Assembly (NCBI GenBank): GCA_034420475.1
Contig: DAOULH010000034.1
Location: forward strand, 4,956 to 68,955
From: Dehalococcoidia bacterium
GTDB taxonomy: Bacteria > Chloroflexota > Dehalococcoidia > Lucifugimonadales > UBA3495
Length of the DNA stretch: 64,000 bases
Direction of reading: 5' to 3'
Shown: positions 1-64,000 of the stretch, piece after piece
Layout: each line of letters begins with the position of its first letter
Numbering within the stretch: the stretch's first letter is position 1
Translations under genes and position numbers: made by a program
Notes under the pieces: generated by a model
Told to the model about the DNA's origin: nothing
Database searches by the model: none
What the model saw: the letters and a program-made list of their open reading frames with translations, nothing else

Positions 1-438
1 GGGAGCAATGTCCGCAGTGTCCTGGTTACGGATCAAATCCCTGACTTCGATCTGGGTGAGTTGCTTCTCGTATTCCAGTCCCAAATCCTCTGCGATGGAC
101 ATGGCCTGCTTGTCGGCAATGGTGGCAGCCCCGACGTCTTTAAGCCAGGTCAGATCATCCGCAAGACGATTAAATCTGCCATCCATCCGCTCCGTGAGTT
201 GGGCAACTTGATCCGTGAGCCGGGCCAGTTGTTCTTCAACCTGCTCAACCCGCTCCGTGAGCCGGGCCAGTTGCCCTTCGACCTGCTCTACCCGCTCGGT
301 CAGTTGGGTAAAGAGTTGTGGCAGTTCCAGCAACTCCCGCGTCAGGATGCGGGAGCGCACCGCTTCCAGCAGATGCGGATTTTCGTCCAGCGTCTGCATC
401 AAGCGTTCCACCGCTTGAATGTCGTCAATGGTAGCCAT
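1..438 (-). CDS. coiled-coil protein, N-terminal 146 aa only (runs off the window start)
   Basis: Reverse-strand ORF absent from the track because it has no stop in the window. ATG at 438-436 and frame open to base 1. Reads MATIDDIQAVERLMQTLDENPHLLEAV... with repeated QLARLTERVEQVE-like heptad segments. Confidence 0.55.
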   Translation of the reverse strand, partial: MATIDDIQAVERLMQTLDENPHLLEAVRSRILTRELLELPQLFTQLTERVEQVEGQLARLTERVEQVEEQLARLTDQVAQLTERMDGRFNRLADDLTWLKDVGAATIADKQAMSIAEDLGLEYEKQLTQIEVRDLIRNQDTADIAP

Positions 439-508
439 TGTTGAGCTCCCGGGTCTGGGATGCGAGATAGACGACTTAATCGCAGCAGGACGTCGCCGCC
501 AACACGCC

Positions 509-2014
509 CTACACGTCCTTCAACGCCAGCGCGTCCTCGCCGGCGCTGTTGCCGGCCAGGCGACCGAACACCATGCCCGCGCTGAGGCCACTGCCGCCGG
601 GGTAGTTGTGATAGAACAATCCGCCGACCATCTCGCCGGCCGCGTAGAGACCGGGGATGGGGTCCTGGGCGTTGGTCACCACCTGGCCCCGGTTGTTGAC
701 CTTGACGCCGCCGAAGGTGAAGGTGATGCCGGTGGTCACGGCCCAGCCACGGTAGGGAGGCGTGTCCAGCGTCTGCGCCCAGTTGGTCTTGTTGACCCCC
801 AGGCCCTCGGTGCAGCGGCCATCCTTGACCGTCGGGTTGTACTCGATGTCCTGGCGGACGGCGGCGTTGTACTCCTCGACCTCTCGAACCAGACCGGCGG
901 GGTCGATGTCCAGCATCCGAGCCAGCTCCTCGATGGAGTTGGCCTCGGCAGTGGTCGCCTGGGGAATCCAGTACTCGTCGCGCAGCAGATGCTTCACCTT
1001 CTCGTCGAAGATCTGGAAGCACAGGCCCTGGGGCTGCTCCATCAGCGCGCGCCCGTAGGTCACGTAGGTGTAGTTGCGGAAGTCTGCGCCCTCGTCCAGG
1101 AACCGCTGACCATTGATGTTGACCATCAGGCCGAAGGGGTAGGAGTGCTTCTGGAACAGTTCGGTGACCGTGCGGTCGCCGAAGGTGGGCGCGTTCATGT
1201 CCCAGGCCACCGCGTGGCACGACGACCAGTGCCCGTAGGACTGCGCCCCCACGTCCAGCGCCATCTTGATGCCGTCGCCGGTGTTGTAGGGGATGCCACG
1301 GACCTTCACCGTCTCCCAGCCCGGGCCCAGGTAGCGGCAGCGCATCTCGGCGTTGGCCTCGAAGCCGCCGGCCGCCAGTACCACGGCGCGGGCCGCGATG
1401 TCCTCGAACCCGTCCGGCCCCTTGACCCGCAGGCCGGCCACGTTGCCCTTCTGGTCCTGGATCAGCGACACGCCCTCGGTGGAGTACCGCACCTCGACGC
1501 CCAATCGCTGGCACACGTCGAACTGCTGGTCCGACAGGCCCTTGCCCGCGCCCACGGCTTCAACCACCAGACCGCCCCAGAACCGGAACTTGTCGCCGTC
1601 GCGGAACGCCTGGCGTCCGAAGGACAGCACGAAGCGCACCCCGTGTTCCTGCAGCCACTTCATGGTGGGGTAGGACTGGCTCACCAGGATCTCGGCCAGT
1701 TCCGGGTCCGACAAGCCGTGGGTGACCCGCATCATGTCGTCGTAGAACTGGTTCTCGGTGTACTGCCCCACCTCGATGGAGTTGGCCTCGGTCTCGGACA
1801 TGTCGGGGATCAGCCCTTTGATGTCGTCCAGTCCGTTGTAGGCGAAGCGGATGATGCCGCCGGTGAAGTAGGTGTTGCCGCCGCGAAAATACTCCGGGGC
1901 CTTCTCAACCACCAGGACCGATTGGGTCTGCTCGCGGGCAGCGATGGCGGCGGACAGCGCGGCGTTGCCGGCCCCCACCACGATTACGTCGTAAACAGTG
2001 TCATTAGCAGGCAA
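509..2014 (-). CDS. FAD-dependent dehydrogenase, tricarballylate dehydrogenase (TcuA)-like
   Basis: 501-aa ORF. N-terminal dinucleotide fold DVIVVGAGNAALSAAIAA, AAGGFEAN, and C-terminal GLYAAGEMVGG. Overall layout as I remember it for TcuA/fumarate-reductase-like flavoproteins. Confidence 0.75.
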   Translation of the reverse strand: MPANDTVYDVIVVGAGNAALSAAIAAREQTQSVLVVEKAPEYFRGGNTYFTGGIIRFAYNGLDDIKGLIPDMSETEANSIEVGQYTENQFYDDMMRVTHGLSDPELAEILVSQSYPTMKWLQEHGVRFVLSFGRQAFRDGDKFRFWGGLVVEAVGAGKGLSDQQFDVCQRLGVEVRYSTEGVSLIQDQKGNVAGLRVKGPDGFEDIAARAVVLAAGGFEANAEMRCRYLGPGWETVKVRGIPYNTGDGIKMALDVGAQSYGHWSSCHAVAWDMNAPTFGDRTVTELFQKHSYPFGLMVNINGQRFLDEGADFRNYTYVTYGRALMEQPQGLCFQIFDEKVKHLLRDEYWIPQATTAEANSIEELARMLDIDPAGLVREVEEYNAAVRQDIEYNPTVKDGRCTEGLGVNKTNWAQTLDTPPYRGWAVTTGITFTFGGVKVNNRGQVVTNAQDPIPGLYAAGEMVGGLFYHNYPGGSGLSAGMVFGRLAGNSAGEDALALKDV

Positions 2015-2226
2015 AACCGCACCTCAAAGGCCCGCCGGCTGCGTTCCGGCAGGCAAATTTCCGTACCCGATGATACCACAGCGCCTCTTTCCATCCGCGA
2101 GACGCTTGGTGCCGCGACCCCGGCTGATGTACCCTTGACGCGCATCGGCCTTCCCGGAAATCAGGCTTGCCCGAGTCCGCATCCAGCGGCCGGGAGCCAC
2201 GAGAGAATGACCCACCTGGTGATGAC

Positions 2227-3780
2227 ATGCAGTACGACGTGATAATCGTCGGCGGAGGCTCCGCCGGTTGCGCGCTGGCGGCCCGCCTGTCGGAAGACCC
2301 GACCCGGTCCGTTCTGCTGCTGGAGGCTGGCCCCGATTACGCCGACTTCGAGCAGTGGCCGGCGGAACTCCGCGACGGCGCCAGCCAGGAGGCTTCCACA
2401 CCGGGCGCGGAGTTCAACTGGTCCTACCAGGCCACGGCCACCGAGCGGCAGTCGGAACCGATCCAGATCGCCCGCGGGCGCGTCATGGGCGGGTCCGGCG
2501 CCGTCAACGGCCAGGTGTTCCTGCGCGGCCTGCCCGAGGACTACGACGGCTGGGCCACCCTGGGCAACGACCAGTGGGCCTATCGTCACGTCCTCCCCTT
2601 CTTCCGCCAGCTGGAATCCGATGCCGACGTGCAGGACGACTTCCATGGCAGCGACGGGCCGGTGCCCGTAGTGCGCGCCCCGCGCGACGCCTGGCATCCC
2701 TTTCAGCACGCCTTCGTGCGGGCATGCGCCGGTCTGGGCTATCCCGAGGACCCGGACATGAACCATCCGTCGTCCGTCGGGGTGGGAGCCGCGCCCATGA
2801 ACAACCCGGCCGGCATCCGCATGAGCTGCGCCCTCGCCTACCTGTCCGCGGCGCGCCATCGCCTCAACCTGACCATACGCGGAAACGTGGTGGCGCGGCG
2901 CGTGCTGTTCGACGGGCAAACGGCCGTCGGCGTCGAGGCCGCGAGCGGCGGACAGATATTCACGGTGCACGGCCGGGAGATAGTCGTCTGCGCCAGCGGG
3001 ATCGCGTCGCCGCAACTGCTGATGCTGTCCGGCGTCGGCCCGGCGGATCACCTGGCAGACCTGGGCATCGCGGTAGTGCGGGACCTCCCCGGCGTCGGCC
3101 AAAATCTCCGCGACCACCCGCTGGTGTACGTGGACACCGCGCTGCGCCCCGATTACGTCCCCGCCGAGTTCACCGGCTCCCGCATCCAGACCCTGCTGCG
3201 CTACACCACCGCCGGCTCCGACTCCCGAAACGACATGCACGTTTACGTGAACAACGTGGCGTCGGGACCGAGTCCTCTGGGCAGCGGGCCGGGCACGGAT
3301 CAACCCACCCTGCGCATGACCTGCATCCTGCAATCGGCAGAGAGCGCGGGCGAACTGCGCCTGGCGTCGGCCGACCCCCACGACAAGCCGCAGATCGACT
3401 ACCGCTACCTGCGCAGCGACTTTGACCGCCGGCGGTTGCGCGAAGCCGTCCGCCTCTGTCGGCATATCCTGGACCAAGACCCATTCGCCGTCATTGCCGT
3501 TGACCCGGTTTCGCCGACCACCGATGAAATCGCTTCGGACGCCGCCCTGGACGACTGGCTGCTGCGCAACGTGTTCACGACGTTCCACACCTCGGGCTCC
3601 TGTCGCATGGGGCCGGCTGACGATCCCATGGCCGTGGTTGACCAGTATTGCCGCGTCCGCGGCGTCCAAAACCTGCGCGTCGTTGACCTGTCTATCTGCC
3701 CCAACGTGGTGCGGGCCAACACCAACGCCACCGCGATTATGATCGCCGAACGCGCGGCCGGCTGGATCGGCGAACCATAG
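2227..3780 (+). CDS. GMC family oxidoreductase (choline dehydrogenase-like)
   Basis: MQYDVIIVGGGSAGCALAARLSE at an internal ATG (2227) of the 2167 ORF. GMC signatures (GGSGAVNGQVF, TSGSCRMG, ANTNATAIMIAERAA). Confidence 0.85.
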   Translation: MQYDVIIVGGGSAGCALAARLSEDPTRSVLLLEAGPDYADFEQWPAELRDGASQEASTPGAEFNWSYQATATERQSEPIQIARGRVMGGSGAVNGQVFLRGLPEDYDGWATLGNDQWAYRHVLPFFRQLESDADVQDDFHGSDGPVPVVRAPRDAWHPFQHAFVRACAGLGYPEDPDMNHPSSVGVGAAPMNNPAGIRMSCALAYLSAARHRLNLTIRGNVVARRVLFDGQTAVGVEAASGGQIFTVHGREIVVCASGIASPQLLMLSGVGPADHLADLGIAVVRDLPGVGQNLRDHPLVYVDTALRPDYVPAEFTGSRIQTLLRYTTAGSDSRNDMHVYVNNVASGPSPLGSGPGTDQPTLRMTCILQSAESAGELRLASADPHDKPQIDYRYLRSDFDRRRLREAVRLCRHILDQDPFAVIAVDPVSPTTDEIASDAALDDWLLRNVFTTFHTSGSCRMGPADDPMAVVDQYCRVRGVQNLRVVDLSICPNVVRANTNATAIMIAERAAGWIGEP

Positions 3781-3788
3781 CCAAGCCT

Positions 3789-3817
3789 GTCATTGCGAGC
3801 GCAGGGCGGCAATCTCG
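3789..3817. repeat. half copy of the GTCATTGCGAGCG...GCAATCTCG repeat
   Basis: gtcattgcgagcgcagggcggcaatctcg in the GMC/aminotransferase spacer. Near-identical to the left arm of the element at 8117-8224. Confidence 0.6.
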
Positions 3818-3883
3818 TCGCAACAGCGCGACGACGCCCGCTATAATGCCTCCGCCCTGATTTGCAGCCCACGGAGTTCCGCC

Positions 3884-5068
3884 ATGCCTATTTCTGAATA
3901 CGTCAGCCGTTCCATGGAAGAGGGCGGCTGGATCCGCCGCATGTTCGAAGTGGGCATCGCCCTGAAAGCCCAGTACGGCGAGGACAATGTTTTCGATCTG
4001 TCCCTGGGCAACCCGATCATGGAGCCGCCGGCCGAGTTTCACGCCGAGCTCCTGCGCATCGCCCAATCGCCCGCGCCGGGGATGCACCGCTACATGCCCA
4101 ACGCCGGCTATCCGGAGACCCGAAAGGCGGTCGCCGACACCCTGGCCGCCGAGACCGGCCTGCCCTTCAGCGTCGCCGACATCGTCATGACCTGCGGCGC
4201 GGCCGGCGCCGCCAACGTGGTGCTCCGCGCCATACTGAACCCCGGCGACGAGGTCATCATACTCTCGCCCTTCTTCGGCGAGTACGTTTACTACATCCAG
4301 AACCACAACGGCGTCCCCATCATCGTGCCCACGACGGCTGAGTTCGGCCTGGACGTTGCGGCCATTGACGCCGCCATCACCCCGCGAACCCGCGCCGTGA
4401 TGCTCAACTCCCCCAACAACCCGTCCGGCGTGGTCTATCCCTCGACAGACATCGCCGCGCTGGCGGATGCAATCTCCCAGGCCGAGAACCGCTACGGCTC
4501 AGAGATCTTCATCATCAGCGACGAGCCTTACCGCCGCATCATCTACGATGATTTGACCTACCCGCAGGTCTTCCCTCATTACGAGCGGACCATCGTGGTC
4601 AACTCCCACGCCAAGGACCTGGGTCTGCCCGGCGAGCGCATCGGCCACATCGCCATCCATCCCGATTACGCCGGGAAGGCGGAGCTGTTCGACGGCCTGG
4701 TCTTCTGCAACCGGGTGCTGGGGTTCGTCAACGCGCCGGCGCTGATGCAGCACGTGGTTCGCGCCGTGCAGGACGCCTCGGTGGACGTGGGCGAGTACCA
4801 GCGCAAGCGGGACTTTCTCTACGACCGGCTGACTGGGATGGGCTACTCGGTGGTCAAGCCCCAGGGCGCGTTCTACCTGTTCCCCTGTTCGCCCCTGGCC
4901 GATGACGAGGCGTTTGTCGCGGCCCTGCAGGAATACAACGTGCTGGTGGTTCCCGGCAAAGGGTTCGGCACACCGGGGCACTTCCGCATCTCCTATTGCC
5001 TGGAAGACCGGGTGCTGGAGGGAGCGATGGACGGTTTCGCGCGGGCGGCGGAGCAGTACCTGCGTTAG
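3884..5068 (+). CDS. pyridoxal-phosphate-dependent aminotransferase (class I/II, aspartate aminotransferase-like)
   Basis: 394-aa ORF. Fold-type I pattern including NSHAKDLGLPGERIG (PLP lysine region) and NSPNNPSG. Confidence 0.85.
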   Translation: MPISEYVSRSMEEGGWIRRMFEVGIALKAQYGEDNVFDLSLGNPIMEPPAEFHAELLRIAQSPAPGMHRYMPNAGYPETRKAVADTLAAETGLPFSVADIVMTCGAAGAANVVLRAILNPGDEVIILSPFFGEYVYYIQNHNGVPIIVPTTAEFGLDVAAIDAAITPRTRAVMLNSPNNPSGVVYPSTDIAALADAISQAENRYGSEIFIISDEPYRRIIYDDLTYPQVFPHYERTIVVNSHAKDLGLPGERIGHIAIHPDYAGKAELFDGLVFCNRVLGFVNAPALMQHVVRAVQDASVDVGEYQRKRDFLYDRLTGMGYSVVKPQGAFYLFPCSPLADDEAFVAALQEYNVLVVPGKGFGTPGHFRISYCLEDRVLEGAMDGFARAAEQYLR

Positions 5069-5670
5069 CCATCCGGCAAAGCAGCGCCCCGAATGCGGGC
5101 GAAAATCGGGCCCAGATCGATAGCGACACCGGGCATGGCGTCGGAGGTAAGAATATCATTGGGGCCGTACACTCTGGCCAATGCCATAGATCGCCCGTCG
5201 CCTACGTACTTGGCTACTGATTCGGCATTGAGGTCAACCGCCAGCATTTCGCGGACGCCATTGCGAGCGTATACGGGCAGTTTCACCTCCAAATCGCGGC
5301 TCCGCGTGGATGCGGACAGCACTTCAACCACCACGTCGGGCGCGCCGTTAATACCGTGATTAACGTCGTCAAAAATGTGACGGCGCTCGTTGGAGACGAA
5401 CAGCACATCAGGTTGAAATGTGTTGTGCTCGTCAATGGCTACGTCGTAAGGCGCGACGCGGGTTTCGCCGATGTCCAGCGCATCCGTTTGTAATGTGAGC
5501 TGAATATAAAATCGTCCAGTGAACACCTGATGCGGGTCATCGGGCCCGGCCATTTTGACGATTACTCCCTCGATCAACTGATAGCGCACGCCACGATGCG
5601 ACGGTGGCGTCAGCTTCATGTAGTCTGCCCCGGTCAACTTGACCCGCAGTTTCGCTTTGGTCTGCGTCAT
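5065..5670 (-). CDS. Uma2 (DUF820) family endonuclease, tandem copy 1
   Basis: MTQTKAKLRVKLTGADYMKLTPPSHRGVRYQLIEG...PDV..V.....APD.VVEVLS.S pattern typical of Uma2. Paralog of the next two genes. Confidence 0.8.
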   Translation of the reverse strand: MTQTKAKLRVKLTGADYMKLTPPSHRGVRYQLIEGVIVKMAGPDDPHQVFTGRFYIQLTLQTDALDIGETRVAPYDVAIDEHNTFQPDVLFVSNERRHIFDDVNHGINGAPDVVVEVLSASTRSRDLEVKLPVYARNGVREMLAVDLNAESVAKYVGDGRSMALARVYGPNDILTSDAMPGVAIDLGPIFARIRGAALPDG

Positions 5671-5703
5671 GGTGTGCCCTCCCGGCGATGCAAACGGCTC
5701 TGA

Positions 5704-6291
5704 TTATATTGCGCTCCTTAGTCGGCCGAATATCGTAGCCAGATCGATGGCGACGCCGGGCATCACGTCAGAGGTCAAAGTATCTTCCGGGCCGTACACC
5801 TGGGCCAGGGTGAGCGTTTCGCCATAGCCAATGTATTTGGACACCGTTTCAGCGGGCAGGTCCGCCATCCAGGCTTCCCGGACGCCGTTCCGGCCGTACA
5901 CTGGAAGTTTGACGTTGAAGTCCCGCTGGCGAGTGGATTCGGACAGCACTTCTACCACCAAATCCGGCGCCCCAGTTACGCCACGATTGGTAATGACGTG
6001 TCTCCGGTCAACTGACACGAACAGCAAATCGGGCTGAAAGGTATTGTGCTCGTCAATGTACACGTCAAACGGCGCAATGCGGGTTTCTCCGAGACCGAGC
6101 CCCCTCGTTTGTGTCCGCACTTCGATGTACAGCTCTCCGATAAACACCTGATGCGGGTCGTTGGGGCCGGCCATCTTAATCAGTTCCCCTTCAATCAACT
6201 GATAACGGACGCCGCGATGCGACGGTGGCGTCAGCTTCAGGTAGTCTGCCCCGGTCAACTTGACCCGCAGTTTCGCTTTGGTCTGCGTCAT
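5704..6291 (-). CDS. Uma2 (DUF820) family endonuclease, tandem copy 2
   Basis: 195 aa. First ~35 codons nearly identical at DNA level to copies 1 and 3. GGGAGGG RBS in the conserved 33-nt spacer. Confidence 0.8.
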   Translation of the reverse strand: MTQTKAKLRVKLTGADYLKLTPPSHRGVRYQLIEGELIKMAGPNDPHQVFIGELYIEVRTQTRGLGLGETRIAPFDVYIDEHNTFQPDLLFVSVDRRHVITNRGVTGAPDLVVEVLSESTRQRDFNVKLPVYGRNGVREAWMADLPAETVSKYIGYGETLTLAQVYGPEDTLTSDVMPGVAIDLATIFGRLRSAI

Positions 6292-6324
6292 GGTGTGCCC
6301 TCCCGGCGATGCAAACGACTCTGA

Positions 6325-6912
6325 TTATATTGCGCTCCTTAGTCGGCCGAATATCGTAGCCAGATCGATGGCGACACCGGGCAAGGCGTCGGAGGTCAAA
6401 ATATCATCGGGGCCATACACCTGGGCCAGGGTGAGCGTTTCGCCATCCCCGACATATTTTGAAACGGTTCCGTTGCGTAAGTCCGCTACCCACATCTCGC
6501 GGACGCCGTTGCGGGCATACACGGGCAACTTCACGTTCAGGTCTCGTTGCCTCGTGGATTCGGACAGCACTTCCACCACCACGTCCGGCGCTCCGTTCAC
6601 TCCGCGCTCGCTCAAAATATGCTGCCGCTCGGCGGACACGAACAGCAGGTCAGGCTGAAACGTGTTGTGCTCGTCAATGTAAACATCGAAGGACGGGAGC
6701 CTGATCTCAAAGGTCCCCGGTGAGCCAATCTGTAACCTGGCGGCAAAGTACAACTCTCCGATAAACACCTGATGCGGGTCATTGGGCCCGGCCATCTTAA
6801 TCAGTTCCCCTTCAATCAACTGATAGCGCACGCCACGATGCGACGGTGGCGTCAGCTTCATGTAGTCTGCCCCGATCAACTTGACCCGCAGTTTCGCTTT
6901 GGTCTGCGTCAT
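6325..6912 (-). CDS. Uma2 (DUF820) family endonuclease, tandem copy 3
   Basis: 195 aa. Same conserved ends as copy 2 (C-terminus ATIFGRLRSAI identical). Period of 621 bp between copies 2 and 3. Confidence 0.8.
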   Translation of the reverse strand: MTQTKAKLRVKLIGADYMKLTPPSHRGVRYQLIEGELIKMAGPNDPHQVFIGELYFAARLQIGSPGTFEIRLPSFDVYIDEHNTFQPDLLFVSAERQHILSERGVNGAPDVVVEVLSESTRQRDLNVKLPVYARNGVREMWVADLRNGTVSKYVGDGETLTLAQVYGPDDILTSDALPGVAIDLATIFGRLRSAI

Positions 6913-6939
6913 GGTGTGCCCCCTAATCCCATTGCTTCC

Positions 6940-8073
6940 CTACGGCCAGCCGCCGTTGGCTTGCCGCGAGGGCAGGCGCACCGTGGCGTTGCCCCGGGTG
7001 GTGACCTGCTGGCGCTGGTTCTCACCCCAGATGTCCATGTCCACCAGGTACTCGCCGTCTTCTACCCGCTTGCCGGTGACCTTGCCCTTGCACCACGTGG
7101 TATCGCCCACCACGTTGAACCGCCGCAGTTCCACGTGCATCCGCTTCAAGAACCCGTCGTCGCCCATCCAGTTGGTCAGCAGGTTGCCCATCCAGCAGCA
7201 GCGTTGGCATCCGTAATCGTAGGCCCCGGGCAGGCCGGCCGACTCCGCCGCCTCCTGGATGTCGTGGACGCGGATGATGGCCTCCTGCGCCCCCGTGTTG
7301 GGGTCGGTGAACCCCCACGAAGGATGGCGCAGCATCTCGCGCAGTTGTATGCCGTGGCTGATGCCGCCGATGCAGCCGGCGACGAAAGCGGTGATGTCGC
7401 CGTGGCTGAGCGGCCCTTTCACCACCGGCGTGAGCTCGTCGCCGATCTGCACGTCCTCGAACCAGCGGGGGTTGTTGCCCCGGATCTCCTCGTTGAGCAC
7501 CGCGTTGTGGATTGCCTCGAGTTCCTCCCGGGAATACTGGTAGGGCTCGAAGCTGTACTTCTGCCGCTCGCGGGCCGCGCTTCTCTCCGCGCGCACCTGC
7601 CAGCCCTTGGTCTTGGCGATGATCTCGCCGCGCTGGTTGTAGTAGTCGGTGACGCTGGACTGGATCACAATGCGCCCGGCGAACTCGCTTTCCTTTTCCT
7701 CCAGGCCGGTGAACTGCTCCTGGACGCTGATCTCGTCGCCCAGGTAGATGGGCCGGTACCACTCCCAGTCGTTGCCGGCGTGGAACCCGTGCACGCCGGG
7801 CAGGCCGCCCGTCCGGCCCGAGCACCAGTACACGCTGTACAGGAAGCAGGGCGGCGCGATGATGGTTCCGTACTTGCTGGTCTGGGCGTAGGAGCGGTCC
7901 CAGTACAGGGGGTTGGTATCCCCGATCCCCTGGCAGAAATGCCGGATGGCGCTGCGGGATGCGTCCTCGTTGAACAGCCCGACGCCGTACTGCCGCGGCC
8001 GGTTGAACGTGCCCAGCCGGCTCCGCAGCCGATCCATTCCTTCTTCCGTGATCCGTCCCGATTCCAGAACCAT
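6940..8073 (-). CDS. double hotdog-fold acyl dehydratase (MaoC-like, N- and C-terminal dehydratase halves)
   Basis: 377-aa ORF. N-terminal half (IRHFCQGIGDTNPLYWD) and C-terminal half (HGDITAFVAGCIGG...) resemble MaoC_dehydrat_N plus MaoC dehydratase. Confidence 0.7.
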   Translation of the reverse strand: MVLESGRITEEGMDRLRSRLGTFNRPRQYGVGLFNEDASRSAIRHFCQGIGDTNPLYWDRSYAQTSKYGTIIAPPCFLYSVYWCSGRTGGLPGVHGFHAGNDWEWYRPIYLGDEISVQEQFTGLEEKESEFAGRIVIQSSVTDYYNQRGEIIAKTKGWQVRAERSAARERQKYSFEPYQYSREELEAIHNAVLNEEIRGNNPRWFEDVQIGDELTPVVKGPLSHGDITAFVAGCIGGISHGIQLREMLRHPSWGFTDPNTGAQEAIIRVHDIQEAAESAGLPGAYDYGCQRCCWMGNLLTNWMGDDGFLKRMHVELRRFNVVGDTTWCKGKVTGKRVEDGEYLVDMDIWGENQRQQVTTRGNATVRLPSRQANGGWP

Positions 8074-8116
8074 GCGGGGTGTCCTCCAAGTGTTGTTTCA
8101 GAGTTGCGGGGAAAGT

Positions 8117-8224
8117 GTCATTGCGAGCGAAGCGCGACAATCTCGTTGGCGCTGGGGAGACCCTCAAGGCAGACGTCGCAGCAGCGGCGGCGAGATTGCC
8201 ACGGCGCAAGCGCCTCGCAATGAC
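8117..8224. repeat. 108-bp imperfect palindromic intergenic element (REP/MITE-like)
   Basis: Left arm gtcattgcgagcgaagcgcgacaatctcg (8117-8145). Right arm cgagattgcc...cctcgcaatgac (8191-8224) is its imperfect reverse complement. Lies between the MaoC-like gene and sat. Confidence 0.7.
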
Positions 8225-8290
8225 AACCGCCTGAACTCTGAACAGTTACGTCCTTCAAGTGTGCTTGCCTAAGGGAGTTTTGTCGGTGAC

Positions 8291-9535
8291 CTACCGGACT
8301 TTCGGCACCGTGAGCACCGGCGTCCGCTCGGACAGGTACTGCTCCGTGACGAATGGCGATCCGAACCCGTATTGCTCGGCGCACTGGCGCACCACCTCCA
8401 GCGTCTCCGCACGCAGCGTTTGCGGCGCCGGCTCGGTGCCGCCGGAGATGATGCTGCGGATGAGCCGGCCGGCCAGGTCCTGCTTGGTGTCCGGGTGCCC
8501 GCAGATACCCTCGTAGGCCACGCCGCCGCAGGCGGGGCAATACCACCATTCCAGGGTGAGCACCGAGCGGATTCCCAGGTCGGGCAGTTCGTCAAAGATC
8601 TCGTGAGCAGCGTACCGGCCGTAGTAGTCGCCCACGCCGGCGTGGTCCCGGCCGAACATGTGGTGCGTGCAGCCCAGGTTCTTGCGCACCAGCGCGTGGA
8701 ACACCGCCTCTCTCGGCCCGGCGTAGCGCATATCCCACAGCAGCGCGGTGGTGCGGTGAATGTCCTCCCGAAAGAAGCCGTGAGTTCGCAGGTTCTCGTG
8801 GGCCAGCACGATGGCCTCGTCGATGTAGTCGCCCTCTTTCTTTTCGCCGATTACCGCACTCACCAGCACGCCGTCGGCCTGGGCCTCCATGAAGGCGCCT
8901 TTCATCAGGTACTCGTGGCCGGAGTGGGGAACGTTGCGGGTCTGGTGGGCCACGGCGCGCCGCCATCCCACTTCTGCCAAATCCGCACGCAGTTGCGCCG
9001 GCGTCCTCCAGAATCGGTCGAACGGCGGATTGATCACCGGCTCGCACACCAGCGTAATGTCGCCCGCTACGAAACGGTCGGCGTACCCCAGAGTGCGCTG
9101 CACGCCGGGGTGCTCCGGGTCGGTGGTGGTGTACACCCGTCGCGCCATTTCGGTCAGGTCGACCGCGAATATCTCCGACACGTCGAGCGTGGCCAGCGGA
9201 TTGCCGCCGTGGGTCAGCAGGACTGTATCGCCCACGGACACGCCGGTGTCTTCCAGCTCAGCCTGACCGACGTCCAGCACGATGGGAATGGGCCAGACGT
9301 ACCCACTGGTCAGCCGCATGGTGTCGGACACCGACGCCACGTCGGCGCTCCCCATGAATCCGGTCAACGGCGAAAAGAAACCATACGCGAGGTTCACGCA
9401 TTCGTGAACGATCTGCTCCCGCACTTCGATGGTCGGCAGGCCGGATACGGACGCGATTCCGTCCAGCGGTTTGACCCGTTCCACGAGGGCGCCGCCATGC
9501 GGGGATAGGCTGTTGTCAACGTTCATAGTCATCAC
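8291..9535 (-). CDS. sat: sulfate adenylyltransferase (ATP sulfurylase)
   Basis: 414-aa ORF with the HQTRNVPHSGHEYL motif (QTRNP-HR-H type) and the GRDHAGVG motif. Confidence 0.85.
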   Translation of the reverse strand: MMTMNVDNSLSPHGGALVERVKPLDGIASVSGLPTIEVREQIVHECVNLAYGFFSPLTGFMGSADVASVSDTMRLTSGYVWPIPIVLDVGQAELEDTGVSVGDTVLLTHGGNPLATLDVSEIFAVDLTEMARRVYTTTDPEHPGVQRTLGYADRFVAGDITLVCEPVINPPFDRFWRTPAQLRADLAEVGWRRAVAHQTRNVPHSGHEYLMKGAFMEAQADGVLVSAVIGEKKEGDYIDEAIVLAHENLRTHGFFREDIHRTTALLWDMRYAGPREAVFHALVRKNLGCTHHMFGRDHAGVGDYYGRYAAHEIFDELPDLGIRSVLTLEWWYCPACGGVAYEGICGHPDTKQDLAGRLIRSIISGGTEPAPQTLRAETLEVVRQCAEQYGFGSPFVTEQYLSERTPVLTVPKVR

Positions 9536-9646
9536 GCGGGCAATTCTATCATCGCCCTTGTCATAGCGGCTCTAGCCGACGCCGTGGACCCGGCTGCGGG
9601 ATTAGGGTTGTCGGCACCCGAAAAACTCGATGAACGATGCGCAAAT

Positions 9647-9674
9647 GCCTGGGGCGCCGCTTGGGCGCCCCAGG
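9647..9674 (-). terminator. GC-rich hairpin 3' of the crotonase gene
   Basis: gcctggggcgcc-gctt-ggcgccccaggc, a 12-bp perfect stem directly after the minus-strand stop at 9675. Only a weak T tract follows. Confidence 0.45.
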
Positions 9675-10499
9675 CTAGCTGTCGCGGTATTCCGCGGTGC
9701 GTTTTTGGCGGAACGCCTCCACGCCTTCAACGTGGTCTTGCGATGTCAGCGTAATCGTCTCGCCGGCGGCGGCCATCTTCATGGCCGTCTCCAGGTCGAA
9801 CTCCAGACCCTTGTACAGCATGAGCTTCGACAGGCGGATGGCGATGGGCGGCCCCGCCGCAATCCGCTCAGCGATGGCCAAGGTCGCCTCCTCAAGCTCG
9901 TCCTCGGCAACCAGCCGATTGAGGAACCCGAGCCGGTAGGCGTCCTCCGCCTCCAGGAAGTCCCCGGTGAACAGCATCTCCGCCGCTCGACCCAGGCTGC
10001 CCAGGGTCCGCGGGTACAGCCAGGTACCGCCAAATCCCGGGAACAGTCCGATCCGGACGTACGCGGACATGAACCGCGATCGCGGCGTGCCGGTGCGAAT
10101 GTCGCAGGCGCAGGCCAGGTCCAGACCCGCGCCGGTGGCGACGCCGTTCACCATGGCAATCACCGGCTTTTCGCACCGCTGCACGCCCAGGATCATGTCC
10201 TGCGCCAGCTTGAAACTTCGCCGCACCTGGTCTGCATTGCCCGATGTCCAGCCGCTGCCGTTGCCATTGGCCGAACCGCCGAGCTGGTTCATGTCGCCGC
10301 CGGCGCAGAAGGCTCGCCCGGCGCCGGTGATGATCACTACCCGAGTGTCGGGGTCAGCGTCGGCCTTCGCCACGGCGTCGGCGATCTCCACCTGCATTTG
10401 GTCGTTCAGGGCATTCAGGCGGTCGGGCCGGTTGAGAGTGATCTGGGTGATGCTGCTGTCACGGTCGGCTTCATAAAGGATGAGTTCGTAATCGGGCAT
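9675..10499 (-). CDS. enoyl-CoA hydratase/isomerase (crotonase) family protein
   Basis: ITLNRPDRLNALN, ITGAGRAFCAGGD, MVNGVATGAGLDLA. Start moved to ATG 10499, which has GGAGGA 9 nt upstream. Confidence 0.85.
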   Translation of the reverse strand: MPDYELILYEADRDSSITQITLNRPDRLNALNDQMQVEIADAVAKADADPDTRVVIITGAGRAFCAGGDMNQLGGSANGNGSGWTSGNADQVRRSFKLAQDMILGVQRCEKPVIAMVNGVATGAGLDLACACDIRTGTPRSRFMSAYVRIGLFPGFGGTWLYPRTLGSLGRAAEMLFTGDFLEAEDAYRLGFLNRLVAEDELEEATLAIAERIAAGPPIAIRLSKLMLYKGLEFDLETAMKMAAAGETITLTSQDHVEGVEAFRQKRTAEYRDS

Positions 10500-10594
10500 T
10501 AAATCGTTTCCTCCGATGGCGTCAACTATTGATTTTAGCATGGGAGACCGATTTTACTGCGGAAGGTTTGGGTTATAATGCGGTGGAGAGCCCA

Positions 10595-11151
10595 ATGGAA
10601 GCCGGTCAGATGGTTCATGCCCCGGAAACCATATCCGATGCTATCGCACAGGGGTTGCGGGCGGCCGATGATCCGCCTCGCTCCGGCGATGCGTTCAAGT
10701 CCGCAGCGACGTATGCCGGACTGAGCGACGACTTTTGCCGGGAAGCGTGGAAGCATCTCCGGGAAGATGGCGACCTGCCCCAGGCATCCAACAAGGCTTG
10801 GGGGATGGTGGCGGAAACGGTGAAGGACATCGGCGCGCACCACGGCGGGATCATCCATACCCCCGCTCCATCATGTTGGTGGCCCGCGAATTGGCGCGAT
10901 TGGTTCGTGAGTCGGGCGACGTCGAAACGGCGGCCTGGATCAATAACGCATTTCGTACCGCGCGGGGGCCCCATGCCAACCTCTACGAGGACGCGGAGTC
11001 GGCAGACGAGGTCGCCGACGGCGTGCAGTTGTCCGAGCAGCTGTCGGACCGGCTCTACCAACTGCTCTGGTCCGCCGGTCAGCATCCTGAGAACCGGATC
11101 ACCCCGAAACCGGAAGAGTATCGTTGTCCATCGAATGCTTGGGAGTCGTAG
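10595..11151 (+). pseudogene. PaREP1/HEPN-like helical protein interrupted by a 1-nt frameshift in a C5 run (10860-10864)
   Basis: N-terminal half in the 10529-ORF frame (ASNKAWGMVAETVKDIGAHHGGIIHTP). Continuation RSIMLVARELARLVRESGD...FRTARGPHANLYED in the 10735-ORF frame. The joined product parallels the intact paralog at 36425-36952. GGAG RBS before ATG 10595. Confidence 0.55.
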
Positions 11152-11311
11152 CGCCCGAACTCGTCGATCATATTGAGACAGTCCGGCGCCACGGTTTAAG
11201 GTATCCAACCAACACGTGCCGCCAGGCGTCAGGGATTGCTGCTCGGCGCCGGCGCGGACCAGACAGGCACGCTTTGAGAATTTACCCAGGACTATCACGG
11301 AGGTGTGCAAA

Positions 11312-12187
11312 GTGGAAGATTTGTCGAACGGGGTATTAATCGCCATCGATTGGGAAAACATACGTCGCGGGGCGACGCTGTACCAGAAAAGCGTAACCCC
11401 TCAAGCGTTGTACGAAGCCATGACTAAGGTGGGGCAGGTTTTCGGAGAAGTGATGGGGGGCAAGGCATTCGGAGACTGGAGCCTCCGGCCCGATGACGGC
11501 ACCGCTTTCACTCAGGCGGGCATCACCCTTTACCACGCCCCCCGGACCATGGCCGGCAAAGACCGCAGCGACCCGTCCATCCTGCTGGAGGTCTACGACT
11601 GGCTCCGTGACCGCGAAGATTGCAGCGTGGTCATCCTCGGTTCCGGAGATTCCGACTACCAGGTGCTGGTGGACCGGGCTCGCAGCATGGGTCGTCGGGT
11701 GATTCTTTGCGCCTTCAGCCAGTCCGTCGCCCGCGACATGCTCGCCGTTGCCCCATTGTTCCCGCTGGAAGCCGAGCTGGGTTTCCAACTGGCCGAACAT
11801 GGTGATGTTGATATCCAGCTGCCCACTCTGGAGGAACAGGCGGAAGCGGCCCAGGATGTGCTCCAGATCTTCGTCCGCGAAATGAACAAGCTGGAATCCC
11901 GCATGAACTTCGTGGGATACAGTATGCTGTGCAACCAGTGGATGCTCGACTGGGGGATCGCCTGGAACGAATTTGAATGCCGCCGGCTGGTGGAAGATTG
12001 GCTGTACGAAGGGATCATCGAACGGCACGATGTCCCCAACCCCAACAATCCCCAGTATCCCACCTCCGCAGTGCGCCTCGTCCGAACCAACGAATTGGTT
12101 CGCGACGCCCTGGGATTGAACCGCCCGGCAATCTCCAATCCGGTGCTCTCCTCCGTCGGCGATCAGAACTATCAAAACTCGGAGTAA
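11312..12187 (+). CDS. NYN-domain (LabA/DUF88-like) putative ribonuclease with C-terminal helical domain
   Basis: VLIAIDWENI...GDW....DPSILLEVYDW...VVILGSGDSDYQVLVDRARSMGRRV matches the NYN/LabA acidic-residue pattern. GTG 11312 has GGAGG 9 nt upstream. Confidence 0.7.
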   Translation: MEDLSNGVLIAIDWENIRRGATLYQKSVTPQALYEAMTKVGQVFGEVMGGKAFGDWSLRPDDGTAFTQAGITLYHAPRTMAGKDRSDPSILLEVYDWLRDREDCSVVILGSGDSDYQVLVDRARSMGRRVILCAFSQSVARDMLAVAPLFPLEAELGFQLAEHGDVDIQLPTLEEQAEAAQDVLQIFVREMNKLESRMNFVGYSMLCNQWMLDWGIAWNEFECRRLVEDWLYEGIIERHDVPNPNNPQYPTSAVRLVRTNELVRDALGLNRPAISNPVLSSVGDQNYQNSE

Positions 12188-12191
12188 ACGG

Positions 12192-13379
12192 ATGCCCCCC
12201 TTCAGCTACATCGACCATCTCGAGTGCACCATCTGCGGCAACGAGTATCCCTACGATGGGCTCGCTACCGTCAGCGATTGCTGCGGCAAGGTTCTCTTCG
12301 TCCGGTATGACCTCCCCCGCCTGCGCCGCGAGGTGCAACGCTCGGTGTTCGACAGCCGACCGGCCAACATGTGGCGTTACAACGAGCTGCTCCCGGTGAC
12401 TGACCCCGGGGAAGTCATCACCCTGGGCGAAGGCGGCACCCCGCTCCTGGATGCCACCACGCTGGCCCGCCAGGTAGGCGTCCGGCGGCTGCTCATCAAG
12501 GAGGAGGGCCTCAATCCCACCGGCACCTTCAAGGCCCGGGGCATCGCGGCGGCGGTATCCAAGGCCGTGGAGGTGGGAGCCCGCGGGTTCACCATGCCCT
12601 CGGCGGGCAACGCGGCCGGCGCGGCCGCCGCCTATTGCGCTCGCGCCGGCACCCCGGTCAAGGTCTTCATGCCCCAGGACGCGCCGTCGTCCAACAAGAA
12701 GGAGTCCATCGTCGCCGGCTCCGAACTGAACCTTGTGGACGGCCTGATCAGCGACGCCGGCCGCATCGCCGTTTCCGTCGCCGCCGAGCAGGGCCTGTTC
12801 GACCTGTCCACCCTCAAGGAACCGTGCCGCGCCGAGGGCAAGAAGACCATGGGCCTGGAAATCGCCCACCAGCTGGGTTGGCGTATGCCCGACGCCATCG
12901 TGTACCCCACGGGCGGAGGCACCGGCATCATCGGGATGCACAAGGGATTCCAGGAACTGCTGGAACTGGGCTGGATCGAAGGCAAACTGCCCCGGTTCTA
13001 CGCCGTCCAGGCCGACGGCTGCCAACCCATCGTCAAGGCCTGGAACGACGGCGCCGACACCGCTGACCCGTGGCCCAACGCCACCACCAAGGCCGATGGC
13101 CTGCGGGTGCCCGGCCCCTTCGCCGACTACCTGATCCTGCAAGCGCTCCGGGAAACCGGCGGCGGCGCTCTCGCCGTCAGCGACGACGACATGATCGAGG
13201 CGATGTACACGCTGGCCGCCACCGAAGGAGTGATCGCCTGCCCCGAGGGCGCGGCGACGCTGGTGGGCCTGCAACGGCTCCTGGCCGACGGCAGCATCGG
13301 CGCCGACGAGGAAGTGGTGCTGCTGAACACCGGCTCGGGCTACAAGTACCTCGACCTGCTGCGGGGGCCGGGCGAATAG
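12192..13379 (+). CDS. thrC: threonine synthase
   Basis: 395 aa. N-terminal Cys cluster (CTICGNEY...DCCG) and the PLP-lysine motif NPTGTFKARG, typical of short-type ThrC. Confidence 0.85.
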   Translation: MPPFSYIDHLECTICGNEYPYDGLATVSDCCGKVLFVRYDLPRLRREVQRSVFDSRPANMWRYNELLPVTDPGEVITLGEGGTPLLDATTLARQVGVRRLLIKEEGLNPTGTFKARGIAAAVSKAVEVGARGFTMPSAGNAAGAAAAYCARAGTPVKVFMPQDAPSSNKKESIVAGSELNLVDGLISDAGRIAVSVAAEQGLFDLSTLKEPCRAEGKKTMGLEIAHQLGWRMPDAIVYPTGGGTGIIGMHKGFQELLELGWIEGKLPRFYAVQADGCQPIVKAWNDGADTADPWPNATTKADGLRVPGPFADYLILQALRETGGGALAVSDDDMIEAMYTLAATEGVIACPEGAATLVGLQRLLADGSIGADEEVVLLNTGSGYKYLDLLRGPGE

Positions 13380-13418
13380 GCGCGGTGGGCAGAGCCGGGT
13401 TTCTCCGGTTATGGCAGC

Positions 13419-14432
13419 CTAAAGCAGCGGCATCTGGAACGCGCGGTCCGCTTGCGTGGCGTTCTTCCCCAGGTGAATGGCCGAGTAGCCCTGGCGGCGC
13501 AGGTGCTCTGCGAGATCCGGAAACCCGAACACGGTGTACACCTGCCTGGGGCGCACCGCGTCCACGTAAGCGACCAGGTCATTGAAATCGGCGTGATCGC
13601 TGTACGGCAGGCTGGCGTCACCCGGCCGGCCGCGCCCCCAGGGCTTGACGCCGGCTCCCGCCGCCCACCCGGTTAGCTCCAGGTAGCGGACGGGCCGACG
13701 TTCCGGCTTGATGCGGTGGACCGTTTCCCGTGATTTCTTGCCCGGCGGGAAGAGCAGCGCCTCGCCTTCCCGGAACTCCCCGTCACAAACGCGGTACTCG
13801 CCCGGAAATTCCACACCGGCTTCCTCGTATCTCTGCGCGATGTCGTACACGCTCTCTTCGCACGCCACGCGGAAACCGGCCGTCAGCAGGTGGTGCAACG
13901 CTTCCTGCGCCTTGCCCAGTCGCCAGCCCATCACCACGGGCAGGGCTCCCTGATCCAGCCATTGGGCCACCACGCGCATGGCGGTGCCTATCGCCTCATC
14001 CTGGGGCGGGAAAACGTAGTCGGGACGGCCGTAGGTGCTTTCGATAACCAGCACGTCGCAGGGAACCTGCTGGTGCCCGTCGTTTATCGGCGACGGCTGA
14101 ACCCTCAGATCACCCGTGTACAGCAGGCGCTCGCCGGTCGCCTTGCTCTCCACCAGCGTCTGGGCGGATCCCAGGCAGTGGCCGGCCGGATAGAGGGTGA
14201 TGGCGCAATCCGGAAAGTCCAGCGTCTCGCCGAACTCCAGTTCCACCGGATCGGCTCGGCTCAGGTAATCGCCCAGCAGCAGCCTGGTGCCCGGCGTCAG
14301 CACGGGGCGGCGATGTCTCGCCGTGTGATCGGAATGGGCGTGGGAGATGACCGAGGCATCCTGTTTGCGCAGGGCATCGAGCCACAGCCCCATCTCCGGG
14401 AGATACAACCCCCTGTCGAATACCACTTCCAA
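13419..14432 (-). CDS. MBL-fold/beta-CASP-like hydrolase resembling ligase-associated DNA-damage-response exonuclease
   Basis: GLYLPEMGLWLDA....ASVISHAHSDHT near the N-terminus and YSDHADFNDL near the C-terminus. No ligase or Lhr helicase is adjacent. Confidence 0.65.
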   Translation of the reverse strand: MEVVFDRGLYLPEMGLWLDALRKQDASVISHAHSDHTARHRRPVLTPGTRLLLGDYLSRADPVELEFGETLDFPDCAITLYPAGHCLGSAQTLVESKATGERLLYTGDLRVQPSPINDGHQQVPCDVLVIESTYGRPDYVFPPQDEAIGTAMRVVAQWLDQGALPVVMGWRLGKAQEALHHLLTAGFRVACEESVYDIAQRYEEAGVEFPGEYRVCDGEFREGEALLFPPGKKSRETVHRIKPERRPVRYLELTGWAAGAGVKPWGRGRPGDASLPYSDHADFNDLVAYVDAVRPRQVYTVFGFPDLAEHLRRQGYSAIHLGKNATQADRAFQMPLL

Positions 14433-14629
14433 TCGAGCGCCCCGGCCGCCGGCTGCGGCGTCGCGGAGTATAGCATGGTACCCTTGAGAACAGCGGACGA
14501 GCCGCCAACGAAGCCGGCTGATTGCTCCTTGTGCCGGTGGTTCCCGGCGTGCGGTATAATCCTGGGCAACCCCGCCGGAGGGCCAGCCGTCGCCTGTCGC
14601 CCGCCCGGCAACAACTGAGGAGAAGCTAG

Positions 14630-15097
14630 ATGCCAGGTCAAATCGGCGACACCGCGCCGGACTTCACTCTCCCGTCCCCCAACGACGGAGACATTTCATT
14701 GAGCAACTACCGCGGCACCCATACCGTGGTTCTGTCCTTCCACGTCCTGGACTTCACCAGCGGTTGAACGGACCAGGCCACCTCCTTCCGCCGCTTCAAC
14801 GCGCGGTTCCAGGAGTTGAATGCCCAGGTGCTGGGCATCAGTTGTGACCACGTAGCCGCTCACCGGGCCTGGACCACCACCATGGGCGGGCTGCCCTATC
14901 CCGAACTGTCTGACTGGCATCCCAAAGGCCAGGTGACCACCGCATACGACCTCTGGAACGACGAGCGTGGCGCCGGAACCCGCGCCGTGATCATCGTCGA
15001 CCCGCAAGGCGTCATCCGGTATCGGGAGACCTACCAGCCGGGCACCCTGCCCGATCCGGAGGACATCCTCCAGGCCGTGTCCGACATCAACGGCTAA
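14630..15097 (+). CDS. BCP-type peroxiredoxin with in-frame TGA (14765-14767) at the peroxidatic Cys position; candidate selenoprotein
   Basis: ATG 14630 with GAGGAG RBS. Reads MPGQIGDTAPDFTLPS...VVLSFHVLDFTSG-TGA-TDQATSF and continues in the same frame into the 14816 ORF (GISCDH...IIVDPQGVIRY). The TGA aligns with C of the DFTPGCT motif. Confidence 0.7.
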
Positions 15098-15102
15098 AGC
15101 AA

Positions 15103-15130
15103 TTGGGGCGGGTTGCAGAACCCGCCCCAA
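15103..15130. terminator. bidirectional hairpin between the convergent peroxiredoxin and greA genes
   Basis: ttggggcgggtt-gcag-aacccgccccaa, a 12-bp perfect stem followed by tctttg. Confidence 0.6.
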
Positions 15131-15159
15131 TCTTTGCCTGGTTCAAATTCCGGTGGACG

Positions 15160-16029
15160 TTATCCGCCGATGCCCTCGATCCGGTACTCCACTGCGCCCC
15201 GGGGCGTCGTAATCGTCACTTCTTCGCCGGCGCTCCGTCCCATCAGCGCCTGCCCGATGGGCGACACCGTCGAGATCTTCCCCGCCGAAACGTCCGCCTC
15301 GCGCACGTCCACCAGCGTGAACACGCGCTCCTGCTGCGATGCCACCTCGTGCAGCGTGACCCGGGAGCCGATGCTGACCCGTTCCGTGTCGGCGTTCGCG
15401 GCGTCCACAATTTCCACGTTGGCCAGGTCGTTCTCCAGTTGCCGTATGCGTCGCTCCGTCAGCTGCTGCTGTTCACGGGCCGCATCCAGCGGGGCGTTCT
15501 CCCGCACGTCGCCGTCGCTCCGGGCCAGTCGGATCGCCTCACGAATCTGGGGGACTTCTTCCCGCAGACGCTGCAATTCGGCCTGCAACTCGGTATGACG
15601 CTCCTGGCTGAGCCGCGCGCTCGGCGTCCCCGCCGCCCGGGATCCGGCCTCTCCCGCGGCGAACCGCCGCCGGTTCCGGCGGGGGGCCGCTGCGTAGCGC
15701 GCCAGGCTGATCTCGGTCCAGCCGCGCTTGTTGGCGAACGTCAGGAACTTCTTTACCGGATCAAGCCTCGACGCCGGGTCTTCCACGTTCTCCGTGGTCC
15801 ACTTGGCGTATTCGCCAACCTCAATAGCATGAAGCGTTGCGAGCTCTTTGTCTTTCCCTATCCGGGCCTGAAAACGCAACAATTCCTGCTGGCCCTGCAT
15901 TGCCTGCTTGCTATCTTTTAGGTGTTCTACAAACCTACTGATCGCTTCCGAAATCGAGAGGTGCTGGTCGTTGGTCAACTGTTTATCCCTCCGGTTTTGG
16001 CGCAGGCTCAGGCTGCAAACTCGTCTCAA
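15160..16029 (-). CDS. greA: transcription elongation factor GreA with ~130-aa N-terminal extension
   Basis: The C-terminal ~155 aa are full GreA (GDVRENAPLDAAREQQ coiled-coil tip; ISTVSPIGQALMGRSAGEEV). The N-terminal part resembles an integrase SAM-like/core-binding domain. The true start is uncertain. Confidence 0.7.
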   Translation of the reverse strand: MRRVCSLSLRQNRRDKQLTNDQHLSISEAISRFVEHLKDSKQAMQGQQELLRFQARIGKDKELATLHAIEVGEYAKWTTENVEDPASRLDPVKKFLTFANKRGWTEISLARYAAAPRRNRRRFAAGEAGSRAAGTPSARLSQERHTELQAELQRLREEVPQIREAIRLARSDGDVRENAPLDAAREQQQLTERRIRQLENDLANVEIVDAANADTERVSIGSRVTLHEVASQQERVFTLVDVREADVSAGKISTVSPIGQALMGRSAGEEVTITTPRGAVEYRIEGIGG

Positions 16030-16183
16030 TATAGCATTTTGGCCGGCGGTAGGGCAAACGCGATGATCTCCCCCGAATCATGCTACCGATTGTCCAAGCG
16101 CCATCGCGCTCGTATGATGGTACAAAATGCGCCAGTCGGCCGCTCTTACCAACGCCGTCAGCGCTGCATCGCAGGTGCCCTTT

Positions 16184-16786
16184 ATGACAACACCATCTCT
16201 CATCACCATCCCGGCGCGGCGCGGCAAGGCCGCCTTCCTGGAACAGGGCCAAAGCGTGCGGGTCATCAACACCCACGGCCAGCAGGTCGTCGACACCTGG
16301 GCCTTCTCCCGCCATGACCCAACGGAGTTCATGTCCATGGAGCACTCCCGCACCGCCATCGCCCGGATCATGGCGCAGGTCGGCCAGTCCATGGTCACCA
16401 ACCGGCGCCGTCCGATCCTGACGCTGGTAGAAGACACGTCGGGCGGGATACACGACACGCTGATAGCAGCGTGTGACCGGTATCGCTACGAACTGCTGGG
16501 CTGCGAGGACTACCACGACAACTGCACCGACAACCTGGCCGCAGCTCTCGCGGAGCTTGGGCTGACTCCGCCGGAAACCCCCAGCCCGTGGAACCTGTTC
16601 ATGAACATCCCGGTGGGCGCTGACGGCACGGTCAGCTTCGAACCACCGGTCTCCGGGCCGGGGAACCACCTGACCCTGCGCGCCGAAATGGACTGCATCA
16701 TCGCGTTCTCAGCCTGTCCCCAGGACATAGTGCCCATCAACGGCGTCGACTGCGTTCCCACCGAGGCGCACTTCCAGATCATCTAG
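16184..16786 (+). CDS. DUF1989 (urea-carboxylase-associated/aminomethyltransferase-like) family protein
   Basis: IPARRGKAAFLEQGQSVRVINTHGQQVVDTWAF...HLTLRAEMDCIIAFSACPQD is the DUF1989 pattern as I remember it. Internal ATG 16184 chosen as start. Confidence 0.65.
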   Translation: MTTPSLITIPARRGKAAFLEQGQSVRVINTHGQQVVDTWAFSRHDPTEFMSMEHSRTAIARIMAQVGQSMVTNRRRPILTLVEDTSGGIHDTLIAACDRYRYELLGCEDYHDNCTDNLAAALAELGLTPPETPSPWNLFMNIPVGADGTVSFEPPVSGPGNHLTLRAEMDCIIAFSACPQDIVPINGVDCVPTEAHFQII

Positions 16787-16888
16787 CCGAGAGGAAGGTT
16801 CAGGGAATCGTCCTTCCTGCGAAAGAACGTCATCCGTACTTGATACGGGGCCGGAATTCAGAACATTCCGAACACGGCGATCTTCCGG

Positions 16889-16911
16889 ATTCCCGCTTCC
16901 GCGGGAATGAC
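16889..16911. repeat. short palindromic intergenic repeat (ATTCCCGC-loop-GCGGGAATGAC type)
   Basis: attcccgc-ttcc-gcgggaat followed by gac. Degenerate related hairpins lie just upstream (ccgtacttgatacgg at ~16834-16848). Confidence 0.55.
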
Positions 16912-17025
16912 GGAGTAACTTGGAATGCCCCGCCGGTGAATTGATGACAACGCCCCGTGCCGCCGCCCGACGGCCCTATGCTATGCTACCGGCACTGAAC
17001 TCCAGAACACACGGAGGCCGTTGCC

Positions 17026-17991
17026 ATGAAAGCCATGCAGATTACCGAATACGGCGGACCCGAGGTAATGAAATACGTCGACCTGCCGGATCCCAGCCCG
17101 GGCCCGGAGCAGGCCGTGGTGGACATCCAGGCCGTTGGCGTGAACTTCACCGACATCTACAGCCGCATGGGCGTCAATCCTCCCGGCCTTCCCTGGGTGG
17201 CCGGGGTTGAAGGAGCCGGCGTGGTTCGAGAGGTCGGCCCCGGAGTCACCAACGTCGCCGCCGGCGATACCGTCGCGTATTGCAGTCACCCCGGTTCCTA
17301 CGCCGAGCAGGCCCTGGTCCCTGCGTGGCGCCTGATCAAGATGCCCGAGGGGCTGTCGGCTCGAGACGGCGCGGCCGCCATGCTCCAGGGAATGACCGCC
17401 CACTACCTGTGCTACGACACTTATCGAGTCCAGCCCGGCGACCGCGTGCTGGTCCATTCCGGGGCCGGCGGGGTCGGCCTGCTGCTCATCCAGATGTGCA
17501 AGGCTCTCGGCGCCTACGTTTACTCCACCGTGTCCACCGAGGCCAAGGCGGAGCTGGCCCGGGGAGCCGGGGCGGACCAAGTAATCCTGTACACCCAGCA
17601 GGATTTCGCTGCGGAAATCGCCGCTGCCACCGACGGCGCCGGGCTCCAGGCGGTGTACGACGCGGTTGGGAAGGACACCTTCGACCGCAGCATCGCCTGC
17701 CTCGCGCCGCGGGGCTACATGGTGCTCTACGGGCAGGCCAGCGGCCCCGTCGAAGCCATGGACCCGCGTATCCTGGGCAACGGCTCCAAGTTCCTGACCC
17801 GGCCCGGCCTGGGAGACTACACCTCCAACCGGGAGGAGCTGGAAAAGCGGGCTGGCGCCGTGCTCGGATGGGTCCAGTCCGGCGAGCTCAACCTGCGGGT
17901 GGAGCACCTCTTCCCACTGTCCGAAGCCCCGGAGGCTCACCGCCAACTGGCCGGCCGCGCCACCACCGGTAAGATCATCCTCACCCCGTAG
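17026..17991 (+). CDS. NADPH:quinone oxidoreductase (zinc-type alcohol dehydrogenase superfamily)
   Basis: 321 aa. MKAMQITEYGGPEVMKYVDLPDP..., nucleotide fold VLVHSGAGGVGLLLIQ, C-terminal GKIIL. Confidence 0.85.
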   Translation: MKAMQITEYGGPEVMKYVDLPDPSPGPEQAVVDIQAVGVNFTDIYSRMGVNPPGLPWVAGVEGAGVVREVGPGVTNVAAGDTVAYCSHPGSYAEQALVPAWRLIKMPEGLSARDGAAAMLQGMTAHYLCYDTYRVQPGDRVLVHSGAGGVGLLLIQMCKALGAYVYSTVSTEAKAELARGAGADQVILYTQQDFAAEIAAATDGAGLQAVYDAVGKDTFDRSIACLAPRGYMVLYGQASGPVEAMDPRILGNGSKFLTRPGLGDYTSNREELEKRAGAVLGWVQSGELNLRVEHLFPLSEAPEAHRQLAGRATTGKIILTP

Positions 17992-17994
17992 CCG

Positions 17995-18507
17995 TTGCTC
18001 TCTGCCGTCCCGGGTACAGCACACTCAACGATGCTACCCACGCAGTCACCGTCATCGTGGCCCGCTCCTAAAGGCGTTCTGCTGAGCGACCTGGAGTGGG
18101 TCCAGGACGTTGCCGACAAGTATTGCCTGGACGGCCTGGAGATTCCGGCCGGATCGGTGGTGCTGGAGCGGATTTCCGCCACCGGCGGCCGGTGTTTCTG
18201 CTACCCCGACGGCTCCTGGCTCATCGGGCTGTCCCATCCCCGGCTGCAACGCGCCGGGCGCCGGGGCATCGAGGGCATTCTGGCGCACGAACTGCTGCAC
18301 GCCTGGCTTTGGTCCCGTCACCGTTACCAGGGCCATGGCGCGGTTTTCGAGGGGCACGCCTCGGCTCGCGGCATTCCGCGATGGTGCTCAGCGTTCGGTG
18401 AGGTGCGCCGCCAGGGCCCCCAACAATTGGCGCTGTTCGACACCTGGCCGCCGGCGCCGCTGCCGGGCGCATCATCTCCTACCCGGTTTTCGACGCGCGG
18501 GGCCTGA
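17995..18507 (+). CDS. SprT-like zinc metallopeptidase domain protein
   Basis: HExxH motif in ILAHELLHAW followed by GHG..F, in a ~150-170-aa protein. Start uncertain (ATG 17995 or 18031). Confidence 0.55.
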   Translation: MLSAVPGTAHSTMLPTQSPSSWPAPKGVLLSDLEWVQDVADKYCLDGLEIPAGSVVLERISATGGRCFCYPDGSWLIGLSHPRLQRAGRRGIEGILAHELLHAWLWSRHRYQGHGAVFEGHASARGIPRWCSAFGEVRRQGPQQLALFDTWPPAPLPGASSPTRFSTRGA

Positions 18508-18602
18508 CACATAGGCCACTGATTCTAATTCAAGCGTTGTCGCGCCTCAAACCGTACCTTTTTGCGAGTTTTTGCGAAATTTGCTCAAAAATGGCCTCAG
18601 AT

Positions 18603-18631
18603 TTGACATCGGGCACCAGTGCGGCTAAACT
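18603..18631 (+). promoter_or_regulatory. near-consensus sigma-70-type promoter
   Basis: TTGACA (18603-18608), 17-nt spacer, TAAACT (18626-18631). Preceded by two TTTTTGCGA direct repeats 10 bp apart (18559-18577). Confidence 0.55.
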
Positions 18632-19086
18632 GCGGGCAGTTAAACGCAGGTCTGCACAACCATCAACCTGCCCTTAAACAAGGAGGCCATATGAGTGCAG
18701 CCGCGCTTTCAGCGCACCGACAATCGTCGGAACCGGACTCTATGCGGTCCCGTGATATGCGGGACCAGTGCAACGGCACTCTGCTTTTGGGATGCGGCCG
18801 CCCAAGCACGGATGACACCATCCGCGGGCGGGCCAAACACCAGCTGCCCTGCGAGCCTTAGCTGCTCGCAGCCTGAAACGGGCGGCGGAAGTAGCGCTCC
18901 GCCACACGCCCTCCCCACTCGGGTTTTCGCCGCAACGCCGACTGATGGCTGGCGCGTAACCGAACGTGTCCATCCGCACTTGGGGCATTCGTGCCTCCAC
19001 CCGGCCGCGACGGCAAACTGGGCCGAAATCAGGCCAAAAATCCACCATTGCCAACAAAGCTTGGCCATCAAAGACGAGGAGCAAAT

Positions 19087-19476
19087 ATGAGAGAAGTCCT
19101 TAGGTCCAAAATCCATCGCTGTTGGGTGACCAGTTCCAACCTGGGGTACGTGGGCAGCATCCTCATCGACCGTGATCTCATGGAGCAGACGGACATCGTC
19201 GCCTTCGAGAAGGTCCAGGTGCTGAATATCAACAACGGCGCCCGCTGGGAAACCTACGCCCTGCCGGCTGAGCGCGGCAGCGGCACCATCGCCGTTCAAG
19301 GCGCCGCCGCCCGGCTGTGCCAGGAGCGCGACTGCCTCATCATCCTCGCTTTTGAGGTCACCGACGAGCCTGTGGATCCCCGCATGGTGTTGGTCGACGA
19401 GAACAACAAATTCCTGGAGTGGATCGAAGGTTCAATGTATGCCGAACCCCAGCCCGAGCCCGTCGCGCTTTTCTGA
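19087..19476 (+). CDS. panD: aspartate 1-decarboxylase
   Basis: MREVLRSKIHRCWVTSSNLGYVGSILIDRDLM with the Gly-Ser self-processing site (VGS). AGGAG RBS 6 nt upstream of ATG 19087. Confidence 0.85.
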   Translation: MREVLRSKIHRCWVTSSNLGYVGSILIDRDLMEQTDIVAFEKVQVLNINNGARWETYALPAERGSGTIAVQGAAARLCQERDCLIILAFEVTDEPVDPRMVLVDENNKFLEWIEGSMYAEPQPEPVALF

Positions 19477-20299
19477 GCGGGAGACGGAAGAATACTACGA
19501 CGCTGAGGACGCCCTCTACCGTTCCTTCTGGGACGCGGAGGGCTCCCTCCACTGGGGAGTGTTCAACTCTCCGGAAGAACCGGGATCGGCCCACGAAGTC
19601 AGGGAAGGCTTTCTCAATGCCTGCTCCCGCCTGAATGGCATCATGCTGGAGAACTCCGGCATCGACGGTTCGGCTCGGGTCCTTGACCTGGGCTGCGGAA
19701 ACGGGAACACGGCCACCTGGTTGTGCCGCGCCACCGACGCCCACGTTACGGGCATCGACCTGAGCGGGGTCCGCATCGCCAACGCCATCGCGTCGATGGC
19801 CGCGGCGCCGGAGCTGGCCCCGCGCATGGAGTTTCACAAGGCTTCGGCCACCGAACTCCCCTTCGCGGACGGCGCCTTCTCCCACGTCTGGAGCCAGGCC
19901 ACTATCTACCACATCCCTGATAAGGAAAAGACGCTGCAGGAAGCGTACCGGGTGTTGGGGCCCGGCGGCGTGATGGTCTTTGACGACCTCACCAAACCCA
20001 GGCCCGACATCAGCGACGAAGCGCGCACTTTCGTGTACGACCGGCTGCTGTTCGACACCGACTTCAGCTTCTACTCGTACATGGACGCCCTGCGCGAAAC
20101 CGGCTTCAAGGTGCTGGAGGCCCGCGACCTGTCCGCGCATCTGGCCCGCAGCTATTCCTGCCTGTCGCAGATGGCCGCCACCGGCGCAGACCCCGAACGG
20201 CAAGAACGTTTCGCCGCGCTCTCCGACGCCTACCTGAAGATGGTGAAGGCGGTGCGCAACGAAGAACTGGGCTGGGCCCAATACCTCTGCGTCAAGTAG
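19439..20299 (+). CDS. SAM-dependent N-methyltransferase, sarcosine/dimethylglycine N-methyltransferase-like, paralog 1
   Basis: ETEEYYDAEDALYRSFWDAEGSLHWGVF, VLDLGCGNGN, C-terminal ELGWAQYLCVK. Start ATG 19439 overlaps the panD 3' end by 38 nt. Confidence 0.75.
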   Translation: MPNPSPSPSRFSERETEEYYDAEDALYRSFWDAEGSLHWGVFNSPEEPGSAHEVREGFLNACSRLNGIMLENSGIDGSARVLDLGCGNGNTATWLCRATDAHVTGIDLSGVRIANAIASMAAAPELAPRMEFHKASATELPFADGAFSHVWSQATIYHIPDKEKTLQEAYRVLGPGGVMVFDDLTKPRPDISDEARTFVYDRLLFDTDFSFYSYMDALRETGFKVLEARDLSAHLARSYSCLSQMAATGADPERQERFAALSDAYLKMVKAVRNEELGWAQYLCVK

Positions 20300-20348
20300 A
20301 CGCGCCAAGATCTGAGCTACGAGATCTGAGCTACGAAAGGAGCAATGT

Positions 20349-21200
20349 ATGGTAACGGGTCACCGGTTTTCGGAACAGGAGACCGAGGAATACTACGACG
20401 CCGAGGACGTCATCTACCGCTCCGTGTGGGACGCCGACGGCAGCGTACACTGGGGGGTCTTCGACAACGAACCCACCAGCGATGACAACATCCGCGAGGA
20501 ATTCCGCAGCGCGGGCATCCGCCTCAACGAACTGATGGTGGAATACGCGGGCATCGGCGCCAACTGTCGGGTTCTCGACGTCGGCTGCGGCAACGGTACC
20601 AATGTGGTCTGGGTGCATCGGAACACCGGCGCCCATGCGACCGGCATCGACCTCAGCGGAGTCCGCATCGCCAACGCCGTGGCATCCCTGGAACAGATGC
20701 CGGAACTCGCCGGAAAAGTGGCATTTGAGAAGGCCTCTGCGACTGACCTCCCCTTTGCGGAGGGAGCGTTCACCCACGTCTGGAGCCAGGCCACCGTTTA
20801 CCACGTGCCCGACAAGGTCAAGGTGCTTGAGGAAGCCTTCCGCGTTCTCGAACCCGGCGGCCAGCTCATCTTCGATGACCTTATCAAGCCCCGTGCCAAT
20901 ATCAGCGAATCGGCGCGCAAGTTCGTTTACGACCGCCTGCTCTTCGACACCGACTTCAGCTTCTACTCGTACATGGATGCGTTGGTCAAGGTGGGTTTCC
21001 GCGTGATGCAGGCCCGCGACCTGTCGTCCCACCTCGCCCGCAGCTACACCTACCTGTCCCGGTTGGCGTCCATTGCGGAAGGTCCGGAGGGATACCAGGA
21101 CCGCTTCGACTACCTGACCGACGCCTACATGAAGACCGTGGAAGCCATCAACAACGACGAGCTGGGATGGGCGCAGTACCTGTGCATCAAGCCGGCCTAG
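20349..21200 (+). CDS. SAM-dependent N-methyltransferase, sarcosine/dimethylglycine N-methyltransferase-like, paralog 2
   Basis: 283 aa, by eye ~60% identical to paralog 1 (ETEEYYDAEDVIYRSVWDADGSVHWGVF; VLDVGCGNGT; ELGWAQYLCIK). AAGGAG RBS 6 nt upstream. Confidence 0.8.
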   Translation: MVTGHRFSEQETEEYYDAEDVIYRSVWDADGSVHWGVFDNEPTSDDNIREEFRSAGIRLNELMVEYAGIGANCRVLDVGCGNGTNVVWVHRNTGAHATGIDLSGVRIANAVASLEQMPELAGKVAFEKASATDLPFAEGAFTHVWSQATVYHVPDKVKVLEEAFRVLEPGGQLIFDDLIKPRANISESARKFVYDRLLFDTDFSFYSYMDALVKVGFRVMQARDLSSHLARSYTYLSRLASIAEGPEGYQDRFDYLTDAYMKTVEAINNDELGWAQYLCIKPA

Positions 21201-21228
21201 TCGCATACCAACTGCGGAGCAGATACCC

Positions 21229-21873
21229 ATGCCTGAATCGGGAAGCATCAATCCGGACGAGAGAGTCCAATGGGTCTACTCGTCCACCACCAACGACGAG
21301 TTGGCCGAGCGTTACGACCAGTGGGCCCAAGAGTACGACGACGATCTAGAAAACACTTTCGTCTGGCTCGCGCCCCTGCGCGGCGCCGAGACCCTCGCTG
21401 AGCACGTCGCCAAAAACGCCAAGATACTTGACGCCGGCGCCGGCACCGGCCTGGTCGGCGTGGAGCTCCAGCGTCTGGGTTACGGGGACATCTGCGCCAT
21501 GGACCTGTCGGAGGGAATGCTGGAGGAAGCCCGCTCCAAGGGCTGCTACAACGACTTCCGGCAGATGGCCCTGGGCGATCACCTGGATTTCGAAGCCAAC
21601 GCCTACGACGCGGTCATCAGCATCGGCGTCTTCACCCCGGGCCACGCGCCGCCCAATTCCTTCGTGGAACTTTGCCGTGTAACCAGGCCCGGCGGTCACA
21701 TCGTCTTCAGCATGCGCCCGGATACCCACGTCGAGCTGGGCTTCAAGGATCAGCAGGACGCCCTGGTGGAAAGCGGCGCCTGGTCCCTGGTCGGCGTCAC
21801 TGAGCCGTTCCAGCCCCTGCCCAAGGGGGAGCCGGAAGTGATGCACCAGATCTGGGTCTACCAGGTGAACTGA
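21229..21873 (+). CDS. class I SAM-dependent methyltransferase (Methyltransf_11/25-like)
   Basis: ILDAGAGTGLVGVELQRLGYGDICAMDLSEGML...RPGGHIVFS. GGAG 9 nt upstream of the ATG. Confidence 0.75.
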   Translation: MPESGSINPDERVQWVYSSTTNDELAERYDQWAQEYDDDLENTFVWLAPLRGAETLAEHVAKNAKILDAGAGTGLVGVELQRLGYGDICAMDLSEGMLEEARSKGCYNDFRQMALGDHLDFEANAYDAVISIGVFTPGHAPPNSFVELCRVTRPGGHIVFSMRPDTHVELGFKDQQDALVESGAWSLVGVTEPFQPLPKGEPEVMHQIWVYQVN

Positions 21874-22002
21874 CCCAACACCATCGCAAGTCCGACATGA
21901 TCGAGGGGCGGCCGTTCGGTCGCCCCATTACTTTGTCGCCGTGTGTCCCGGATGCGCACGAACCGGTTCTCCTCACGCGTACTCAGTTTGCGGCGGAGAA
22001 CC

Positions 22003-22111
22003 GTCAGAATCAGGATTTGCGGGATTTTATGATTTAGCAGGATTGGGGGATCTCCATCACAAAACGGTTCCAATCCTGATAATCCGCAAATCTTAAAATC
22101 CTGATTCTGAC
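22003..22111. repeat. A/T-rich nested inverted repeat (~109 bp)
   Basis: Outer arms gtcagaatcaggattt (22003-22018) and aaatcctgattctgac (22096-22111). Inner arms caggattgg and ccaatcctg. CAGGATT/AATCCTG occurs four times. Sits just upstream of the riboswitch promoter. Confidence 0.75.
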
Positions 22112-22150
22112 AATTTACGAAACTGGGTTCGCATGAGGCGGAACCCCGGC

Positions 22151-22179
22151 TTGACCGCCTGTTCACACCGTGATATTCT
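22151..22179 (+). promoter_or_regulatory. candidate promoter for the TPP-riboswitch transcript
   Basis: TTGACC (22151-22156), 17-nt spacer, TATTCT (22174-22179), about 25 nt upstream of the riboswitch P1 stem. Confidence 0.45.
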
Positions 22180-22202
22180 CGCGCTACAAAATCGAATAGG
22201 TT

Positions 22203-22322
22203 TCTGGCGGGAGCTTGGTTATGCCAGGCTGAGAGGGCGGCCGAAAAAAGCCGCCGACCGTAGCACCTGATCCGGGTAATGCCGGCGTAGGAAGTTGGAA
22301 TCATCTTTTACGTGCCGCCAGA
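22203..22322 (+). promoter_or_regulatory. TPP (THI-box) riboswitch
   Basis: Conserved cores GCUGAGA (22228-22234) and ACCUGAUCCGGGUAAUGCCGGCGUAGGAAG (22265-22294). P1 candidate tctggcgg (22203-22210) pairs with ccgccaga (22315-22322). Confidence 0.9.
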
Positions 22323-22398
22323 GTTTTAGAGCCTGGCGGTTTCTCGTTTTGCGGCAACCGCCTCCGTTCACCTATTCGAAGCAACCGGGAGGTTGGTT

Positions 22399-23898
22399 AT
22401 GCTGGATACCACCGTAGGGATCATTACCCTGGTAATCGCATGCGCCGTGTTCCTCGTCCTGGGCCTGACTTATGCCTGGCGTCGCCGTCGCCAGAGCGTG
22501 GAGGACTACACCACCTCCCGGAACCATGCCCCGTTCAACGTCGGTGTCGCCACCCTGGTCGCCTCAATGTTCGGGACCTGGGTGCTCCTCAGCCCCGGCG
22601 AGACCGGCGCTAACTTCGGCATCATCTCCCTGGTCGGCTACGCCCTGGGAATGGCGGGAATACCGGTGATGTTCATGTTCGTCGGCCCGCGCATCCGTGC
22701 GCTGATGCCCAACGGACACTCGGTCACCGAGTATGTGCGCCACCGCTTCGGGATGGTCCCGTTCGTCTCCATTTTCGTGGTCATCATCTTCGTCATCGGC
22801 ATCTTCATCACCGCGGAGATGACCGCCATCACCGCCGCGGTGAGCATCCTCACCGGTTCGCCGGCGTGGGCCACGGCGGTCGCCGTCGGGATCGTAGTCA
22901 TCGCCTACACCGCCTACGGTGGCCTCCGCGTCTCCATCTACACCGACCGCATCCAGTTCTGGATCCTGATCCCCGTCCTCCTGCTGCTGGTTATCGTTGC
23001 CGCCGTTCTGGTGGGCGGCTCCGGCGCCTGGGGCGAGGCCAAACAGGCCGGCCTGCTATCGGTCACCACCTCGGGCAGCTACTTCTTCGCCATCGTGCTG
23101 ATCATCGGCATCGTGGCGTCCAACGCCTTCCACCCCGGAATGTGGCAGCGCGTGTACACCGTGGAGAGCCAGGCGGCGCTGAACCGCAGCCTCTGGGGCG
23201 CGGCGGCCATCGCCATACCGTTGACCTTCCTGATGGGCATGGCCGGCATCGCCGCCGTCGGCAACGGTTCCGTCGGCCCCTTCCAGTACCCCGAGGTCGC
23301 CGCCGCCCTGTTCACCCTGGCCGCTGACGTGTTCCCCCTGTGGATGCACTTCCTGATCCTCATCTGCGCCCTCATGCTCGCCATGAGCACCCTGGACACC
23401 CTGATGAACGGCCTGGCCAGTGGCATGGCCGCCGACCTCGCCGGGATTGGCCTGGAACGGAGGATGCTGATGGGTTTGGCCCGAGCCGTCACCGTGATCG
23501 TGGCCATCCCGGCGATCATCGTGGCTTCCCAGGGCCACAGCGTGCTCTACGTCTTTCTCATCGCCGACCTGCTGGGCGCCGCCATCGCTGTGCCCATGCT
23601 GGTGGGCTTGTATTCCAGCCGTATGCCCGGCTGGGGAGTAATCCTCGCCGGAGCCGTTGGCATCGTCATCGGCGCCCTCTACTACCCCAAACCGGACCTG
23701 CTCTCCCCGTGGGCGCTCACCGCGCCCGCCGGAGGCCAGATGTTCTGGGCTTTCGCATCTGCGCTGGTGATCTCATCCGTCATTTCGGCGGTGGTGGTCC
23801 TGGGTCAGCGCATCGTGGCGCCCGACAGCCAGTACGACTTCGCCATCCTCAACTCCGACGTCAGCCTGATTGACGAACCCGCCGCAGCGGACGACTGA
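22399..23898 (+). CDS. sodium:solute symporter (SSS) family transporter, TPP-riboswitch controlled (ThiV-like, putative thiamine-precursor uptake)
   Basis: ~499-aa polytopic membrane protein with SSS-like organisation. GGGAGG RBS 6 nt before ATG 22399. Directly downstream of the riboswitch and upstream of thiC. Confidence 0.75.
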   Translation: MLDTTVGIITLVIACAVFLVLGLTYAWRRRRQSVEDYTTSRNHAPFNVGVATLVASMFGTWVLLSPGETGANFGIISLVGYALGMAGIPVMFMFVGPRIRALMPNGHSVTEYVRHRFGMVPFVSIFVVIIFVIGIFITAEMTAITAAVSILTGSPAWATAVAVGIVVIAYTAYGGLRVSIYTDRIQFWILIPVLLLLVIVAAVLVGGSGAWGEAKQAGLLSVTTSGSYFFAIVLIIGIVASNAFHPGMWQRVYTVESQAALNRSLWGAAAIAIPLTFLMGMAGIAAVGNGSVGPFQYPEVAAALFTLAADVFPLWMHFLILICALMLAMSTLDTLMNGLASGMAADLAGIGLERRMLMGLARAVTVIVAIPAIIVASQGHSVLYVFLIADLLGAAIAVPMLVGLYSSRMPGWGVILAGAVGIVIGALYYPKPDLLSPWALTAPAGGQMFWAFASALVISSVISAVVVLGQRIVAPDSQYDFAILNSDVSLIDEPAAADD

Positions 23899-25863
<1,965 letters not shown>

Positions 25864-25885
25864 GCGGCGACAGCCGTAGATCAGC

Positions 25886-25917
25886 AGGGGCGAATCCGTA
25901 GCCGCGGGTTCGCCCCT
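25886..25917 (+). terminator. hairpin 3' of thiC
   Basis: aggggcgaa-(14-nt loop)-ttcgcccct, 9-bp stem starting 23 nt after the thiC stop. Weak T tract. Confidence 0.45.
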
Positions 25918-25965
25918 ATTCATACACTATAATGGAGGCACATTCGCTCGCAAGGAGGCACGCAA

Positions 25966-26406
25966 ATGGCTGGGTCAGCCAAAGCCGATACATCCGCCCC
26001 ATCCGGCGACACCCCGATGCTGGCCCGCTTGACCGATGGGAGGAACATCGCCATTTTCAACTGGGCCAAGACCAGCTTGCCGGATGCGGAGTGGTTTGAG
26101 GTGGACTGCGACGATGAGGGCCGCATCGTGTTGACGCCGGCCAAAGACGTTCCGGCAGAGGCTTATGCCTGGGCGCAGCAGCGGGACGTGATAGCCGCCG
26201 CGCAGAAACCCCGCCCCTACGCCCACCTGACCACCGACGAATTGCGGGACGTGGAGATGACGCAGGAAGAGCGGCTTGCGGAGTTGGTCGCCCGTGGAGT
26301 CATTAGCCCCAACAAAAAAGTTCCCGGCCAGCTCTCAGTCAAGCCTGTAGCTCGCGTGCCCGGCGCGTTGGAACGCTTTTTGAAAGAACGCCGGGGGGAG
26401 GCCTAG
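25966..26406 (+). CDS. type II antitoxin (VapB-like) partner of the downstream PIN toxin
   Basis: 146-aa ORF with AGGAGG RBS. Its stop abuts the toxin ATG (TAGATG). The C-terminal VPGALERFLKERRGE tail is typical of antitoxins paired with PIN toxins. Confidence 0.55.
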   Translation: MAGSAKADTSAPSGDTPMLARLTDGRNIAIFNWAKTSLPDAEWFEVDCDDEGRIVLTPAKDVPAEAYAWAQQRDVIAAAQKPRPYAHLTTDELRDVEMTQEERLAELVARGVISPNKKVPGQLSVKPVARVPGALERFLKERRGEA

Positions 26407-26808
26407 ATGCTGGACATGCCGCATCCGCCAATCGCCTACGTGGACGGGTCGGCGTTGCTGTCTATCATTTTTGAGGAGAACGCCGGCGCGGCCACCAGCC
26501 GGCGGCTGGCGCAATTCACATCCCTGATTTCCTCAATCCTGCTAGAGGTGGAAGTTCGCGCCGCCATGTTCCGAGCGGGTCAGGATTACGATCCGCGTTG
26601 GCTGTCAGACATCAGGTGGATGTATCCGACCCGCCCGCTGGGCCCCGAAATCGCCGCCGCCTTGCAGGTTCGTTACTTACGAAGCGGCGACCTGTTGCAC
26701 GTCGCTACTGCGCTGTATGCTGTCAGAACATACGGTATAGAACTGGCTTTTGTCACCTTGGACAACGACCAGCAAGAGGTGGCCGCCGGCTTGGGATTCG
26801 CCACTTGA
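26407..26808 (+). CDS. vapC: PIN-domain toxin (VapC family)
   Basis: YVDGSALLSIIFEE..., SILLEVEV, SGDLLHVATAL, VTLDNDQ: the conserved acidic residues of the PIN fold in a 133-aa protein. Confidence 0.75.
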   Translation: MLDMPHPPIAYVDGSALLSIIFEENAGAATSRRLAQFTSLISSILLEVEVRAAMFRAGQDYDPRWLSDIRWMYPTRPLGPEIAAALQVRYLRSGDLLHVATALYAVRTYGIELAFVTLDNDQQEVAAGLGFAT

Positions 26809-26817
26809 ACACTTCAT

Positions 26818-26841
26818 AGGGGCGAAGATTTCTTCGCCCCT
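26818..26841. terminator. bidirectional hairpin between convergent vapC and the dioxygenase-like gene
   Basis: aggggcgaag-attt-cttcgcccct, a 10-bp perfect stem. Confidence 0.55.
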
Positions 26842-26868
26842 AAACTTTGACCTTATAGCGTTTGGGCT

Positions 26869-27915
26869 CTATCTGAACACCGCCAGGCACTTGGTGGAGT
26901 TGAAGATGTAGGTCTCGTACCAGTCCACGATCTCCGCCTGGTAGCCCAGTTCGTCCACCGCCCCCACCAGGCAGGCCCAGTTGAGCAGTTCCTGCTGGCC
27001 GGCGTCCTCAATCTGCGCGGTGGAGATTCCCGCCCACGCCTGGTAGTCACCTGCCTTCATTTCCTCGAACCGCGCCCGGTCCGATTCGATATCCGGATAC
27101 AGCCACCAGTTCTTTTCCGTCAGGAAAGCGTGGGACCATGACGAAGAGGCGATCAGGGCGACGCGCCACGGCGAGTCCTTGAGAGCCTGGGCCGCCGCCG
27201 CGCCAATCTGCATGCACCGCTTGGGCGATGGACCGGGCGGGTCCGGATCCGGCGAACGTTCCTCGCTGCCGCCCTGGTTGCGAATCACCCGGCTGCCGTA
27301 GCAGTTCACCAGCATCGGCACCACCGGATAGTCGAACCCCTTCCGGTCGTAATCAAGGTACAGGATCGTGTTCAGGATGGCGTGGCCCAGCCCCGGCTCG
27401 TGCAGCGGCTGGTAGGCATAGGACATGTCAACGCCCCGGTCGATCATGCCGGACACCAGCGCTCGCGCGCCTTCCTTGTGACCCTTGTAGTTGAACACCG
27501 TGTCCGCGCCTTCATCCCAAACATTCCGGCGCGCTGACCCATTGCCGTTGTCGAAGGGCTGGCAGTTGAATTCGTCGTAGGCCAGCACACAGAACGGCGG
27601 AATGATGTCCTCTTTGAAATTCTCGTACTGGTCGTCGCCCCAGATCACCACGAAGTCGGGGTTGAAGGCGTCCAGTTCCTTGCGCAGTTCGCGGAAGCCG
27701 GCCACCATACGCTCCCGCAGCCGCACCGCCGACGCGTAGCCCTCATCCTCACCGAATTCCACCCGCATGGGCTCCGGCCAGTTCAGCGGGTTCTTCATCT
27801 CGGCGGGGATCCGGTCGTTGGTACGCAGGGTCCGCTTCAACGACGATTCTCCGTCCTCGTCGGGCCGGATGAACGACGGCGAATGCGTCAGTCCCAGCCC
27901 CAGTATTTCCGCCAT
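26869..27915 (-). CDS. class III extradiol dioxygenase-like protein (LigB/MhpB superfamily), paralog A
   Basis: GLTHSPS, FNPDFVVIWGDDQYENFKEDIIPPFCVLAY, ASSSWSHAF parallel the MhpB segments [44 protein letters not shown] (from memory). Confidence 0.6.
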   Translation of the reverse strand: MAEILGLGLTHSPSFIRPDEDGESSLKRTLRTNDRIPAEMKNPLNWPEPMRVEFGEDEGYASAVRLRERMVAGFRELRKELDAFNPDFVVIWGDDQYENFKEDIIPPFCVLAYDEFNCQPFDNGNGSARRNVWDEGADTVFNYKGHKEGARALVSGMIDRGVDMSYAYQPLHEPGLGHAILNTILYLDYDRKGFDYPVVPMLVNCYGSRVIRNQGGSEERSPDPDPPGPSPKRCMQIGAAAAQALKDSPWRVALIASSSWSHAFLTEKNWWLYPDIESDRARFEEMKAGDYQAWAGISTAQIEDAGQQELLNWACLVGAVDELGYQAEIVDWYETYIFNSTKCLAVFR

Positions 27916-27943
27916 GATTGCCCTCCTTCCTCGATGTATTACC

Positions 27944-27971
27944 GCGGGGGCGAATAATCATTCGCCCCCGC
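27944..27971 (-). terminator. hairpin between the two dioxygenase-like paralogs
   Basis: gcgggggcgaa-taatca-ttcgcccccgc, 11-bp stem, 3' of the upstream (27993) gene on the minus strand. Confidence 0.4.
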
Positions 27972-27992
27972 CTGTGCACGTTATCCGACGGC

Positions 27993-29027
27993 CTACTTGA
28001 AAATCGCCAGGCACTTGTTGGAGTTGAACACGTAGGACTCGACGTAGTCGAGGATTTCAGGCTTGTAGTCCAGCGTGTCCATCGCGCCGGCCAGGCACAT
28101 CCAGTTCAGCATCTCCTGCTGGCCGGCGTCCTCCACCTGCTCCGTCGAGAGCCGGGACCAGGCCTGGTAATCACCGGCCTTGAGTTCCTCGAACCGGGCC
28201 CGGTCCGACTCCGTGTCAGGCCATAGCCAGTGGTTCTTCTCCACCAGGAAGGCGTGGGACCAGGACGACGAGGCGATCAGCGCCACGCGGTAGGGCGAGT
28301 CCTTCAGGGCCTCTGCCGTGGCCGCGCCGACCTGCAAGCACCGCTTGGGCGTCGGCCCGGGCGGGTCGGGATCCGGCAGGTATTCGACGGCGCCGCCCCG
28401 GTTGCGGATCACCCGGCTGCCGTAGCAGTTGACCAGCATCGGCACCACTGGATAATCGAACCCCTTGCGGTCGTAGTCCAAGTACAGCAGCGTGTTCAGG
28501 ATGGCGTGGCCCAAGCCGGGCTCGTGCAGCGGCTGGTAGGCGTAGGCCATGTCCACGCCCCGGTCGATCATGCCGGACACCAGCGCCCGCGCGGCCTCTT
28601 TGTTCCCCTGGTACTTGAAGACCTTGTCCTTGGGTTCGCCCCAGAAGTTCCGCTGCCGGTGAGCGAAAGGCTGGCACTCGAAATCGTCGTAGGCCAGCAC
28701 GCAGAAGGGCGGGATGATGTCCTCGCGGAAGTTCTCGTACTGGTCGTCGCCCCAGATCACCACGAAGTCGGGATTGAAGGCATCCAGCTCCTCGCGGATG
28801 CGACGGAAGCCGGCCACCAGCCGGGCTCGATGCTCCAGCGACGACGTGTAGCCCTCGTCCTCGCCGTACTCGATGCGCATGGGCTCCGGCCAACTGGTGG
28901 GGTTTTTCAGTTCGTCCGGGATGTTCTTGTTGCCCTTGAGCGTGCGCGTCAGCGGATACGCCCGATCTTCGTCGGGCGCCATCAAACCCGGGTAATGGGT
29001 CATGCCGAGGCCAAGTATTTCTGCCAT
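27993..29027 (-). CDS. class III extradiol dioxygenase-like protein (LigB/MhpB superfamily), paralog B
   Basis: By eye ~75% identical to paralog A over the full length. Start set at MAEILGLG (ATG 29027) to match paralog A. Confidence 0.6.
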   Translation of the reverse strand: MAEILGLGMTHYPGLMAPDEDRAYPLTRTLKGNKNIPDELKNPTSWPEPMRIEYGEDEGYTSSLEHRARLVAGFRRIREELDAFNPDFVVIWGDDQYENFREDIIPPFCVLAYDDFECQPFAHRQRNFWGEPKDKVFKYQGNKEAARALVSGMIDRGVDMAYAYQPLHEPGLGHAILNTLLYLDYDRKGFDYPVVPMLVNCYGSRVIRNRGGAVEYLPDPDPPGPTPKRCLQVGAATAEALKDSPYRVALIASSSWSHAFLVEKNHWLWPDTESDRARFEELKAGDYQAWSRLSTEQVEDAGQQEMLNWMCLAGAMDTLDYKPEILDYVESYVFNSNKCLAIFK

Positions 29028-29305
29028 ATCGTCACCTTCCATGCTTCATTGCGGTGTTGACGGTATTGATGGCGACATTTTCTGTATCCCGCCGGGATGT
29101 GTCAACCGAAAACGCTCGCGACGGCAATCCCATCGCCCGGTATTCGAAAACCTTCCCACCGGCCGTAACGCGCTGGCGATCTCACCCGGCACCGGCCGTG
29201 TCGCCCTTCGTCAGACCACTGCATCATCCGAAATTTGCCGAATGGTACAATCGAGCATCGTCAACCAGCCGCCACGATTCAATCAACCATCAGAGAGGTA
29301 ACCCC

Positions 29306-30232
29306 GTGCCCGACCAGAACTTCGACGTCATTATTATCGGCGGCGGCATGGCCGGCCTGACCGCCGGCATCTACGCCGCCCGCCAGGGCCTGAGCACCGC
29401 CGTTGTTGAGCAGATGATGGCCGGCGCTCAGATCATCAACCTGGAGCGCATCGAGAATTTCCCCGGTTTCCCCCAGGGCATCGCCGGCTACGAATTGGGC
29501 CCGGCCACCCAGGAACAGGCGATGAACGCCGGCGTGGAGGTGCTGATGGACACCGTCGCCAGCGTATCCGCCGACGGCGACTACCTCCGCGTCGCCGGCG
29601 AGGGCGGCGGTTCCTACCTCGGCAAGGCCGTGATCATGGCGGCCGGCTCAACCCTGCGCACCCTGGGCATACCGGGGGAGGAGGAGTTCCTCGGCCGCGG
29701 CGTGTCGCACTGCGCATCCTGCGACGGCCCGCTGTACATGGGACAGACCGTTGCCGTGGTCGGCGGCGGCGACTCCGCGGCCGACGAAGCCCTGACCCTG
29801 ACCGAGTACACCGACCGCGTCATCCTCTTCCACCGGGGCGACAGCCTGGACTCGCAACAGGTTTTGCAGGACCGCATCGCCGCCCAGCCGAAAATCGAGG
29901 TGCGGTACAACTCCGAGGTCATCGAGGTAGTCGGTGAAGATACCGTCACCGGCGTCCGCGTTCGCAGCGCCGACGGTGAGAACGTCGAACCCGTGGCCGG
30001 ACTCTTCGTGTACGTCGGCCTGGAGCCCAACTCGTCTCCGGTTTCCGACCTGGTTCCGCTGGATAACGCCGGACACATCCCGGTGGGACTCTCCATGGAC
30101 ACGCCGCAGCCCGGACTGTTCGCCGCCGGCGACATCCGTCAGCAATCCGCGGCCCAGTTGGTCGCCTCCGCCGGCGACGGCGCCACCGCGGCCATCGCCG
30201 CGCACCGGTACATCCGCTCCCGCCAGTGGTGA
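29306..30232 (+). CDS. trxB: thioredoxin-disulfide reductase
   Basis: FDVIIIGGGMAGLTAGIYAAR, redox CxxC in HCASCDG, VVGGGDSAADEA, AAGDIR. GTG 29306 with GAGAGG RBS. The upstream part of the 29054 ORF is not protein-like. Confidence 0.85.
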   Translation: MPDQNFDVIIIGGGMAGLTAGIYAARQGLSTAVVEQMMAGAQIINLERIENFPGFPQGIAGYELGPATQEQAMNAGVEVLMDTVASVSADGDYLRVAGEGGGSYLGKAVIMAAGSTLRTLGIPGEEEFLGRGVSHCASCDGPLYMGQTVAVVGGGDSAADEALTLTEYTDRVILFHRGDSLDSQQVLQDRIAAQPKIEVRYNSEVIEVVGEDTVTGVRVRSADGENVEPVAGLFVYVGLEPNSSPVSDLVPLDNAGHIPVGLSMDTPQPGLFAAGDIRQQSAAQLVASAGDGATAAIAAHRYIRSRQW

Positions 30233-30241
30233 GGTTCCGCC

Positions 30242-31072
30242 ATGCAGATCACCGACCACGTTTACAGCACCCACATCCAGGAAGACCCCAGCACCTTCGG
30301 GGCGATGCACCCCGGCGGCACCCAGATCTATTTCGTGGGCGACCCGTCGGAAAGCATGGTCATGATCGATTCCGGCGAACCTTACCGCTTCTGGACCCGC
30401 CAGATCCTGGACTACTGGGCGGAACTGGGCAGCCCTCGCATCGACGCCATCCTGATCACCCACGGCCACGGCGACCACATCGGCGGCCTGGACCGTTTGC
30501 AGGAAGCCTTCGGCTGCCCGGTCCGATGCCATCCCAAGCTTGCGCCGCGCCTGCAGCACACCCTCGGCGGTGATTCGGTCCATGCTCTGCGCGCCAACGA
30601 GACCATATCCTCGGGCGGCGGCGTGACCCTGCGCCCGCTGTTCACTCCCGGCCACGAGGACGACCACTGCTGCTACTTCCTGCGTCCCGATCGCGTTCTC
30701 TTCAGCGGGGACAACCTGCTGGGCAACTCCTCGTCCAGCGTGCGCAACCTCAAGCAGTACATGACCTCCCTGGAACGCATGGCCCGCACGCGGCCGCTGG
30801 TGGTGTGCCCCGGCCACGGCAACACCATTATCCGGGGTCAGCAGCGCATCCAGCAGCAGATCGCCCACCGCCTCAGCCGGGAGGACCAGGTTCTGGCCGC
30901 GCTGGATGACGGCGCAACCACCGTCGACGAGATCGTAACCGCCGTGTACCCGCGCAACCTGCGTCGATCCCTGCGCGCCGCGGCCGGGCGCAACGTGCGT
31001 ACCCACCTGGAAAAGCTGCGCCAGGAAAACCGCGTCATCGAGCGCGAAGCCACTTACGTCCTGCCCGACTAA
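30242..31072 (+). CDS. MBL-fold metallo-hydrolase (glyoxalase II-like) with C-terminal winged-helix-like tail
   Basis: ILITHGHGDHIGG, TPGHEDDH, PGHG motifs. Confidence 0.8.
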   Translation: MQITDHVYSTHIQEDPSTFGAMHPGGTQIYFVGDPSESMVMIDSGEPYRFWTRQILDYWAELGSPRIDAILITHGHGDHIGGLDRLQEAFGCPVRCHPKLAPRLQHTLGGDSVHALRANETISSGGGVTLRPLFTPGHEDDHCCYFLRPDRVLFSGDNLLGNSSSSVRNLKQYMTSLERMARTRPLVVCPGHGNTIIRGQQRIQQQIAHRLSREDQVLAALDDGATTVDEIVTAVYPRNLRRSLRAAAGRNVRTHLEKLRQENRVIEREATYVLPD

Positions 31073-31097
31073 GGATAGCGACAGGAACCCCGGCATC

Positions 31098-31280
31098 ATG
31101 CTTTACCGGGCAAACGGCGCTGCCGGGGCCATCGGCTGCGGGTTGGCGATTTTCTGCCTGGGGCTGTTCCTGCTCACGCCGGTGGCGATATTCCTGTTGA
31201 AAGGCTTGGGCTGGACGCTCATGGTCGTGGGCGTCCTGTTGGCAGCCCACGGAGTGTGGACTTGGTGGAAGAGCCGTTAG
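31098..31280 (+). CDS. small hydrophobic protein (two predicted TM helices)
   Basis: 60-aa ORF AIGCGLAIFCLGLFLLTPVAIFLL...LMVVGVLLAAHGVWTWW. No convincing RBS. Confidence 0.35.
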   Translation: MLYRANGAAGAIGCGLAIFCLGLFLLTPVAIFLLKGLGWTLMVVGVLLAAHGVWTWWKSR

Positions 31281-31431
31281 CCGCCATCTCGTGAAATTTC
31301 GCGCTCCGCTCGAATTCCGGGGAGCAATGCTGACTGACCGCTGCACCACGCCGCAAACCGACGCGGAAACTCTGCCCGGCGCCGCGTTTCGCAATCGCAG
31401 GCGAATTCCGGCAGGAACTTGACACTGGTTG

Positions 31432-31460
31432 TTGACAAAGGGGTAGCAAGGGTATAAATT
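31432..31460 (+). promoter_or_regulatory. candidate strong promoter for the RdhA-like gene
   Basis: TTGACA (31432-31437), 15-17 nt spacer, TATAAATT. A second TTGACA lies at 31419. GAGGAGG RBS before ATG 31514. Confidence 0.55.
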
Positions 31461-31513
31461 GCCCCAAAAGCCGCCGCAATCATGCGGTCAAGCCAACCAG
31501 CGAGGAGGCTAAT

Positions 31514-32791
31514 ATGCTAACGATTGGGCACGAAGTAGTCCGTCCCGGAAGGCACTGGGGGGACTCCGAAATCACGATTCCGATTCCGGAAGAACTGGAA
31601 ACCGTTCCCGGCATTCCGATGACTAGCCGCGAGGTTGACTGGTACGCCCGCGAGTATCCGCTGGAAACCATGAACATCACCGAGCGCGCTTCCCGTGACT
31701 GGTCGAACACCCTGCGCGACCTCCACGCCGAGATGCGTGAGATCCGCAAGGAGCACGACAAGCTCAACAGCAACCTCATCATGGCCGCCCGTTCGACCGC
31801 CGAGATGGAGGCCACTGCTGAGCCCACCGGCGAGGACATCTCGCAGCTGGTCAAGGACAAGGCTCGCCAGCTCGGTTACCTCGAAGTCGGCATCACGTCC
31901 TACGACCCGCGCTACGACTACAAGAGCAAGCGCGGCTTCACCGTCCTGCCCCACGCCATCTGCTTGGCCTACGAGCAGGACTTCGAGCCCACCCAGACCA
32001 TCCCCAGCGTCGACGCCGAGATCGTGCACTCCAGCACCTATCGGACCCAGGCTGCTGCCGGTCTCGAACTGGGCAACTTCATCCGCTCCCTAGGCTACAA
32101 GGCCCATGTGGTCCACTCCAGCGACGCCACCGGCCCGGTGATCCCCATGTTCGTGGCTGCGGGCCTCGGTTCGTTGGGTGCCTGCGGCTACCTGCTGTCC
32201 CCGCACACCGGCAACCGCATGCGGCTGATGATGATCACCACCGACGCCAACGTCACCTATGACTCGCCGGTCGACTACGGCATCCACGCCTTCTGCCAGG
32301 TGTGCCAGGTCTGCGTGAACCGCTGCCCCGGCCGCGCCCTCATGCGCGACAAGATCTGGTGGCGCGGAATCGAGAAGAACAAGCTCTACTTCAAGCGCTG
32401 TCGCCCGGTCATGGCCCGCTACCTCGGCTGTGGCGTGTGCATGAAGGTCTGCCCGATCCAGAAGTACGGCCTCAAGAACGTCATGGAGCACTACGCCGCC
32501 ACCGGTCAGGTCCTCGGCAAGGGCACCCACGACCTCGAAGGTTACAACCTGGAAGGCAAGGGCTACTTCGGCCCCGGCGAACTCCCCGTCTTCGAGCGCG
32601 GCTTCTTCGACATGCCGCACGGCAACTCCGACGAGTGGGCCTTCGAGTCCATGAAGGACGCCGCTCGCGACAACGACGGCGAGATCCCCGACGAGATGCT
32701 GGACGACCTCAAGCTCCAGATCCAGCGCGCCATCCAGCTGCAGTCCGGCGACGTGCTGCAGATGATGGCCGAGGACCAGGACTACATCTAG
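31514..32791 (+). CDS. reductive dehalogenase/epoxyqueuosine reductase (RdhA/QueG) superfamily 4Fe-4S protein, no signal peptide
   Basis: CQVCQVCVNRCP (CxxCxxCxxxCP) plus the truncated second motif CRPVMARYLGCGVCMKVCP. ~140-aa N-terminal extension. No twin-arginine leader. Confidence 0.6.
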   Translation: MLTIGHEVVRPGRHWGDSEITIPIPEELETVPGIPMTSREVDWYAREYPLETMNITERASRDWSNTLRDLHAEMREIRKEHDKLNSNLIMAARSTAEMEATAEPTGEDISQLVKDKARQLGYLEVGITSYDPRYDYKSKRGFTVLPHAICLAYEQDFEPTQTIPSVDAEIVHSSTYRTQAAAGLELGNFIRSLGYKAHVVHSSDATGPVIPMFVAAGLGSLGACGYLLSPHTGNRMRLMMITTDANVTYDSPVDYGIHAFCQVCQVCVNRCPGRALMRDKIWWRGIEKNKLYFKRCRPVMARYLGCGVCMKVCPIQKYGLKNVMEHYAATGQVLGKGTHDLEGYNLEGKGYFGPGELPVFERGFFDMPHGNSDEWAFESMKDAARDNDGEIPDEMLDDLKLQIQRAIQLQSGDVLQMMAEDQDYI

Positions 32792-32824
32792 TAGCCAGTC
32801 CCACATCTCGCCACATCGGCAATC

Positions 32825-32855
32825 GGCCGGCGGGTATCGCACCCGCCGGCCTTTT
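32825..32855 (+). terminator. intrinsic terminator
   Basis: ggccggcgggt-atcgc-acccgccggcc followed by TTTT. Confidence 0.75.
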
Positions 32856-32899
32856 CATGCCTTCAGTTGCAAGATGGATCGGCAACCATACCATTAGCC

Positions 32900-34060
32900 A
32901 TGACCTCAACTCTCCCGTCACTCCTCATCTCCATCCCGGAGGGCGTCCTCGACCTGGGTTGGGGCCACCCGTCCCCACATCTGCACCCGACGGAAGCCCT
33001 GCAGATCGCCAGCGAGCGTGTCCTCAGCCAGCAGTCCGCCATCCCGCTGCAATACGGCGCCGTCCAGGGCTTCGGGCCGCTCCTCGAAGGGTTGGCCGAT
33101 TTCCTGTCGGCCCAGGACGCCTACGGCAATCTGCCCGTGGACCCGGGATCGCTCTTCCTCACCGCCGGGGCCTCCCAGGGAATCGACCTGGCCGCCACCA
33201 TCTTCGCTCAATCCGGCGACACGGTTTTTGTGGAAGAACCGACCTACTACCTCATCGGTCGCATCTTCCTGGACCACGGCCTGAAAGTCGTGGGCATACC
33301 CACTGACAAAGACGGCCTGGACACCGACGCGCTGGAGATGATGCTTCAGGACGGCCACCGGCCCAGGTTGCTCTACGTCATACCGGCGTATCAGAACCCC
33401 ACCGGGGCCACGTTAACGCGAGAGCGCCGGGGCCGGCTGATCCAATTGGCTCAACGGTATGGCTTCACCGTCCTCGCGGACGAGGTCTACCAACTGCTGC
33501 ACTACGGCCCGCCACCACCGCCGCCCCTGGCAACCATGGACGATACAGATGACGGTTGCGTCGTTTCCCTCGGTTCCTTTTCCAAGATCCTGGCCCCCGG
33601 CTTGCGCCTGGGGTGGGTTCATTCCTCCCCCGGCATCATCCAGCGCTTCGTGGACTCCGGGGTCGCGGCCAGCGGCGGCGGGTTGAGCCATTTTGCGGCG
33701 GCCATGGCCCAAGCCACCCTGGACCTGGGACTGCTCCAGGAAAACCTCGCCAACCTGCGGCGCATCTACACCATGAGGCGAGACGCCGTTGCCAGAATAT
33801 TGTCCACCGACCTGGCCAACAAGCTGGATTTCAACCGGCCGGACGGCGGCTACTTCTTCTGGCTCACACTGGCAGACGGAGTGGATGCCGACGAACTGCT
33901 GCCAATCGCCCGGAAGGCCGGCGTATCCTACCGTCCCGGGACAGCTTTCTCGTCAGTCGGGATGTTCCGGGACCGTCTCCGCATCAGCTTCTCGCTGTAT
34001 GACGTCGGCGATCTGGCCGAAGCCCTGCACAGATTGGGGCAGGCTATGCGCTCCGCCTGA
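32900..34060 (+). CDS. PLP-dependent aminotransferase (class I/II, 2-aminoadipate/MocR-type aminotransferase domain)
   Basis: YVIPAYQNPTGATL, SFSKILAPGLRLGW (PLP lysine). Start uncertain (TTG 32867 or ATG 32900). Confidence 0.8.
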   Translation: MTSTLPSLLISIPEGVLDLGWGHPSPHLHPTEALQIASERVLSQQSAIPLQYGAVQGFGPLLEGLADFLSAQDAYGNLPVDPGSLFLTAGASQGIDLAATIFAQSGDTVFVEEPTYYLIGRIFLDHGLKVVGIPTDKDGLDTDALEMMLQDGHRPRLLYVIPAYQNPTGATLTRERRGRLIQLAQRYGFTVLADEVYQLLHYGPPPPPPLATMDDTDDGCVVSLGSFSKILAPGLRLGWVHSSPGIIQRFVDSGVAASGGGLSHFAAAMAQATLDLGLLQENLANLRRIYTMRRDAVARILSTDLANKLDFNRPDGGYFFWLTLADGVDADELLPIARKAGVSYRPGTAFSSVGMFRDRLRISFSLYDVGDLAEALHRLGQAMRSA

Positions 34061-34121
34061 TCCGTCACTGGCTTGGCCGGCAAGACGGGGTTTGCTTTGC
34101 CGTCGCCTGTGGCCGAAGCCC

Positions 34122-34859
34122 TTAGCGGTTTCGCGCCGCCGGCATACCCAGCCGGCGCTCGGTTCCGTTGGCGATGCGCCGGATGTTGTCCCGGTGTTGC
34201 CAGATGATAACCGCGCCGCCCACGCACGCGTACAGCGTGTACAGTTGGCTGTGTCCGATGAGGAGCATGAGGGCCAGGCTCAGGACCGCCACGGTCAACG
34301 TTCCAGCGATGCTCCCCAGCGACAGTATCCGGCTGGACAGCGTGATGACGAGGAACAGCGCGCCGCCGGCCAGGGCCACCCAGGGAGCCATCACCGACAG
34401 CGCCCCAAATCCGGGGAGGATGCCGCGCCCTCCGCGGAACCGGAGGAATATCGGCCAGTTGTGCCCGCACAACGCCAGCAGCGCCGCGGCCACTTCGGCT
34501 TCTCCTGATCCGATGGCCGTCCTCGCCAGCGTCACGCAGAGCACGCCTTTGCCGGCGTCCAGCAGAAACACCAGGGCCGCCGCCTTGCCGCCGGAGGTCC
34601 GCAATATGTTGGACATGCCCGTCCGCCCGCTGCCGAAATCCCGGATGTCCTCCCCCATAGTCAGGTTGACAAAGATATAACCCCACGAAATCGAACCGAT
34701 CAGGTACGCGATTACGCAAACCGCGGCGTAGAGGAGAGGCTCGGGCGCCGCCTGTGGACTAACGCTGCCTACGGCGATACCGGCCGCCGCCAGCAAAGGC
34801 AGAGTGACCAGCATCGCGATGGTGGCGTACGATGCCCGGCGCAGCAGCATCATGGTCAA
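34122..34859 (-). CDS. plsY: glycerol-3-phosphate acyltransferase PlsY
   Basis: Polytopic membrane protein with GSISWGY...DIRDFGSGRTGMSNILRT...DAGKG (the GSGN.G.TN..R-type motif). Adjacent to der, as in many bacteria. Confidence 0.8.
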   Translation of the reverse strand: MTMMLLRRASYATIAMLVTLPLLAAAGIAVGSVSPQAAPEPLLYAAVCVIAYLIGSISWGYIFVNLTMGEDIRDFGSGRTGMSNILRTSGGKAAALVFLLDAGKGVLCVTLARTAIGSGEAEVAAALLALCGHNWPIFLRFRGGRGILPGFGALSVMAPWVALAGGALFLVITLSSRILSLGSIAGTLTVAVLSLALMLLIGHSQLYTLYACVGGAVIIWQHRDNIRRIANGTERRLGMPAARNR

Positions 34860-34862
34860 CCG

Positions 34863-36389
34863 CTACCTGGCCCGATTTCGAATGCCGGACCGGGTGGTTC
34901 TTTCTGCACGCTCCGGGCGGAAAATCAACCTCAAGTGCGTCCGGTCGAAGCCGAACCGGTCGCGGATCTGGTTTTCCAGATACCGCTGGTACGAGAAATG
35001 GAGCAGCTTGGGGTCGTTGACCGAGAACACGAACGTCGGCGGATTGACGCCAACCTGCCGCACCCGGCGAATGCGCAGCCGATTGCGGATGTTGCCCCGC
35101 TGGGAGGGTGGAGTGTGGGTCGATACCGCATCGGCCAGCAGATATTGCAGATCACGGAACGGCACCCGCTTCTGTCGCTCCTGCCAGAGTGACAGGGCAG
35201 TGTCCAGCAGTTCGTCGATCCCCTCGCCGGTGAGCGCCGACGTGAAGCACACGGGCACGTAGGACATGAAGTGCAGCCGTTCCTGGACCCGGTGCAGGCT
35301 TCGTTCCATGCGGAAACGGTTACGATTCACCAGGTCCCACTTGTTCACCACCACGATCAGACCCCGGTTGGTGTCCCATGCCAGACCCGCGATGTGCGCG
35401 TCCTGTGCCGTGGCGAGCTCAGTGGCGTCGGTGATCAGCAGCGTGATGTCGCTGCGATGCACGGCGTTCACCGCCCGCAGCACGCTGTATTTCTCGATCC
35501 CGCGCTGCACCTGGCCGGGCCGCCGGACACCCGCGGTGTCCACCAGCGTGATGGTGTGGTCTCTATAGGATATCTGCGTATCCAAAGCATCGCGCGTGGT
35601 TCCGGCAACCGGGCTGACGATGCTGCGCTCCTCGCCGATGATGGCGTTGGTGAGCATCGACTTGCCCACGTTGGTTCGGCCGACGATGGACAGGCTCAGC
35701 TCGGTGGGAGGCGTCCATACCTCTTCGTCAACCGTTGCTTCGTCGCCGTCATCCTCCCACCATTCATCTTCAGCCGCCGTCTCACCGTCAGGCGCATCCT
35801 CCCAGAGATCCGCGATCTCAGGCTGGGGCAGCAGCTCGACAATCCGCTCCAGCAGGTCGTACACGCCGTAATTGTGGTAGGCGGAGATGAACGCCGTCTC
35901 ATTGATCCCCAAGCCGTAGAACTCGGCCGCAGCCAGCTCCCGGTTGTCGTTGTCCACCTTGTTCACGGCCAGCAGTATGGGCTTGTCGGTGCGTCGCAGC
36001 CTTTGCGCCACGGCCTCGTCCGTGGCGGTGACGCCCTGGATCGCGTCGGTCAGGAACACGATCACATCGGCGGCGCCCATCGCCATGTCGGCCTGCTGCT
36101 GGACGCGCTGGGGGATGTGCCCGTCCGGATCGTCCTCGAGGCCGCCGGTGTCAATCAGCAGGAACGGCCGCCCTTTCCACGAGGCCCGGGCGATCAGCCG
36201 GTCTCGGGTGGTCCCAGCCACCTCGGAAACGATGGCGTGCCGCCTCGAAAGTATGCGGTTGAACAGCGAGGACTTGCCCACGTTGGGGCGTCCGATGATG
36301 GCCACCATCGGGTCCACCGTGGGGGTCGGAGCGCGTAGGGCCGGCGTTTCCTGAAGGATTTGCGCCGTGGTTTCGTCGAGAGAGGTCAT
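34863..36389 (-). CDS. der: ribosome-associated GTPase Der (EngA)
   Basis: Two G domains (GRPNVGKSSLFNR; GRTNVGKSMLTNA) plus a KH-like C-terminus. An acidic W/E/D-rich linker lies between the G domains. Confidence 0.9.
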   Translation of the reverse strand: MTSLDETTAQILQETPALRAPTPTVDPMVAIIGRPNVGKSSLFNRILSRRHAIVSEVAGTTRDRLIARASWKGRPFLLIDTGGLEDDPDGHIPQRVQQQADMAMGAADVIVFLTDAIQGVTATDEAVAQRLRRTDKPILLAVNKVDNDNRELAAAEFYGLGINETAFISAYHNYGVYDLLERIVELLPQPEIADLWEDAPDGETAAEDEWWEDDGDEATVDEEVWTPPTELSLSIVGRTNVGKSMLTNAIIGEERSIVSPVAGTTRDALDTQISYRDHTITLVDTAGVRRPGQVQRGIEKYSVLRAVNAVHRSDITLLITDATELATAQDAHIAGLAWDTNRGLIVVVNKWDLVNRNRFRMERSLHRVQERLHFMSYVPVCFTSALTGEGIDELLDTALSLWQERQKRVPFRDLQYLLADAVSTHTPPSQRGNIRNRLRIRRVRQVGVNPPTFVFSVNDPKLLHFSYQRYLENQIRDRFGFDRTHLRLIFRPERAERTTRSGIRNRAR

Positions 36390-36424
36390 AAGGGTCCCGC
36401 TTGTTCTGCGTATCGGGCTGCTTG

Positions 36425-36952
36425 CTATTCGTTGACCGGGCCGTGTTTCAAAGAGAAGCCTACGGCAGACGTGTCGCCAAGCTGCAAACTGTCATTACCC
36501 GTGAGTGACTGTAGCCGCCGCAATTGAGTATTGCTGGCAATCGTGAACGGGCGCGGTGGAGTGTCCAGCAGCGAGAGCAGTACGGGCATCTCATTCTCAA
36601 CCTTGTCCAGCATCTCGGCCAATTCTTCGGGATGGCGGTGGTTCTCGTAAAAGTTCTCATGGCCGACACGGTATGCTGCTGAAAGGGCTTCTTGCAGGTC
36701 AACGTTCGGGCTTTCGGCCAGTATCTGAAGCCCGACGTTGTGGATGTCCTGGTGACTCTGGTGATGCCAGCCGCGCTGCTCCGCGATGGCCTTCAGCGGT
36801 TGCACCACAGCGCCCCAAGCCTTTTCGCCGGCTTGCATGCGGTTTCCGTTTTTCAGTTCTTCGCGGGCATGGATGATAAACCGTCGGCTGATCCGGCGAC
36901 GGTCGTCCAGGCTTTGTTCGCCAGGTTCAGGCAAATCAGGCGCGGTAAGCAT
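36425..36952 (-). CDS. PaREP1/HEPN-like helical protein (intact paralog of the 10595 pseudogene)
   Basis: AGEKAWGAVVQPLKAIAEQRGWHHQSHQDIHNVGLQILAE...AAYRVGHENFYENHRHPEE parallels the repaired 10595 product. Confidence 0.55.
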   Translation of the reverse strand: MLTAPDLPEPGEQSLDDRRRISRRFIIHAREELKNGNRMQAGEKAWGAVVQPLKAIAEQRGWHHQSHQDIHNVGLQILAESPNVDLQEALSAAYRVGHENFYENHRHPEELAEMLDKVENEMPVLLSLLDTPPRPFTIASNTQLRRLQSLTGNDSLQLGDTSAVGFSLKHGPVNE

Positions 36953-37026
36953 ACCAGCCTCTTGTCTTGCTTCGTTATCAGGTCGATCGTTGCGGCCGAT
37001 GTTCCGTTAATCTATGGCAGTGAGTT

Positions 37027-37959
37027 TCATGCCAGCAGGAACTCCAGCACCGCCTTCTGCGCGTGCAGGCGATTGTGGGCCTGCTGGTAAGCCACCGACT
37101 GCGGATGCTCCAGCATCCCCGGCGGGACCTCTTCGCCGTAGTGGGCGGGCATATCGTGCATGAAGCACGCCCCCGGCGCAGCCATTTCCATCAAAGGATA
37201 ATCCACCGTGTAGCCTTGAAAGGCCCGGCGCCGCTCTTCGGCCTCGGCTTCGTCGCCCATGCTGGTCCAGACGTCGGTGTACACCACGTTGGCGTCAACT
37301 ACGGCGTCGGAGGGACGCACCAGGGGATGCGCCGTGGGCCGTGGGCCGCCGTCGGTGCGGACGCCCCGCTGGCTGGCGGACGCAAACACTGATTCTTCCA
37401 ATTGGTAGCCGTGGGGTGCGGCGATGGAAAAGTTAATGCCCACTGCCGGCGCGCCCAGACACAGGCTGCGGGCCACGTTGTTTCCATCGCCGACGTAAGC
37501 CAGGTTCAGCCCATCGGTGCCGCCATGGGTTTCATTGATGGTCAACAGGTCGGCCATGGTCTGGCACGGATGCTCAAAATCGGATAACGCGTTGATCACC
37601 GGCACGCTGCCATACTCGGCCAATCCCACCAGCGAATCGTGCGAGTTCACCCGTGCCACGATGCAGTCCACGTACCCGCTGAGCACCCGGGCCACGTCGG
37701 AGACCGGCTCCCGCTGGCCCAGTCCTACCTCGTCCTGCCCCATATACAGGCTGAACCCGCCCAACTCCGCGATTCCGATCTGGAAACTGACCCGCGTTCG
37801 CAGCGAGGGCTTTTCGAACAGGAGCGCTACCCGCTTGCCGGCCAGAGGACTGGCGCTTCCCGGCGGAGCCGCTTTCAACTCCCGCGCGCGGTCGATCAGC
37901 TGGCGTGTCTCGCCAGGCGATATGTCGGTTACGGACAGGAGATCCCGTTTGGCAGGCAT
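37027..37959 (-). CDS. argF: ornithine carbamoyltransferase (family-level call; atypical HDMP in place of HCLP)
   Basis: FEKPSLRTRVSF, HPCQTMADL, YTDVWTSMG, FMHDMPAHYGEEV, NRLHAQKAVL. Confidence 0.8.
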   Translation of the reverse strand: MPAKRDLLSVTDISPGETRQLIDRARELKAAPPGSASPLAGKRVALLFEKPSLRTRVSFQIGIAELGGFSLYMGQDEVGLGQREPVSDVARVLSGYVDCIVARVNSHDSLVGLAEYGSVPVINALSDFEHPCQTMADLLTINETHGGTDGLNLAYVGDGNNVARSLCLGAPAVGINFSIAAPHGYQLEESVFASASQRGVRTDGGPRPTAHPLVRPSDAVVDANVVYTDVWTSMGDEAEAEERRRAFQGYTVDYPLMEMAAPGACFMHDMPAHYGEEVPPGMLEHPQSVAYQQAHNRLHAQKAVLEFLLA

Positions 37960-37984
37960 GGTTCACGTCTCGCATCGGATGGCG

Positions 37985-38464
37985 TCATTCGGTCGTATTT
38001 TCAGCGTTGCGATTGCGCTCATCGCGGCGGGCTTTGCTGCCATAAACAAATACACCGACCAAGCCGGATAAGTTAATGCCAATTAGCGCTACGCCGGCCC
38101 AATCGTGGCCAGTGGCGATAATATAGATGCCACCGCCGACAACCAGCAGTGAAATGATAAAGCCGGCCAGCAGACCCAGGTAGGCTCTCCGGGCATCCGA
38201 GACAACAACCGTTCTTTCGATGCTTATGGCCTCCATTTGGATGTTATGATCTTGTTCCTGCTGCTTTTCGGCCATTTGCAGGATGCGTTCTGCCGCGCCT
38301 GGTAGAACGTCGTTGTACCTTGCCAGTGCGTTCGGCGGTGGCAGCGGCGCACGCCAGGAAGCTCTGATTGCAGTTACATCGGCAGGTGGCGGTGTGGCTT
38401 CCGCCAGGAGTTCAGCGGACTGGCCAGCGCCGCTTTCCCCGGTTATTTCGTCCGGTTCGCACAT
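37985..38464 (-). CDS. DUF2335 domain membrane protein
   Basis: PPPNALARYNDVLPGAAERILQMAEKQQEQDH followed by two TM helices. Confidence 0.7.
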   Translation of the reverse strand: MCEPDEITGESGAGQSAELLAEATPPPADVTAIRASWRAPLPPPNALARYNDVLPGAAERILQMAEKQQEQDHNIQMEAISIERTVVVSDARRAYLGLLAGFIISLLVVGGGIYIIATGHDWAGVALIGINLSGLVGVFVYGSKARRDERNRNAENTTE

Positions 38465-38712
38465 TGCGATTTACGGGCTTCGTCCAAGTTATCCCGTTCC
38501 TCTTCCTCGAACCGGCCCATGGCGTCCCACAGGTATTGCCCGACGGTTTCCCAAGCAGCTCGAATCGCCTCGGCATCCGCTTCCGGGCTGGATTTCCGCC
38601 GCGCGGAGAGGCCGGGGTAATAATCCAACGCGCCGGTGAAGTCAAAGATGCGTGCCATGCCCTCAATGAATGACGGCCTGGCGTAGTTGAAGCGTCGGTA
38701 CTTCCTAGCCAC
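38443..38712 (-). CDS. small hypothetical protein upstream of and overlapping DUF2335
   Basis: GTG 38712 with GGAGG 8 nt upstream. 89-aa product (ARKYRRFNYARPSFIEGMARIFDFTG...). The longer 38970 ORF overlaps the thioesterase gene on the opposite strand and looks non-coding. Confidence 0.5.
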   Translation of the reverse strand: MARKYRRFNYARPSFIEGMARIFDFTGALDYYPGLSARRKSSPEADAEAIRAAWETVGQYLWDAMGRFEEEERDNLDEARKSQCANRTK

Positions 38713-38836
38713 GGTGATAGCCTCCGGCCCGCTCCGAGCCCAGCCTATTGGCGCACCCGTGAATGGGCGCCGTTGCGCAACTATAATAGCATACGGCTTT
38801 ACCGGAGCCGAAACTGCTTCGAGGATAACAATAGCG

Positions 38837-39256
38837 ATGAGTGAACAAAGCAGCAGCGTGAATATGGGCTTGTCCCCCGGCCTGATCGGCCGGCGGGAAG
38901 TGTTGGTGTGCGAGCACAACGTCGCGCCCCACGTCGCCAAGCTCAGCACCCCAAGCATGATCCGGGCCATGGAGCAAGCCTCGCAGCGGGCTATCCTGGA
39001 TCACCTCCCGCCGGAGCAATCCACCGTCGGGTTCGAGGTCAACATCCGCCATGTGGCCGGCGCGGATATTGGCGCCACGGTGGTGGCCGTCGCCGAGTTG
39101 GAGCGCATCGACGGTCGGTGGCTCTATTTCAAGGTGGAAGCGCTGGACGGAGACCGCACCATCGGCGTCGGGACGCACCGCCGGGCCATCATCACCCTGC
39201 CGCCCGAGGCGACCAACCGCGGCGGCGGCAACGACAGCCACACCCACGAGCTATGA
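38837..39256 (+). CDS. hotdog-fold thioesterase (fluoroacetyl-CoA thioesterase-like family)
   Basis: VLVCEHNVAPH...STPSMIRAMEQAS...VGFEVNIRHVAGADIGATV...GVGTHRRAII. Confidence 0.7.
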   Translation: MSEQSSSVNMGLSPGLIGRREVLVCEHNVAPHVAKLSTPSMIRAMEQASQRAILDHLPPEQSTVGFEVNIRHVAGADIGATVVAVAELERIDGRWLYFKVEALDGDRTIGVGTHRRAIITLPPEATNRGGGNDSHTHEL

Positions 39257-39278
39257 ATACCGGCGCGATCCGCGACGC

Positions 39279-39307
39279 GAAAGGGCGGGTTCAATATCCG
39301 CCCTTTC
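39279..39307 (+). terminator. hairpin 3' of the thioesterase gene
   Basis: gaaagggcgg-gttcaatat-ccgccctttc, 10-bp stem. Confidence 0.5.
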
Positions 39308-39323
39308 GTTGCTGTAAAGAAAA

Positions 39324-39357
39324 AGAACCGGCGCTGGGGGTGAAGAGCGCCGGTTCT
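39324..39357 (-). terminator. intrinsic terminator of the DUF1800-DUF1501-NHL operon
   Basis: On the minus strand: agaaccggcgc-(12-nt loop)-gcgccggttct followed by TTTTTCTTT. Confidence 0.7.
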
Positions 39358-39398
39358 GGGGAAGAAATGTCAGAACACTTCCCGGATGTACCGCCAGG

Positions 39399-40448
39399 TT
39401 ACAGGTTGAACTGCGGGTCCAGGTAGGTGTCGTCCTTTTCGTAAACCTGCAGCCGTGACCGCAGGGTGTCGCACACCAGCAGCCGGTTGTTGGCCCGGTC
39501 GAAGTTGACGCCCATGGGCATCCGGAAGGTGCGCTGCTGCTGCTCCAGGTCGGGGACCCGGCGGCGTGCCTTCACCATGTCGGGGTTGGCGTTGAGCGAC
39601 AGGTCGCCCCATTCCGACACCTCGGTGGCGTCCCCTTCCAGGTAAGCCAAAGGACGAGCGTCGGCATCGTAGATCACGACGCGCTCGTTCATCCAGTCCG
39701 CCACGTACACGTCGCCCTCGTTGTCGATGGTGACGTCCAGCGGGTGGTTGAGCTCACCGGAGCGGGTGCCGCGGCTGCCGAAGGTGCGCAGGTGGGTTCC
39801 GCCCGCCGTGTACTTCTGCACGCGGTGGTTGCCCCAGTCGGCGATGTAAAGGTCGCCGGCATCGTCGATGGCGATGCCCGAGGGCATCTCCAGGTCCTCG
39901 GCGCCGTTGCCCTTGGTGCCGAAGCCTCCCAGGTAATCGCCGTCCTTGCTGAACTTCTGGACGCGGCTGCTCTTGGCCGAAACCACCCAGAGGTTGTCGT
40001 CGGCGTCAAAAGCCAATCCGGCGGCGCCGCTGAGCTGGCCTTCGCCATCACCGGCTTCGCCCCAGTGCTTCACCAGGTTTCCGTCGGCGTCGAACACGGC
40101 GACCATGTTCTTCCACTCGTCGGAAGCGTAAACGCTGCCGGCGGAATCGATGGCAATGCCAGTGATCCACTCGAAGAGGCCCCTGGAGCTGGCCTGGTAG
40201 GCAATGCCTTCACGGCCGAATTCACCCAGGAATTCCTCGCCGCCCTTGCCGTCGGTGTTGCCGATGGTGCACTTGGTGATGCGGGCGCTGGGGTTCTGCT
40301 CACCGCCGCGGTTGGCGACGTACATCGTGCCGTCATCAAGGGTCGCCACGCCAACGGGCTGGCTGAAACCCATGCCCACCTGCCCCTGGCGGCCCACATT
40401 CTTGATGTACAGCCATGCCCGACCGCTTGCTACGGTATTCTGAGGCAT
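39399..40448 (-). CDS. NHL-repeat beta-propeller protein
   Basis: Six recurring units of the type G.G.L..P.G.A.D..G..YVAD..N.RV..F. GGAGGA RBS 7 nt before ATG 40448. Confidence 0.8.
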   Translation of the reverse strand: MPQNTVASGRAWLYIKNVGRQGQVGMGFSQPVGVATLDDGTMYVANRGGEQNPSARITKCTIGNTDGKGGEEFLGEFGREGIAYQASSRGLFEWITGIAIDSAGSVYASDEWKNMVAVFDADGNLVKHWGEAGDGEGQLSGAAGLAFDADDNLWVVSAKSSRVQKFSKDGDYLGGFGTKGNGAEDLEMPSGIAIDDAGDLYIADWGNHRVQKYTAGGTHLRTFGSRGTRSGELNHPLDVTIDNEGDVYVADWMNERVVIYDADARPLAYLEGDATEVSEWGDLSLNANPDMVKARRRVPDLEQQQRTFRMPMGVNFDRANNRLLVCDTLRSRLQVYEKDDTYLDPQFNL

Positions 40449-40535
40449 AGTTTTTCCTCCACTTGAAATGCGTTGGACCGGCGGCACCGCAGCCGATTGG
40501 CCACGCCGCCGCCGTTTTTAGCTGGGCCGTTGGAC

Positions 40536-41669
40536 TTACTTCTTGATGATGTCCAGCTTCGGGAAGGCGCCGTTGACGATAGGGTTGGCGTCCATGCCAA
40601 GCCAGTCCTCAACGATGCTGGAGTACGCGCCGCGGAAGTCGTAGTTGGGAACCAGGTCGCCCTGTTCCAGGTCCTCGGCCTTGCGGGACGGGTACTCACC
40701 GTAGAAGCCACCCTGGACGCTGTCGCCGATGGCGAAGGCTACGCCGGCAGCGCCGTGGTCGGTGCCGGAGCCGTTGTCGCGGACGCGGCGGCCGAACTCG
40801 GAGAACAGGTACATGACGATGTTCTCGCCGGTGTTGTGCTCCTTCATGTCCTCGAAGAAGGCGCTGATGCCCTCGGAAACTTCCTTCCACAGCACCGGGT
40901 GGGCCGCGGCCTCACCGGCGTGGGTGTCGAAGCTGCCGTGCTGGGTGTAGAAGATCTTCGTGCCCAGATCGGCCATGTACACCTGGGCGATGTCACGCAG
41001 GTGGGAGGCGATGGGGCTGTTGGGGTACTCGACGTTGCTGGAGTACCGCTCCGGCGCAACCTTCACAATGTCGGCGCCAACCATGGCGTCCGTGCCGGTG
41101 GAGCGCAGGTAGTCGTTCACAAAGCTGCCGCCCACGGTGGGAGCGTACATCTTGGAGAACAGGTCAAGAGCCTTGGAGCGCTGGTCAACGTCGGCGATGC
41201 CGGTGAGCAGGCCATAGGTGCTCAGGTCGGCGATGGCGGCTACGGGGACGCCGGGGACGGCCAGCGCGCGGGGCAGGCCGTGGCCGAAGTTGATGGCCGT
41301 CAGCACGTTTTCCTTGTTCGGGTCCATCTCGCGAGCGACGCGGCCGGCCCAACCCTCGGTGCCAACCTTGTCCGGCTCACAGGTGTGCCAGATGTCCATG
41401 CTGCGGAAGTGCGAGCGGGGGCTGTCGGCGTAGCCGATGCCATGGATGACGGCGACCTTGCCCTGGTCAAAGAGCTCCTTCATGGGGCCCATGGTGGGGG
41501 CGAAGCCGAGCTCGTCGTTGACCGGGATGATGTCTTCGCGCTCGTAACGAACCGCCGGGCGGTTGTCGTAGTACGTCGCGTCGTTGTAGGGGATCACCGT
41601 GTTGAAGTAGTCGTTGCCGCCGGTGAGCTGCAGGACCACGATGACCGGATCTTTCTTGGTGGAGGTCAT
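40536..41669 (-). CDS. DUF1501 (sulfatase-like) domain protein, no Tat/Sec leader
   Basis: VVLQLTGGNDYFNTVIP, GIGYADSPRSHFRSMDIW, SEFGRRVRDNGSGTDHG. AAGGAG RBS before ATG 41669. Confidence 0.8.
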   Translation of the reverse strand: MTSTKKDPVIVVLQLTGGNDYFNTVIPYNDATYYDNRPAVRYEREDIIPVNDELGFAPTMGPMKELFDQGKVAVIHGIGYADSPRSHFRSMDIWHTCEPDKVGTEGWAGRVAREMDPNKENVLTAINFGHGLPRALAVPGVPVAAIADLSTYGLLTGIADVDQRSKALDLFSKMYAPTVGGSFVNDYLRSTGTDAMVGADIVKVAPERYSSNVEYPNSPIASHLRDIAQVYMADLGTKIFYTQHGSFDTHAGEAAAHPVLWKEVSEGISAFFEDMKEHNTGENIVMYLFSEFGRRVRDNGSGTDHGAAGVAFAIGDSVQGGFYGEYPSRKAEDLEQGDLVPNYDFRGAYSSIVEDWLGMDANPIVNGAFPKLDIIKK

Positions 41670-41764
41670 TGCGTATGCTCCTTGTCTGATGTGCGTTTCG
41701 TCGGATGACGAGTTGTGGCGATGGACAGGCCGGAAAGTTGCCGGCCCGTCCAGCACCTTCCGGT

Positions 41765-43165
41765 TTAGCCGAACTGGTACTCGGTGGTGGCGCTGATCAG
41801 GGCCATGGTCTCACCGATACGAGTCGCGGTGGAGATCCGGTCGTCCCAGTTGACGTCGCCGCCGGAGCGGACGTGCTCGGCCAGCTGGCCGCGGGTCTCC
41901 TCGCTGAGCTCGATGAAGCCCATGTACTCGGTGCAGGCGTTCAGCAGGTGGTCCGGGGTGGTTACGCCGTCGTCCCGCATACGGTCGACGATGTCCTGCA
42001 TACCGGGCAGATCCGGGTTGGAAACGCGGTCGGCCACGAAGTTGATGCGGGCCAGCAGGGCGCCGGAGTTGATCCACTCCAGGCCGGTGTGCCAACCTTC
42101 CACCGACGGCGGGTCCAGGATGGACTGGCCCATGTAGGTGGGCTCCTTGCCGATGTTCAGGACGCCGGGATCCGGGTTCTCGAACAGGCCGACCATCCGA
42201 AGGGTGCCGGCGACCACTTCGGCCGGGCTCTTGATCTTCTGGTAGCGGGCGTCCTTGAACCACTGGGAGTTGAACATGTGGCGCAGGACGGCCTTCATCT
42301 CGAAGCCGGACTGCTCGAACACGTCTATCATCTCTTCCAGCGCGTCCTCATCGCGGGCCGGCTCAATGGTCCAGGCCGGAACCTGGGGCTCGTCGGCGAC
42401 GAAGAAGTTGTAGAGGTGGCGACAGATGAAGCGGGAGGTGGCCGGCTCTTCGAGGATGATGTCGATGATGTCCTCGCCGTCGAAGTTGCCGGTGCGGCCC
42501 AGGAAGGTCTTTTCACCGAAGTCGTGGTCGGCTTCGTTGTAGGAGAACTTCCACGGATAGCGGCCGTACGGAGCGCGCGGCAGCTTGGCCTGAATGGTCC
42601 AGCCGGTGAAGGCACGCGAGCACTCGCGAACGTCGACCTCGGTGTAGTTGGAAACGCCCATGGAGAACAGTTCCAGGAGCTCGCGGCCCCAGTTCTCGTT
42701 CACGGCGTCCCGGTGGTTCTCGTTGTTGTCCAGCCAGAAAATCATGGCCGGGTTCTTGGACAGTTCGATCAGAATGTCCCGATAGTTACCCATGCCGTGC
42801 TCGCGCAACATGTCGATCTGCTCGAGCAGCTGGTCGCAGTTGTCAACCTTGGAGTTGCCGGTCGCGAACACGTGGTGCCAGAACAGCGTCATCTTCTCTT
42901 CCAGGGGCCGGTCGCTGGATACCATGTTGTACATCCAGTTGGCCTGGCCGGAGAAGGGAACGCCGCCGGGGAGCAAGAAGCTGGGGTGGTACCGGAGCAG
43001 GAGAGCCATCTTCCCACCCTCGCGGTTTGCAGGGGGATCGATCAGCTCTTCCACGGTGGCTTCGTAACCCTGGGCAACGCATCGCTCCAGCTCTGCGCGG
43101 TTGGCGCCAAAGCCGGCGCGCCGCATCAGGTGGGCCATCAATGCCAGGTCATCCTTTTGTGACAT
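41765..43165 (-). CDS. DUF1800 domain protein
   Basis: HLMRRAGFGA..., MTLFWHHVFATG, typical partner of DUF1501. GGAGG RBS before ATG 43165. Confidence 0.8.
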   Translation of the reverse strand: MSQKDDLALMAHLMRRAGFGANRAELERCVAQGYEATVEELIDPPANREGGKMALLLRYHPSFLLPGGVPFSGQANWMYNMVSSDRPLEEKMTLFWHHVFATGNSKVDNCDQLLEQIDMLREHGMGNYRDILIELSKNPAMIFWLDNNENHRDAVNENWGRELLELFSMGVSNYTEVDVRECSRAFTGWTIQAKLPRAPYGRYPWKFSYNEADHDFGEKTFLGRTGNFDGEDIIDIILEEPATSRFICRHLYNFFVADEPQVPAWTIEPARDEDALEEMIDVFEQSGFEMKAVLRHMFNSQWFKDARYQKIKSPAEVVAGTLRMVGLFENPDPGVLNIGKEPTYMGQSILDPPSVEGWHTGLEWINSGALLARINFVADRVSNPDLPGMQDIVDRMRDDGVTTPDHLLNACTEYMGFIELSEETRGQLAEHVRSGGDVNWDDRISTATRIGETMALISATTEYQFG

Positions 43166-43245
43166 CCTGTGCCTCCTTCCTTCGATTTGATGCCGTTTTT
43201 GCCGGGATTCCATGCGCCGTTCCCGGTCTCACGACGGTTGCCGCT

Positions 43246-43274
43246 AGTGTAATTTAGTTGCCGCACCCTGTCAA
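43246..43274 (-). promoter_or_regulatory. near-consensus promoter for the DUF1800 operon
   Basis: Minus strand TTGACA (43274-43269), 17-nt spacer, TACACT (43251-43246). Confidence 0.55.
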
Positions 43275-43363
43275 CAAATCGGCGTATCGCTCAAATTTGA
43301 TAATGATTATAAACTGGTAACGAAGGGCAAAGACGGGGCAAGGCGCTAGAGGTCCCCCGGTGG

Positions 43364-43573
43364 TTAGGCCCACTCAAATTCGTCTCTGGATCTGCCAAAT
43401 TGCCGGATGATCCCGATCACTGTGCCAACTTTCAAATCTCGGCTGCTCCAGTTAGGAATGGCAGCCTGCGCACGATTTTCGGGGTTTATCCACATCTCGT
43501 GGCCGCCGCGTCTCTGCCGGTCAGAACGGCAATTCAGCCGACGCAACTTGCGGGTAAGTTCCCGGTAGGTCAA
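43364..43573 (-). CDS. hicA: HicA family mRNA-interferase toxin
   Basis: 69 aa. LRRLNCRSDRQRRGGHEMWINP......IPNWSSRDLKVGTVIGIIRQFG fits the HicA/YcfA pattern. 4-nt overlap with hicB. Confidence 0.8.
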   Translation of the reverse strand: MTYRELTRKLRRLNCRSDRQRRGGHEMWINPENRAQAAIPNWSSRDLKVGTVIGIIRQFGRSRDEFEWA

Positions 43574-43818
43574 GCTGTGACAGTAACCTCGCCGGTCTGC
43601 ACCGGCCTCTCCACCAGTGCGGTTGGCAGTCCCAATCCGCGTTCCTGGTAAGACTGTATAAAGGCTTCTGCCATGCCTTCCAGGATGTACAACGTTTCGG
43701 CTGGGGAGTCTCCCCAGGCGCAGCAGCCCGGCAGAGCCGGTATTTCCGCCATGTACTTATCATCCTCAGTGCTATCAGCGGGTTCGTACATTACGTAGGC
43801 AAGCTTGTACCGCTTCAT
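43570..43818 (-). CDS. hicB: HicB family antitoxin
   Basis: YMAEIPALPGCCAWGDSPAETLYILEGMAEAFIQSYQERG is the HicB/UPF0150 N-terminal fold pattern. Start set at MKRYKL (43818). Confidence 0.75.
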   Translation of the reverse strand: MKRYKLAYVMYEPADSTEDDKYMAEIPALPGCCAWGDSPAETLYILEGMAEAFIQSYQERGLGLPTALVERPVQTGEVTVTA

Positions 43819-43961
43819 TTGACGCAGACCCTCCGGCCATTCTTTCCGCTGAAACGATAGCAAACGGGCCGGGCTGGCCGCAAGATAGCCACCCCGGATC
43901 AGCTCGGCCGCCACAGGGAAACGGGGCGGCCGGAGTAGAAACCGTGCTTAGCGGGCGTATT

Positions 43962-43994
43962 CCGGGGCGCGGCGGAATCGTTGCCGCGCCCCGG
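43962..43994 (-). terminator. hairpin 3' of the LRR gene
   Basis: ccggggcgcggc-ggaatcgtt-gccgcgccccgg, 12-bp perfect stem 31 nt after the minus-strand stop at 44025. Confidence 0.5.
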
Positions 43995-44024
43995 TCCTGC
44001 TCCGGCCGCTCGTCTCCAGGCCCA

Positions 44025-45845
44025 TCAGCAAACCGGCAGATCCAGTTCGTCCAGGTCGTTCTGGTCAACGCTGAACAGCGCCGCCGGAATGCACCCGCTC
44101 AATTCGTTCCTGATGACGTACAGCAGCATCAACTCGGTCAACTCGGTCAACTCTGTCGGTATCTGGCCGGTCAATTGATTGGTATCCAGGTGCAGTTGCT
44201 CCAGTTTGGCAAGCCTGCCCAACTGCGGCGGTATGGAGCCACTCAACCGGTTGTTGTCCAGGTGCAGTTCCTCCAGATTTGCCAGGTTGCCCAACTGCGG
44301 CGGTATGGAGCCACTCAACTGGTTCCGGTTGACGTTCAATACCTTCAGCTCGGTCAGCCTTCCCAGTTGCCCGGGAATCGCTCCCTCCAGTTCATTCTCG
44401 AGAAGATACAACGATTCCAGTTTCGGGAGGCTCCCCAACTCGTCCGGTATCTGGCCGGTCAGCCGGTTGCTGTTCAAGAGCAAATGCTTCAGTTCGGTCA
44501 AATCGCCCAACTCCGTAGGGATTTCTCCGGTCAGCATATTATTGGAAAGGTTCAGCGTCTCGATTTTGGCCAGATCGCTCAGCGCCGACGGTATCTCCCC
44601 GGTCAGGTCGTTGTTGTCCAGGCGCAGATATTCCAAATTGGACAGATCTCCAAGTTGCGCCGGGATGGGTCCGCTGAGTTTGTTGTCGTACAGAGCGATC
44701 CACTCCAAGTTTGCCAGCTCGCCCAACTCGGGCGGGATCGGGCCGGTCAGTCCATTTTCGCGCAGGGTCAGTCCCCGCAGGTTGGTGAGATTGCCCAGTT
44801 CGGCCGGTAACGGGCCGGTCAGCTGGTTGCTGCGTATGCCCAAGTAGCTCAGCCTGGACAGTTTACCCAACTCAGGCGGTATGTTGCCGGTGAATTCATT
44901 CTGGCTCAGCCACAGAGCGCCGAGGTTGGAGAGACTACCCAACTCGTCCGGTAACTCGCCCGTCAGCTTGTTGCCGTCCAGATCAATGGTCCTCAGGTTG
45001 GTGAGGCCAATTATCTCGGGCGGTATTGCACCGGTCAGTTCGTTGTTCCACAACTCCAGATCGGTGAGATTGCTGAGACGACCCAACTGGGGCGGTATCG
45101 GCCCGCTGAGTCGGTTGTGATCGAATGACAGCACGGTCAAATTGGTGAGGTTGCCAATTTCCGCCGGTATCTCTCCGCTGATCCTGTTGCCATCCATATC
45201 CAGCGTGTCCAGGCTGGTCAGATTGCCCAACTCCGGCGGCAGTTGGCCGCTCAGGCCGTTGTTGTCCAGGTAGAGAACCAGAACGCAGCCGTCGCCGTCG
45301 GTGGATACGCCGAACCAGGTGCCGATGGGAGCGTCGTCACTCAACCAGTTGACGCTGTTCCTCCAGTTGGGCCCGTCGGTGGCGTTGTACAAAGCCTCCA
45401 GCGCGGCCCGGTCGCCGGCGCAGGCCGCCGGGCCTCCGCTGAGCCTGATCAGGTCCGACCATGGCGACCATTGCGGTTTCCCATAACGCTCGGCGCTGCC
45501 GCCGACGATGAACCAGTAGGCCTCCCCCGGCGTAAGGCGCGTGACGGTGTAGGAAGTCTGGCCGTTGTTGGCGATACTCACGGAAACGAACGCTTCTCGC
45601 CAGTCCCGGTTGGATGCCCTGGCCTCCGCGTAGTCTTTGGACGAAATCCAACCGATGCGGTAGAAGTTCGCCGAAGCAACGGCCGTCCAAGTGACCACCA
45701 CCTCGCCGGGGTTGGCTCCGGCAGCCACCTGGGGCTTGCCGAAGTTCGTCGGATCGCTCTGGGCCGCCACCGGCATCCCTTGCCCATTGGCAACGACCAA
45801 CAGGGCAGCCACAAAAAACGCTGCGATAGCTATGCTGATTTTCAC
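44025..45845 (-). CDS. secreted leucine-rich-repeat protein with plant-specific-type 24-residue LRRs and an N-terminal FN3-like domain
   Basis: Signal-like MKISIAIAAFFVAALLVVANG. An FN3-like segment (VVVTWTAV...YRIGW...YTVTRLTPGEAYWF). An LRRNT-like cap (DRAALEALYNATDGPNWRNSVNWLSD..IGTWFGVS). Then 17 units L..L.L..N.LSG.IP.ELG.L..L. Confidence 0.85.
   Translation of the reverse strand: MKISIAIAAFFVAALLVVANGQGMPVAAQSDPTNFGKPQVAAGANPGEVVVTWTAVASANFYRIGWISSKDYAEARASNRDWREAFVSVSIANNGQTSYTVTRLTPGEAYWFIVGGSAERYGKPQWSPWSDLIRLSGGPAACAGDRAALEALYNATDGPNWRNSVNWLSDDAPIGTWFGVSTDGDGCVLVLYLDNNGLSGQLPPELGNLTSLDTLDMDGNRISGEIPAEIGNLTNLTVLSFDHNRLSGPIPPQLGRLSNLTDLELWNNELTGAIPPEIIGLTNLRTIDLDGNKLTGELPDELGSLSNLGALWLSQNEFTGNIPPELGKLSRLSYLGIRSNQLTGPLPAELGNLTNLRGLTLRENGLTGPIPPELGELANLEWIALYDNKLSGPIPAQLGDLSNLEYLRLDNNDLTGEIPSALSDLAKIETLNLSNNMLTGEIPTELGDLTELKHLLLNSNRLTGQIPDELGSLPKLESLYLLENELEGAIPGQLGRLTELKVLNVNRNQLSGSIPPQLGNLANLEELHLDNNRLSGSIPPQLGRLAKLEQLHLDTNQLTGQIPTELTELTELMLLYVIRNELSGCIPAALFSVDQNDLDELDLPVC
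44076..45284 (-). repeat. ~17 tandem 72-bp (24-codon) LRR coding repeats
   Basis: Counted from the translated units LYLDNNGLSGQLPPELGNLTSLDT through LYVIRNELSGCIPAALF. Boundaries approximate. Confidence 0.8.
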
Positions 45846-45928
45846 GGACCTGGCTCCTTATGCAGGTTGTTGGTCTTATCCGAGCGTCGTCGGTTTTGGG
45901 AACGACAGACCAATCCGCCCCGGGCAGA

Positions 45929-46363
45929 TTACTTCGGCACCGCCCAGGCCGGCGGCGGGGCGTGCGTCACCGACGGATCATCGTCCGCAGGAATCTGGGC
46001 GATCAGCCGGCCGTTTTCCACCTTCACGTCGTGATAGAACAGCTGCGCCCGGGGCCCGTTCACGCACACTCCCTGCCCTTCTTCAAAGCGCCAGCCGTGG
46101 TCGGGACACAGGAAGCTCTTGTCCCACTTCACCACCCGACCGAAGGCGTGGGGACACACCATGGACAGCAGCCGGTATTGCCCATCCCGGGCCTTGGCCA
46201 GCCAGTGCTCCTCGCCATTCTCCAACCGCACCCGCGCCGGCAGTTCCTTGAAATCGCCCACCGCTCCCAGGTCAACCCGGCGTGCCGGGGCCATCTTGTT
46301 CTTGCCGATGTCGGCGGGATCGGTGTACATGCGCCGGCGGCGGTGGTAGATGTTTTCGCTCAT
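45929..46363 (-). CDS. Rieske [2Fe-2S] domain protein
   Basis: CPHAFG ... CPDHGWRF (CxH/CxxH ligands) in a 144-aa protein. Confidence 0.8.
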   Translation of the reverse strand: MSENIYHRRRRMYTDPADIGKNKMAPARRVDLGAVGDFKELPARVRLENGEEHWLAKARDGQYRLLSMVCPHAFGRVVKWDKSFLCPDHGWRFEEGQGVCVNGPRAQLFYHDVKVENGRLIAQIPADDDPSVTHAPPPAWAVPK

Positions 46364-46452
46364 GGCCGTTCTCCTTCAGGGCGTCACCCGGTCGCCCGTC
46401 GCCGCTCCGGCGGCGGTACGCGGTTGACGGACGGTACGCGGGACGGAGATCA

Positions 46453-46758
46453 TCAGTCCGTGGGCAGCCCCCCAAAGGCTTCTTCCATGGTGATGATCGG
46501 GAATATCTCGGTCCGGTTCCAGGTGGCCAGCCCCATGTCGATCACGGCGTCGTCCACCGCGTGGGCGTCCGGCCCGTCCAGGACCAGCCAGGTCTGATGC
46601 GACGACTTCCCCACCCAACCGCCGCGGTACTCGCAACCCCGGCTCGCCAGCGTCTCGGTCAGCTCCGCCGACATCCGCAGGACCCGGTCGCGCACCCCCA
46701 GGTCAACCCCGGGGCATCGCTCCGGGGCGTGTTCCAGCGAAATCATGTACAGGGCCAT
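46453..46758 (-). CDS. small alpha/beta protein, DUF3303-like (tentative)
   Basis: 101-aa ORF MALYMISLEHAPERCPG...WLVLDGPDAHAVDDAVIDMGL..W....IFPIITMEEA. Resemblance from memory only. Confidence 0.45.
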   Translation of the reverse strand: MALYMISLEHAPERCPGVDLGVRDRVLRMSAELTETLASRGCEYRGGWVGKSSHQTWLVLDGPDAHAVDDAVIDMGLATWNRTEIFPIITMEEAFGGLPTD

Positions 46759-46810
46759 ACGCGTTTCCTTATCGATCAGGGCAGAGTAGAGTAGGGTAGG
46801 GTGAAGCAGC

Positions 46811-47755
46811 CTACTGCACCGATGCCGGCTGCCGCAGCGCAGCGGGTCTGAATATGCCGGGCCGCGTCAGTCCGTCGAAGCGGTTCGGGCGCATCGCCTC
46901 GGCCAGCCCTTCCAGAACGTCGATCACCCGGGGGCCGTGCCGGCTGGGTATCTGTCCGTCGAACAGGTACACCCGGCCTTCCTGGACCGCGTCCAGCGAA
47001 TTCCACTCCTCCCGCTCGGCCAGGCGCGACGTTTCCAGGATGGTACGATCCATGTTGAAGGCGCAGGGCATCACCATCACGTAGTCGGGTTGGTAGTCGA
47101 GCGCTTCATCCCATCCCACTTCCCGGGATTTCCCCCACTTCTCGGCCAGTCCTTCCACTCCGCCCGCCAGTTCCACCAGTTCGGGCGTCCACTGTCCGGT
47201 GTTGCGCAGCGGCTCCAGCCAGTCGATGCAGAACACCTTTGGCCGGCTCCCGTCCTCAGCGCGTTCCGCTACGTAACCGGCGCGCTCCTGCAACTCGCTG
47301 ACCAGACGCTGCGCGCTCTTCGTAACCGCCGCGGCATCGCCGATACGTTGGATGTTTCCGTAGATGTCGTCCAGGCTGGCCGGCCGGATGCTCAAAATCT
47401 CCGGTTGGTAGTCCAGCGACTTGCTGGCGGTTTCGAAGACTGATCCGGCCCCGACCGCGCAAACTTCGCAGAGTTCCTGGGTCAGGATCAGGTCGGGCTG
47501 CAAGCGCCGCAACAAGTCGCCGTCAATGATGTACACCGGATTGCCCGCCGCCCGGGCCTGCTGGATGATCGTGTCGATCTCTGCACTGGAGAGGTGGGAC
47601 TTGCTGCGCACACTCCGGCTCACGATGGGCAGCCCGCGGGCCGGCGCCGGATAATCGCACATGTGCGAAACGCCAACCAGTGAATCGCCCAACCCCAGGG
47701 CGAACACAATCTCCGTGGCGCTGGGCAGCAAAGAAACGATGCGCATGGCGGGCAT
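46811..47755 (-). CDS. BtuF/helical-backbone periplasmic-binding-protein family (cobalamin/Fe-siderophore type), no obvious signal peptide
   Basis: MRIVSLLPSATEIVFALGLGDSLVGVSHMCDYP. Start uncertain (47800, 47755 or 47746). Confidence 0.7.
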   Translation of the reverse strand: MPAMRIVSLLPSATEIVFALGLGDSLVGVSHMCDYPAPARGLPIVSRSVRSKSHLSSAEIDTIIQQARAAGNPVYIIDGDLLRRLQPDLILTQELCEVCAVGAGSVFETASKSLDYQPEILSIRPASLDDIYGNIQRIGDAAAVTKSAQRLVSELQERAGYVAERAEDGSRPKVFCIDWLEPLRNTGQWTPELVELAGGVEGLAEKWGKSREVGWDEALDYQPDYVMVMPCAFNMDRTILETSRLAEREEWNSLDAVQEGRVYLFDGQIPSRHGPRVIDVLEGLAEAMRPNRFDGLTRPGIFRPAALRQPASVQ

Positions 47756-47875
47756 TGTAGGCCCACGGAACACACTTGGCAAACGGCGAGGGATTGACAC
47801 CGGACGTCAGACGGAACGCAGTCTGACGCTGGAATGGTATGATGGGCGCCACCACTGCGCAAGGCGCTTACTGCC

Positions 47876-48541
47876 ATGACGACCGCACCGAAACCAACCG
47901 TCGCTGCACCCACTGCGGTGCTCCCCGTGGCCGAGCCGCCCGGAACCATCCGACTGGACCTGTCCGCACTGGGCATCGACCACCGGGCGGCCAATTTCCC
48001 AGCGCGGTTCATCGAGTTCTGCGAGCGGAACAACCTTTACGAAATGGAAGTCAACGCCGCCGGGGAGCTGCTGATACTGCCTATGACTGGATTTCGCGGT
48101 AACCAGGAAGAGAATTTTGTCAATTATTTCGTGACGGACTGGCGGCTCGCCAACGGAGGCGCCTCGTCATCCCAGACCAGTCGCTTTCGTCTTCCCTCGG
48201 GAGAGTTGCGCGGACCGGACGCCGCGTGGATCACGCAGGAACGGTTGGAGGCACTGACGGAAGATGAATGGAATCGTGCAGTGGAAGGTGCGCCCGATTT
48301 CGTGGTCGAAATCCGTTCGAGGACAGACGACCTGCTTCCTCTGCAAAATAAGATGGATCTGTGGTTGACTGGTGGCGTCCGCTTAGGGTGGCTGATCGAT
48401 TCGGCAAATCGTCGCGTATACGTTTACCGTTCAGGCCAGCCAGAACCGGAAGTTCTCGAAGACCCCGAAACTCTGAGCGGCGAGGACGTGATGCCCGGCT
48501 TTTCCTTCCCGGTTCGGCAATACATCTTCGACCTGCCCTGA
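47876..48541 (+). CDS. Uma2 (DUF820) family endonuclease (fourth copy in the window)
   Basis: YEMEVNAAGELLILP...PDAAWI...APDFVVEIRSRTD...K...W...GVRLGWLID...RVYVY. Confidence 0.75.
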   Translation: MTTAPKPTVAAPTAVLPVAEPPGTIRLDLSALGIDHRAANFPARFIEFCERNNLYEMEVNAAGELLILPMTGFRGNQEENFVNYFVTDWRLANGGASSSQTSRFRLPSGELRGPDAAWITQERLEALTEDEWNRAVEGAPDFVVEIRSRTDDLLPLQNKMDLWLTGGVRLGWLIDSANRRVYVYRSGQPEPEVLEDPETLSGEDVMPGFSFPVRQYIFDLP

Positions 48542-48555
48542 TACCGTTGGCTGCG

Positions 48556-49440
48556 ATGCCCGCCCGCGTCCTCAACGGCAACGAAATCGCGGCCGGCCTC
48601 CGTGAAGAGGTTGCGGCCGGCGTGGCCGATCTGGTCGCATCCGGTAGGCCCGCACCGGGCCTGGCCGCGGTCCTCGTGGGCAATGACCCCGCTTCCGGCG
48701 TGTATGTACGGAACAAAGGCCGGGCGTGTGAGGAAGCCGGCATATTCTCCGAGATATTCTACATGCCCGCGGACGTGTCTCAGGCCAACCTCCTGAGCCT
48801 GATCGACCAGTTGAACCAGGACACCAGGTTCCACGGCATCCTGGTCCAACTCCCCCTGCCGGACGGCCTGGATGAGCCCACCGTCATCGAGCGCGTCGAC
48901 CCCGGCAAGGATGTTGACGGCCTCCATCCCCTCAGCCAGGGCCGAATGCTCCAGGGCGAGCCCGCCTACCTTCCCTGCACACCGTCGGGCGTCCAACAGG
49001 TCCTGCTGCGTTCCGGCTACGACCCTGCCGGGCAGCACGTGGTGATCGTTGGTCGCAGCAACATTGTGGGCAAGCCCCTGGCGGCCCTGCTGATGCAGCG
49101 CTCCCCCGGCGGCAACGCCACCGTCACCGTCTGCCATACGCGCACTCGCAACCTGCCTGACGTGACCCGTCAGGCCGACATCCTCGTCGCCGCCATGGGA
49201 GTTCCCGGAGCCATCGGCGCCGACATGGTGCGCGACGGCGCCGTCGTCATCGACGTGGGCATCAACCGGGTGGACGACGCCAACCGCCGCCGCGGTTACC
49301 GCCTAGTGGGCGACGTTGATTATGAGGCCGTCGCCGCCAAAGCTGAGGCCATCACTCCCGTTCCCGGCGGCATCGGCCCCATGACCATCGCCGTGCTGCT
49401 CAGCAACACGTTGCAGGCCGCCCGCAGCAGCCCGGATTGA
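48556..49440 (+). CDS. folD: bifunctional methylenetetrahydrofolate dehydrogenase/cyclohydrolase
   Basis: LAAVLVGNDPASGVYVRNK, GILVQLPLP, VVIVGRSNIVGKPLA, PVPGGIGPMTIAVLL. Internal ATG 48556 chosen as start. Confidence 0.9.
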   Translation: MPARVLNGNEIAAGLREEVAAGVADLVASGRPAPGLAAVLVGNDPASGVYVRNKGRACEEAGIFSEIFYMPADVSQANLLSLIDQLNQDTRFHGILVQLPLPDGLDEPTVIERVDPGKDVDGLHPLSQGRMLQGEPAYLPCTPSGVQQVLLRSGYDPAGQHVVIVGRSNIVGKPLAALLMQRSPGGNATVTVCHTRTRNLPDVTRQADILVAAMGVPGAIGADMVRDGAVVIDVGINRVDDANRRRGYRLVGDVDYEAVAAKAEAITPVPGGIGPMTIAVLLSNTLQAARSSPD

Positions 49441-49442
49441 CT

Positions 49443-50498
49443 ATGGAACCAGGGCGAACCGGTGACTTCGACTACGTCCTGCCCGAGGAGCGCATCGCGC
49501 AGACTCCGGCCGAACCTCGCGATTCGTCCCGGCTGCTGGTGCTGGACCGCTCCCGACCTGACGGTTCTCTGGATCACCGCAGTTTCCGTGATCTGACCGA
49601 ATACCTGCGTCCCGGCGACCTCATGGTCTTCAACCGCAGCCGGGTGATACCGGCCCGGCTCTACGGCACGGAGGCACGATCCGGCGCCCGCGTCGAGGTG
49701 CTGTTGGTCCGCCGCCAGGAACCCGGCGTCTGGCAGGCCCTGGGACGCCCCGGCCGTCGGCTCCGGGTGGGCGCCCAGGTCACGGTCGAAGCCCGCGACG
49801 GAACCGATTCGGCTCAGGTAGAAATCCTCGAGGTCCTGGAGAACGGCCTGCGCCAGGTGCGGGTCAGCGACGATTCCGCCCTGGACGGCCTGGGCGAACT
49901 GCCGCTGCCTCCCTACATCAAGGAGACGCCCGACGACCCGAACCGCTACCAGACCGTCTATGCGGACACTCCCGGCAGCGTGGCCGCCCCCACGGCAGGA
50001 CTGCACTTCACCGAGCCGCTCCTCAACTCGATCCGCTCTCACGGAGTAACCACCGCATGGGTGACCCTCCACGTCGGCCTCGATACCTTCCGACCCGTCC
50101 ACGGCGAAAACATCGCCGAGCACAAGATCCACACCGAATGGTTCGAACTGCCCCAAGAGACGGCGGCGGCGATCAACGAGACCCGGCGGCGCGGCGGCCG
50201 GATCATCGCCGTCGGCACTACCACCGTCCGCACCCTGGAGCACGTTGCGCAGGTCTGCCATTCCGAAGGAACGACGGAGATCGCTGCCTCCGTAGGCGAT
50301 GCCGACCTGTTCATCCTGCCCGGACACCCGTTCCGGTTGGTGGACGCCATGGTCACCAACTTCCACCTGCCCCGGTCCACCCTGCTGATGCTGGTGTCCG
50401 CCTTTGCGGGCCGGGAGCGCATCCTGGCCGCGTATGAAGAAGCAGTCCGCCGCAAGTACCGCTTCTACTCATTCGGCGATGCCATGCTGCTACTATAG
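49443..50498 (+). CDS. queA: S-adenosylmethionine:tRNA ribosyltransferase-isomerase
   Basis: FDYVLPEERIAQTPAEPRDSSRLLVL, AAPTAGLHFT, VGTTTVRTLE, MVTNFHLPRSTLLMLVSAF. Confidence 0.9.
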   Translation: MEPGRTGDFDYVLPEERIAQTPAEPRDSSRLLVLDRSRPDGSLDHRSFRDLTEYLRPGDLMVFNRSRVIPARLYGTEARSGARVEVLLVRRQEPGVWQALGRPGRRLRVGAQVTVEARDGTDSAQVEILEVLENGLRQVRVSDDSALDGLGELPLPPYIKETPDDPNRYQTVYADTPGSVAAPTAGLHFTEPLLNSIRSHGVTTAWVTLHVGLDTFRPVHGENIAEHKIHTEWFELPQETAAAINETRRRGGRIIAVGTTTVRTLEHVAQVCHSEGTTEIAASVGDADLFILPGHPFRLVDAMVTNFHLPRSTLLMLVSAFAGRERILAAYEEAVRRKYRFYSFGDAMLLL

Positions 50499-50650
50499 CG
50501 TCGGGGCATAACTTGTCCGTCAAAATTCGGCATCCTGGGTTCATGCCCCCGGTTGCCGGGGCAATAACCTACTTGTCAATTTCAATGAGCATCATCAATG
50601 CAGGTCGAGATGCAGCAATTAATGCGGCCCTGCCCCATCCCAAGTTACCG

Positions 50651-51028
50651 CTAGCAGTTGCTGTCACCGCCACCCCGCATCAGAAGACCAACTTCAGGAA
50701 TGAGTTGCTTGTTTATCGGATCAACAACAAGCAACAGAACCTCCAGTGTCGTCGCTCCCAATAAGTAAAGGTTCTCCGGGCCAAATACAACCATAGCTTC
50801 ACCGTCGATACCGTCAACTTCAACGAAGGCCATTCCCGTCTGGCGTTCCTCAATTTGGCCGTTGGCGAACCGCAGACGTCGCGTCCTGGTAGCTTCAATG
50901 CCCAACCGATGCAACAGACTGGCCGGCATCACCGAAAAGGTGGCTCCGGTATCCACAAGCGCTTCAACCGTTTCCCGGGCCGCAGAATCCGGATTGCCCA
51001 CCGTCATTTCAACGCTGAAAGTTCCCAT
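50651..51028 (-). CDS. small retropepsin-like (clan AA) aspartyl protease
   Basis: 125 aa with ALVDTGATFSVMP and LLGATTLE. Paralog of the frameshifted gene at 52799-53151. Confidence 0.7.
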   Translation of the reverse strand: MGTFSVEMTVGNPDSAARETVEALVDTGATFSVMPASLLHRLGIEATRTRRLRFANGQIEERQTGMAFVEVDGIDGEAMVVFGPENLYLLGATTLEVLLLVVDPINKQLIPEVGLLMRGGGDSNC

Positions 51029-51077
51029 GCCGATTTCCTCACGAGGTGATGATTGAGAGCGGTCAGTGTACCAGTCG

Positions 51078-52091
51078 CTACGCCATCAGCTCTGCTAGAT
51101 GAGGCTCGAACACTCGCTTGAACGCAACCAATTGTGCTTCCACCCATTCCTGCAATTCCCGTAACCGCTCCGGGTTGTCCTCGTCCAAGCTTCCCTCGCG
51201 CACTGTCAGAATGCGAGATGCTAGCCGGTTGTCTTGGCGCAACCATTCCAGCGGCCCCGCAAGTTCGCTTTCAATCAGTTCTTTTTGCTCAGCCAATTTG
51301 TCGAAGATGGCTTCGTTCTGCGTTTTGTCGTCAGAGTTGATGTAAAGTTGAACCCAGACTTTCCCAGGAAATAGGTTTAGGGATTCATCGCTGGCGCCAT
51401 AATATATGCGGTCTCGCCAAGGAGAGTCCGGGCGGAACCTTTGCCATCTCCAACGAGGATGGTTCCCGCCAGGTGTGAGTCCACTCTCTTCTAACAATCT
51501 GCTGTCCAGTTCATCGAAAAACTGTCTGCGCCGTGCCGTCGATTCGGCACTGGTTCTAGCTCGCCTGTCGCGCTGTGCACTGGCCATCCTTTTCTGCCAA
51601 TCATTAGGCATTGCCACTAATCGAAAATGAGGCGCAGGCCGTGAGTTATCAATCTTCCAAGCCTCAACCACCACACCGAAAAACGCTGTGTCTTCTCCCG
51701 TCCGCTGGTTTAACCAGTCCAACGCCTGGCGGTGCTCGTCCTGAAATTCTCGCGTCAGCCACACCACCGCGTAAGGATCGTAGCCTGCGGCGTAAGTCAG
51801 CAACTGACCCAAATGCGTGTGATTGGTGGCCTCTAGTTGGTTTTCAATAATCACTGGTCGGTCGCTGCCCCGGTCGTGGGCCAGTACGTCCAAGGAAAAC
51901 GGCCCAACAGGAGCCTCACGCTCCCGGAACTCCAAATCCAACCCTAACGCCTCTCCCAACTTGTCCAGGTTCTCCGCCAGCCACCTCGAAAAGTTATGCT
52001 CTTCGTGCGGCCAAACCGTGCGCAGGCTAACCCGCTCAATCACTCCCAAATCCACCATCGTCATGCTCCATGTCATGCTGCCGACCGTCAC
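51078..52091 (-). CDS. PD-(D/E)XK-like nuclease domain fused to a DUF4268 domain
   Basis: N-terminal FSLDVLAHD...VIIENQL...HLGQLLTYAAG (restriction-endonuclease-like core). The C-terminal half resembles DUF4268. The ATG overlaps the upstream protease stop (ATGA). Confidence 0.6.
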   Translation of the reverse strand: MTVGSMTWSMTMVDLGVIERVSLRTVWPHEEHNFSRWLAENLDKLGEALGLDLEFREREAPVGPFSLDVLAHDRGSDRPVIIENQLEATNHTHLGQLLTYAAGYDPYAVVWLTREFQDEHRQALDWLNQRTGEDTAFFGVVVEAWKIDNSRPAPHFRLVAMPNDWQKRMASAQRDRRARTSAESTARRRQFFDELDSRLLEESGLTPGGNHPRWRWQRFRPDSPWRDRIYYGASDESLNLFPGKVWVQLYINSDDKTQNEAIFDKLAEQKELIESELAGPLEWLRQDNRLASRILTVREGSLDEDNPERLRELQEWVEAQLVAFKRVFEPHLAELMA

Positions 52092-52489
52092 TCTACCGAC
52101 GGTATTCGTTCCTCAATGATAACGTCGCCGCCATCCCACCAGTCGATGCTGAGGCGGCTGCCGGCCAGCAGGTCCGTGCCGATCATAGGAGCACTATCCA
52201 TCATTGGCACCCAAACATCCACAGGCTGCCCGTGCCACAGCAGCCGCGTAGTGTATGCCGCGGTCCGGATAGTTCGCCCATCCGCCAAGGTTACGTCGCG
52301 TCTTACGTAACTCTCCAATCCCAGTGACCGGATGATTGGTTCCGGCAACGCAAGGGCACCCGTGAACCCAGTATCGACGACGACTTCCAACGCCTGAAAC
52401 GTCCAATTGGCACCGGCAATGCTAATGGAAATACGCGCTTCCAAAGCCCGGTCATCGTCTTGTCCTGGCGATACTCGCCCTCTAATCAT
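52088..52489 (-). CDS. clan AA aspartic protease (AF_0612/TIGR03698-like)
   Basis: 133 aa. VVVDTGFTGALALP, DGRTI, MIGTDLLAGSRLSID. Start ATG 52489 overlaps the upstream small gene by 8 nt. Confidence 0.65.
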   Translation of the reverse strand: MIRGRVSPGQDDDRALEARISISIAGANWTFQALEVVVDTGFTGALALPEPIIRSLGLESYVRRDVTLADGRTIRTAAYTTRLLWHGQPVDVWVPMMDSAPMIGTDLLAGSRLSIDWWDGGDVIIEERIPSVE

Positions 52490-52787
52490 TAGCACGCCCT
52501 TTTTGAGAAGCGATGTGAGCCATAGTACCCCGATAGCCAAACTTTGCGAAACTGTACTGCTCTTTGCCCACCAGTTCGGCCCAAGTGTGGGCGCCAGGGT
52601 GCCGTTCCCACAGACGCTTGGTGATTTCCATGTCGCTGCGCGGCCCCGTGTACTTGCCAACCTCGTAGTCCCCGCTATGCACGTCGATGACAACCAACTC
52701 GCCCCAGTGGTTGGCCTCCATATCCTCGCGGATGCCTTCGTAGATTTTGCGCCCGACGGCCGCGACTTGTTCACCTGTGAGTTCCAT
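52482..52787 (-). CDS. small protein partner of the clan AA protease (antitoxin-like, unknown family)
   Basis: ~101 aa MELTGEQVAAVGRKIYEGIREDMEANHWGELVVIDVHSGDYEVG.... Tightly coupled to the protease gene. Confidence 0.5.
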   Translation of the reverse strand: MELTGEQVAAVGRKIYEGIREDMEANHWGELVVIDVHSGDYEVGKYTGPRSDMEITKRLWERHPGAHTWAELVGKEQYSFAKFGYRGTMAHIASQKGRAND

Positions 52788-52798
52788 GTCATTCCTCC

Positions 52799-53151
52799 TC
52801 ACATCAACAGGTCTTCCTGCTCAATCAGCCGTTGGTCCATCGGGTCAACCACTAGCGCCAGATCCTCCAGCGTCGTCGCCCCCATCAGGTACTGACCTTC
52901 CGGACCAAATGCCACTTGCGCCACTGCATTGCGTCCCTGCACGGAAACGGAGCCCAGGCCGTTTGCAGTTCGACGCGCCGTCCATCCGCCACCTGCGCGA
53001 ACCTGGTTTCCACTGGCTCGATCCCCAATTCGTGCAACAAGCTCGCCGGCAGCATCGTGTTGGTCGCTCCCGTGTCCACCAAGGCCGAAACGGTGGCGCC
53101 CGCTTCCGCGAACAGGCTGCCTACCCATAGATCGACGCTGAAAGTTCCCAT
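52799..53151 (-). pseudogene. retropepsin-like aspartyl protease with a 1-nt frameshift near 52958-52966
   Basis: N-terminal MGTFSVDLWVG...ALVDTGATNTMLP...RRVELQTA is in the 52885 ORF frame. The C-terminal NGLGSVSVQGRNAVAQVAFGPEGQYLMGATTLEDLALVVDP... is in the 52799 ORF frame. The join falls at the caaac/gtttg run. Confidence 0.6.
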
Positions 53152-53175
53152 GTCGTGCGTCTCCGCATCCACTGG

Positions 53176-54279
53176 TCAATAAACCTTGTACTCCTCCAGC
53201 ACCGCCGCATCCAGGTGCAGGCCCATACCGGGCTCCGTGGGCGCGATGATTTCGCCGTTGTCCCATTCCGGCAGCACGCTGTTCAGCTGGTAGTACACCG
53301 GGTCGCGCTCCTCCTCGAACACCTCGACGAACAAGCCATGGGCGTGGGCCGGCAGCAGTTGCACCGCCAGCTGCGGCTCCTCGTGGTGCGCCATCCGGAC
53401 GCCTCGCATCTGCGCCGCGCCGGCCACCCGCTTCCATTCCGAAATCCCGCCGCAGATCGCCGCGTCGATGTTCAGGATGTCCACCGCCTCGGCGTCCATG
53501 AGTCGCTGCCCGCCCCACGAACTGCTCTCGCCCTGGCCGGCGGCCACCGGTATTCCAGTGCGCAGCCGAACCTGCCGCATGTCGTTGTCCGCGTTCTGCC
53601 ACCGGCAGGGCTCTTCCAGCCACGCCAGCCCCATCTCCTTCGCCGGGCCGGCGAACTCCAGCGCCTCCTCCAGCGTCCACGCCTGGTTCGAATCACACAC
53701 GATGATGAAATCATCGCCCAGCGTGTCCCGTATCGCCCGAACTCGGAGCAGGTCGTCCGCGACTGCGACGCCGCCCGTCTTCAGCTTCACGCCGCCGATG
53801 CCGCGCTCTCGCTGGTGCAACAGGTCCTCCACCATGTACGCGGTGTCCCGCCCCTGCACGTAGTACGCGAACCGCACTACCGGCGACCGCTCCGCATAGC
53901 CTCCCAGCAGCGTCCGCACGGGCACCCCCAGCGCCTTGCCGGCGATGTCCCACAGCGCCACGTCGATGGCGGCGACGGCCCGCATGGCGATGGCCTTGTT
54001 GCCGATGTGCGGGGTCAGCGCGAACATCTTCTGCCAGCAACGCTCGATGGCCATGGGGTCCTCGCCCTTCACGGCCTCCGCCATCGGCCCCACCACCAGG
54101 TCCTTGAGCAGTTCATACCCGGTCCGCTCGTCTCCCGAGTAGATCTCGCTCACCAACCCTTCGTCGGTGTGGACCCGAACCACGATGGTGCACCGCGATT
54201 CGATCTGGTACACGCTGCCGCTGAACCGCGTGCTCAATGGGATCCTAACGATGTCCGCTTCTACGTTGGTGATACGCAT
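53176..54279 (-). CDS. enolase-superfamily enzyme (mandelate racemase/muconate lactonizing enzyme family)
   Basis: MRITNVEADIVRIPL..., AIDVALWDIAGK, KLKTGG, IVCDSNQAW, LAWLEEP. Confidence 0.85.
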   Translation of the reverse strand: MRITNVEADIVRIPLSTRFSGSVYQIESRCTIVVRVHTDEGLVSEIYSGDERTGYELLKDLVVGPMAEAVKGEDPMAIERCWQKMFALTPHIGNKAIAMRAVAAIDVALWDIAGKALGVPVRTLLGGYAERSPVVRFAYYVQGRDTAYMVEDLLHQRERGIGGVKLKTGGVAVADDLLRVRAIRDTLGDDFIIVCDSNQAWTLEEALEFAGPAKEMGLAWLEEPCRWQNADNDMRQVRLRTGIPVAAGQGESSSWGGQRLMDAEAVDILNIDAAICGGISEWKRVAGAAQMRGVRMAHHEEPQLAVQLLPAHAHGLFVEVFEEERDPVYYQLNSVLPEWDNGEIIAPTEPGMGLHLDAAVLEEYKVY

Positions 54280-54365
54280 GAACGCGCCGCCTCCAATCAA
54301 TTCAATCCAAAACTGCGATCAATTATACGCGCCGCCACGCGGGGACCTGGTGAACTGCTCGTTCC

Positions 54366-54394
54366 TTGACCCGTATCGCGGCCCGCCCTACAAT
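54366..54394 (+). promoter_or_regulatory. near-consensus promoter upstream of the mqnA-like gene
   Basis: TTGACC (54366-54371), 17-nt spacer, TACAAT (54389-54394). Confidence 0.55.
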
Positions 54395-54476
54395 CCTGCT
54401 GGCCGCCTGCCGGGCGCTGGTTCAAATTCCACGCCGGTTGCCGCGGATCAACCCAAGAAACGTTGGTGCCTGAAAG

Positions 54477-55247
54477 ATGCCCGTTAGAGTCGGCCGTGTG
54501 CCGTATCTGGAAGCCGAACCCTTCTACTTCGACATGGCGCGTCGCGGATACGAACTGCGCGATACCACCCCGCGTCAGTTGGGCGACGCCCTGGCCAGCG
54601 GTGAGCTTGACGCCGGCCCGGCCCACCTCACCGACGTATTTCGCCTCGAAGATCAATTCGAACCCGTGGGCGGCTTTTGCTTCTCCACCCTGAGCCGCGC
54701 GGTCAGCGTGTGCCTCTACTCCCAGCACCCGATGGAGGAGCTGGGCGGGGTCACTATCGGCGTGTCTGACGAGGACGTCACCGCAGCCAAGCTGCTCGAG
54801 GTGCTGCTCCGCCGGAAGTACAACCTGGAGCCGGGCGAGTTTGTCGCCAGACCCGGCGACGTTATTCGCCCCGACGAGACCTTCGACGCCTTCGTGCTCA
54901 TCGGCAACCGCGCCCTGCGGCGACGCCGGGGCGTTCGCGGCTTCGCTCACCGCTTCGACCTGGGTTCCGAATGGACCCAGTGGACCAACCTGCCCTTCGT
55001 TTTCAGCCAATGGGTGATGCGCAAGGACCTGGAGGACCGGGAGAAGGCCATCCTCGAAGACACCCTGTATGTCGGTCTGGAAGAAGGCGTAGATGGCCTG
55101 TACCACCTCAACGAGCCGCGCGACGAACTGCTCATGCTGCCCCGCGATGTCGTCGAATACGTCCAGGGCATCCGCTATTACGTGGGCCGGTCCGAGCAGC
55201 AGGCCATCTCCCGATTCCGCGAACTCCTCGAGGGTTTGCCAAGCTAG
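54477..55247 (+). CDS. MqnA/MqnD-family protein (futalosine-pathway menaquinone biosynthesis, chorismate dehydratase-like)
   Basis: MPVRVGRVPYLEAEPFYFDM..., LASGELDAGP, NLPFVFSQWVMRKD. Confidence 0.6.
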   Translation: MPVRVGRVPYLEAEPFYFDMARRGYELRDTTPRQLGDALASGELDAGPAHLTDVFRLEDQFEPVGGFCFSTLSRAVSVCLYSQHPMEELGGVTIGVSDEDVTAAKLLEVLLRRKYNLEPGEFVARPGDVIRPDETFDAFVLIGNRALRRRRGVRGFAHRFDLGSEWTQWTNLPFVFSQWVMRKDLEDREKAILEDTLYVGLEEGVDGLYHLNEPRDELLMLPRDVVEYVQGIRYYVGRSEQQAISRFRELLEGLPS

Positions 55248-55293
55248 CCGGCGGCCCTGCGCAAAGTCGGGACACCCGTTTCCCATCCGCCTG

Positions 55294-56163
55294 ATGGCAA
55301 AGGTCGTCGACCGCACCCACGCACAGACCGGACGCCCGGCGTTCATCTGCGATTACTCGCCGCCTCGCTCCGGACGGCCCGAGGATGTTCCCGCCCCGCC
55401 CCATTCGGCCGATTTCGTCTCGGCCGCTTACAACCCGGGTCGTGCGGTACGGATGAGTTCCGTGGCCGCCGCCGCCGTTCTCCGCGACCGATACGACGCC
55501 GACGCGATCTTCACCCTGGCCACGCGGGACATGAACCGCCTGGCATTGGAGTCCCTGCTTCTCGGAGCGCAGGCCCTGGGACTGGAAAACGTAATCGTCG
55601 TCGCCGGAGATGCGTTCGGAGCCAGGGACACTGCGGCCCCGGTGTACGACTACCGCCCCACTGAGCTCATCAGCGCCATCGCAAACCTTAACTCAGGCGC
55701 CGATCACCGCGGCAGCAACCTCCGCTCCCCCACGGATTTCTGTATCGGCGCCACCGTCGACCTGGGCCGGGGGATCGAACCGGAGGCGGCCTTAGCGGTC
55801 CGCAAGGTAGCGGCCGGGGCGCACTTTCTGATCACCCAGCCCGTATTCGACCCGGCGGACATCGCCCGTTTCATCGACGCTTACGCGGCCAGCCGCGGAA
55901 CTGCGCCGCCGGTTCCCGCGTTCTACGGCGTCGGGCTCATGGAACCGGAAGGCGTGTCATTCACCAGCGTTCCACAGTGGATCACCGATGACCTGGCCGC
56001 CGGACGCTCCGGTGTGGATATCGCACTCCAGGTATGGGAACGATTGCGCGGCGCCGGGGCTACCGACTGCTACCTGGTCCCGCCCATCCGGCGCAGCGGC
56101 GCCCGGAATTATGCTGCCGCCAGCCAGTTCCTGGAAGGGGCGGTTGCGCCGGCCGCTGACTGA
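55294..56163 (+). CDS. methylenetetrahydrofolate reductase family protein
   Basis: IFTLATRDMNRLALESLLLGAQALGLENVIVVAGD, GAHFLITQPVFD. Internal ATG 55294. Confidence 0.6.
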   Translation: MAKVVDRTHAQTGRPAFICDYSPPRSGRPEDVPAPPHSADFVSAAYNPGRAVRMSSVAAAAVLRDRYDADAIFTLATRDMNRLALESLLLGAQALGLENVIVVAGDAFGARDTAAPVYDYRPTELISAIANLNSGADHRGSNLRSPTDFCIGATVDLGRGIEPEAALAVRKVAAGAHFLITQPVFDPADIARFIDAYAASRGTAPPVPAFYGVGLMEPEGVSFTSVPQWITDDLAAGRSGVDIALQVWERLRGAGATDCYLVPPIRRSGARNYAAASQFLEGAVAPAAD

Positions 56164-56418
56164 TCAGCTAGGTTCTGCGTCGCCGTTCAATTTGCGGAGG
56201 ATCTCGGGCGGGAGCTGTACGTTATTCTCCTCCAGCAGCGCGACAACTTGCTTCCGGGCTTCCTCACGGCCTTGCTCACGGCCTCGGGCTTCTGCCTTCG
56301 CGTCTTTGGCCGCAGCCCAAAGTTCGACCGTTTCTCTGGCAGCGAAGAACATGGTTATACCCCGTACAACAACGCAGCAGTGGGAAGCGGGAATTACGCC
56401 GCCTGCCTGCAAGTTCAC
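56164..56418 (-). CDS. truncated paralog of the GREE-repeat membrane protein (C-terminal module only)
   Basis: ITMFFAARETVELWAAAKDAKAEARGREQGREEARKQVVALLEENNVQLPPEILRKLNG matches the C-terminal part of the 56455 gene. The real start is probably the internal Met of ITMFF. Confidence 0.4.
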   Translation of the reverse strand: MNLQAGGVIPASHCCVVVRGITMFFAARETVELWAAAKDAKAEARGREQGREEARKQVVALLEENNVQLPPEILRKLNGDAEPS

Positions 56419-56454
56419 GGATGTGGCTTTAGACTAGCCCGCGGCTGATTAGAT

Positions 56455-56922
56455 CTAATCTCCGTTGCCGTTCACTCTGCGGAGGACTTCCGGCGGGAGT
56501 TGCACGTTATGCTCCTCCAACAGCGCGGCAATTTCCCTCCGGCCTTCTTCACGACCCTCCTCTCGGCCCTCTTCACGGCCTTCCTCTCGGCCCTCTTCAC
56601 GACCCTCTTCTCGGCCCTCCTCACGACCTCGGGCTTCTGCCTTGGCGTCTTTAGCCGCAGCCCAACGTTCAACCGTCTCTCTGGCGGCAAAGAACATGGT
56701 GATACCTCCGTACAACAGCGCGGTGGTGGGAAACAGGAGCGCCGTGGCCACTATTATAACGCCGGTATGATGGGCGGCCAGATCGGATAGGAAACCCAGC
56801 ACCGGCCACCCGGCACAAATTGCGCATTGGTTAAGCCCAATCGCGATCCACATACTGGCGCTGACCGATAGCGCCCCATCTACAAAACGCCAATACGACC
56901 GTCGACGTTTTTGGACAGCCAT
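56455..56922 (-). CDS. membrane protein with C-terminal (GREE)n repeat and LPPEVL tail
   Basis: Three hydrophobic segments, then AKAEARGREEGREEGREEGREEGREEGREEGREEGRREIAALLEEHNVQLPPEVLRRVNG. Confidence 0.6.
   Translation of the reverse strand: MAVQKRRRSYWRFVDGALSVSASMWIAIGLNQCAICAGWPVLGFLSDLAAHHTGVIIVATALLFPTTALLYGGITMFFAARETVERWAAAKDAKAEARGREEGREEGREEGREEGREEGREEGREEGRREIAALLEEHNVQLPPEVLRRVNGNGD
56533..56628 (-). repeat. 8 x 12-bp in-frame tandem repeat encoding GREE (last unit GRRE)
   Basis: Plus-strand units ttcttcacgacc / ctcctctcggcc / ctcttcacggcc and so on, with synonymous variation between units. Confidence 0.85.
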
Positions 56923-56946
56923 ACTGACCGGTTCAACCGCCCTCTG

Positions 56947-58620
56947 CTACGGCCCCCACGGCGCCGCCGCCGCCACATCGCCGTCGCTGACAATGTCCAC
57001 CACCGCCGGCCGGTTGGCGCTCACGGCCTGGTCCAGCGCGGAGTTGATCTGGTTGGGATCGGTGACCCGGATGCCCAGGGCGCCCATGGACTCAGCGATC
57101 TGCGCGAAGTTCGTGTCGTTGAAGCGCCACAGCTCGCCGGAGTTGCCGCCCTCGCGTCCCTCGTAAGCCGCTTCGTCGCCGCGCCGGTCCTGGTTCAAGC
57201 CGCCGTTGTTGTGCACCACGATTACGGCGTTGATGCCGTAGCGCACCGCCGTTTCCAGCTCGCCGATGTGGTACCACATGCCGCCGTCGCCGGTCCAGCA
57301 CACCACCGGCCGGTCGGGCACTCCGCACTTGGCGCCCAGCGCCGCCGGCAGACCCCAACCCAGCGAACCGGCCGCCCGCAGGTACGACTGCCCCTCGTGG
57401 TTCAGGTCCACCATGCTGCCCGTCCAGATGCCGGCATGACCGGTGTCCGCTATCAGGACGGCGTCGGAGGGCAGGAAGTCCGTAAGTTCCTGGCAGAGAC
57501 GCTCCGGACGTATCGGAATTGCATTGGACGTGAGCACCGGTTCGTGTTCGTCGCGCCAGTTCTGCACGTGTTCCTGCGCCCGGGCGACCCAGTTGGCATT
57601 GCCGCCCGTGGGCTCCAGAACGTCCAGCATCGCCTCCAGCGTTCGCTTGGCGTCGCCCTGCAAGCCGTAGGCCGAGGGATATGACCGGCCCAACTCGCTG
57701 GCGTCGATGTCAATCTGGATCACCGGCGTGCCCTCGGCGGGGATCCGCCAGTCCAGCGTGATCTGGCTGCCGGTGTGACTGCCCACGAACAGCACCAGGT
57801 CGGCCTCCGACACCACGCGGTTCGCCGACCAACGGGAATAGCTGCCGACCACGCCCACGGAAAGCGGGTGGTTCTCCGGTATGGATCCCTTGGCGTTCAA
57901 CCCGGTTGCCACCGGGATGTTCAGCATCTCGGCCAGCCGGACCAGCTCGGCCTCGGCGCCCGACGCCGTGACCCCTCCGCCGGCCACGATCACCGGCCGC
58001 TCGGCTTGCGACAGTATCCGCGCCGCCTCGCGAACCCGCTCCGGCTCCGGAGCCGGCCGGAACGCCGGCCGTTGCGTGAACGGCTCCTCCACGATGACGT
58101 CCGTGTCCATGATGCCGTCGGTGATCACGTCGCCCGAGATGCCGGAGAAGTCCAGGTGCGCCGGCAACGTCTGGCCGGTTGTTACCTCGCGGAACGCCTG
58201 TCGCAGCAGGTGGGGAAGTTGCTCGACGGTTTCCACTTCCGCGCTGTACTTGGTAACCGACGCGAAGGGCTTGGAATGTTCGACTTCCTGGTACGAGTTT
58301 CGGTGACGGTGCATCGGCGGGCGATGGCCCGTGATGGCGATCACCGGAGACACTCCCAGGTAGGCGTCCTGGAGCCCGGCGGCCAGGTTGACCGCTCCCA
58401 CCGACTGCGCGAAGCACAGCCCCGGCTTGCCCGTGACCCGGGCGTAGGCGTCCGCCATGTACGCCGCCGACTTCTCGCCGTGGCTGATGATCCGCTTGAT
58501 GCCAACGTCCTCCATCTCGACAAGGGCGCGTCGGATGATCGCGGGAACGAAAAACACGTGGGTTACGCCGTATTCGCGCAGGGTCTCGGCGAGGAAACGG
58601 GCGCCGGTCATGCTGGGCAT
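56947..58620 (-). CDS. thiamine-diphosphate-dependent enzyme (acetolactate synthase large-subunit-like family)
   Basis: GARFLAETLREYGVTHVFFVP, GVSPVIAITG, WTGDGGMWYHIGELETAVRYGINAVIVVHNN. Confidence 0.85.
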   Translation of the reverse strand: MPSMTGARFLAETLREYGVTHVFFVPAIIRRALVEMEDVGIKRIISHGEKSAAYMADAYARVTGKPGLCFAQSVGAVNLAAGLQDAYLGVSPVIAITGHRPPMHRHRNSYQEVEHSKPFASVTKYSAEVETVEQLPHLLRQAFREVTTGQTLPAHLDFSGISGDVITDGIMDTDVIVEEPFTQRPAFRPAPEPERVREAARILSQAERPVIVAGGGVTASGAEAELVRLAEMLNIPVATGLNAKGSIPENHPLSVGVVGSYSRWSANRVVSEADLVLFVGSHTGSQITLDWRIPAEGTPVIQIDIDASELGRSYPSAYGLQGDAKRTLEAMLDVLEPTGGNANWVARAQEHVQNWRDEHEPVLTSNAIPIRPERLCQELTDFLPSDAVLIADTGHAGIWTGSMVDLNHEGQSYLRAAGSLGWGLPAALGAKCGVPDRPVVCWTGDGGMWYHIGELETAVRYGINAVIVVHNNGGLNQDRRGDEAAYEGREGGNSGELWRFNDTNFAQIAESMGALGIRVTDPNQINSALDQAVSANRPAVVDIVSDGDVAAAAPWGP

Positions 58621-58647
58621 CTGGTGGCCTCCTGATTAACAGTGACC

Positions 58648-58673
58648 GTCATTCCGGCTTGCGCTGGAATGAC
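58648..58673. repeat. GTCATTCC-loop-GGAATGAC palindromic intergenic repeat
   Basis: gtcattccgg-cttgcg-ctggaatgac, 10-bp stem including one G-U pair, between the CMD-family gene and the TPP-enzyme gene. Confidence 0.6.
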
Positions 58674-58702
58674 GGCGACGAAAATTCCGTTGATGTGTTC
58701 GG

Positions 58703-59023
58703 CTAGACGCCGCGTTCTTCGAAGACTTCCTTCGCGACCCGCACCGCGTTGGCGGCCACCGGCCAGCCGGCGTAGAAGGCCATGTGAGTGATCACCTCGG
58801 AGATCTCGTCCCGGGTCACGCCGTTGTCCAGCGCGCGGCCGATGTGCCCTCGCAGCTGGTCCGTGCGGTACAGCGCGGTCAGGGTGGCGACCGTGATCAG
58901 GCTGCGGTCCCGCTTCGACAGTTCCGGCCGCTCCCACACGTCCCCGAACAGGACGTCGGCGGAAAGCTCGGCCAGCTTGGGTGATACTTCTTGCATTACG
59001 GTTCGGGCTGCGGGCTGCGTCAT
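58703..59023 (-). CDS. carboxymuconolactone decarboxylase (AhpD-like) family protein
   Basis: FGDVWERPELSKRDRSLITVATLTAL....L..H...AL.NGVTRDEISEVITHMAFYAGWP. AGGAGG before ATG 59023. Confidence 0.8.
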   Translation of the reverse strand: MTQPAARTVMQEVSPKLAELSADVLFGDVWERPELSKRDRSLITVATLTALYRTDQLRGHIGRALDNGVTRDEISEVITHMAFYAGWPVAANAVRVAKEVFEERGV

Positions 59024-59088
59024 GACGCCTCCTGTGTTGTGGTCGCGATTTTCAGTGGCGGATGTCGAACGCTTGCATTGCGCAGGCG

Positions 59089-59529
59089 CTACGCTGCGCG
59101 GAACATGGGCAGGCTGATGTTCTCGTCGATCTCCTCGAACACCACTTCTACGGCCATTCCGCACTGCACGGAATCCGGGCGAATCTCCCCCTCGCTAAAC
59201 TCGATACCCACCAGCCAGGTCGGTATCATTGGTCCCTCTTCCAACTCCACCACCGCCGTGATGTACGGCACCTTGTCGCGGAAGGCCGGAGTCGGCCCCC
59301 GGTGCACGATGGCGAAGGTGTGCAGGGTGCCTCGCCCGCTGGCCTGGATCCACTCGGTATCGCGGGAGAAACACTCCGGGAAGGGACAGATGTCGCGGGG
59401 GTAGAAGTAGGCCCGGTCGCACATGGCGCAGTAGCGCAGCCAGAGCTCGCCTTCCTTGCACTTTTCCCAGTAGAAGTCCGATTCCGGCTGCGGCGCGGGC
59501 AGCGGTATCTGAGGAGCGGCCTGTGTCAT
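59089..59529 (-). CDS. Zn-ribbon/OB-fold protein (DUF35 family, thiolase-associated type)
   Basis: FYWEKCKEGELWLRYCAMCDRAYFYPRDICP.C.S....W...SGRGTLHTFAIV. Confidence 0.75.
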   Translation of the reverse strand: MTQAAPQIPLPAPQPESDFYWEKCKEGELWLRYCAMCDRAYFYPRDICPFPECFSRDTEWIQASGRGTLHTFAIVHRGPTPAFRDKVPYITAVVELEEGPMIPTWLVGIEFSEGEIRPDSVQCGMAVEVVFEEIDENISLPMFRAA

Positions 59530-59724
59530 CTCGTCAATCTCCGGTGCGGAAAATAAGCCGTGTCGGCTCGCCGAGCCAACCGACGGTAAGCATAACGACG
59601 GAACGGACTGGGCGCAACCGATCCGGGCGATCTCCGCACCGTTGGCGCGCCATTTTTGCAGCGTCGTTGACCCTCAATTAACCTAAGTGTAGTGGGCGTG
59701 AGCGAGTTTTTGCTCCTCAATCAC

Positions 59725-60015
59725 TCAAAAGCGTCCTGACCAATCGGATCTTCCCGTCACGCTATCAATAACAAACTGCGGACGCCTCTCGACGGGCATA
59801 TCCGGTATGCGAAACAGCACGACGGCCGGGGGCGCTGGCAGTCCACGATCATAAATCAGCCTGCCAAAATCGCCTTTATCAAAGGTCAATAATATCCTGT
59901 CTTCAGATGCAGCGAGGGACAACACCTCAACGTCATCACTACCACGAGCGGATTCAAACACTGAGAGTACATCGTATCCGGCGTGTCACAGCAATAAAAT
60001 TGTTTCTTCTTCCAT
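59725..60015 (-). pseudogene. DUF5615 (PIN-like) toxin remnant with in-frame TGA (59988-59986) and shortened N-terminus
   Basis: Reads MEEETILLL-stop-HAGYDVLSVFESARGSDDVEVLSLAASEDRILLTFDKGDFG.... The usual LLDEN...L..L segment before (A/G)GYDV is missing. Confidence 0.55.
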
Positions 60016-60037
60016 GTTTTCGTCAACAATAAAGTTC

Positions 60038-60295
60038 CTAATCATGCTCATATCCTACAATCCAGCCGTCAATAGACGACCTGTTTGTCGATTCCCCAAG
60101 CTTTTCACTGGCGCAATGAAGGCATGCACGTATGTCCTCCCGAGTCAACTGCGGGTAACTTGCCAGAATAGCCGCTTCACTGGAGCCTGCGCCCATCAAT
60201 TCCAAGATGAACGACACCGACAGCCGTGTGCCCCTGACTGTCGGTTTGCCCGCCAATATACCCTTGTTGGTTTCGATGTGATCTTTCCAGTTCAT
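60038..60295 (-). CDS. DUF433 antitoxin-like protein
   Basis: ILAGKPTVRGTRLSVSFILELMGAGSSEAAILASYPQLTREDIRACLHCA. Start uncertain (60328 or 60295). Confidence 0.7.
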   Translation of the reverse strand: MNWKDHIETNKGILAGKPTVRGTRLSVSFILELMGAGSSEAAILASYPQLTREDIRACLHCASEKLGESTNRSSIDGWIVGYEHD

Positions 60296-60362
60296 GATGT
60301 CTGTACCGGTTACACTTAAAGAATTCATACGGCTGTATTGTATCGTTCGCCCAAGTTTTCCG

Positions 60363-61268
60363 TCAATTCAGCACCAGCACCGCACCCGCCGCCACCATCC
60401 ACGCCCCGATGGCGATCAGCAGCGGCGCGTCCCGCAGCATCAGCAGTTCCGGCGATTCGGCGTCCCGGCTGTTGTTGAGCAGGTACAGGTAGCGAAACAG
60501 CCCGAATATCACCAGGGGCACGGTGAGCAGCATGGTGTTGTTTGCCGGCAGGTTGTCCGCCTCCACCGTGTACAGCGTGTAGCTCACCAGCGCCGCCGTC
60601 GCCGACAGGATCAGCAACTGCCCGCCCAGCGGCGGAGCATAGTGCGACAGCGTCGCCCGCTGAGCCTCGGGCTCATCGCCGGCCAACCTTGCCTCAGCGT
60701 AACGCCGGCCGATCACGATGAACAGCGCGCCCGCCGCAGTGACCGCGTAGAGCCACGGCGACGGCGCCGCGCCCACCGCCACCGCTCCCGCCACCGCCCG
60801 CAGCACGTAGCCGCCGGCCACGATCATTACGTCAACCAGCGCCACCCGCTTCAGCCGCAAGGAGTAGCCCACGTTGGCGATGAGATAGATCCCGCCGATC
60901 AGCGGCAGTACCAGCGCCGGCGCCGATATGCCGTACAGCCCCGCCATTCCGGCGACTGCCAACACCGTCAGCGTCGATGCGGCCAGCCATCCCGGCACCA
61001 ACCCCGAAGCAATGGGCCGCGCCCGTTTGGTGGGATGCCGGCGGTCCGCCTCCCGGTCCGCCAGGTCGTTCAGCACGTAGACCGCCGATGACAGCGCGCA
61101 GAACGCGGCGAACAGCGCCGCCAGCCTCGGGATGTACGGAATTAGCGTCGAGAGGTCTCCGGGTTCCCAGACCAGGTCCACCGCGAACAGCAGCGGCAGC
61201 AACACCAGCAGGTTCTTCACCCACTGCAGCGGACGGGCCGTCATCAACAGCCCTGTCAGCCGGCTCAT
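60363..61268 (-). CDS. UbiA-family prenyltransferase, decaprenyl-phosphate phosphoribosyltransferase-like
   Basis: RPLQWVKNLLVLLPLLFA, NDLADREADRRHPTKRARPIASG. The ATG overlaps the upstream stop (ATGA). Confidence 0.75.
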   Translation of the reverse strand: MSRLTGLLMTARPLQWVKNLLVLLPLLFAVDLVWEPGDLSTLIPYIPRLAALFAAFCALSSAVYVLNDLADREADRRHPTKRARPIASGLVPGWLAASTLTVLAVAGMAGLYGISAPALVLPLIGGIYLIANVGYSLRLKRVALVDVMIVAGGYVLRAVAGAVAVGAAPSPWLYAVTAAGALFIVIGRRYAEARLAGDEPEAQRATLSHYAPPLGGQLLILSATAALVSYTLYTVEADNLPANNTMLLTVPLVIFGLFRYLYLLNNSRDAESPELLMLRDAPLLIAIGAWMVAAGAVLVLN

Positions 61269-62230
61269 GATTCCCGCGTCGCCCCGGCTTCGCTCGCCAG
61301 CGCGGTTGCGCTGCTCCGGCCGGTCCGCGCCAGCCACAGCCAAGCCAACCCGCCAACGACTACCGCCAGCCAGAGGGTCGCCAGCCGGGTCAGCAGGGTC
61401 GCCAGCGCGGCGGTGGCCGCCGGCAGTCCGGCCTGACCCAGCAGGGCCACCATGCTGCCCTCGAATCCAACCAGGCCGCCGGGCAGCGCCGTCACGGCTC
61501 CCAGCAGCGCCGCCGCCGCCGAGATCGGCAGCGCGATGCCAACCGCGACCTCATCGCCCAGGCCCCGAATGATGACCCACAGCGCCAGACCCTCCGCCGC
61601 CCACGCCAGGAAACCCAAAGCCACCGCCGCGACCAGTATCCGCGGTGACATCAGGCGACGCAGCCCGTCCTGCGACTGCTCCAGCGGTTCGCGCCAGCGC
61701 CGCAATACCGGCAGCTCCAGCGCCTTCACTCCGTACTTTGACGCGGCCAGCAGCCCCACCGCCAAGCCGATAATCAGCAGGCCCCCAACCGTCAATGCAA
61801 TCGGGGTTGGCAACAGCAGGACGCCGGTCAGTCCCAACAGGGCCACGGATATGACGTCGGTCAGCCGCTCCATCACCACCGCCGGCGCCGACGCCGCTAC
61901 CGGCGTTCCCGTGCGCTGGTGGAGCCACACGCTCTTCAGCAGTTCGCCGACCTTGCCCGGCGTGATCGACAGGGCCAATCCCGCCACGAACACCGGCGCG
62001 CTCACCGACGCCGGGGCATTGATCTCCAGGGCGCGCAGGTACATCGACCAGCGGAGGTATCGCAACCCGTAGTTGACCACGGCCAGGCCCGCCCCCGCCG
62101 CGAACCCGGTGAACGCGGCCGGAGAATCGAACAGCGTCCGGCCCACCTGCCGAAAATCGCCGTAGGCCAGCAGCCCGCCGAAGACCGCTGCCGTCAGCAG
62201 CCCCAGCAGCAGCCATCTCCGCCCGTTCAA
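61265..62230 (-). CDS. UPF0104 / lysylphosphatidylglycerol-synthase-TM-region-like (flippase-like) membrane protein
   Basis: Polytopic. YGLRYLRWSMYLRAL, SITPGKVGELLKSVWL. Confidence 0.7.
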   Translation of the reverse strand: MNGRRWLLLGLLTAAVFGGLLAYGDFRQVGRTLFDSPAAFTGFAAGAGLAVVNYGLRYLRWSMYLRALEINAPASVSAPVFVAGLALSITPGKVGELLKSVWLHQRTGTPVAASAPAVVMERLTDVISVALLGLTGVLLLPTPIALTVGGLLIIGLAVGLLAASKYGVKALELPVLRRWREPLEQSQDGLRRLMSPRILVAAVALGFLAWAAEGLALWVIIRGLGDEVAVGIALPISAAAALLGAVTALPGGLVGFEGSMVALLGQAGLPAATAALATLLTRLATLWLAVVVGGLAWLWLARTGRSSATALASEAGATRES

Positions 62231-63024
62231 CCCTCGCCCTCGCGCGCTGTCGCCTTGGCATTCGTCCCGATCACGGGCATCCGGCAGATCTGCGCCGCCA
62301 GGTAGCCCGCTCCGAACCCGTTGTCGATGTTGACCACGCCGACCCCCGGAGCGCAGGAGTTCAGCATTCCCAGCAGCGCCGCCAGACCCTGGAAGCTCGC
62401 CCCATACCCGACGCTGGTAGGCACCGCGATAACCGGCGCCGATACCAACCCCGACACCACGCTGGCCAGCGCCGCCTCCATGCCCGCGACCACAATGATG
62501 ACCCGCGCTTCCTGCAATCGTTCCCGCTGCGCCAGCAGGCGATGCAGGCCCGCCACTCCCACGTCGTTAACCCGGCCGGCCTTGCATCCCATCAGCTCCG
62601 CCGTCAGCGCCGCCTCCTCAGCTACCGGCAGGTCGGCGGTGCCGCCAGTGACGATCAGCAGCCCTACCTCCTCCGGCGGGGTCATCCCTTCGTCCGATAC
62701 CACGATGCAGCGGGCCAAATCGTGGTATAGGGCGGTCGCGACCTCCGCGACCACGGCTTGGTACACGTCGGCCGCGGCTCTGGTGACCAGCACGGGATGC
62801 CCGCGCCCGCTCATCGCCGCCACGATCCCGGCCACCTGTTCCCTGGTCTTCCCTTCCGCCAGCACCACTTCCGGCCAACCCGTCCGCAGCGGCCGGTGGT
62901 GATCCAGCCTGGCGTACCCCAGGTCCTGGTAGGGCAGGTCCCGCAGGGCCTCCATTGCTCGGGACACGGTAAAACTCCCGTCCCGAACGCCCTCCAGCAG
63001 GGTTTGGAGCGCCTCCGCGTCCAA
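62227..63024 (-). CDS. larB: nickel-pincer cofactor biosynthesis protein LarB (AIR-carboxylase-like)
   Basis: LDHHRPLRTGWPEVVLAEGKT, IVTGGTADLPVAEEA, VAGMEAALASVVSGLVSAPVIAVPTSVGYG. Proposed TTG start 63024 with GGAGG 10 nt upstream. The rest of the 63366 ORF overlaps another gene and is not protein-like. Confidence 0.7.
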   Translation of the reverse strand: MDAEALQTLLEGVRDGSFTVSRAMEALRDLPYQDLGYARLDHHRPLRTGWPEVVLAEGKTREQVAGIVAAMSGRGHPVLVTRAAADVYQAVVAEVATALYHDLARCIVVSDEGMTPPEEVGLLIVTGGTADLPVAEEAALTAELMGCKAGRVNDVGVAGLHRLLAQRERLQEARVIIVVAGMEAALASVVSGLVSAPVIAVPTSVGYGASFQGLAALLGMLNSCAPGVGVVNIDNGFGAGYLAAQICRMPVIGTNAKATAREGEG

Positions 63025-63026
63025 CG

Positions 63027-63407
63027 CTAATTCGCCTCCGCTGGCGCCGCGGCCGGCGCTGATCTGGCTTTCATCAGCCGGTACAGCCCGCCCAGCGTGC
63101 TCATGCCGGCCACGTAGGTTGCGAAAACGGCTACGGCAATCCACGTGAGCGCCACGAACCTCCCTGGCATCGGCAGGGACAGCGTCAATATCATCGCAAT
63201 CACCGCCAGGATGATCGCCGACGCCGCGCCCACTGCTGCGCCGAATTTGGCCGCGGCAACCAGCGGCGCCGAACCGGAAGTGTCCACCGACCTGATCCCG
63301 AAGTAGGCCCCCAGAAACGGGCCGAAGGGAGCCAGCAGGAACTGCGCCACGGGAATTATCGTGCACACCAGCATGACCCCCAGGGCAGTCAACAACCCTT
63401 TAGTCAT
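63027..63407 (-). CDS. small integral membrane protein (unknown family)
   Basis: 126 aa from MTKGLLTALGVMLVCTIIPVAQFLLAPFGPFLGAYFG. Four hydrophobic segments. Confidence 0.55.
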   Translation of the reverse strand: MTKGLLTALGVMLVCTIIPVAQFLLAPFGPFLGAYFGIRSVDTSGSAPLVAAAKFGAAVGAASAIILAVIAMILTLSLPMPGRFVALTWIAVAVFATYVAGMSTLGGLYRLMKARSAPAAAPAEAN

Positions 63408-63553
63408 CGCCGTCACGCGGATCGGTTCGATATTTTCGCCCGAACAACATCGGACGCCCAGTATATCCGGTAGCACCTGCGGCTGCATCGTCGGGCGTCG
63501 CTATAATTGTTGCCGCTGTTGACCGGCGACTTTTGAAATTGGAGGCGATTGCC

Positions 63554-63967
63554 ATGAGCAATGCCGAACCCCAGCCCGGCCAGGACGGCCCTTTCGCCGA
63601 ACTCCTGGGCATCCGCCCCGGCATATCCGACGACGGCGTGGGCACCGCATTCATGACCGTTGCGGACAAGCACCGCCAGCGCGCCGGCGTCGTCCAGGGC
63701 GGCCTCCTGGTGACGCTGGCCGACTACGCCTTCTTCCGCGCCTGCCGCTCCGTCCTGCGGGAGGGAGAGCACGCCGTGACCATCGAGCTGAAACTGAACT
63801 TCATCGCCCCGGCCCGCGACGGCGAACTCACCGCCCGCAGCTCCATCAAGAGCCGGGGCGGGCGCATCATCGTTGGCGACATGGAAATCCACGGCGACGA
63901 AGGCCAACTGATCGCCACCGGGATCGGCACCTATATGACGGTTTACGACCGCCCGCGCCCCGGCTGA
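63554..63967 (+). CDS. PaaI-family hotdog thioesterase
   Basis: PFAELLGI......G.......V...H....G.VQGGLLVTLADYA...A........TIELKLNFI.P...GEL.A......RGGRI. GGAGG RBS 8 nt before ATG 63554. Confidence 0.8.
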   Translation: MSNAEPQPGQDGPFAELLGIRPGISDDGVGTAFMTVADKHRQRAGVVQGGLLVTLADYAFFRACRSVLREGEHAVTIELKLNFIAPARDGELTARSSIKSRGGRIIVGDMEIHGDEGQLIATGIGTYMTVYDRPRPG

Positions 63968-64000
63968 GGCGAATGCCTGGTAAGTGTTCAGGATCCGGGA

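Follow-up and report, generated by a model that had tools for sequence, protein, structure and literature searches.

Gene organization and the in-frame TGA codon

We analyzed a 64-kb stretch of DNA from a Dehalococcoidia bacterium (64,000 nucleotides; the whole stretch is called the window in this study). On the forward strand, a frame of 155 codons runs from ATG 14630 to a TAA stop and contains a single in-frame TGA, codon 46, in the context DFTSG-TGA-TDQ. Reading and translation of the DNA confirmed the ATG, the GAGGAG ribosome-binding site, and the sole in-frame TGA that were given in the preliminary description. As it had also noted, the ORF list gave 14816–15097 alone, which corresponds to the C-terminal 93 aa. 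The features of the gene are as follows.

14617–14622 (+): Shine-Dalgarno-like GAGGAG, 7-nt spacer to ATG 14630, read from the sequence
14630–15097 (+): predicted full selenoprotein coding sequence for an AhpE-like peroxiredoxin, 155 codons plus TAA (15095–15097), based on translation, Pfam, and PDB match
14756–14758 (+): Thr43 codon, T of the TxxU motif, aligned with the Thr of AhpE FTGIC and invariant in 81 sequences
14762–14769 (+): invariant GGT-TGA-AC context of the putative selenocysteine (Sec) codon, columns 4–11 of alignment A2 (see below)
14765–14767 (+): codon 46, UGA predicted to be read as selenocysteine (U46) at the peroxidatic position; TGA conserved, Cys in homologues at the same column
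14816–15097 (+): 93-aa fragment with a TTG start, reported by ORF finders and gene callers instead of the full gene
14843–14845 (+): Cys72 codon (GISCD), second invariant Cys and candidate resolving residue, in 81 sequences and also in close Cys forms
14981–14983 (+): Arg118 codon, conserved peroxiredoxin active-site Arg, invariant in 81 sequences and aligned with the Arg of AhpE 'NRGTFV'
15103–15130 (no strand): 12-bp perfect inverted repeat TTGGGGCGGGTT-GCAG-AACCCGCCCCAA with a 4-nt loop, between the convergent peroxiredoxin (prx) and greA-like genes, read from the sequence

When Cys was put at codon 46, the 155-aa product matched Pfam AhpC-TSA (PF00578) with an E-value of 6.3e-35 and a score of 120.3 bits, exceeding the gathering cutoff of 26. 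The match covers model positions 1–123 of 124, and therefore the domain spans the TGA. Of the active-site motif PxxxTxxC and the accompanying Arg, the Thr (Thr43), the peroxidatic column (U46), and the Arg (Arg118) are all present and invariant, and the Pro is replaced by Val39. This Pro is near-universal in peroxiredoxins. Val39 (codon 14744–14746) is invariant throughout the clade in both Sec and Cys forms, which share the pattern FHV[L/F]xFTxG[U/C]. The Gly45 codon immediately before the TGA is GGT in 81/81 sequences, with an entropy of 0.0 bits compared to 1.4–1.7 bits for other Gly codons.

The prx gene is monocistronic and convergent with the GreA-like gene. The inverted repeat between them is possibly a bidirectional terminator. 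A consensus promoter and terminator scan called neither around the prx gene, and the repeat went uncalled because no T-run follows it.

Assignment to the AhpE type

We compared the predicted protein with solved structures and curated family models. The top seven PDB matches were all Mycobacterium tuberculosis AhpE or an AhpC/TSA protein of the same type (E-values 3.5e-26 to 4.5e-24). Prx1-type structures followed from 2e-18 (about 1e-17), and BCP structures at about 1e-11. In the alignment with AhpE, codon 46 coincides exactly with the peroxidatic Cys (FTGIC versus FTSGU), and Thr43 and Arg118 match the catalytic Thr and Arg. The TGA was thus correctly placed at the peroxidatic Cys position in the preliminary description, and homologues carry Cys at the same column.

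The BCP-type assignment made there had to be abandoned. The Bcp model (NF006960) scored 50.7 bits against a cutoff of 140, and the BCP structures (about 1e-11) compare with 6e-25 for AhpE, so that a BCP/PrxQ identity was rejected. We also rejected the PrxU equivalog (NCBIfam NF040737; 68.3 bits against a curated cutoff of 270) and the thiol peroxidase Prx-SUH selenoprotein (NCBIfam NF045827; 36.6 bits against a curated cutoff of 298). No NCBIfam model claims the protein of the window. Judged by these matches, the predicted protein is AhpE-like, neither BCP-type nor PrxU.

Conservation of the TGA codon and purifying selection

We scanned one genome per GTDB species, which gave 219 loci, and retained the best 80. 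These were Dehalococcoidia/SAR202 MAGs, many with sponge-derived bin names, together with Ca. Entotheonella TSY1 and E. palauensis. TGA was found at codon 46 in 80/80 of these orthologues (the best 80 of 219 loci), at protein identities of 97–68%. The same 80 all start with ATG and have zero indels through codon 153 and zero other stops. Other disabling mutations in close relatives, which the preliminary description had regarded as evidence against recoding, were therefore not present in the 80 orthologues. Pairwise Nei-Gojobori dN/dS was 0.13 for codons 2–45 and 0.08 for codons 73–153, with dS of about 1.4–1.5. These ratios indicate that the two halves are both translated and under constraint.

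TGA is also used as a normal stop codon. It ends 19/60 of the genes called in the window and terminates 13/80 of the orthologous prx genes themselves. A scan of the window for other TGA-interrupted genes returned only adjacent genes sharing a frame and no credible internal TGA, and a second selenoprotein gene was not found there. Since TGA serves as a terminal stop elsewhere and no other internal TGA was seen, the code is standard.

The two Entotheonella loci, L064 (sp. TSY1) and L075 (E. palauensis), have the same TGA-containing prx gene with the upper stem of hairpin 1 (described below) intact. Entotheonella belongs to a different phylum and has the sponge habitat in common with SAR202, which suggests that this gene was transferred horizontally or is of ancient origin.

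RNA structure downstream of the UGA

For comparative RNA analysis, we used a gap-free alignment of 67 distinct orthologous sequences (A2), in which the TGA occupies columns 7–9 and the window position equals 14758 plus the column number. Two hairpins are predicted 3' of the UGA.

14781–14813 (+): hairpin 1, candidate SECIS, A2 columns 23–55, comparative register with compensatory changes
14781–14785/14809–14813 (+): lower stem of hairpin 1, 5 bp, comparative register, followed by a UU/UU internal loop
14788–14792/14802–14806 (+): upper stem of hairpin 1, 4–6 bp, with the innermost pair C-C and unpaired in the window itself
14820–14838 (+): hairpin 2, 8-bp stem ATGCCCAG/CTGGGCAT with a GUG loop, A2 columns 62–80, from RNAalifold, 59–60 nt after the UGA

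The two-hairpin structure was paired in 89.4% of cells, compared to 29–43% when the partners were slid by 1–3 columns. Its covariation score was 0.163 against 0.094 ± 0.005 in shuffles, and 0/500 shuffles reached the observed value. Compensatory pairs of hairpin 1 (A2 columns) were 24–54 (CG 47/UA 11) and 27–51 (GC 30/AU 6), with 33–45 (GC 30/CG 28) and 34–44 (CG 25/UA 13) in the upper stem. The hairpin-2 pair 64–78 varied as GC 51/GU 13/AU 3. In the common register imposed on hairpin 1, third codon positions are paired with each other. Several of the compensatory positions are synonymous third-position sites, and the signal is therefore at the RNA level. Normalized codon entropy was 0.41 in codons 45–70 versus 0.73 elsewhere (Mann-Whitney p 2.6e-6), and dS in the hairpin region was 0.98 versus 1.4–1.5 elsewhere. 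The stem-loop on which the preliminary description had made recoding depend is thus present after the TGA of the orthologues and covaries across 67 sequences.

Hairpin 2 was paired in 99.8% of cells in the 67 sequences, and synonymous variation was almost nil in codons 64–66 and 68. Since 6–7 of the 8 pairs persist in Cys forms, the AQVLGI peptide partly or largely imposes the stem of this hairpin, which is fixed more strongly in the Sec forms.

RNAalifold applied to the 67 sequences returned hairpin 2 and a dubious helix enclosing the UGA. Hairpin 1 was missed because the subgroups differ in its MFE register, which in the window itself is displaced by 3 nt (14782–14786/14811–14815 and 14790–14794/14803–14807). 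An all-against-all column pairing scan was noisy and flagged only pair 26/38, and Rfam gave no SECIS-like family match at gathering or permissive thresholds. The single hairpin drawn by eye at 14782–14815 in the preliminary description agrees with the single-sequence MFE fold. The fold of 14760–14830 was, however, not better than shuffles (z = −0.4), the comparative register is slightly different, and there are two hairpins instead of one.

Fit to the bacterial SECIS consensus

We scored the MFE fold of each of the 67 sequences by the bSECIS criteria (PMC13188914 Fig. 2), namely a loop of 3–9 nt, an upper stem of at least 4 bp, a G in the first two loop positions, a spacing of 16–37 nt, and an MFE of −7.5 or lower. 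Hairpin 1, whose apical loop lies 25–27 nt after the UGA, satisfied the spacing and the energy in 67/67 sequences and the loop size in 66/67. A G in the first two loop positions was found in 16/67, and all five criteria were satisfied together in 9/67. Hairpin 2 satisfied the loop and G criteria in 67/67, but its spacing of 59–60 nt is outside 16–37 nt.

Some bacterial SECIS elements do not conform to the consensus (PMC13188914). The predicted SECIS of the prx gene is mildly atypical, with the canonical features split over two hairpins, and hairpin 1 is the primary SECIS candidate by its position. Non-consensus bacterial SECIS elements are poorly understood, and this gene would add to them a well-covered example, represented by 67 distinct sequences that covary at synonymous sites.

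Homologues in databases and Cys forms

A protein search returned 827 homologues. Approximately 100 of the best 120 of these 827 are C-terminal fragments of 85–127 aa that start right after the equivalent of codon 46. This pattern is the signature of gene callers halting at a recurrent in-frame stop. Full-length homologues carry Trp (P0001, P0005–7, and P0009–10) or Cys (P0008, P0011–13, and P0106) at the catalytic column. The 'Trp' homologues are TGA translated under code 4, as checked on the DNA of locus L085, which encodes P0010. The gene is thus systematically mis-called in public data, either as fragments or with Trp at the catalytic site. As a result, functional surveys in effect overlook an antioxidant enzyme that is conserved in 80 or more species of Dehalococcoidia/SAR202 and Entotheonella, and correction of this widespread mis-annotation is the main practical consequence of our analysis.

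The Cys-containing orthologues or paralogues of the clade (P0008/L081 and P0011–13/L082–84) are 55–64% identical to the window's Sec form and have the motifs FHV(L/F)xFTxG[C/U] and GISCD in common with it, but carry TGC or TGT where the window gene has TGA. L081 also keeps the adjacent GreA-like gene. Used as controls, three distant Cys forms keep 4–5/10 of the hairpin-1 pairs and 6–7/8 of the hairpin-2 pairs; unlike in the Sec forms, hairpin 1 is absent from them. The closest Cys orthologue, L081, retains 8/10 hairpin-1 and 8/8 hairpin-2 pairs, a pairing that would fit a recent Sec-to-Cys switch. L081 keeps both hairpins, and therefore the structure is not strictly Sec-exclusive.

L085 (202–693), a Sec form from a soil metagenome, is 81% identical to the Cys form L082. 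It has the hairpin CUGCCG-CGUUU-CGGCAG 16 nt after the UGA, more proximal than in the window gene and absent from its Cys relatives. This is evidence of a putative independent or diverged SECIS within the family. Judging from these alignments, Sec and Cys interchange in this peroxiredoxin family, and the proximal hairpin is clade-specific.

Selenocysteine machinery

ARAGORN detected neither tRNA nor tRNA-Sec in the 64-kb window or in approximately 680 kb of flanks of the 80 orthologues. Pfam annotation of about 50 window genes gave no SelA, SelB, or SelD, and no sel gene was found in the flanks of the 80 orthologues. Evidence for the machinery is indirect and concerns related MAGs: SelA and SelB co-occur in most symbiont bins of the sponge Aplysina aerophoba (Slaby et al. 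2017, PMC5649159). In Table S4 of that study (PMC5649159), the counts of SelA, SelB, and SelD are 3, 1, and 1 for SAR202 bin87 and 2, 1, and 1 for bin22. Both bins are represented among our orthologues: bin87 is locus L004, whose peroxiredoxin is 96% identical to that of the window, and bin22 is locus L065, which carries a prx orthologue. The 8.5 kb around the prx gene showed 86–92% nucleotide identity and conserved gene order with these Dehalococcoidia loci, which places the window in their group. SelA and SelB are known to be enriched in sponge symbionts, and the peroxiredoxin would give this enrichment a specific selenoprotein as substrate. It also suggests that defence against peroxides depends on selenium in the sponge habitat, which is oxygenated and exposed to ROS.

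Alternative explanations

A nonsense pseudogene and a sequencing error had been named as alternatives in the preliminary description. If the TGA truncated a dead peroxiredoxin gene, or came from a sequencing or assembly error, its reading as a stop by gene callers and the ORF list would be correct, and the lack of sel genes within the window would also agree. We consider that this has practically no chance of being true: 80 assemblies, independent of one another and from different species, share this TGA and have no further stops or frameshifts, the start codon and the ribosome-binding region are conserved, and dN/dS stays at 0.13 before and 0.08 after the TGA, whereas a dead gene would gain lesions and drift to about 1. 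With dS of about 1.4–1.5, the orthologues are not recent copies of one sequence. It is very improbable, too, that a standard amino acid (Trp, Cys, or Gly) is inserted at the UGA through code reassignment or near-cognate read-through. Low-level insertion of Trp or Cys at UGA is known in bacteria and counts for this reading, as does the Trp that some gene callers put here (P0001, P0005–7, and P0009–10). Trp at the peroxidatic position would, however, abolish catalysis; TGA ends 19/60 window genes and 13/80 orthologous prx genes, no other window gene has an internal TGA, and the covarying downstream structure together with SelA, SelB, and SelD in related MAGs fits Sec recoding. Because the TGA is conserved, selection acts on both sides of it, and TGA stops are otherwise normal, pseudogene, sequencing error, and code reassignment are excluded for practical purposes.

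Regulated termination at the TGA would yield a 45-aa N-terminal peptide, a separately initiated C-terminal fragment, or both, with the hairpins acting as attenuator or pause signals. Internal TTG and GTG starts do exist downstream of the TGA, and hairpin 1 misses the canonical loop criterion in most sequences. Nevertheless, we give this explanation only a very slight chance, since neither fragment has a complete thioredoxin fold or catalytic residue and the internal starts lack a conserved ribosome-binding site and lie inside the hairpin-forming coding sequence. Moreover, both halves are in one frame without indels in 81 sequences, and the Cys-form homologues are single polypeptides.

Proposed function of the selenocysteine codon

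We propose, with a probability of roughly 0.93, that the gene at 14630–15097 encodes a 155-residue AhpE-type peroxiredoxin with selenocysteine as the peroxidatic residue (codon 46, UGA). At the level of sequence, replacement of Cys by Sec is strongly supported by the conservation of the TGA (80/80, the best 80 of 219 loci), purifying selection on both sides, the covarying stem-loop, and the Cys that homologues have at this column. These observations support the candidate selenocysteine of the preliminary description.

From bacterial Sec biology, the structured mRNA 3' of the UGA would recruit SelB with Sec-tRNA(Sec), so that UGA would be read as Sec and not as a stop. The recruiting structure would consist of hairpin 1, whose apical loop lies about 25 nt from the UGA, and of hairpin 2 behind it. 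In line with peroxiredoxin chemistry, the Sec residue would then react as a selenolate with a hydroperoxide in the Thr43/Arg118 active site and be converted to a selenenic acid. This acid may be resolved by Cys72, which is invariant and clade-specific, through a selenenylsulfide, by a reductant of the thioredoxin or glutaredoxin type, or by both. A thioredoxin-type system may recycle the enzyme.

At 29054–30232, the window encodes a Pyr_redox_2 protein of 392 aa that resembles thioredoxin reductase and is extended N-terminally by approximately 90 aa. A gene for a metallo-beta-lactamase-fold protein comes next in the same frame after a TGA stop, and the two together occupy the region 29054–31072 (+). 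The Pyr_redox_2 protein, whose gene is 14 kb away, is a possible redox partner of the peroxiredoxin.

A joint reading, which we hold to be rather unlikely, would combine a bipartite non-canonical SECIS, a pre-adapted hairpin 2, and a Cys72 selenenylsulfide mechanism in a Pro-less active site. Hairpin 2, with its invariant GU-first 3-nt loop, would be the SelB-binding element and the covarying hairpin 1 a folded spacer, which would bring hairpin 2 to a canonical effective distance of 13 + 6 + 8 = 27 nt from the UGA when hairpin 1 is left out of the count. The hairpin-2 stem, already largely encoded by AQVLGI, would in this case be a 'pre-adapted' SECIS. If this were true, the pre-adapted hairpin 2 would help explain repeated Cys-to-Sec switches in the peroxiredoxin family.

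Other features of the window

A TPP riboswitch (Rfam RF00059, 59.3 bits) at 22197–22311 (+) lies upstream of a sodium:solute symporter-family gene (22393–23898), which is followed by the ThiC gene (23983–25863, +); the two genes are in one frame across a TGA stop. The riboswitch, the symporter, and ThiC look like a thiamine-regulated transporter and biosynthesis unit. Three Uma2-family genes (putative restriction endonuclease-like) are arranged in tandem at 5065–6912 (−), encoding 195–201 aa with 33-nt spacers. A PIN-domain gene (26407–26808) abuts a gene for a 146-aa protein without a Pfam match, together spanning 25966–26808 (+) as a toxin-antitoxin-like pair. The toxin-antitoxin class is enriched in sponge symbionts (PMC5649159).

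The region 39399–45845 (−) encodes an NHL-repeat protein, a DUF1501/DUF1800 pair, and a leucine-rich-repeat protein of 606 aa. The eukaryote-like repeat proteins of this region fit a sponge-symbiont lifestyle. Two LigB-like paralogues (aromatic ring-opening dioxygenase) of approximately 348 aa stand in tandem at 26869–29042 (−), which agrees with the repertoire for degrading aromatic compounds that has been described in SAR202.

Comparison with known systems

The closest solved structure is M. tuberculosis AhpE (Rv2238c; PDB 1XXU and 1XVW), with an E-value of 6e-25 over aligned residues 5–143. Across the AhpE structures, these two among them, E-values range from 3.5e-26 to 7e-25. The two proteins have in common the length class of approximately 153 aa, the positions of the Thr, the peroxidatic residue, and the Arg, and the C-terminal motifs PxLSDxxPxGxVxxAY. 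They differ as follows: the peroxidatic residue is Cys in AhpE and predicted to be Sec in the window protein, the canonical Pro of PxxxTxxC in AhpE is Val39 in the window protein, and the Val of AhpE 'ISVG' is Cys72 (GISCD) in the window family. M. tuberculosis AhpE is a 1-Cys, mycoredoxin-dependent peroxiredoxin. A mycothiol/mycoredoxin partner would not be expected in Chloroflexota, and a 1-Cys mechanism cannot be assumed for the window protein because of its second invariant Cys (Cys72).

PrxU of Eubacterium (Peptoclostridium) acidaminophilum is reportedly a Sec-containing peroxiredoxin, said to have been verified experimentally by Sohling and co-workers in 2001. The AhpC/TSA fold, Sec in place of the peroxidatic Cys in TxxU, and UGA recoding by a stem-loop within the coding region are the points of likeness to the predicted window protein. 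The differences are the peroxiredoxin subfamily, the length (155 aa compared to a 233-position model), the source (an anaerobic Firmicute for PrxU, aerobic/marine Dehalococcoidia for the window protein), and the extra invariant Cys72 in the window protein.

Similar to the SECIS of the E. coli fdhF type, a coding-region stem-loop is predicted immediately 3' of the UGA; hairpin 1 fits the spacing, loop size, and energy, and the small loop of hairpin 2 begins with GU or GG. In contrast to that type, no single hairpin fits all criteria here in most sequences.

Sec-for-Cys peroxiredoxins in bacteria, to which the preliminary description had rightly referred, form an established selenoprotein family, 'Peroxiredoxin (Prx), PF00578, TxxU' (PMC13188914), with 91 proteins counted in 78 organisms (PMC5029168). 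Our literature search found no description of an AhpE-type Sec form or of SAR202 selenoproteins. Thus, Sec-peroxiredoxins are already known as a family, and the window gene would add to it an AhpE-type form with a mildly atypical SECIS.

Follow-up and report, generated by a model that had tools for sequence, protein, structure and literature searches.

β-Alanine betaine (3-trimethylammoniopropanoate) is the nitrogen analogue of DMSP, which in turn is its sulfonium analogue. To our knowledge, the only biosynthetic enzyme known for this compound is found in Plumbaginaceae plants, where β-alanine does not, as far as we know, come from a PanD-type enzyme encoded beside the methyltransferase. This enzyme, BANMT, was reportedly placed by Raman and Rathinasabapathi in 2003 in the plant O-methyltransferase family (COMT-like), which we take to be PF00891. 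In Limonium latifolium, a single trifunctional BANMT (EC 2.1.1.49) has the same product and the same three intermediates as those proposed below for a bacterial locus (PMC6657504, PMC9699165). β-Alanine betaine has been measured in marine particles and is actively methylated in situ, and open-ocean communities form it by SAM-derived methylation, for which the authors cite the plant pathway only (PMC9321204). It also accumulates in a Porphyra-group red alga (PMC12113544). The original prediction for this locus was made without awareness of any characterised bacterial pathway, and the literature searched indeed describes no microbial one.

Stepwise SAM-dependent N-methylation by two class I methyltransferases is typical of glycine betaine synthesis by GSMT and SDMT/DMT in Aphanothece halophytica, Halorhodospira halochloris, Actinopolyspora halophila, and Methanohalophilus portucalensis. 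In the papers of Nyyssola and Waditee, the two genes are said to lie side by side, sometimes fused, and sometimes with metK adjacent. The ApGSMT/ApDMT pair has been described (PMC9699165). A further comparable system is DsyGD of DMSP synthesis, a methyltransferase and decarboxylase module that yields a zwitterionic three-carbon onium osmolyte. However, it uses sulfur substrates, and its authors treat the DsyD decarboxylase domain as different from the PanD domain (PF02261), the latter being, in their terms, a candidate DsyD isoform (PMC11306096). A DsyG-like–PanD fusion of Porphyra umbilicalis, in which a methyltransferase is joined to PF02261, showed no DMSP-synthesis activity (PMC11306096).

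The present locus lies in a 64-kb stretch of DNA (the window) from a marine bacterium of the SAR202 group (Chloroflexota). It consists of four genes on the forward strand, panD–MT1–MT2–MT3, with a hairpin at the end. panD (19087–19476, 129 aa) encodes a pyruvoyl-dependent aspartate 1-decarboxylase and has a Shine–Dalgarno sequence, GAGGAG, 5 nt upstream of its start. Its 3′ end shares 38 nt with the 5′ start of MT1 (19439–20299, 286 aa); the extent of this overlap follows from the ATG at 19439, since no alternative in-frame start codon precedes the conserved RFSERETEEYYDAED block. MT1 and its tandem paralog MT2 (20349–21200, 64–65% identity) are class I SAM methyltransferases of one family, here called MT_A, with an SDMT/MitM/PMT-like fold. 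MT3 (21229–21873, 214 aa) is a class I SAM methyltransferase of a second, METTL27/WBSCR27-like family, MT_B. The gap between MT1 and MT2 is 49 nt, with the Shine–Dalgarno sequence AAAGGAG for MT2, and that between MT2 and MT3 is 28 nt, with a GGAG motif ahead of MT3. The operon ends in an intrinsic-terminator-like hairpin (21905–21936), GGGGCGGCCGTTCGGTCGCCCC followed by ATTACTTTGT, which is GC-rich, with G–C in eight of its nine pairs, and has a T-rich tail. The unit 3′ of this hairpin is equipped with a separate promoter-like site and with a TPP riboswitch, and the downstream symporter is part of this separate unit, together with thiC. Neither a betaine transporter nor a SAM-recycling gene is present in the operon. 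In tblastn searches of the window, E. coli PanB and PanC gave no match (best E > 4), and the gene at 19087–19476 was the single match for PanD. The 38-nt overlap, a paralog of about 60% identity, a third same-strand methyltransferase behind short RBS-spaced gaps, and the lack of panB and panC nearby had all been put forward in the original prediction and are borne out here.

PanD passes both curated cutoffs, with 113.6 bits against 106 for TIGR00223 and 132.7 bits against 25 for PF02261. Its Lys9, Gly24-Ser25 cleavage site, Arg54, Thr57, and Tyr58 align with those of Mycobacterium tuberculosis PanD (PDB 2c45) and are invariant among 12 SAR202-type PanDs, whereas the usual Asn72 is replaced by Gln in this PanD and, as a lineage-wide feature, in most SAR202 PanDs. 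Judged by these scores and catalytic residues, it is a bona fide aspartate 1-decarboxylase. It thus shares its enzyme family and catalytic residues with the panD of canonical panBCD pantothenate synthesis, but differs in overlapping a methyltransferase gene, in having no panB or panC within 64 kb, in following a long leader that contains a translated ORF, and in having Gln at residue 72. The gene may also be the housekeeping copy. On a 3.57-Mb contig with two panD loci (L057 and L058), one panD stands alone beside metH and the other is coupled to methyltransferases; because these copies are near-identical recent duplicates, they are weak evidence of a dedicated copy.

MT1 matches the Pfam families Methyltransf_11, _25, and _31, and its AlphaFold2 model has a pLDDT of 95.8. 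MT_A has an SDMT-like fold and an N-terminal YYD...W...HxG block, as SDMT does. The original prediction had likened N- and C-terminal blocks of MT1 to those of sarcosine/dimethylglycine N-methyltransferases, and a resemblance is present: MT_A matches the Galdieria SDMT (PDB 2o57) with E 1.7e-17 and a TM score of 0.78, and the SDMT equivalog model NF041675 with E 1e-23. Yet this resemblance is weak, with 83.8 bits for MT1 and 85.1 bits for MT2 against a cutoff of 550, and membership in the SDMT family was rejected; the likeness is one of fold only. The fold itself does not discriminate, since MitM, AtmM, SpnF, and RebM match it as well as or better than 2o57 (Foldseek TM scores of 0.77‒0.82 for MitM, AtmM, SpnF, and SDMT 2o57). 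As MT_A falls far below the SDMT cutoff and natural-product N-, O-, and C-methyltransferases (MitM, AtmM, RebM, TleD, GPP-MT) match it equally, N-methylation of a small amino acid cannot be read from its sequence or fold. The GSMT model NF051855 is absent among the NCBIfam matches listed for MT1 and MT2 (the best 25) and for MT3, and no GSMT-type partner is recognised in the locus. PF00891, the family to which plant BANMT reportedly belongs, is matched by none of the three (Pfam, E ≤ 0.001). The plant enzyme and PanD/MT_A/MT_B would be a case of convergent evolution.

In a neighbor-joining tree, the MT1/MT2 split is a single duplication. By position, MT1 is orthologous to the lone MT_A in outgroup loci; in about 24 related genomes, MT2 is the one intact MT_A, and in eight it is missing. 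One duplication followed by reciprocal loss explains this distribution, and therefore either paralog suffices; the two are not both required. Nor is MT3 the additional, third methyltransferase as which it had been described: a gene of its family comes after MT_A in nearly all related loci, and MT_B is the more conserved core partner. The best PDB match of MT3 is mouse METTL27 (PDB 7qcb; 83 bits, E 2.5e-22), of a family that has no curated model. The alignment of residues 28–194 with residues 33–204 spans 167 residues and takes in the substrate-site segment at the N terminus. The two have an N-terminal YDxWAxxYDxD block in common. METTL27, also WBSCR27, is encoded in the Williams-Beuren region; it is a mammalian orphan methyltransferase with no known genomic tie to PanD in animals. 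Its authors suspect a small-molecule substrate (PMC9240639).

The conserved core of the system consists of PanD, one MT_A with its SDMT-like fold, and MT_B, which are kept in about 60 SAR202 loci from sponge and pelagic metagenomes, down to 55–60% PanD identity. The panD/MT_A overlap is retained in 39 of 62 related loci, at −38, −32, −26, or −20 nt. With the overlap kept to this extent and the module kept to 55% PanD identity, the arrangement is far beyond chance. Linkage of panD to methyltransferases extends beyond SAR202 to the cyanobacterium Symploca and two further lineages, and in a second phylum the panD–MT_A–MT_B triad is found again, arranged in another order. A lack of such conservation in relatives had been named as evidence against the prediction; what is found is the reverse. 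A precursor-forming enzyme is combined with at least two methyltransferases in one conserved unit or even in one polypeptide: Symploca has a single 674-aa protein composed of PanD, a GSMT-like domain, and MT_A. Its PanD part scores 119 bits (cutoff 106) and its MT_A part is 34% identical to MT1 (E 3e-50). The middle domain has GSMT (PDB 5gwx) as its best PDB match and is weakly GSMT-like, with 57 bits for NF051855 against a cutoff of 350; it is the only such domain in the system.

MT_A and MT_B are also fused to each other, in proteins of about 466 aa, one of which matches MT3 with 36% identity (E 9e-31). At one locus, panD and metK come after such a fusion; at another, from Symploca, a second panD-like ORF does; at a third locus, only 3 nt separate panD from the downstream MT_A. 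In a further protein, MT_A–MT_B is fused to a dioxygenase domain, whose best matches are gamma-butyrobetaine dioxygenase, the most similar, and the 2-trimethylaminoethylphosphonate and trimethyllysine dioxygenases. All three of these enzymes use trimethylammonium substrates.

Taken together, the region at 18603–21936 is probably one operon for the de novo synthesis of β-alanine betaine. PanD would convert L-aspartate to β-alanine, which would then be N-methylated stepwise by the two kinds of methyltransferase, MT_A (MT1 and MT2, with their SDMT/phosphoethanolamine-methyltransferase-like fold) and MT_B (MT3). By analogy to GSMT and SDMT, and because the GSMT-like domain of Symploca lies between PanD and MT_A, MT_B may catalyze the early methylation step or steps and MT_A the late ones. 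The locus would thus differ from GSMT/SDMT in that its amine comes from a dedicated decarboxylase, PanD, the substrate being β-alanine and not glycine; in addition, MT_A reaches only 84 bits against 550, and its partner MT_B is METTL27-like and not GSMT-like. Stepwise N-methylation of panD-derived β-alanine, as originally predicted, gains computational support from the conserved linkage, the PanD fusion, and the MT_A–MT_B fusions, with β-alanine betaine as the candidate product. The occurrence of this compound in open-ocean communities and in a Porphyra-group red alga, the methyltransferase–PanD fusion of Porphyra umbilicalis, and the position of another MT_A relative beside class III (omega-amino acid) aminotransferases also speak for this reading. 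β-Alanine betaine would act as a nitrogen-based compatible solute for life in seawater and in sponge tissue; secondarily, it might store methyl groups or nitrogen or be exchanged as a metabolite.

The number of methyl groups added (one, two, or three) is fixed by nothing in the window, and a quaternary product is favored because the dioxygenase domain fused to MT_A–MT_B is of the trimethylammonium-substrate type. Partial modification to N-methyl- or N,N-dimethyl-β-alanine or a methyl ester, serving as a building block or as a signal and not as an osmolyte, is therefore an unlikely outcome. It would suit the single-methyl O- and N-methyltransferases among the closest solved relatives of MT_A (MitM, RebM, AtmM) and the genomes that do well with just two methyltransferases, but neither NRPS nor PKS genes nor any other consumer adjoins the operon, and the consistent joint retention of MT_A and MT_B, also as fusions, agrees with methylations that follow one another while the substrate charge changes, as in GSMT/SDMT. 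The same dioxygenase domain, being nearest to gamma-butyrobetaine dioxygenase, also bears on whether another amine is methylated. Glycine betaine made by a divergent GSMT/SDMT pair, or gamma-butyrobetaine made from GABA, with panD co-transcribed for other reasons or acting on a non-canonical substrate, would accord with the MT_A match to the SDMT model, with Gln in place of Asn72 in PanDs of the clade, and with the MT_A relative that adjoins class III aminotransferases, which handle GABA too. We consider such an onium improbable: the scores fall short of the curated SDMT and GSMT cutoffs more than sixfold, PanD is above its equivalog cutoff with all known substrate-binding and catalytic residues except residue 72 kept, and its covalent fusion to methyltransferases in Symploca is hard to explain unless the PanD product is the methyltransferase substrate.

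The gene fusions, the conserved reading-frame overlap, and the reappearance of the triad, differently ordered, in a second phylum would also be unexpected if panD merely served pantothenate and CoA synthesis and the methyltransferases were unrelated passengers, such as quinone, lipid, or xenobiotic methylases. Homologs are automatically named "ubiquinone/menaquinone biosynthesis C-methylase UbiE", but the UbiE/MenG models give only 35–60 bits against cutoffs of 158–420. Although there is no second panD in the window, and although the leader described below also accompanies the stand-alone panD of L057, which lacks a downstream methyltransferase, we regard the passenger explanation as very improbable.

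A route to β-alanine betaine would have consequences beyond this locus. SAR202 Chloroflexota, which are uncultured, rank with the most abundant bacteria of the deep ocean and of sponge symbioses. With a gene set marking producers, metagenomes and metatranscriptomes could be read for β-alanine betaine, as became possible for DMSP through dsyB, DSYB, and mmtN. For the METTL27/WBSCR27 family, MT_B would be the first clue to function, and the single polypeptide of Symploca, with its decarboxylase and two methyltransferase domains, could serve as a compact engineering part for osmoprotection that needs neither choline nor oxygen. A much broader proposal can be made only tentatively, and we regard it as more doubtful than the pathway itself. 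Here, PanD, MT_A, and MT_B would be a widespread, convergent, and first microbial β-alanine betaine synthase of pelagic and sponge-symbiotic SAR202 and marine filamentous cyanobacteria, with the fused form perhaps in eukaryotic microbes, and, given the abundance of SAR202, a major unrecognised source of this compound in the ocean. Small omega-amino acids would be the first substrate class for METTL27, and a new metabolite-responsive leader peptide would pause ribosomes at Glu-Pro-stop in a hairpin.

The conserved DNA block upstream of panD begins at a sigma-70-like promoter on the forward strand (18603–18631; TTGACA, a 17-nt spacer, and TAAACT), which agrees with the consensus at 10 of 12 positions. 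Across 54 aligned upstream regions, conservation of the −35 hexamer and of the −10 region is mostly ≥95%. It is followed by a structured 5′ leader of about 450 nt (18632–19086), which is conserved across about 50 SAR202 loci and matches no Rfam family at E ≤ 1. RNAalifold predicts hairpins with compensatory changes at about 18748–18764, 18849–18871, and 18880–18911, where both sides are changed and pairing is kept in 5–8 of 18 sequences. The leader contains an ORF of 56 codons plus TAG (18691–18864; MSAAAL...KHQLPCEP*), which is preceded by AAGGAGG, has no Pfam match, and is intact in 48 loci of the window clade. Among single-nucleotide codon differences, the synonymous fraction is 0.47 in frame versus 0.23 and 0.26 out of frame, and entropy is highest at third positions in the conserved ends. 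By this frame-specific synonymous excess and third-position variability, the leader ORF is translated.

Expression is probably controlled via this leader, with the Glu-Pro-stop end of its ORF lying within a conserved hairpin. Like TnaC and other Pro-stop leader peptides, this ORF is short, conserved, and translated and lies in a long leader, with Pro-stop after Glu or Asp, a context that, in work by Hayes, Bose and Sauer in 2002, reportedly terminates poorly in E. coli. However, its sequence does not resemble TnaC, SpeFL, or other known arrest peptides, and its stop codon sits in the loop of the covarying hairpin at 18849–18871. We know of no peptide-mediated control in Chloroflexota, and the leader ORF would, if confirmed, be a new case of it. 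Distant loci have lineage-specific leader ORFs of 32, 38, and 46 codons, so that four lineages in total share the common ending [LF][PL]x[ED]P-stop.

The panD operon lies on the + strand (18603–21936), as do all its elements described here. The panD gene (19087–19476), preceded by the Shine-Dalgarno sequence GAGGAG upstream of its ATG, encodes an aspartate 1-decarboxylase of 129 residues that matches TIGR00223 with 113.6 bits (cutoff 106) and PF02261 with 132.7 bits. In an alignment with M. tuberculosis PanD, Lys9, the Gly24–Ser25 self-cleavage site, Arg54, Thr57, and Tyr58 are all retained. The usually conserved Asn72 is replaced by Gln, which occupies this position in at least 90% of 12 aligned SAR202-type PanDs. 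MT1, the first of two tandem methyltransferase paralogs (MT_A family), is assigned the start codon ATG 19439 because its conserved block has no other in-frame start before it; therefore, the gene overlaps panD by 38 nt. MT2 (20349–21200; 64–65% identity to MT1) follows after a gap of 49 nt, and MT3 (21229–21873), a third methyltransferase (MT_B family), after a further gap of 28 nt; both gaps contain a Shine-Dalgarno-like motif. The spacer between MT1 and MT2 contains a perfect 14-nt tandem duplication (20308–20335; AGATCTGAGCTACG ×2), directly upstream of the MT2 Shine-Dalgarno motif. A GC-rich terminator hairpin of 9 bp with a T-rich tail is located 3′ of MT3 (21905–21936). The original prediction, made from this sequence alone, was correct in every particular on the overlap, the paralog, the third methyltransferase, and the short gaps with ribosome-binding sites. 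As it had also stated, panB and panC are absent nearby: E. coli PanB and PanC queries found no match anywhere in the 64-kb window, which contains one PanD match.

The most economical reading of this operon is a putative route from aspartate via β-alanine to β-alanine betaine. PanD would decarboxylate aspartate to β-alanine, which MT_B and MT_A would convert to β-alanine betaine at the expense of three SAM, the number of methylations being one that we infer. MT_B would act early and MT_A late, by analogy with glycine/sarcosine N-methyltransferase (GSMT) and sarcosine/dimethylglycine N-methyltransferase (SDMT); the one point in favor of this order is the Symploca architecture described below, in which a GSMT-like domain stands in the place of MT_B. 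The product may serve as a compatible solute, given the marine and sponge habitat and the role of the compound in plants, where this function is established (PMC6657504). Circumstantial backing is provided by three reports: SAM-derived methyl groups enter β-alanine betaine in North Pacific communities (PMC9321204), the compound accumulates in Pyropia haitanensis upon dehydration (PMC12113544), and a methyltransferase–PanD fusion of Porphyra is inactive in DMSP synthesis (PMC11306096). To date, the only enzyme cloned for β-alanine betaine is the plant β-alanine N-methyltransferase (BANMT) of Limonium (PMC9699165). The literature searched on β-alanine betaine synthesis describes no microbial pathway, in line with the original prediction, whose author was aware of no characterized bacterial one, and no link to sponges or SAR202.

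The close relatives of the operon all belong to uncultured Dehalococcoidia/SAR202 MAGs, many of which appear to be sponge-derived on the basis of isolate names such as RHO3, IRC4, and SB0666, of a SAR202 bin, and of a PanD homolog derived from Geodia barretti. The linkage of panD to the methyltransferases, part of the original prediction, is well conserved among them. Of 54 species-level loci, only two depart from the order panD–MT_A–MT_B, L044 being cut by a contig edge before panD; the two exceptions (L046 and L048) have truncated MT_A ORFs of 198 and 234 aa without panD or MT_B. The linkage extends to distant PanDs (~60% identity) found in assemblies of sponges and of the open ocean; these PanDs are followed by an MT_A of 272–273 aa, overlapping panD by 20 nt, and an MT_B of 209–210 aa. 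Overall, the end of panD overlaps the beginning of MT_A in 39 of 62 loci, by 38 nt (n = 17), 32 nt (n = 1), 26 nt (n = 8), or 20 nt (n = 13), and nearly all loci lacking the overlap are from genomes in which MT1 is lost or decayed. Two panD copies are present on one 3.57-Mb contig (L057 and L058), one stand-alone beside metH and one with methyltransferases; they are near-identical recent duplicates with a common leader. On a 2.02-Mb contig (L059 and L060), a block comprising panD, MT_A, MT_B, two DUF1538 genes, PII, and CBS is present twice owing to a recent intragenomic duplication. One of these blocks has a small reverse-strand PaREP1 ORF called after MT_B, and transposase genes are found nearby on related contigs.

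According to the census and an NJ tree, a single duplication of MT_A took place at the base of the super-clade that includes the window, and the outgroups have one pre-duplication MT_A each. Seventeen ORF-called loci, the window among them, retain the two copies intact, and L007 also has a full-length MT1 match. The MT1 type occurs alone in 8 genomes and the MT2 type alone in about 24, several of which have recognizable MT1 remnants. MT1-like fragments of 64–129 aa lie between panD and MT2, at the position of the intact MT1 of the window, in L025, L027, L029, L031, L035, L037, L038, and L040; they are pseudogene remnants documenting the ongoing loss of one paralog. The possibility that MT1 and MT2 are step-specialized and both needed is ruled out by the MT1-only genomes, the MT2-only genomes, and the MT1 remnants. 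Since genomes of both single-copy types exist, one MT_A paralog, either of the two, evidently suffices. The components that cannot be dispensed with are PanD, one MT_A, and MT_B, a result that corrects the original emphasis on two paralogs with an add-on enzyme.

MT1 and MT2 are class I methyltransferases. They score 84–85 bits against the SDMT equivalog model, whose cutoff is 550, and many other family models score at similar levels. Their best solved relatives by sequence are MitM, RebM, TleD, and AtmM, followed by Galdieria SDMT and the phosphoethanolamine N-methyltransferases of plants and parasites. An AlphaFold2 model of MT1 based on a 74-sequence alignment (pLDDT 95.8, pTM 0.92; a first run on 11 close homologs with pLDDT 63 was discarded) superposes on MitM, AtmM, SpnF, and SDMT (2o57) with TM values of 0.77–0.82. 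Sequence and model place MT1 and MT2 within the SDMT/PMT/RebM fold group, which covers O-, N-, and C-methyltransferases, and outside the SDMT family. The SDMT resemblance noted originally thus holds for the common fold and not for family membership. True SDMTs were ruled out for MT1 and MT2 by the missed curated cutoff, as was a GSMT for MT3. None of the three enzymes matches PF00891, unlike plant BANMT, which we take to be a member of that family. MT3 shows its greatest similarity to mouse METTL27/WBSCR27 (83 bits); the authors who studied this orphan enzyme identified neither a protein nor an RNA substrate and suspected a small molecule (PMC9240639).

A profile search over 1.84 billion representative proteins revealed 85 relatives at E < 1e-30, several of which are multi-domain proteins. 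P0286, a 674-aa protein of Symploca sp. SIO1A3, SIO1C2, and SIO1B1 annotated as "aspartate 1-decarboxylase", has three domains: a PanD domain (119 bits, above cutoff), a middle domain that best matches GSMT/GNMT (5gwx; NF051855, 57 bits), and an MT_A domain with 34% identity to MT1 over 271 residues (E 3e-50). In Symploca sp. SIO1C2 (JAAHFP010000001.1; L071, 7001–11500), this 674-aa fusion is followed, in this order, by a ferredoxin gene, a 465-aa MT_A–MT_B fusion, and a second panD-like ORF at about 11199–11498, uncalled in the source annotation. Likewise, an MT_A–MT_B fusion is followed by panD and then metK in L072, and panD lies 3 nt upstream of MT_A in L073. Another MT_A–MT_B fusion, P0245, has a C-terminal half 36% identical to MT3 (E 9e-31). 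In P0252 (790 aa; AT-rich, from a Logan assembly), probably of a eukaryotic organism, MT_A–MT_B is joined to a dioxygenase-like domain. The best matches of this domain are the γ-butyrobetaine (129 bits), 2-trimethylaminoethylphosphonate (126 bits), and trimethyllysine (105 bits) dioxygenases, all of which use trimethylammonium substrates, suggesting a hydroxylated betaine as the product of a carnitine-like route. P0250, a 270-aa MT_A relative 45% identical to MT1, is encoded on a low-GC contig of Gram-negative type (L069 and L070), with neither panD nor MT_B adjoining the gene. It is divergent from a class III aminotransferase gene, and a second one is nearby; these enzymes may be an alternative supply of an omega-amino acid substrate.

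Collectively, these fusions and contexts tie PanD to MT_A, MT_A to MT_B, and the MT_A/MT_B pair to a quaternary ammonium product. The methyltransferases could instead be passengers unrelated to panD; next to the conserved linkage and the PanD–MT_A fusion, we regard this as very improbable. The substrate might also be an amine other than β-alanine, which is judged improbable given the fusion of PanD to the methyltransferases. Partial methylation, ending short of the betaine, is a further alternative; the trimethylammonium-related domain of P0252 points to full methylation, and we consider the partial outcome unlikely. Independent comparative evidence supports the β-alanine betaine interpretation as the probable one. 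It would represent a known kind of pathway, betaine formation via stepwise N-methylation, carried out by a combination of enzymes that is new, in uncultured bacteria of ecological importance.

The operon also has a possibly new regulatory leader. In about 50 loci, the 580-nt region 5′ of panD shows conservation at the DNA level; it begins at a promoter-like TTGACA-17-TAAACT, itself conserved. The structured leader of ~450 nt with this upstream site (18603–19086) contains an ORF of 56 codons (18691–18864), preceded by AAGGAGG and ending with LPCEP-stop, which is intact in 48 of 48 loci of the window clade. Shorter leader ORFs (32, 38, and 46 codons) from distant SAR202 lineages share the terminal motif [LF][PL]x[ED]P-stop, the endings seen being LPCEP, FLPTDP, and FLNEP; the motif is also present upstream of the stand-alone panD copy (L057). 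In frame, the synonymous fraction reaches 0.47, vs. 0.23 and 0.26 out of frame, and the third-position entropy of the last 13 codons is 1.10 vs. 0.45 and 0.29. With this coding signature, the ORF is predicted to be translated. An artefact of GC-rich structured RNA is ruled out by the frame-specific synonymous excess and by independent ORFs in four lineages. Compensatory changes in 5–8 of 18 sequences preserve the pairing of hairpins located within the ORF, around its stop codon, and immediately downstream. The stop codon occupies the loop of one such covarying hairpin, and an invariant stem joins the 5′ end to the Shine-Dalgarno/start region. A known riboswitch was ruled out, as Rfam gave no match at E ≤ 1; the ORF matches no Pfam family, and a literature search for panD with a leader peptide, uORF, or ribosome stalling found nothing relevant. 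Since termination is inefficient at Glu-Pro-stop and Asp-Pro-stop, a termination-pausing attenuator is suspected, which makes the leader a candidate for a new leader-peptide attenuator.

The genes flanking the operon have unrelated housekeeping functions: the upstream flank contains genes for an MBL-fold hydrolase, a peroxiredoxin fragment, GreA, DUF1989, a quinone oxidoreductase, and a SprT-like protein, and the downstream flank a PIN toxin gene and a LigB dioxygenase gene. A sodium:solute symporter-family gene (22393–23898) is linked to the operon in the closest relatives only. It lies downstream of a promoter-like site (22151–22179) and a TPP riboswitch (22197–22311; 59.3 bits, above the gathering score) and is followed by thiC (23983–25863), so that symporter and thiC form a separate thiamine-regulated unit. 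These two elements and the terminator after MT3 rule out the symporter as the betaine transporter of the cluster; it is rather a candidate thiamine-precursor transporter outside the methyltransferase operon. The DUF1989 gene (16127–16786) is also syntenic with the operon in the closest relatives only. Its product scores 114 bits with the UAAP2 (urea-amidolyase-associated) model and 99 bits with the matching region of trimethylamine N-oxide demethylase, both well under cutoff.

Follow-up and report, generated by a model that had tools for sequence, protein, structure and literature searches.

Between the conserved housekeeping genes queA and MR_MLE of a SAR202/Dehalococcoidia genome lies what appears to be a small hotspot, an islet of five genes of which three encode retropepsin-like proteases and one a nuclease. 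The question raised by this locus is whether the five genes form one machine or several units that share a site. The initial annotation of the window, by which we mean the whole stretch of 64,000 nucleotides analysed, favoured a single system in which a small neutraliser, a protease and a nuclease act together. All five co-oriented ORFs were confirmed on the minus strand, packed between queA and the enolase-superfamily gene as first described and at, or a few bases off, the coordinates then given. The SAR202 lineage of the host is abundant, uncultured, marine and sponge-associated. The features of the region are as follows.

49437..50498, plus strand: queA, conserved right boundary of the islet, outside the modules (85-92% identity in relatives)
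50651..51028, minus strand: retroB, an intact solo retropepsin-like (DTGA-type) protease of 125 aa (Asp_protease_2 and gag-asp_proteas above cut-off)
51078..52058, minus strand: nuclease of 326 aa with a PD-(D/E)XK-like N-terminal domain and a C-terminal DUF4268 (PADLOC, Pfam, AF2 fold)
52088..52489, minus strand: protT, a TIGR03698-type (DTGF) clan AA aspartic protease of 133 aa, second gene of the two-gene module (TIGR03698)
52482..52787, minus strand: partner, 101 aa, unnamed family, first gene of the two-gene module (ATG 52787 after a GGAGG Shine-Dalgarno sequence)
52799..53151, minus strand: retroA, a solo retropepsin-like (DTGA-type) gene, frameshifted and in two frames (Asp_protease_2 and TIGR03698 matches)
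52945..52947, minus strand: frameshift site of retroA, a 1-nt T deletion (DNA alignment with L001, L015, L021 and L023)
53176..54300, minus strand: MR_MLE (enolase superfamily), conserved left boundary of the islet, outside the modules (identity across relatives)

The islet had been judged by eye to be less GC-rich than its flanks, and the computed values agree: its GC content is 0.566, while 2.5-kb stretches of the window average 0.633 (sd 0.022). Within the window it is the 2.5-kb stretch with the lowest GC, ranking within the lowest 0.8% of such stretches, and the same dip is found in 8 related genomes. The GC3 values are 0.57-0.68 in the four genes from partner through retroB and 0.76 in the N-terminal part of retroA, compared with 0.81-0.88 in queA, folD, MR_MLE and mqnA. 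Among the relatives, MR_MLE is 92-99% identical in nearly all of the 29 loci that have the gene (82% in L029). In 29 of the 31 loci, it has the partner gene a short distance downstream, and the distance from MR_MLE to queA ranges from 1.7 to 4.2 kb. The islet ends carry no long direct or inverted repeats. Recent duplication and mobile-element ends were rejected as explanations, as retroA and retroB are diverged paralogues sharing short DNA matches and no repeats bound the islet. Scans for sigma-70 promoters and intrinsic-terminator patterns gave counts close to those expected from shuffled sequence, with no convincing terminator. Since the gaps are also short, the modules are probably co-transcribed in this window.

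We consider it probable that the islet is a hypervariable hotspot in which separable defence-like or toxin-antitoxin-like modules are stacked, and not one five-gene machine. The resemblance to defence or toxin territory pointed out initially is supported, and the five-gene system gives way to the real units of the islet. One of these would be a stand-alone nuclease and the other the partner together with protT, and neither module would need the other.

The longest ORF of the nuclease gene covers 51078-52091 (337 aa), with a GTG at 52091 as the alternative upstream start. The homologues are 318-326 aa long and begin with MVDLG, and a GGAG is present at 52066-52069, 7 nt upstream of the ATG at 52058; therefore, this ATG is most likely the start, judged from the sequence. 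With it, the nuclease gene does not overlap the protease gene but follows the protT stop after a gap of 29 nt, a distance that ranges from 13 to 80 nt in the relatives with a mode of 29. The ATGA overlap between protease and nuclease proposed at first is thus abandoned, the upstream candidate being a GTG (GTGA). The PADLOC profile PDLC04911 matches the nuclease with an E-value of 4.3e-98 over residues 11-332 of 337 and profile positions 2-312 of 318, and two further PDC-S11 HMMs, PDLC04912 and PDLC04914, match it with E-values of 3e-82 and 6e-76. With three profiles matching end to end, the nuclease is, by these criteria, a full-length member of the PADLOC single-gene candidate PDC-S11 and can be assigned to a candidate defence family that is already catalogued. 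PDC-S11 itself was proposed as a candidate by bioinformatics; our literature search turned up a correlation in haloarchaea but no direct proof by experiment, and its definition contains no protease genes, whereas the window nuclease adjoins them.

The C-terminal domain matches Pfam DUF4268 (PF14088) at residues 243-331 of the 337-aa ORF with 60.4 bits against a cut-off of 27 (E 2.5e-16). For the N-terminal domain, a profile sequence search against the PDB returned nothing meaningful, and a fold search was needed. The AF2 model of the nuclease has a pLDDT of 81.5, with a disordered interdomain linker of low confidence at residues 158-168, and Foldseek matched its N-terminal domain to EcoT38I (probability 0.99), SfsA (0.95), EndoMS (0.94) and CdiA-CT (0.90), and more weakly to RecE, MGME1 and Cas4; the E-values for the domain are modest (0.007-0.09). 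Thus, the domain as modelled has the alpha/beta core of a restriction-endonuclease-like fold, and with DUF4268 above its cut-off, the fusion originally proposed appears correct. D57 and E72-N73-Q74 are invariant among the homologues; the acidic residues fit the D...(D/E)xK pattern, with Gln replacing the canonical Lys.

[quoted passage not shown] Like the window nuclease, they combine nuclease and DUF4268 in one polypeptide, a likeness of architecture, and the catalytic Glu lies near residue 77 in MdgA, as compared to the invariant E72 here. According to its authors, MdgA has no homology to known defences (PMC12366544); compared by description, it may be a different nuclease family with DUF4268 alone in common. 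DUF4268 is also fused to GmrSD-type Type IV restriction enzymes (PMC4619093), where it is joined to a DNA-cleaving module in an enzyme against foreign DNA, as proposed for the window nuclease, but the catalytic domain is DUF262/DUF1524 (HNH-type) in GmrSD and PD-(D/E)XK-like in the window. By analogy with MdgA, MdgB and the GmrSD fusions, the stand-alone PDC-S11-type nuclease, with its PD-(D/E)XK-like catalytic domain and DUF4268, would most likely recognise and cut foreign, possibly modified, DNA. This link between PDC-S11 and demonstrated modification-dependent nucleases suggests a testable activity. The claim that no such system had been described was wrong for the nuclease, which matches PDC-S11 in full and has DUF4268 counterparts that act alone.

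The product of protT scores 58.6 bits against TIGR03698, above the curated cut-off of 57.35, and carries the motif VVVDTGFTG, which agrees with its earlier description as a TIGR03698-like clan AA protease. All 41 of the partner-linked proteases sampled from diverse loci also match this family (clan AA, DTGF; AF_0612 family) with Asp-Thr-Gly-Phe kept and an invariant DTG, and the DTG is kept in 25 of the 26 SAR202 copies of protT. The stop of the partner gene overlaps the start of protT by 8 nt, ATGATTAG. This overlap, already noted in the initial annotation, is real in the sequence and was found again in 15 of 33 SAR202 junctions; in diverse loci, the two genes overlap at 45 of 66 junctions. 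Translational coupling had been suggested for small protein, protease and nuclease alike; it holds for partner and protT but would not extend to the nuclease, which has its own Shine-Dalgarno sequence and, from its likely start, no overlap.

The partner in the window belongs to no family in Pfam, NCBIfam or PADLOC, and 57 diverse relatives were likewise negative in Pfam and PADLOC; against PHROGs there was only a 0.004 match. A possible resemblance to DUF5678, a tentative lead, amounted to a single weak sub-threshold match on one fusion protein. There are 81 close homologues, each about 100 aa long, and a profile search extended these to 776 cluster representatives with the conserved motif HWGxLVVID-x3-GDYEVG. 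The AF2 model (pLDDT 77) has the order alpha-beta-beta-alpha-beta, and Foldseek found nothing in the PDB below an E-value of 0.4. Neither the PDB fold search nor Pfam revealed an antitoxin or DNA-binding fold that could be recognised, such as RHH or HTH.

Metagenomes were scanned with a profile built from a subset of 15 partner sequences. In the resulting 80 diverse loci, 76 partner genes could be assessed, and a protease directly follows at least 60 of these, with four further cases hidden by ORF calling; about 10 of the 76 are orphans, and some lineages retain the orphan partner. Both partner-protease and partner-partner-protease fusions were seen, and 21 of the 145 top relatives are tandem partner-partner proteins. 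Such fusion proteins would argue for no more than a functional link between partner and protease. The family is found in Chloroflexota, Planctomycetes, Poribacteria and Entotheonellia, with a patchy distribution across phyla. The small genes of partner and protease are adjacent, co-oriented, translationally coupled and conserved together; by this comparison of sequences, partner and TIGR03698 protease are a genuine conserved two-gene module of several phyla. TIGR03698 itself is defined by sequence only and leaves out the upstream partner gene, and no description of that gene or of the function of TIGR03698 was found in the libraries or literature searched. The unnamed protein of about 100 aa with its protease is therefore new with respect to these sources.

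The proposal that neutraliser, protease and nuclease form one unit can be judged from the related loci. According to it, the small protein would restrain the protease until a trigger frees it, and the protease would then activate or de-repress the nuclease, which destroys DNA, with the flanking proteases as accessories or back-up. Protease-gated defence effectors exist in other systems, and the low-confidence interdomain linker in the nuclease model could be a cleavage site. Partner, protease and nuclease are also co-oriented and tightly spaced with no convincing terminator, the spacing from protease stop to nuclease start is fairly constant, and the full cassette was found again in 18-19 of 31 related genomes and in L134. 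However, every cassette is located at the one orthologous MR_MLE site in one clade, Dehalococcoidia, and therefore these may go back to a single evolutionary event. Outside the clade, the nuclease was missing within 5 kb in 78 of the 80 diverse partner loci, so that it was near the pair in only 2. Viewed from the nuclease, 3074 homologues were found as compared to the 81 close partner homologues, and they occur solo on plasmids and chromosomes of unrelated taxa. These include 65 plasmid records from Burkholderia, Rhodococcus, haloarchaea and Rhizobium; the four plasmid neighbourhoods examined among them contained no protease or partner by annotation or HMM. Close chromosomal homologues with 52-56% identity lacked the pair in three of four loci: the nuclease stood alone in L131, adjoined a different, HEPN-like pair in L132, and lay near transposases and solo proteases in L133, where a solo retropepsin again adjoins it despite the missing pair. 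Only L134 had the array of partner, protease and nuclease. The co-occurrence that the initial annotation itself required of a single unit thus failed outside one clade, from the side of the pair as well as from that of the nuclease.

Within the clade, the pair is present in 29 of 31 GTDB loci, with tandem duplicates in four of them. The state of the nuclease varies: 18 loci have it intact and 1 has it split, 7 hold fragments and 5 lack it, while the pair persists. In at least 12 loci, the nuclease has decayed beside an intact pair, and in L035 and L036 the pair lies away from the site and has no nuclease. The identities among relatives are 85-99% for the flanking genes and 43-92% for the islet genes. 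Those of partner and protT are correlated (Spearman 0.61, p 0.001), whereas those of the nuclease are not significantly correlated with either partner (0.23) or protT (0.28). Two loci are clear recombinants: L006 shares the pair allele of the window (90% and 92%) but not the nuclease allele (59%), and the reverse holds for L026, with the nuclease allele shared at 82% and a different pair allele (62% and 56%). As far as can be read from these alleles, nuclease and pair assort independently at the SAR202 site, which offers a clean natural case of alleles being swapped like cassettes between highly conserved flanks. PDC-S11 and MdgA-type nucleases are also single-gene units, and the window nuclease has a ribosome-binding site of its own. 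Therefore, we regard an integrated protease-gated nuclease as unlikely. All nuclease-bearing loci from the partner search do carry the pair, and together with the spacing of about 29 nt, this makes a lineage-specific functional link possible.

As for the pair within the stacked-module reading, its genes overlap and are translated together, and the two proteins would most likely act as a complex, the partner either restraining a dimeric protease or serving as its substrate. Such a complex would behave like a toxin-antitoxin or abortive-defence pair. Indeed, the pair resembles Type II toxin-antitoxin systems in having two small genes, the smaller first, with its stop overlapping the next start, as well as in its multiple copies, tandem duplication, patchy spread, rapid divergence, low GC, frequent decay and occasional TA-gene neighbours, but differs in that the partner has no recognisable antitoxin fold. 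We know of no aspartic protease acting as a TA toxin. It could instead be that the pair is a housekeeping or regulatory processing unit, with the partner as substrate, adaptor or activator of the protease and the nuclease adjacent by coincidence. In diverse genomes, the pair is mainly surrounded by housekeeping genes, and orphan partners and the absence of an antitoxin-like fold would fit this as well. The pair is not in PADLOC, where the diverse partner-linked proteases match only generic 'protease' and PEPT_D models and the partners match nothing; no visible enrichment in large defence islands was seen, and no relatives of the pair were found in IMG/VR viral contigs. A precedent is RimB of RimABK, a cytoplasmic retropepsin-like protease that works inside a multi-protein unit encoded by one operon. 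RimB, APRc and the Rlo enzymes are likewise small, probably dimeric retropepsin-like proteases, but they belong to other sequence families, the partners of RimB are RimA and RimK, APRc and Rlo are membrane-bound or secreted, and their contexts are stable and housekeeping, whereas the window pair lies in a hypervariable islet.

Several traits speak against a housekeeping role. The identity of the pair is 50-90%, as compared to 85-99% for the flanks; it is low in GC and GC3, spreads patchily across phyla, is duplicated in tandem, has several copies per genome in L018 and L035 and is frequently pseudogenised. Scattered MNT, PIN and AIPR genes and one transposase are among its neighbours, and in a planctomycete locus it adjoins DUF433/PIN pairs. 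Divergence, duplication, decay, low GC and patchiness characterise selfish or defence modules, not housekeeping genes, so we find the processing unit a rather doubtful explanation. We tentatively raise the possibility that the pair is a new and widespread two-gene conflict module of the toxin-antitoxin or abortive-infection kind, with a protease effector and a novel-fold inhibitor of about 90-100 aa, perhaps recruited in SAR202 to control the PDC-S11 nuclease. If so, aspartic proteases would join the bacterial toxin and defence effectors, and a large family of "hypothetical" proteins would gain a function.

The two flanking proteases had been counted as components of the cassette, but they turned out to be variable and often absent or catalytically dead. 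Both score 31-42 bits against TIGR03698, below the cut-off, and carry the motif DTGA, hence they are not members. retroB, a diverged paralogue of retroA and not a recent duplicate, lies 49 nt downstream of the nuclease, and roughly half of the related loci contain it; elsewhere, its slot holds a 345-aa unknown protein and UGSC genes, or nothing. The slot of retroA starts 24 nt after MR_MLE and is variable among the relatives. An identity of the partner-protease pair with the PADLOC candidate PDC-M08 was rejected, as the sole match was a marginal one of retroA to PDC-M08B (E 0.0075). We conclude that retroA and retroB are exchangeable slot-fillers, several alleles of which are frameshifted or have lost the catalytic Asp-Thr-Gly.

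Such decay could suggest that the whole islet is junk, the functionless remnants of an old insertion conserved by shared ancestry. Along with the frameshifted retroA in the window, nuclease fragments in 7-8 relatives and catalytically dead protease alleles would agree with this. On the other hand, partner, protT, nuclease and retroB are intact in the window and have good ribosome-binding sites, the catalytic residues of protT and the nuclease are invariant across relatives only 50-60% identical, and several phyla have kept both the pair and the overlap of its genes. Decaying junk is thus highly improbable as an account of the islet.

The N-terminal half of retroA matches Asp_protease_2 (E 2.7e-8) and the C-terminal half, in another frame, matches the end of TIGR03698; one inserted base restores a protein of 117 aa. 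In the nearest relatives, L121 and L123, the slot holds a different, non-alignable allele of 137 aa with HNR instead of DTG, and the frameshift was placed with more distant relatives that share the allele of the window. These are L001, L015, L021 and L023, whose intact retroA alleles are 89-91% identical and have four T residues where the window has three, at 52945-52947. The frameshift noted initially is therefore real in the window sequence, but lies at this missing T and not at the T3/A3 run near 52962, and reflects a sequencing error in the homopolymer or else a recent mutation that made retroA a pseudogene.

The islet between queA and the enolase-superfamily gene MR_MLE contains five co-oriented genes, transcribed in the order retroA, partner, protT, nuclease and retroB. 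The features are as follows:

53176-54300, minus strand: MR_MLE, enolase-superfamily gene, one flank of the islet
53151-52799, minus strand: retroA, retropepsin-like, spread over two frames; Pfam Asp_protease_2 and gag-asp_proteas
52787-52482, minus strand: partner, 101 aa, with GGAGG upstream as its Shine-Dalgarno sequence
52489-52088, minus strand: protT, 133 aa, scoring above the curated TIGR03698 cut-off; its start overlaps the partner stop by 8 nt
52091-51078, minus strand: nuclease ORF, with DUF4268 at residues 243-331
51028-50651, minus strand: retroB, 125 aa; Pfam Asp_protease_2 and gag-asp_proteas
49437-50498, plus strand: queA, the other flank

The family scans (Asp_protease_2, gag-asp_proteas, TIGR03698, DUF4268) supported the domain calls of the initial annotation, and the 8-nt overlap it had described between partner and protT is present. 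The A/T-richness of the islet, formerly judged by eye, was borne out by calculation: its GC content is 0.566 compared with a mean of 0.633 (SD 0.022) for 2.5-kb stretches, the minimum within the 64 kb. The flanking genes have a GC3 of 0.81-0.88, as against 0.57-0.68 for partner, protT, the nuclease and retroB and 0.76 for the N-terminal portion of retroA; the low-GC signature is common to eight relatives. Further dips in the GC profile, shorter than the islet, were seen at 44000-45000 (0.56-0.58) and 59500-60000 (0.54). Three genes from the islet lies a Uma2-family gene (PF05685, restriction-endonuclease-like; 47876-48541, plus strand) with a GC content of 0.592, below that of its neighbours; it is kept at the same place in relatives. 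On a planctomycete contig a Uma2 gene (L124:7359-8039) was also found close to a partner-protease pair, together with DUF433/PIN pairs.

A scan with a partner profile, covering one genome for each GTDB species, yielded 31 loci, all from Dehalococcoidia/SAR202-type Chloroflexota except for one from Anaerolineae. The same MR_MLE gene is directly upstream of partner in 29 of these 31 loci, and the opposite side of the islet often carries queA-folD-Uma2, as it does in the window. Most of the cassette's recurrence therefore comes down to one event plus vertical inheritance. Partner and protT occur together in 29/31 loci, with tandem duplication in four, and the pair was also found without the nuclease away from the MR_MLE site at two loci, L036 and L035, the latter in the genome that also carries L018. 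An intact nuclease gene is present in 18 of the 31 loci; it is split in one, fragmentary in seven and absent from five, and retroA and retroB are each found in roughly half to two-thirds.

Compared with the window, MR_MLE is 92-99% identical in almost every locus (82% in L029) and queA 85-92%; the identities of the islet genes are much lower: 50-90% for partner, 46-92% for protT, 49-82% for the nuclease, 43-91% for retroA and 45-88% for retroB. Partner and protT identities co-vary (rho 0.61, p 0.001), and no co-variation was seen between the nuclease and either partner or protT (0.23 and 0.28, not significant) or between retroA and partner (0.09). The nuclease assorts independently of the pair at this site, and two loci are clearly recombinant: L006 combines the pair allele of the window (90% and 92%) with another nuclease allele (59%), and L026 the nuclease allele of the window (82%) with another pair allele (62% and 56%). 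The catalytic DTG is retained in 25/26 protT copies.

The initial annotation had proposed that the five genes form a single protease-gated nuclease system made up of a small neutraliser, a protease and a nuclease effector. Within SAR202, spacing and co-orientation are indeed conserved as such a system would have it. However, the genes failed to co-occur outside the clade, the whole cassette being confined to one orthologous hotspot, and because of this failure we regard an integrated system in SAR202 as quite improbable. The region is probably a hypervariable hotspot in which independent modules are stacked, a familiar kind of feature.

In the window, retroA is split over two frames, as the initial annotation had noted, but the position of the frameshift had to be moved to the T-run at 52945-52947, where one T is missing (T3; the run is T4 in four relatives that share the allele). 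In L121 and L123, the nearest relatives, the flanks align at 97% identity and the remaining islet at about 92%, and the retroA body is unalignable. There the slot is occupied by a 137-aa allele with HNR instead of the catalytic DTG. In the slot after MR_MLE, alignment at 97% DNA identity breaks off exactly at the first ~17 nt of the gene, which encode a conserved MGTFSV start, and is resumed at the partner ribosome-binding site. Judged from these alignments, the replacement of the whole slot between close relatives (window 52799-53135; L121:2875-3288; L123:2382-2798; also L006, L018, L020 and L027) looks like an exchange of cassettes in which conserved gene ends serve as anchors. The allele of L001 carries DKG at the DTG position, and DTG is missing from several retroA-like and retroB-like copies. 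Many relatives have a ~345-aa protein without a Pfam match in place of retroB, and one or two small genes of the UGSC family come after it (PF24696; L001:7700-9337, L005:7700-9351, also L015, L019, L023, L029 and L034). These genes are another alternative cargo of the hotspot.

The initial annotation placed an ATGA overlap between protT and the nuclease. The upstream alternative start is in fact GTG (GTGA), and the most likely start is ATG 52058, because homologues of the nuclease are 318-326 aa long and begin with MVDLG. This ATG lies 29 nt from the protease stop and has GGAG 7 nt upstream. The nuclease matched three PDC-S11 models of PADLOC end to end (E 4e-98). The first annotator had named no described system that joins stand-alone clan AA proteases to a DUF4268 nuclease, but the nuclease itself is catalogued: by its sequence it is a new member of PDC-S11, a known single-gene candidate defence family. 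In an alignment of 69 homologues, D57 and E72-N73-Q74 are invariant. The AlphaFold model (pLDDT 81.5) has two domains separated by a disordered linker, in agreement with the proposed fusion of a restriction-endonuclease-like domain and DUF4268. The N-terminal domain resembles PD-(D/E)XK nucleases, with modest E-values, namely EcoT38I (probability 0.99), SfsA (0.95), EndoMS (0.94) and CdiA-CT (0.90), and the DUF4268 domain is similar to small chaperone-like alpha/beta folds. No match to the nuclease was obtained from the PDB by sequence-profile search.

DUF4268 is likewise found in fusions in the GmrSD Type IV restriction enzymes (PMC4619093) and in MdgA and MdgB. The latter two, which came out of functional metagenomics as single genes, protected E. 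coli from T4 but gave no protection when the phage lacked the glucosyl-hmC modification; purified MdgA degraded T4 DNA, an activity abolished by E77A (PMC12366544). MdgA and MdgB are likened to the nuclease by their described architecture. By analogy with these DUF4268 nucleases, the nuclease probably restricts foreign, possibly modified, DNA. Residues 8-160 of the protein (gene 51078-52058) also matched phrog_27742, a viral family without an assigned function (E 3.9e-23), and a haloarchaeal-virus preprint lists a DUF4268 protein among viral genes; relatives of the nuclease are therefore also carried by viruses.

The nuclease has 3074 homologues, compared with 81 close homologues of partner. 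By tblastn, it was found in 65 plasmid records (Burkholderia, Rhodococcus, haloarchaea, Rhizobium and others), and in four plasmid neighbourhoods neither annotation nor HMMs revealed a protease or partner. Four close chromosomal homologues were selected from contigs that did not appear in the partner list. One of these is accompanied by the pair (L134), one is alone (L131), one lies between transposases and two downstream solo retropepsin genes (L133), and one (55% identity) follows a different overlapping pair of 106 and 157 aa (L132:2606-3386), the second gene of which has an Rx4H HEPN-like motif (RKRHQADY). Thus, the nuclease and the pair separate in both directions, and PDC-S11-type nucleases seem to land repeatedly beside small TA-like pairs of different kinds.

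The coupling of the small protein to the protease, in contrast to the five-gene system, held up. The 81 close homologues of partner are each about 100 aa and none is named; among 1.84 billion cluster representatives, 776 relatives, mostly about 90 aa, were picked up by a profile search. Judged by source names, the family has members in Chloroflexota, Planctomycetes, Poribacteria and Entotheonellia. With a diverse partner alignment, 80 metagenomic loci were surveyed. A protease gene directly follows partner in at least 60 of the 76 loci with enough downstream sequence, and in four more it was masked by longest-ORF calling; about ten partners are true orphans. All 41 sampled downstream proteins matched TIGR03698, with Asp-Thr-Gly invariant. 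The junction is overlapping in 45/66 cases, by exactly 4 nt in 31 of these. Among the 145 top relatives (P0202-P0346; e.g., P0244, 313 aa, and P0205, 259 aa) there were three partner-protease or partner-partner-protease fusions and 21 tandem partner-partner proteins, as well as one triple repeat; the tandem form may mirror a dimeric protease. Thus, partner and the TIGR03698 protease make up a genuine two-gene module of wide distribution. The model of the partner protein (helix, beta-hairpin, helix, strand, disordered tail; pLDDT 77) had no fold match in the PDB, and the family was not found in Pfam, NCBIfam, PADLOC or viral contigs. As a literature search found no paper on the pairing, it appears to be undescribed. 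It is the valuable residue of the finding: a delimited, multi-phylum, uncatalogued and directly testable protease module.

From the architecture of the pair, its copy-number dynamics and rapid divergence, and the TA genes that occasionally neighbour it, we infer that it acts in the manner of a toxin-antitoxin or abortive-defence module, in which partner would restrain the protease. A housekeeping processing role is a serious, if unlikely, rival: most neighbours of the pair are housekeeping genes, and the retropepsin-like enzymes that have been characterised in bacteria, for example RimB, act with partner proteins. In Poribacteria (L126:4267-4635) the protease downstream of partner is broken into two ~57-aa fragments, and in another lineage a conserved orphan partner is present at the same site in three assemblies (L128-L130:4001-4279), so partner can outlive its protease.
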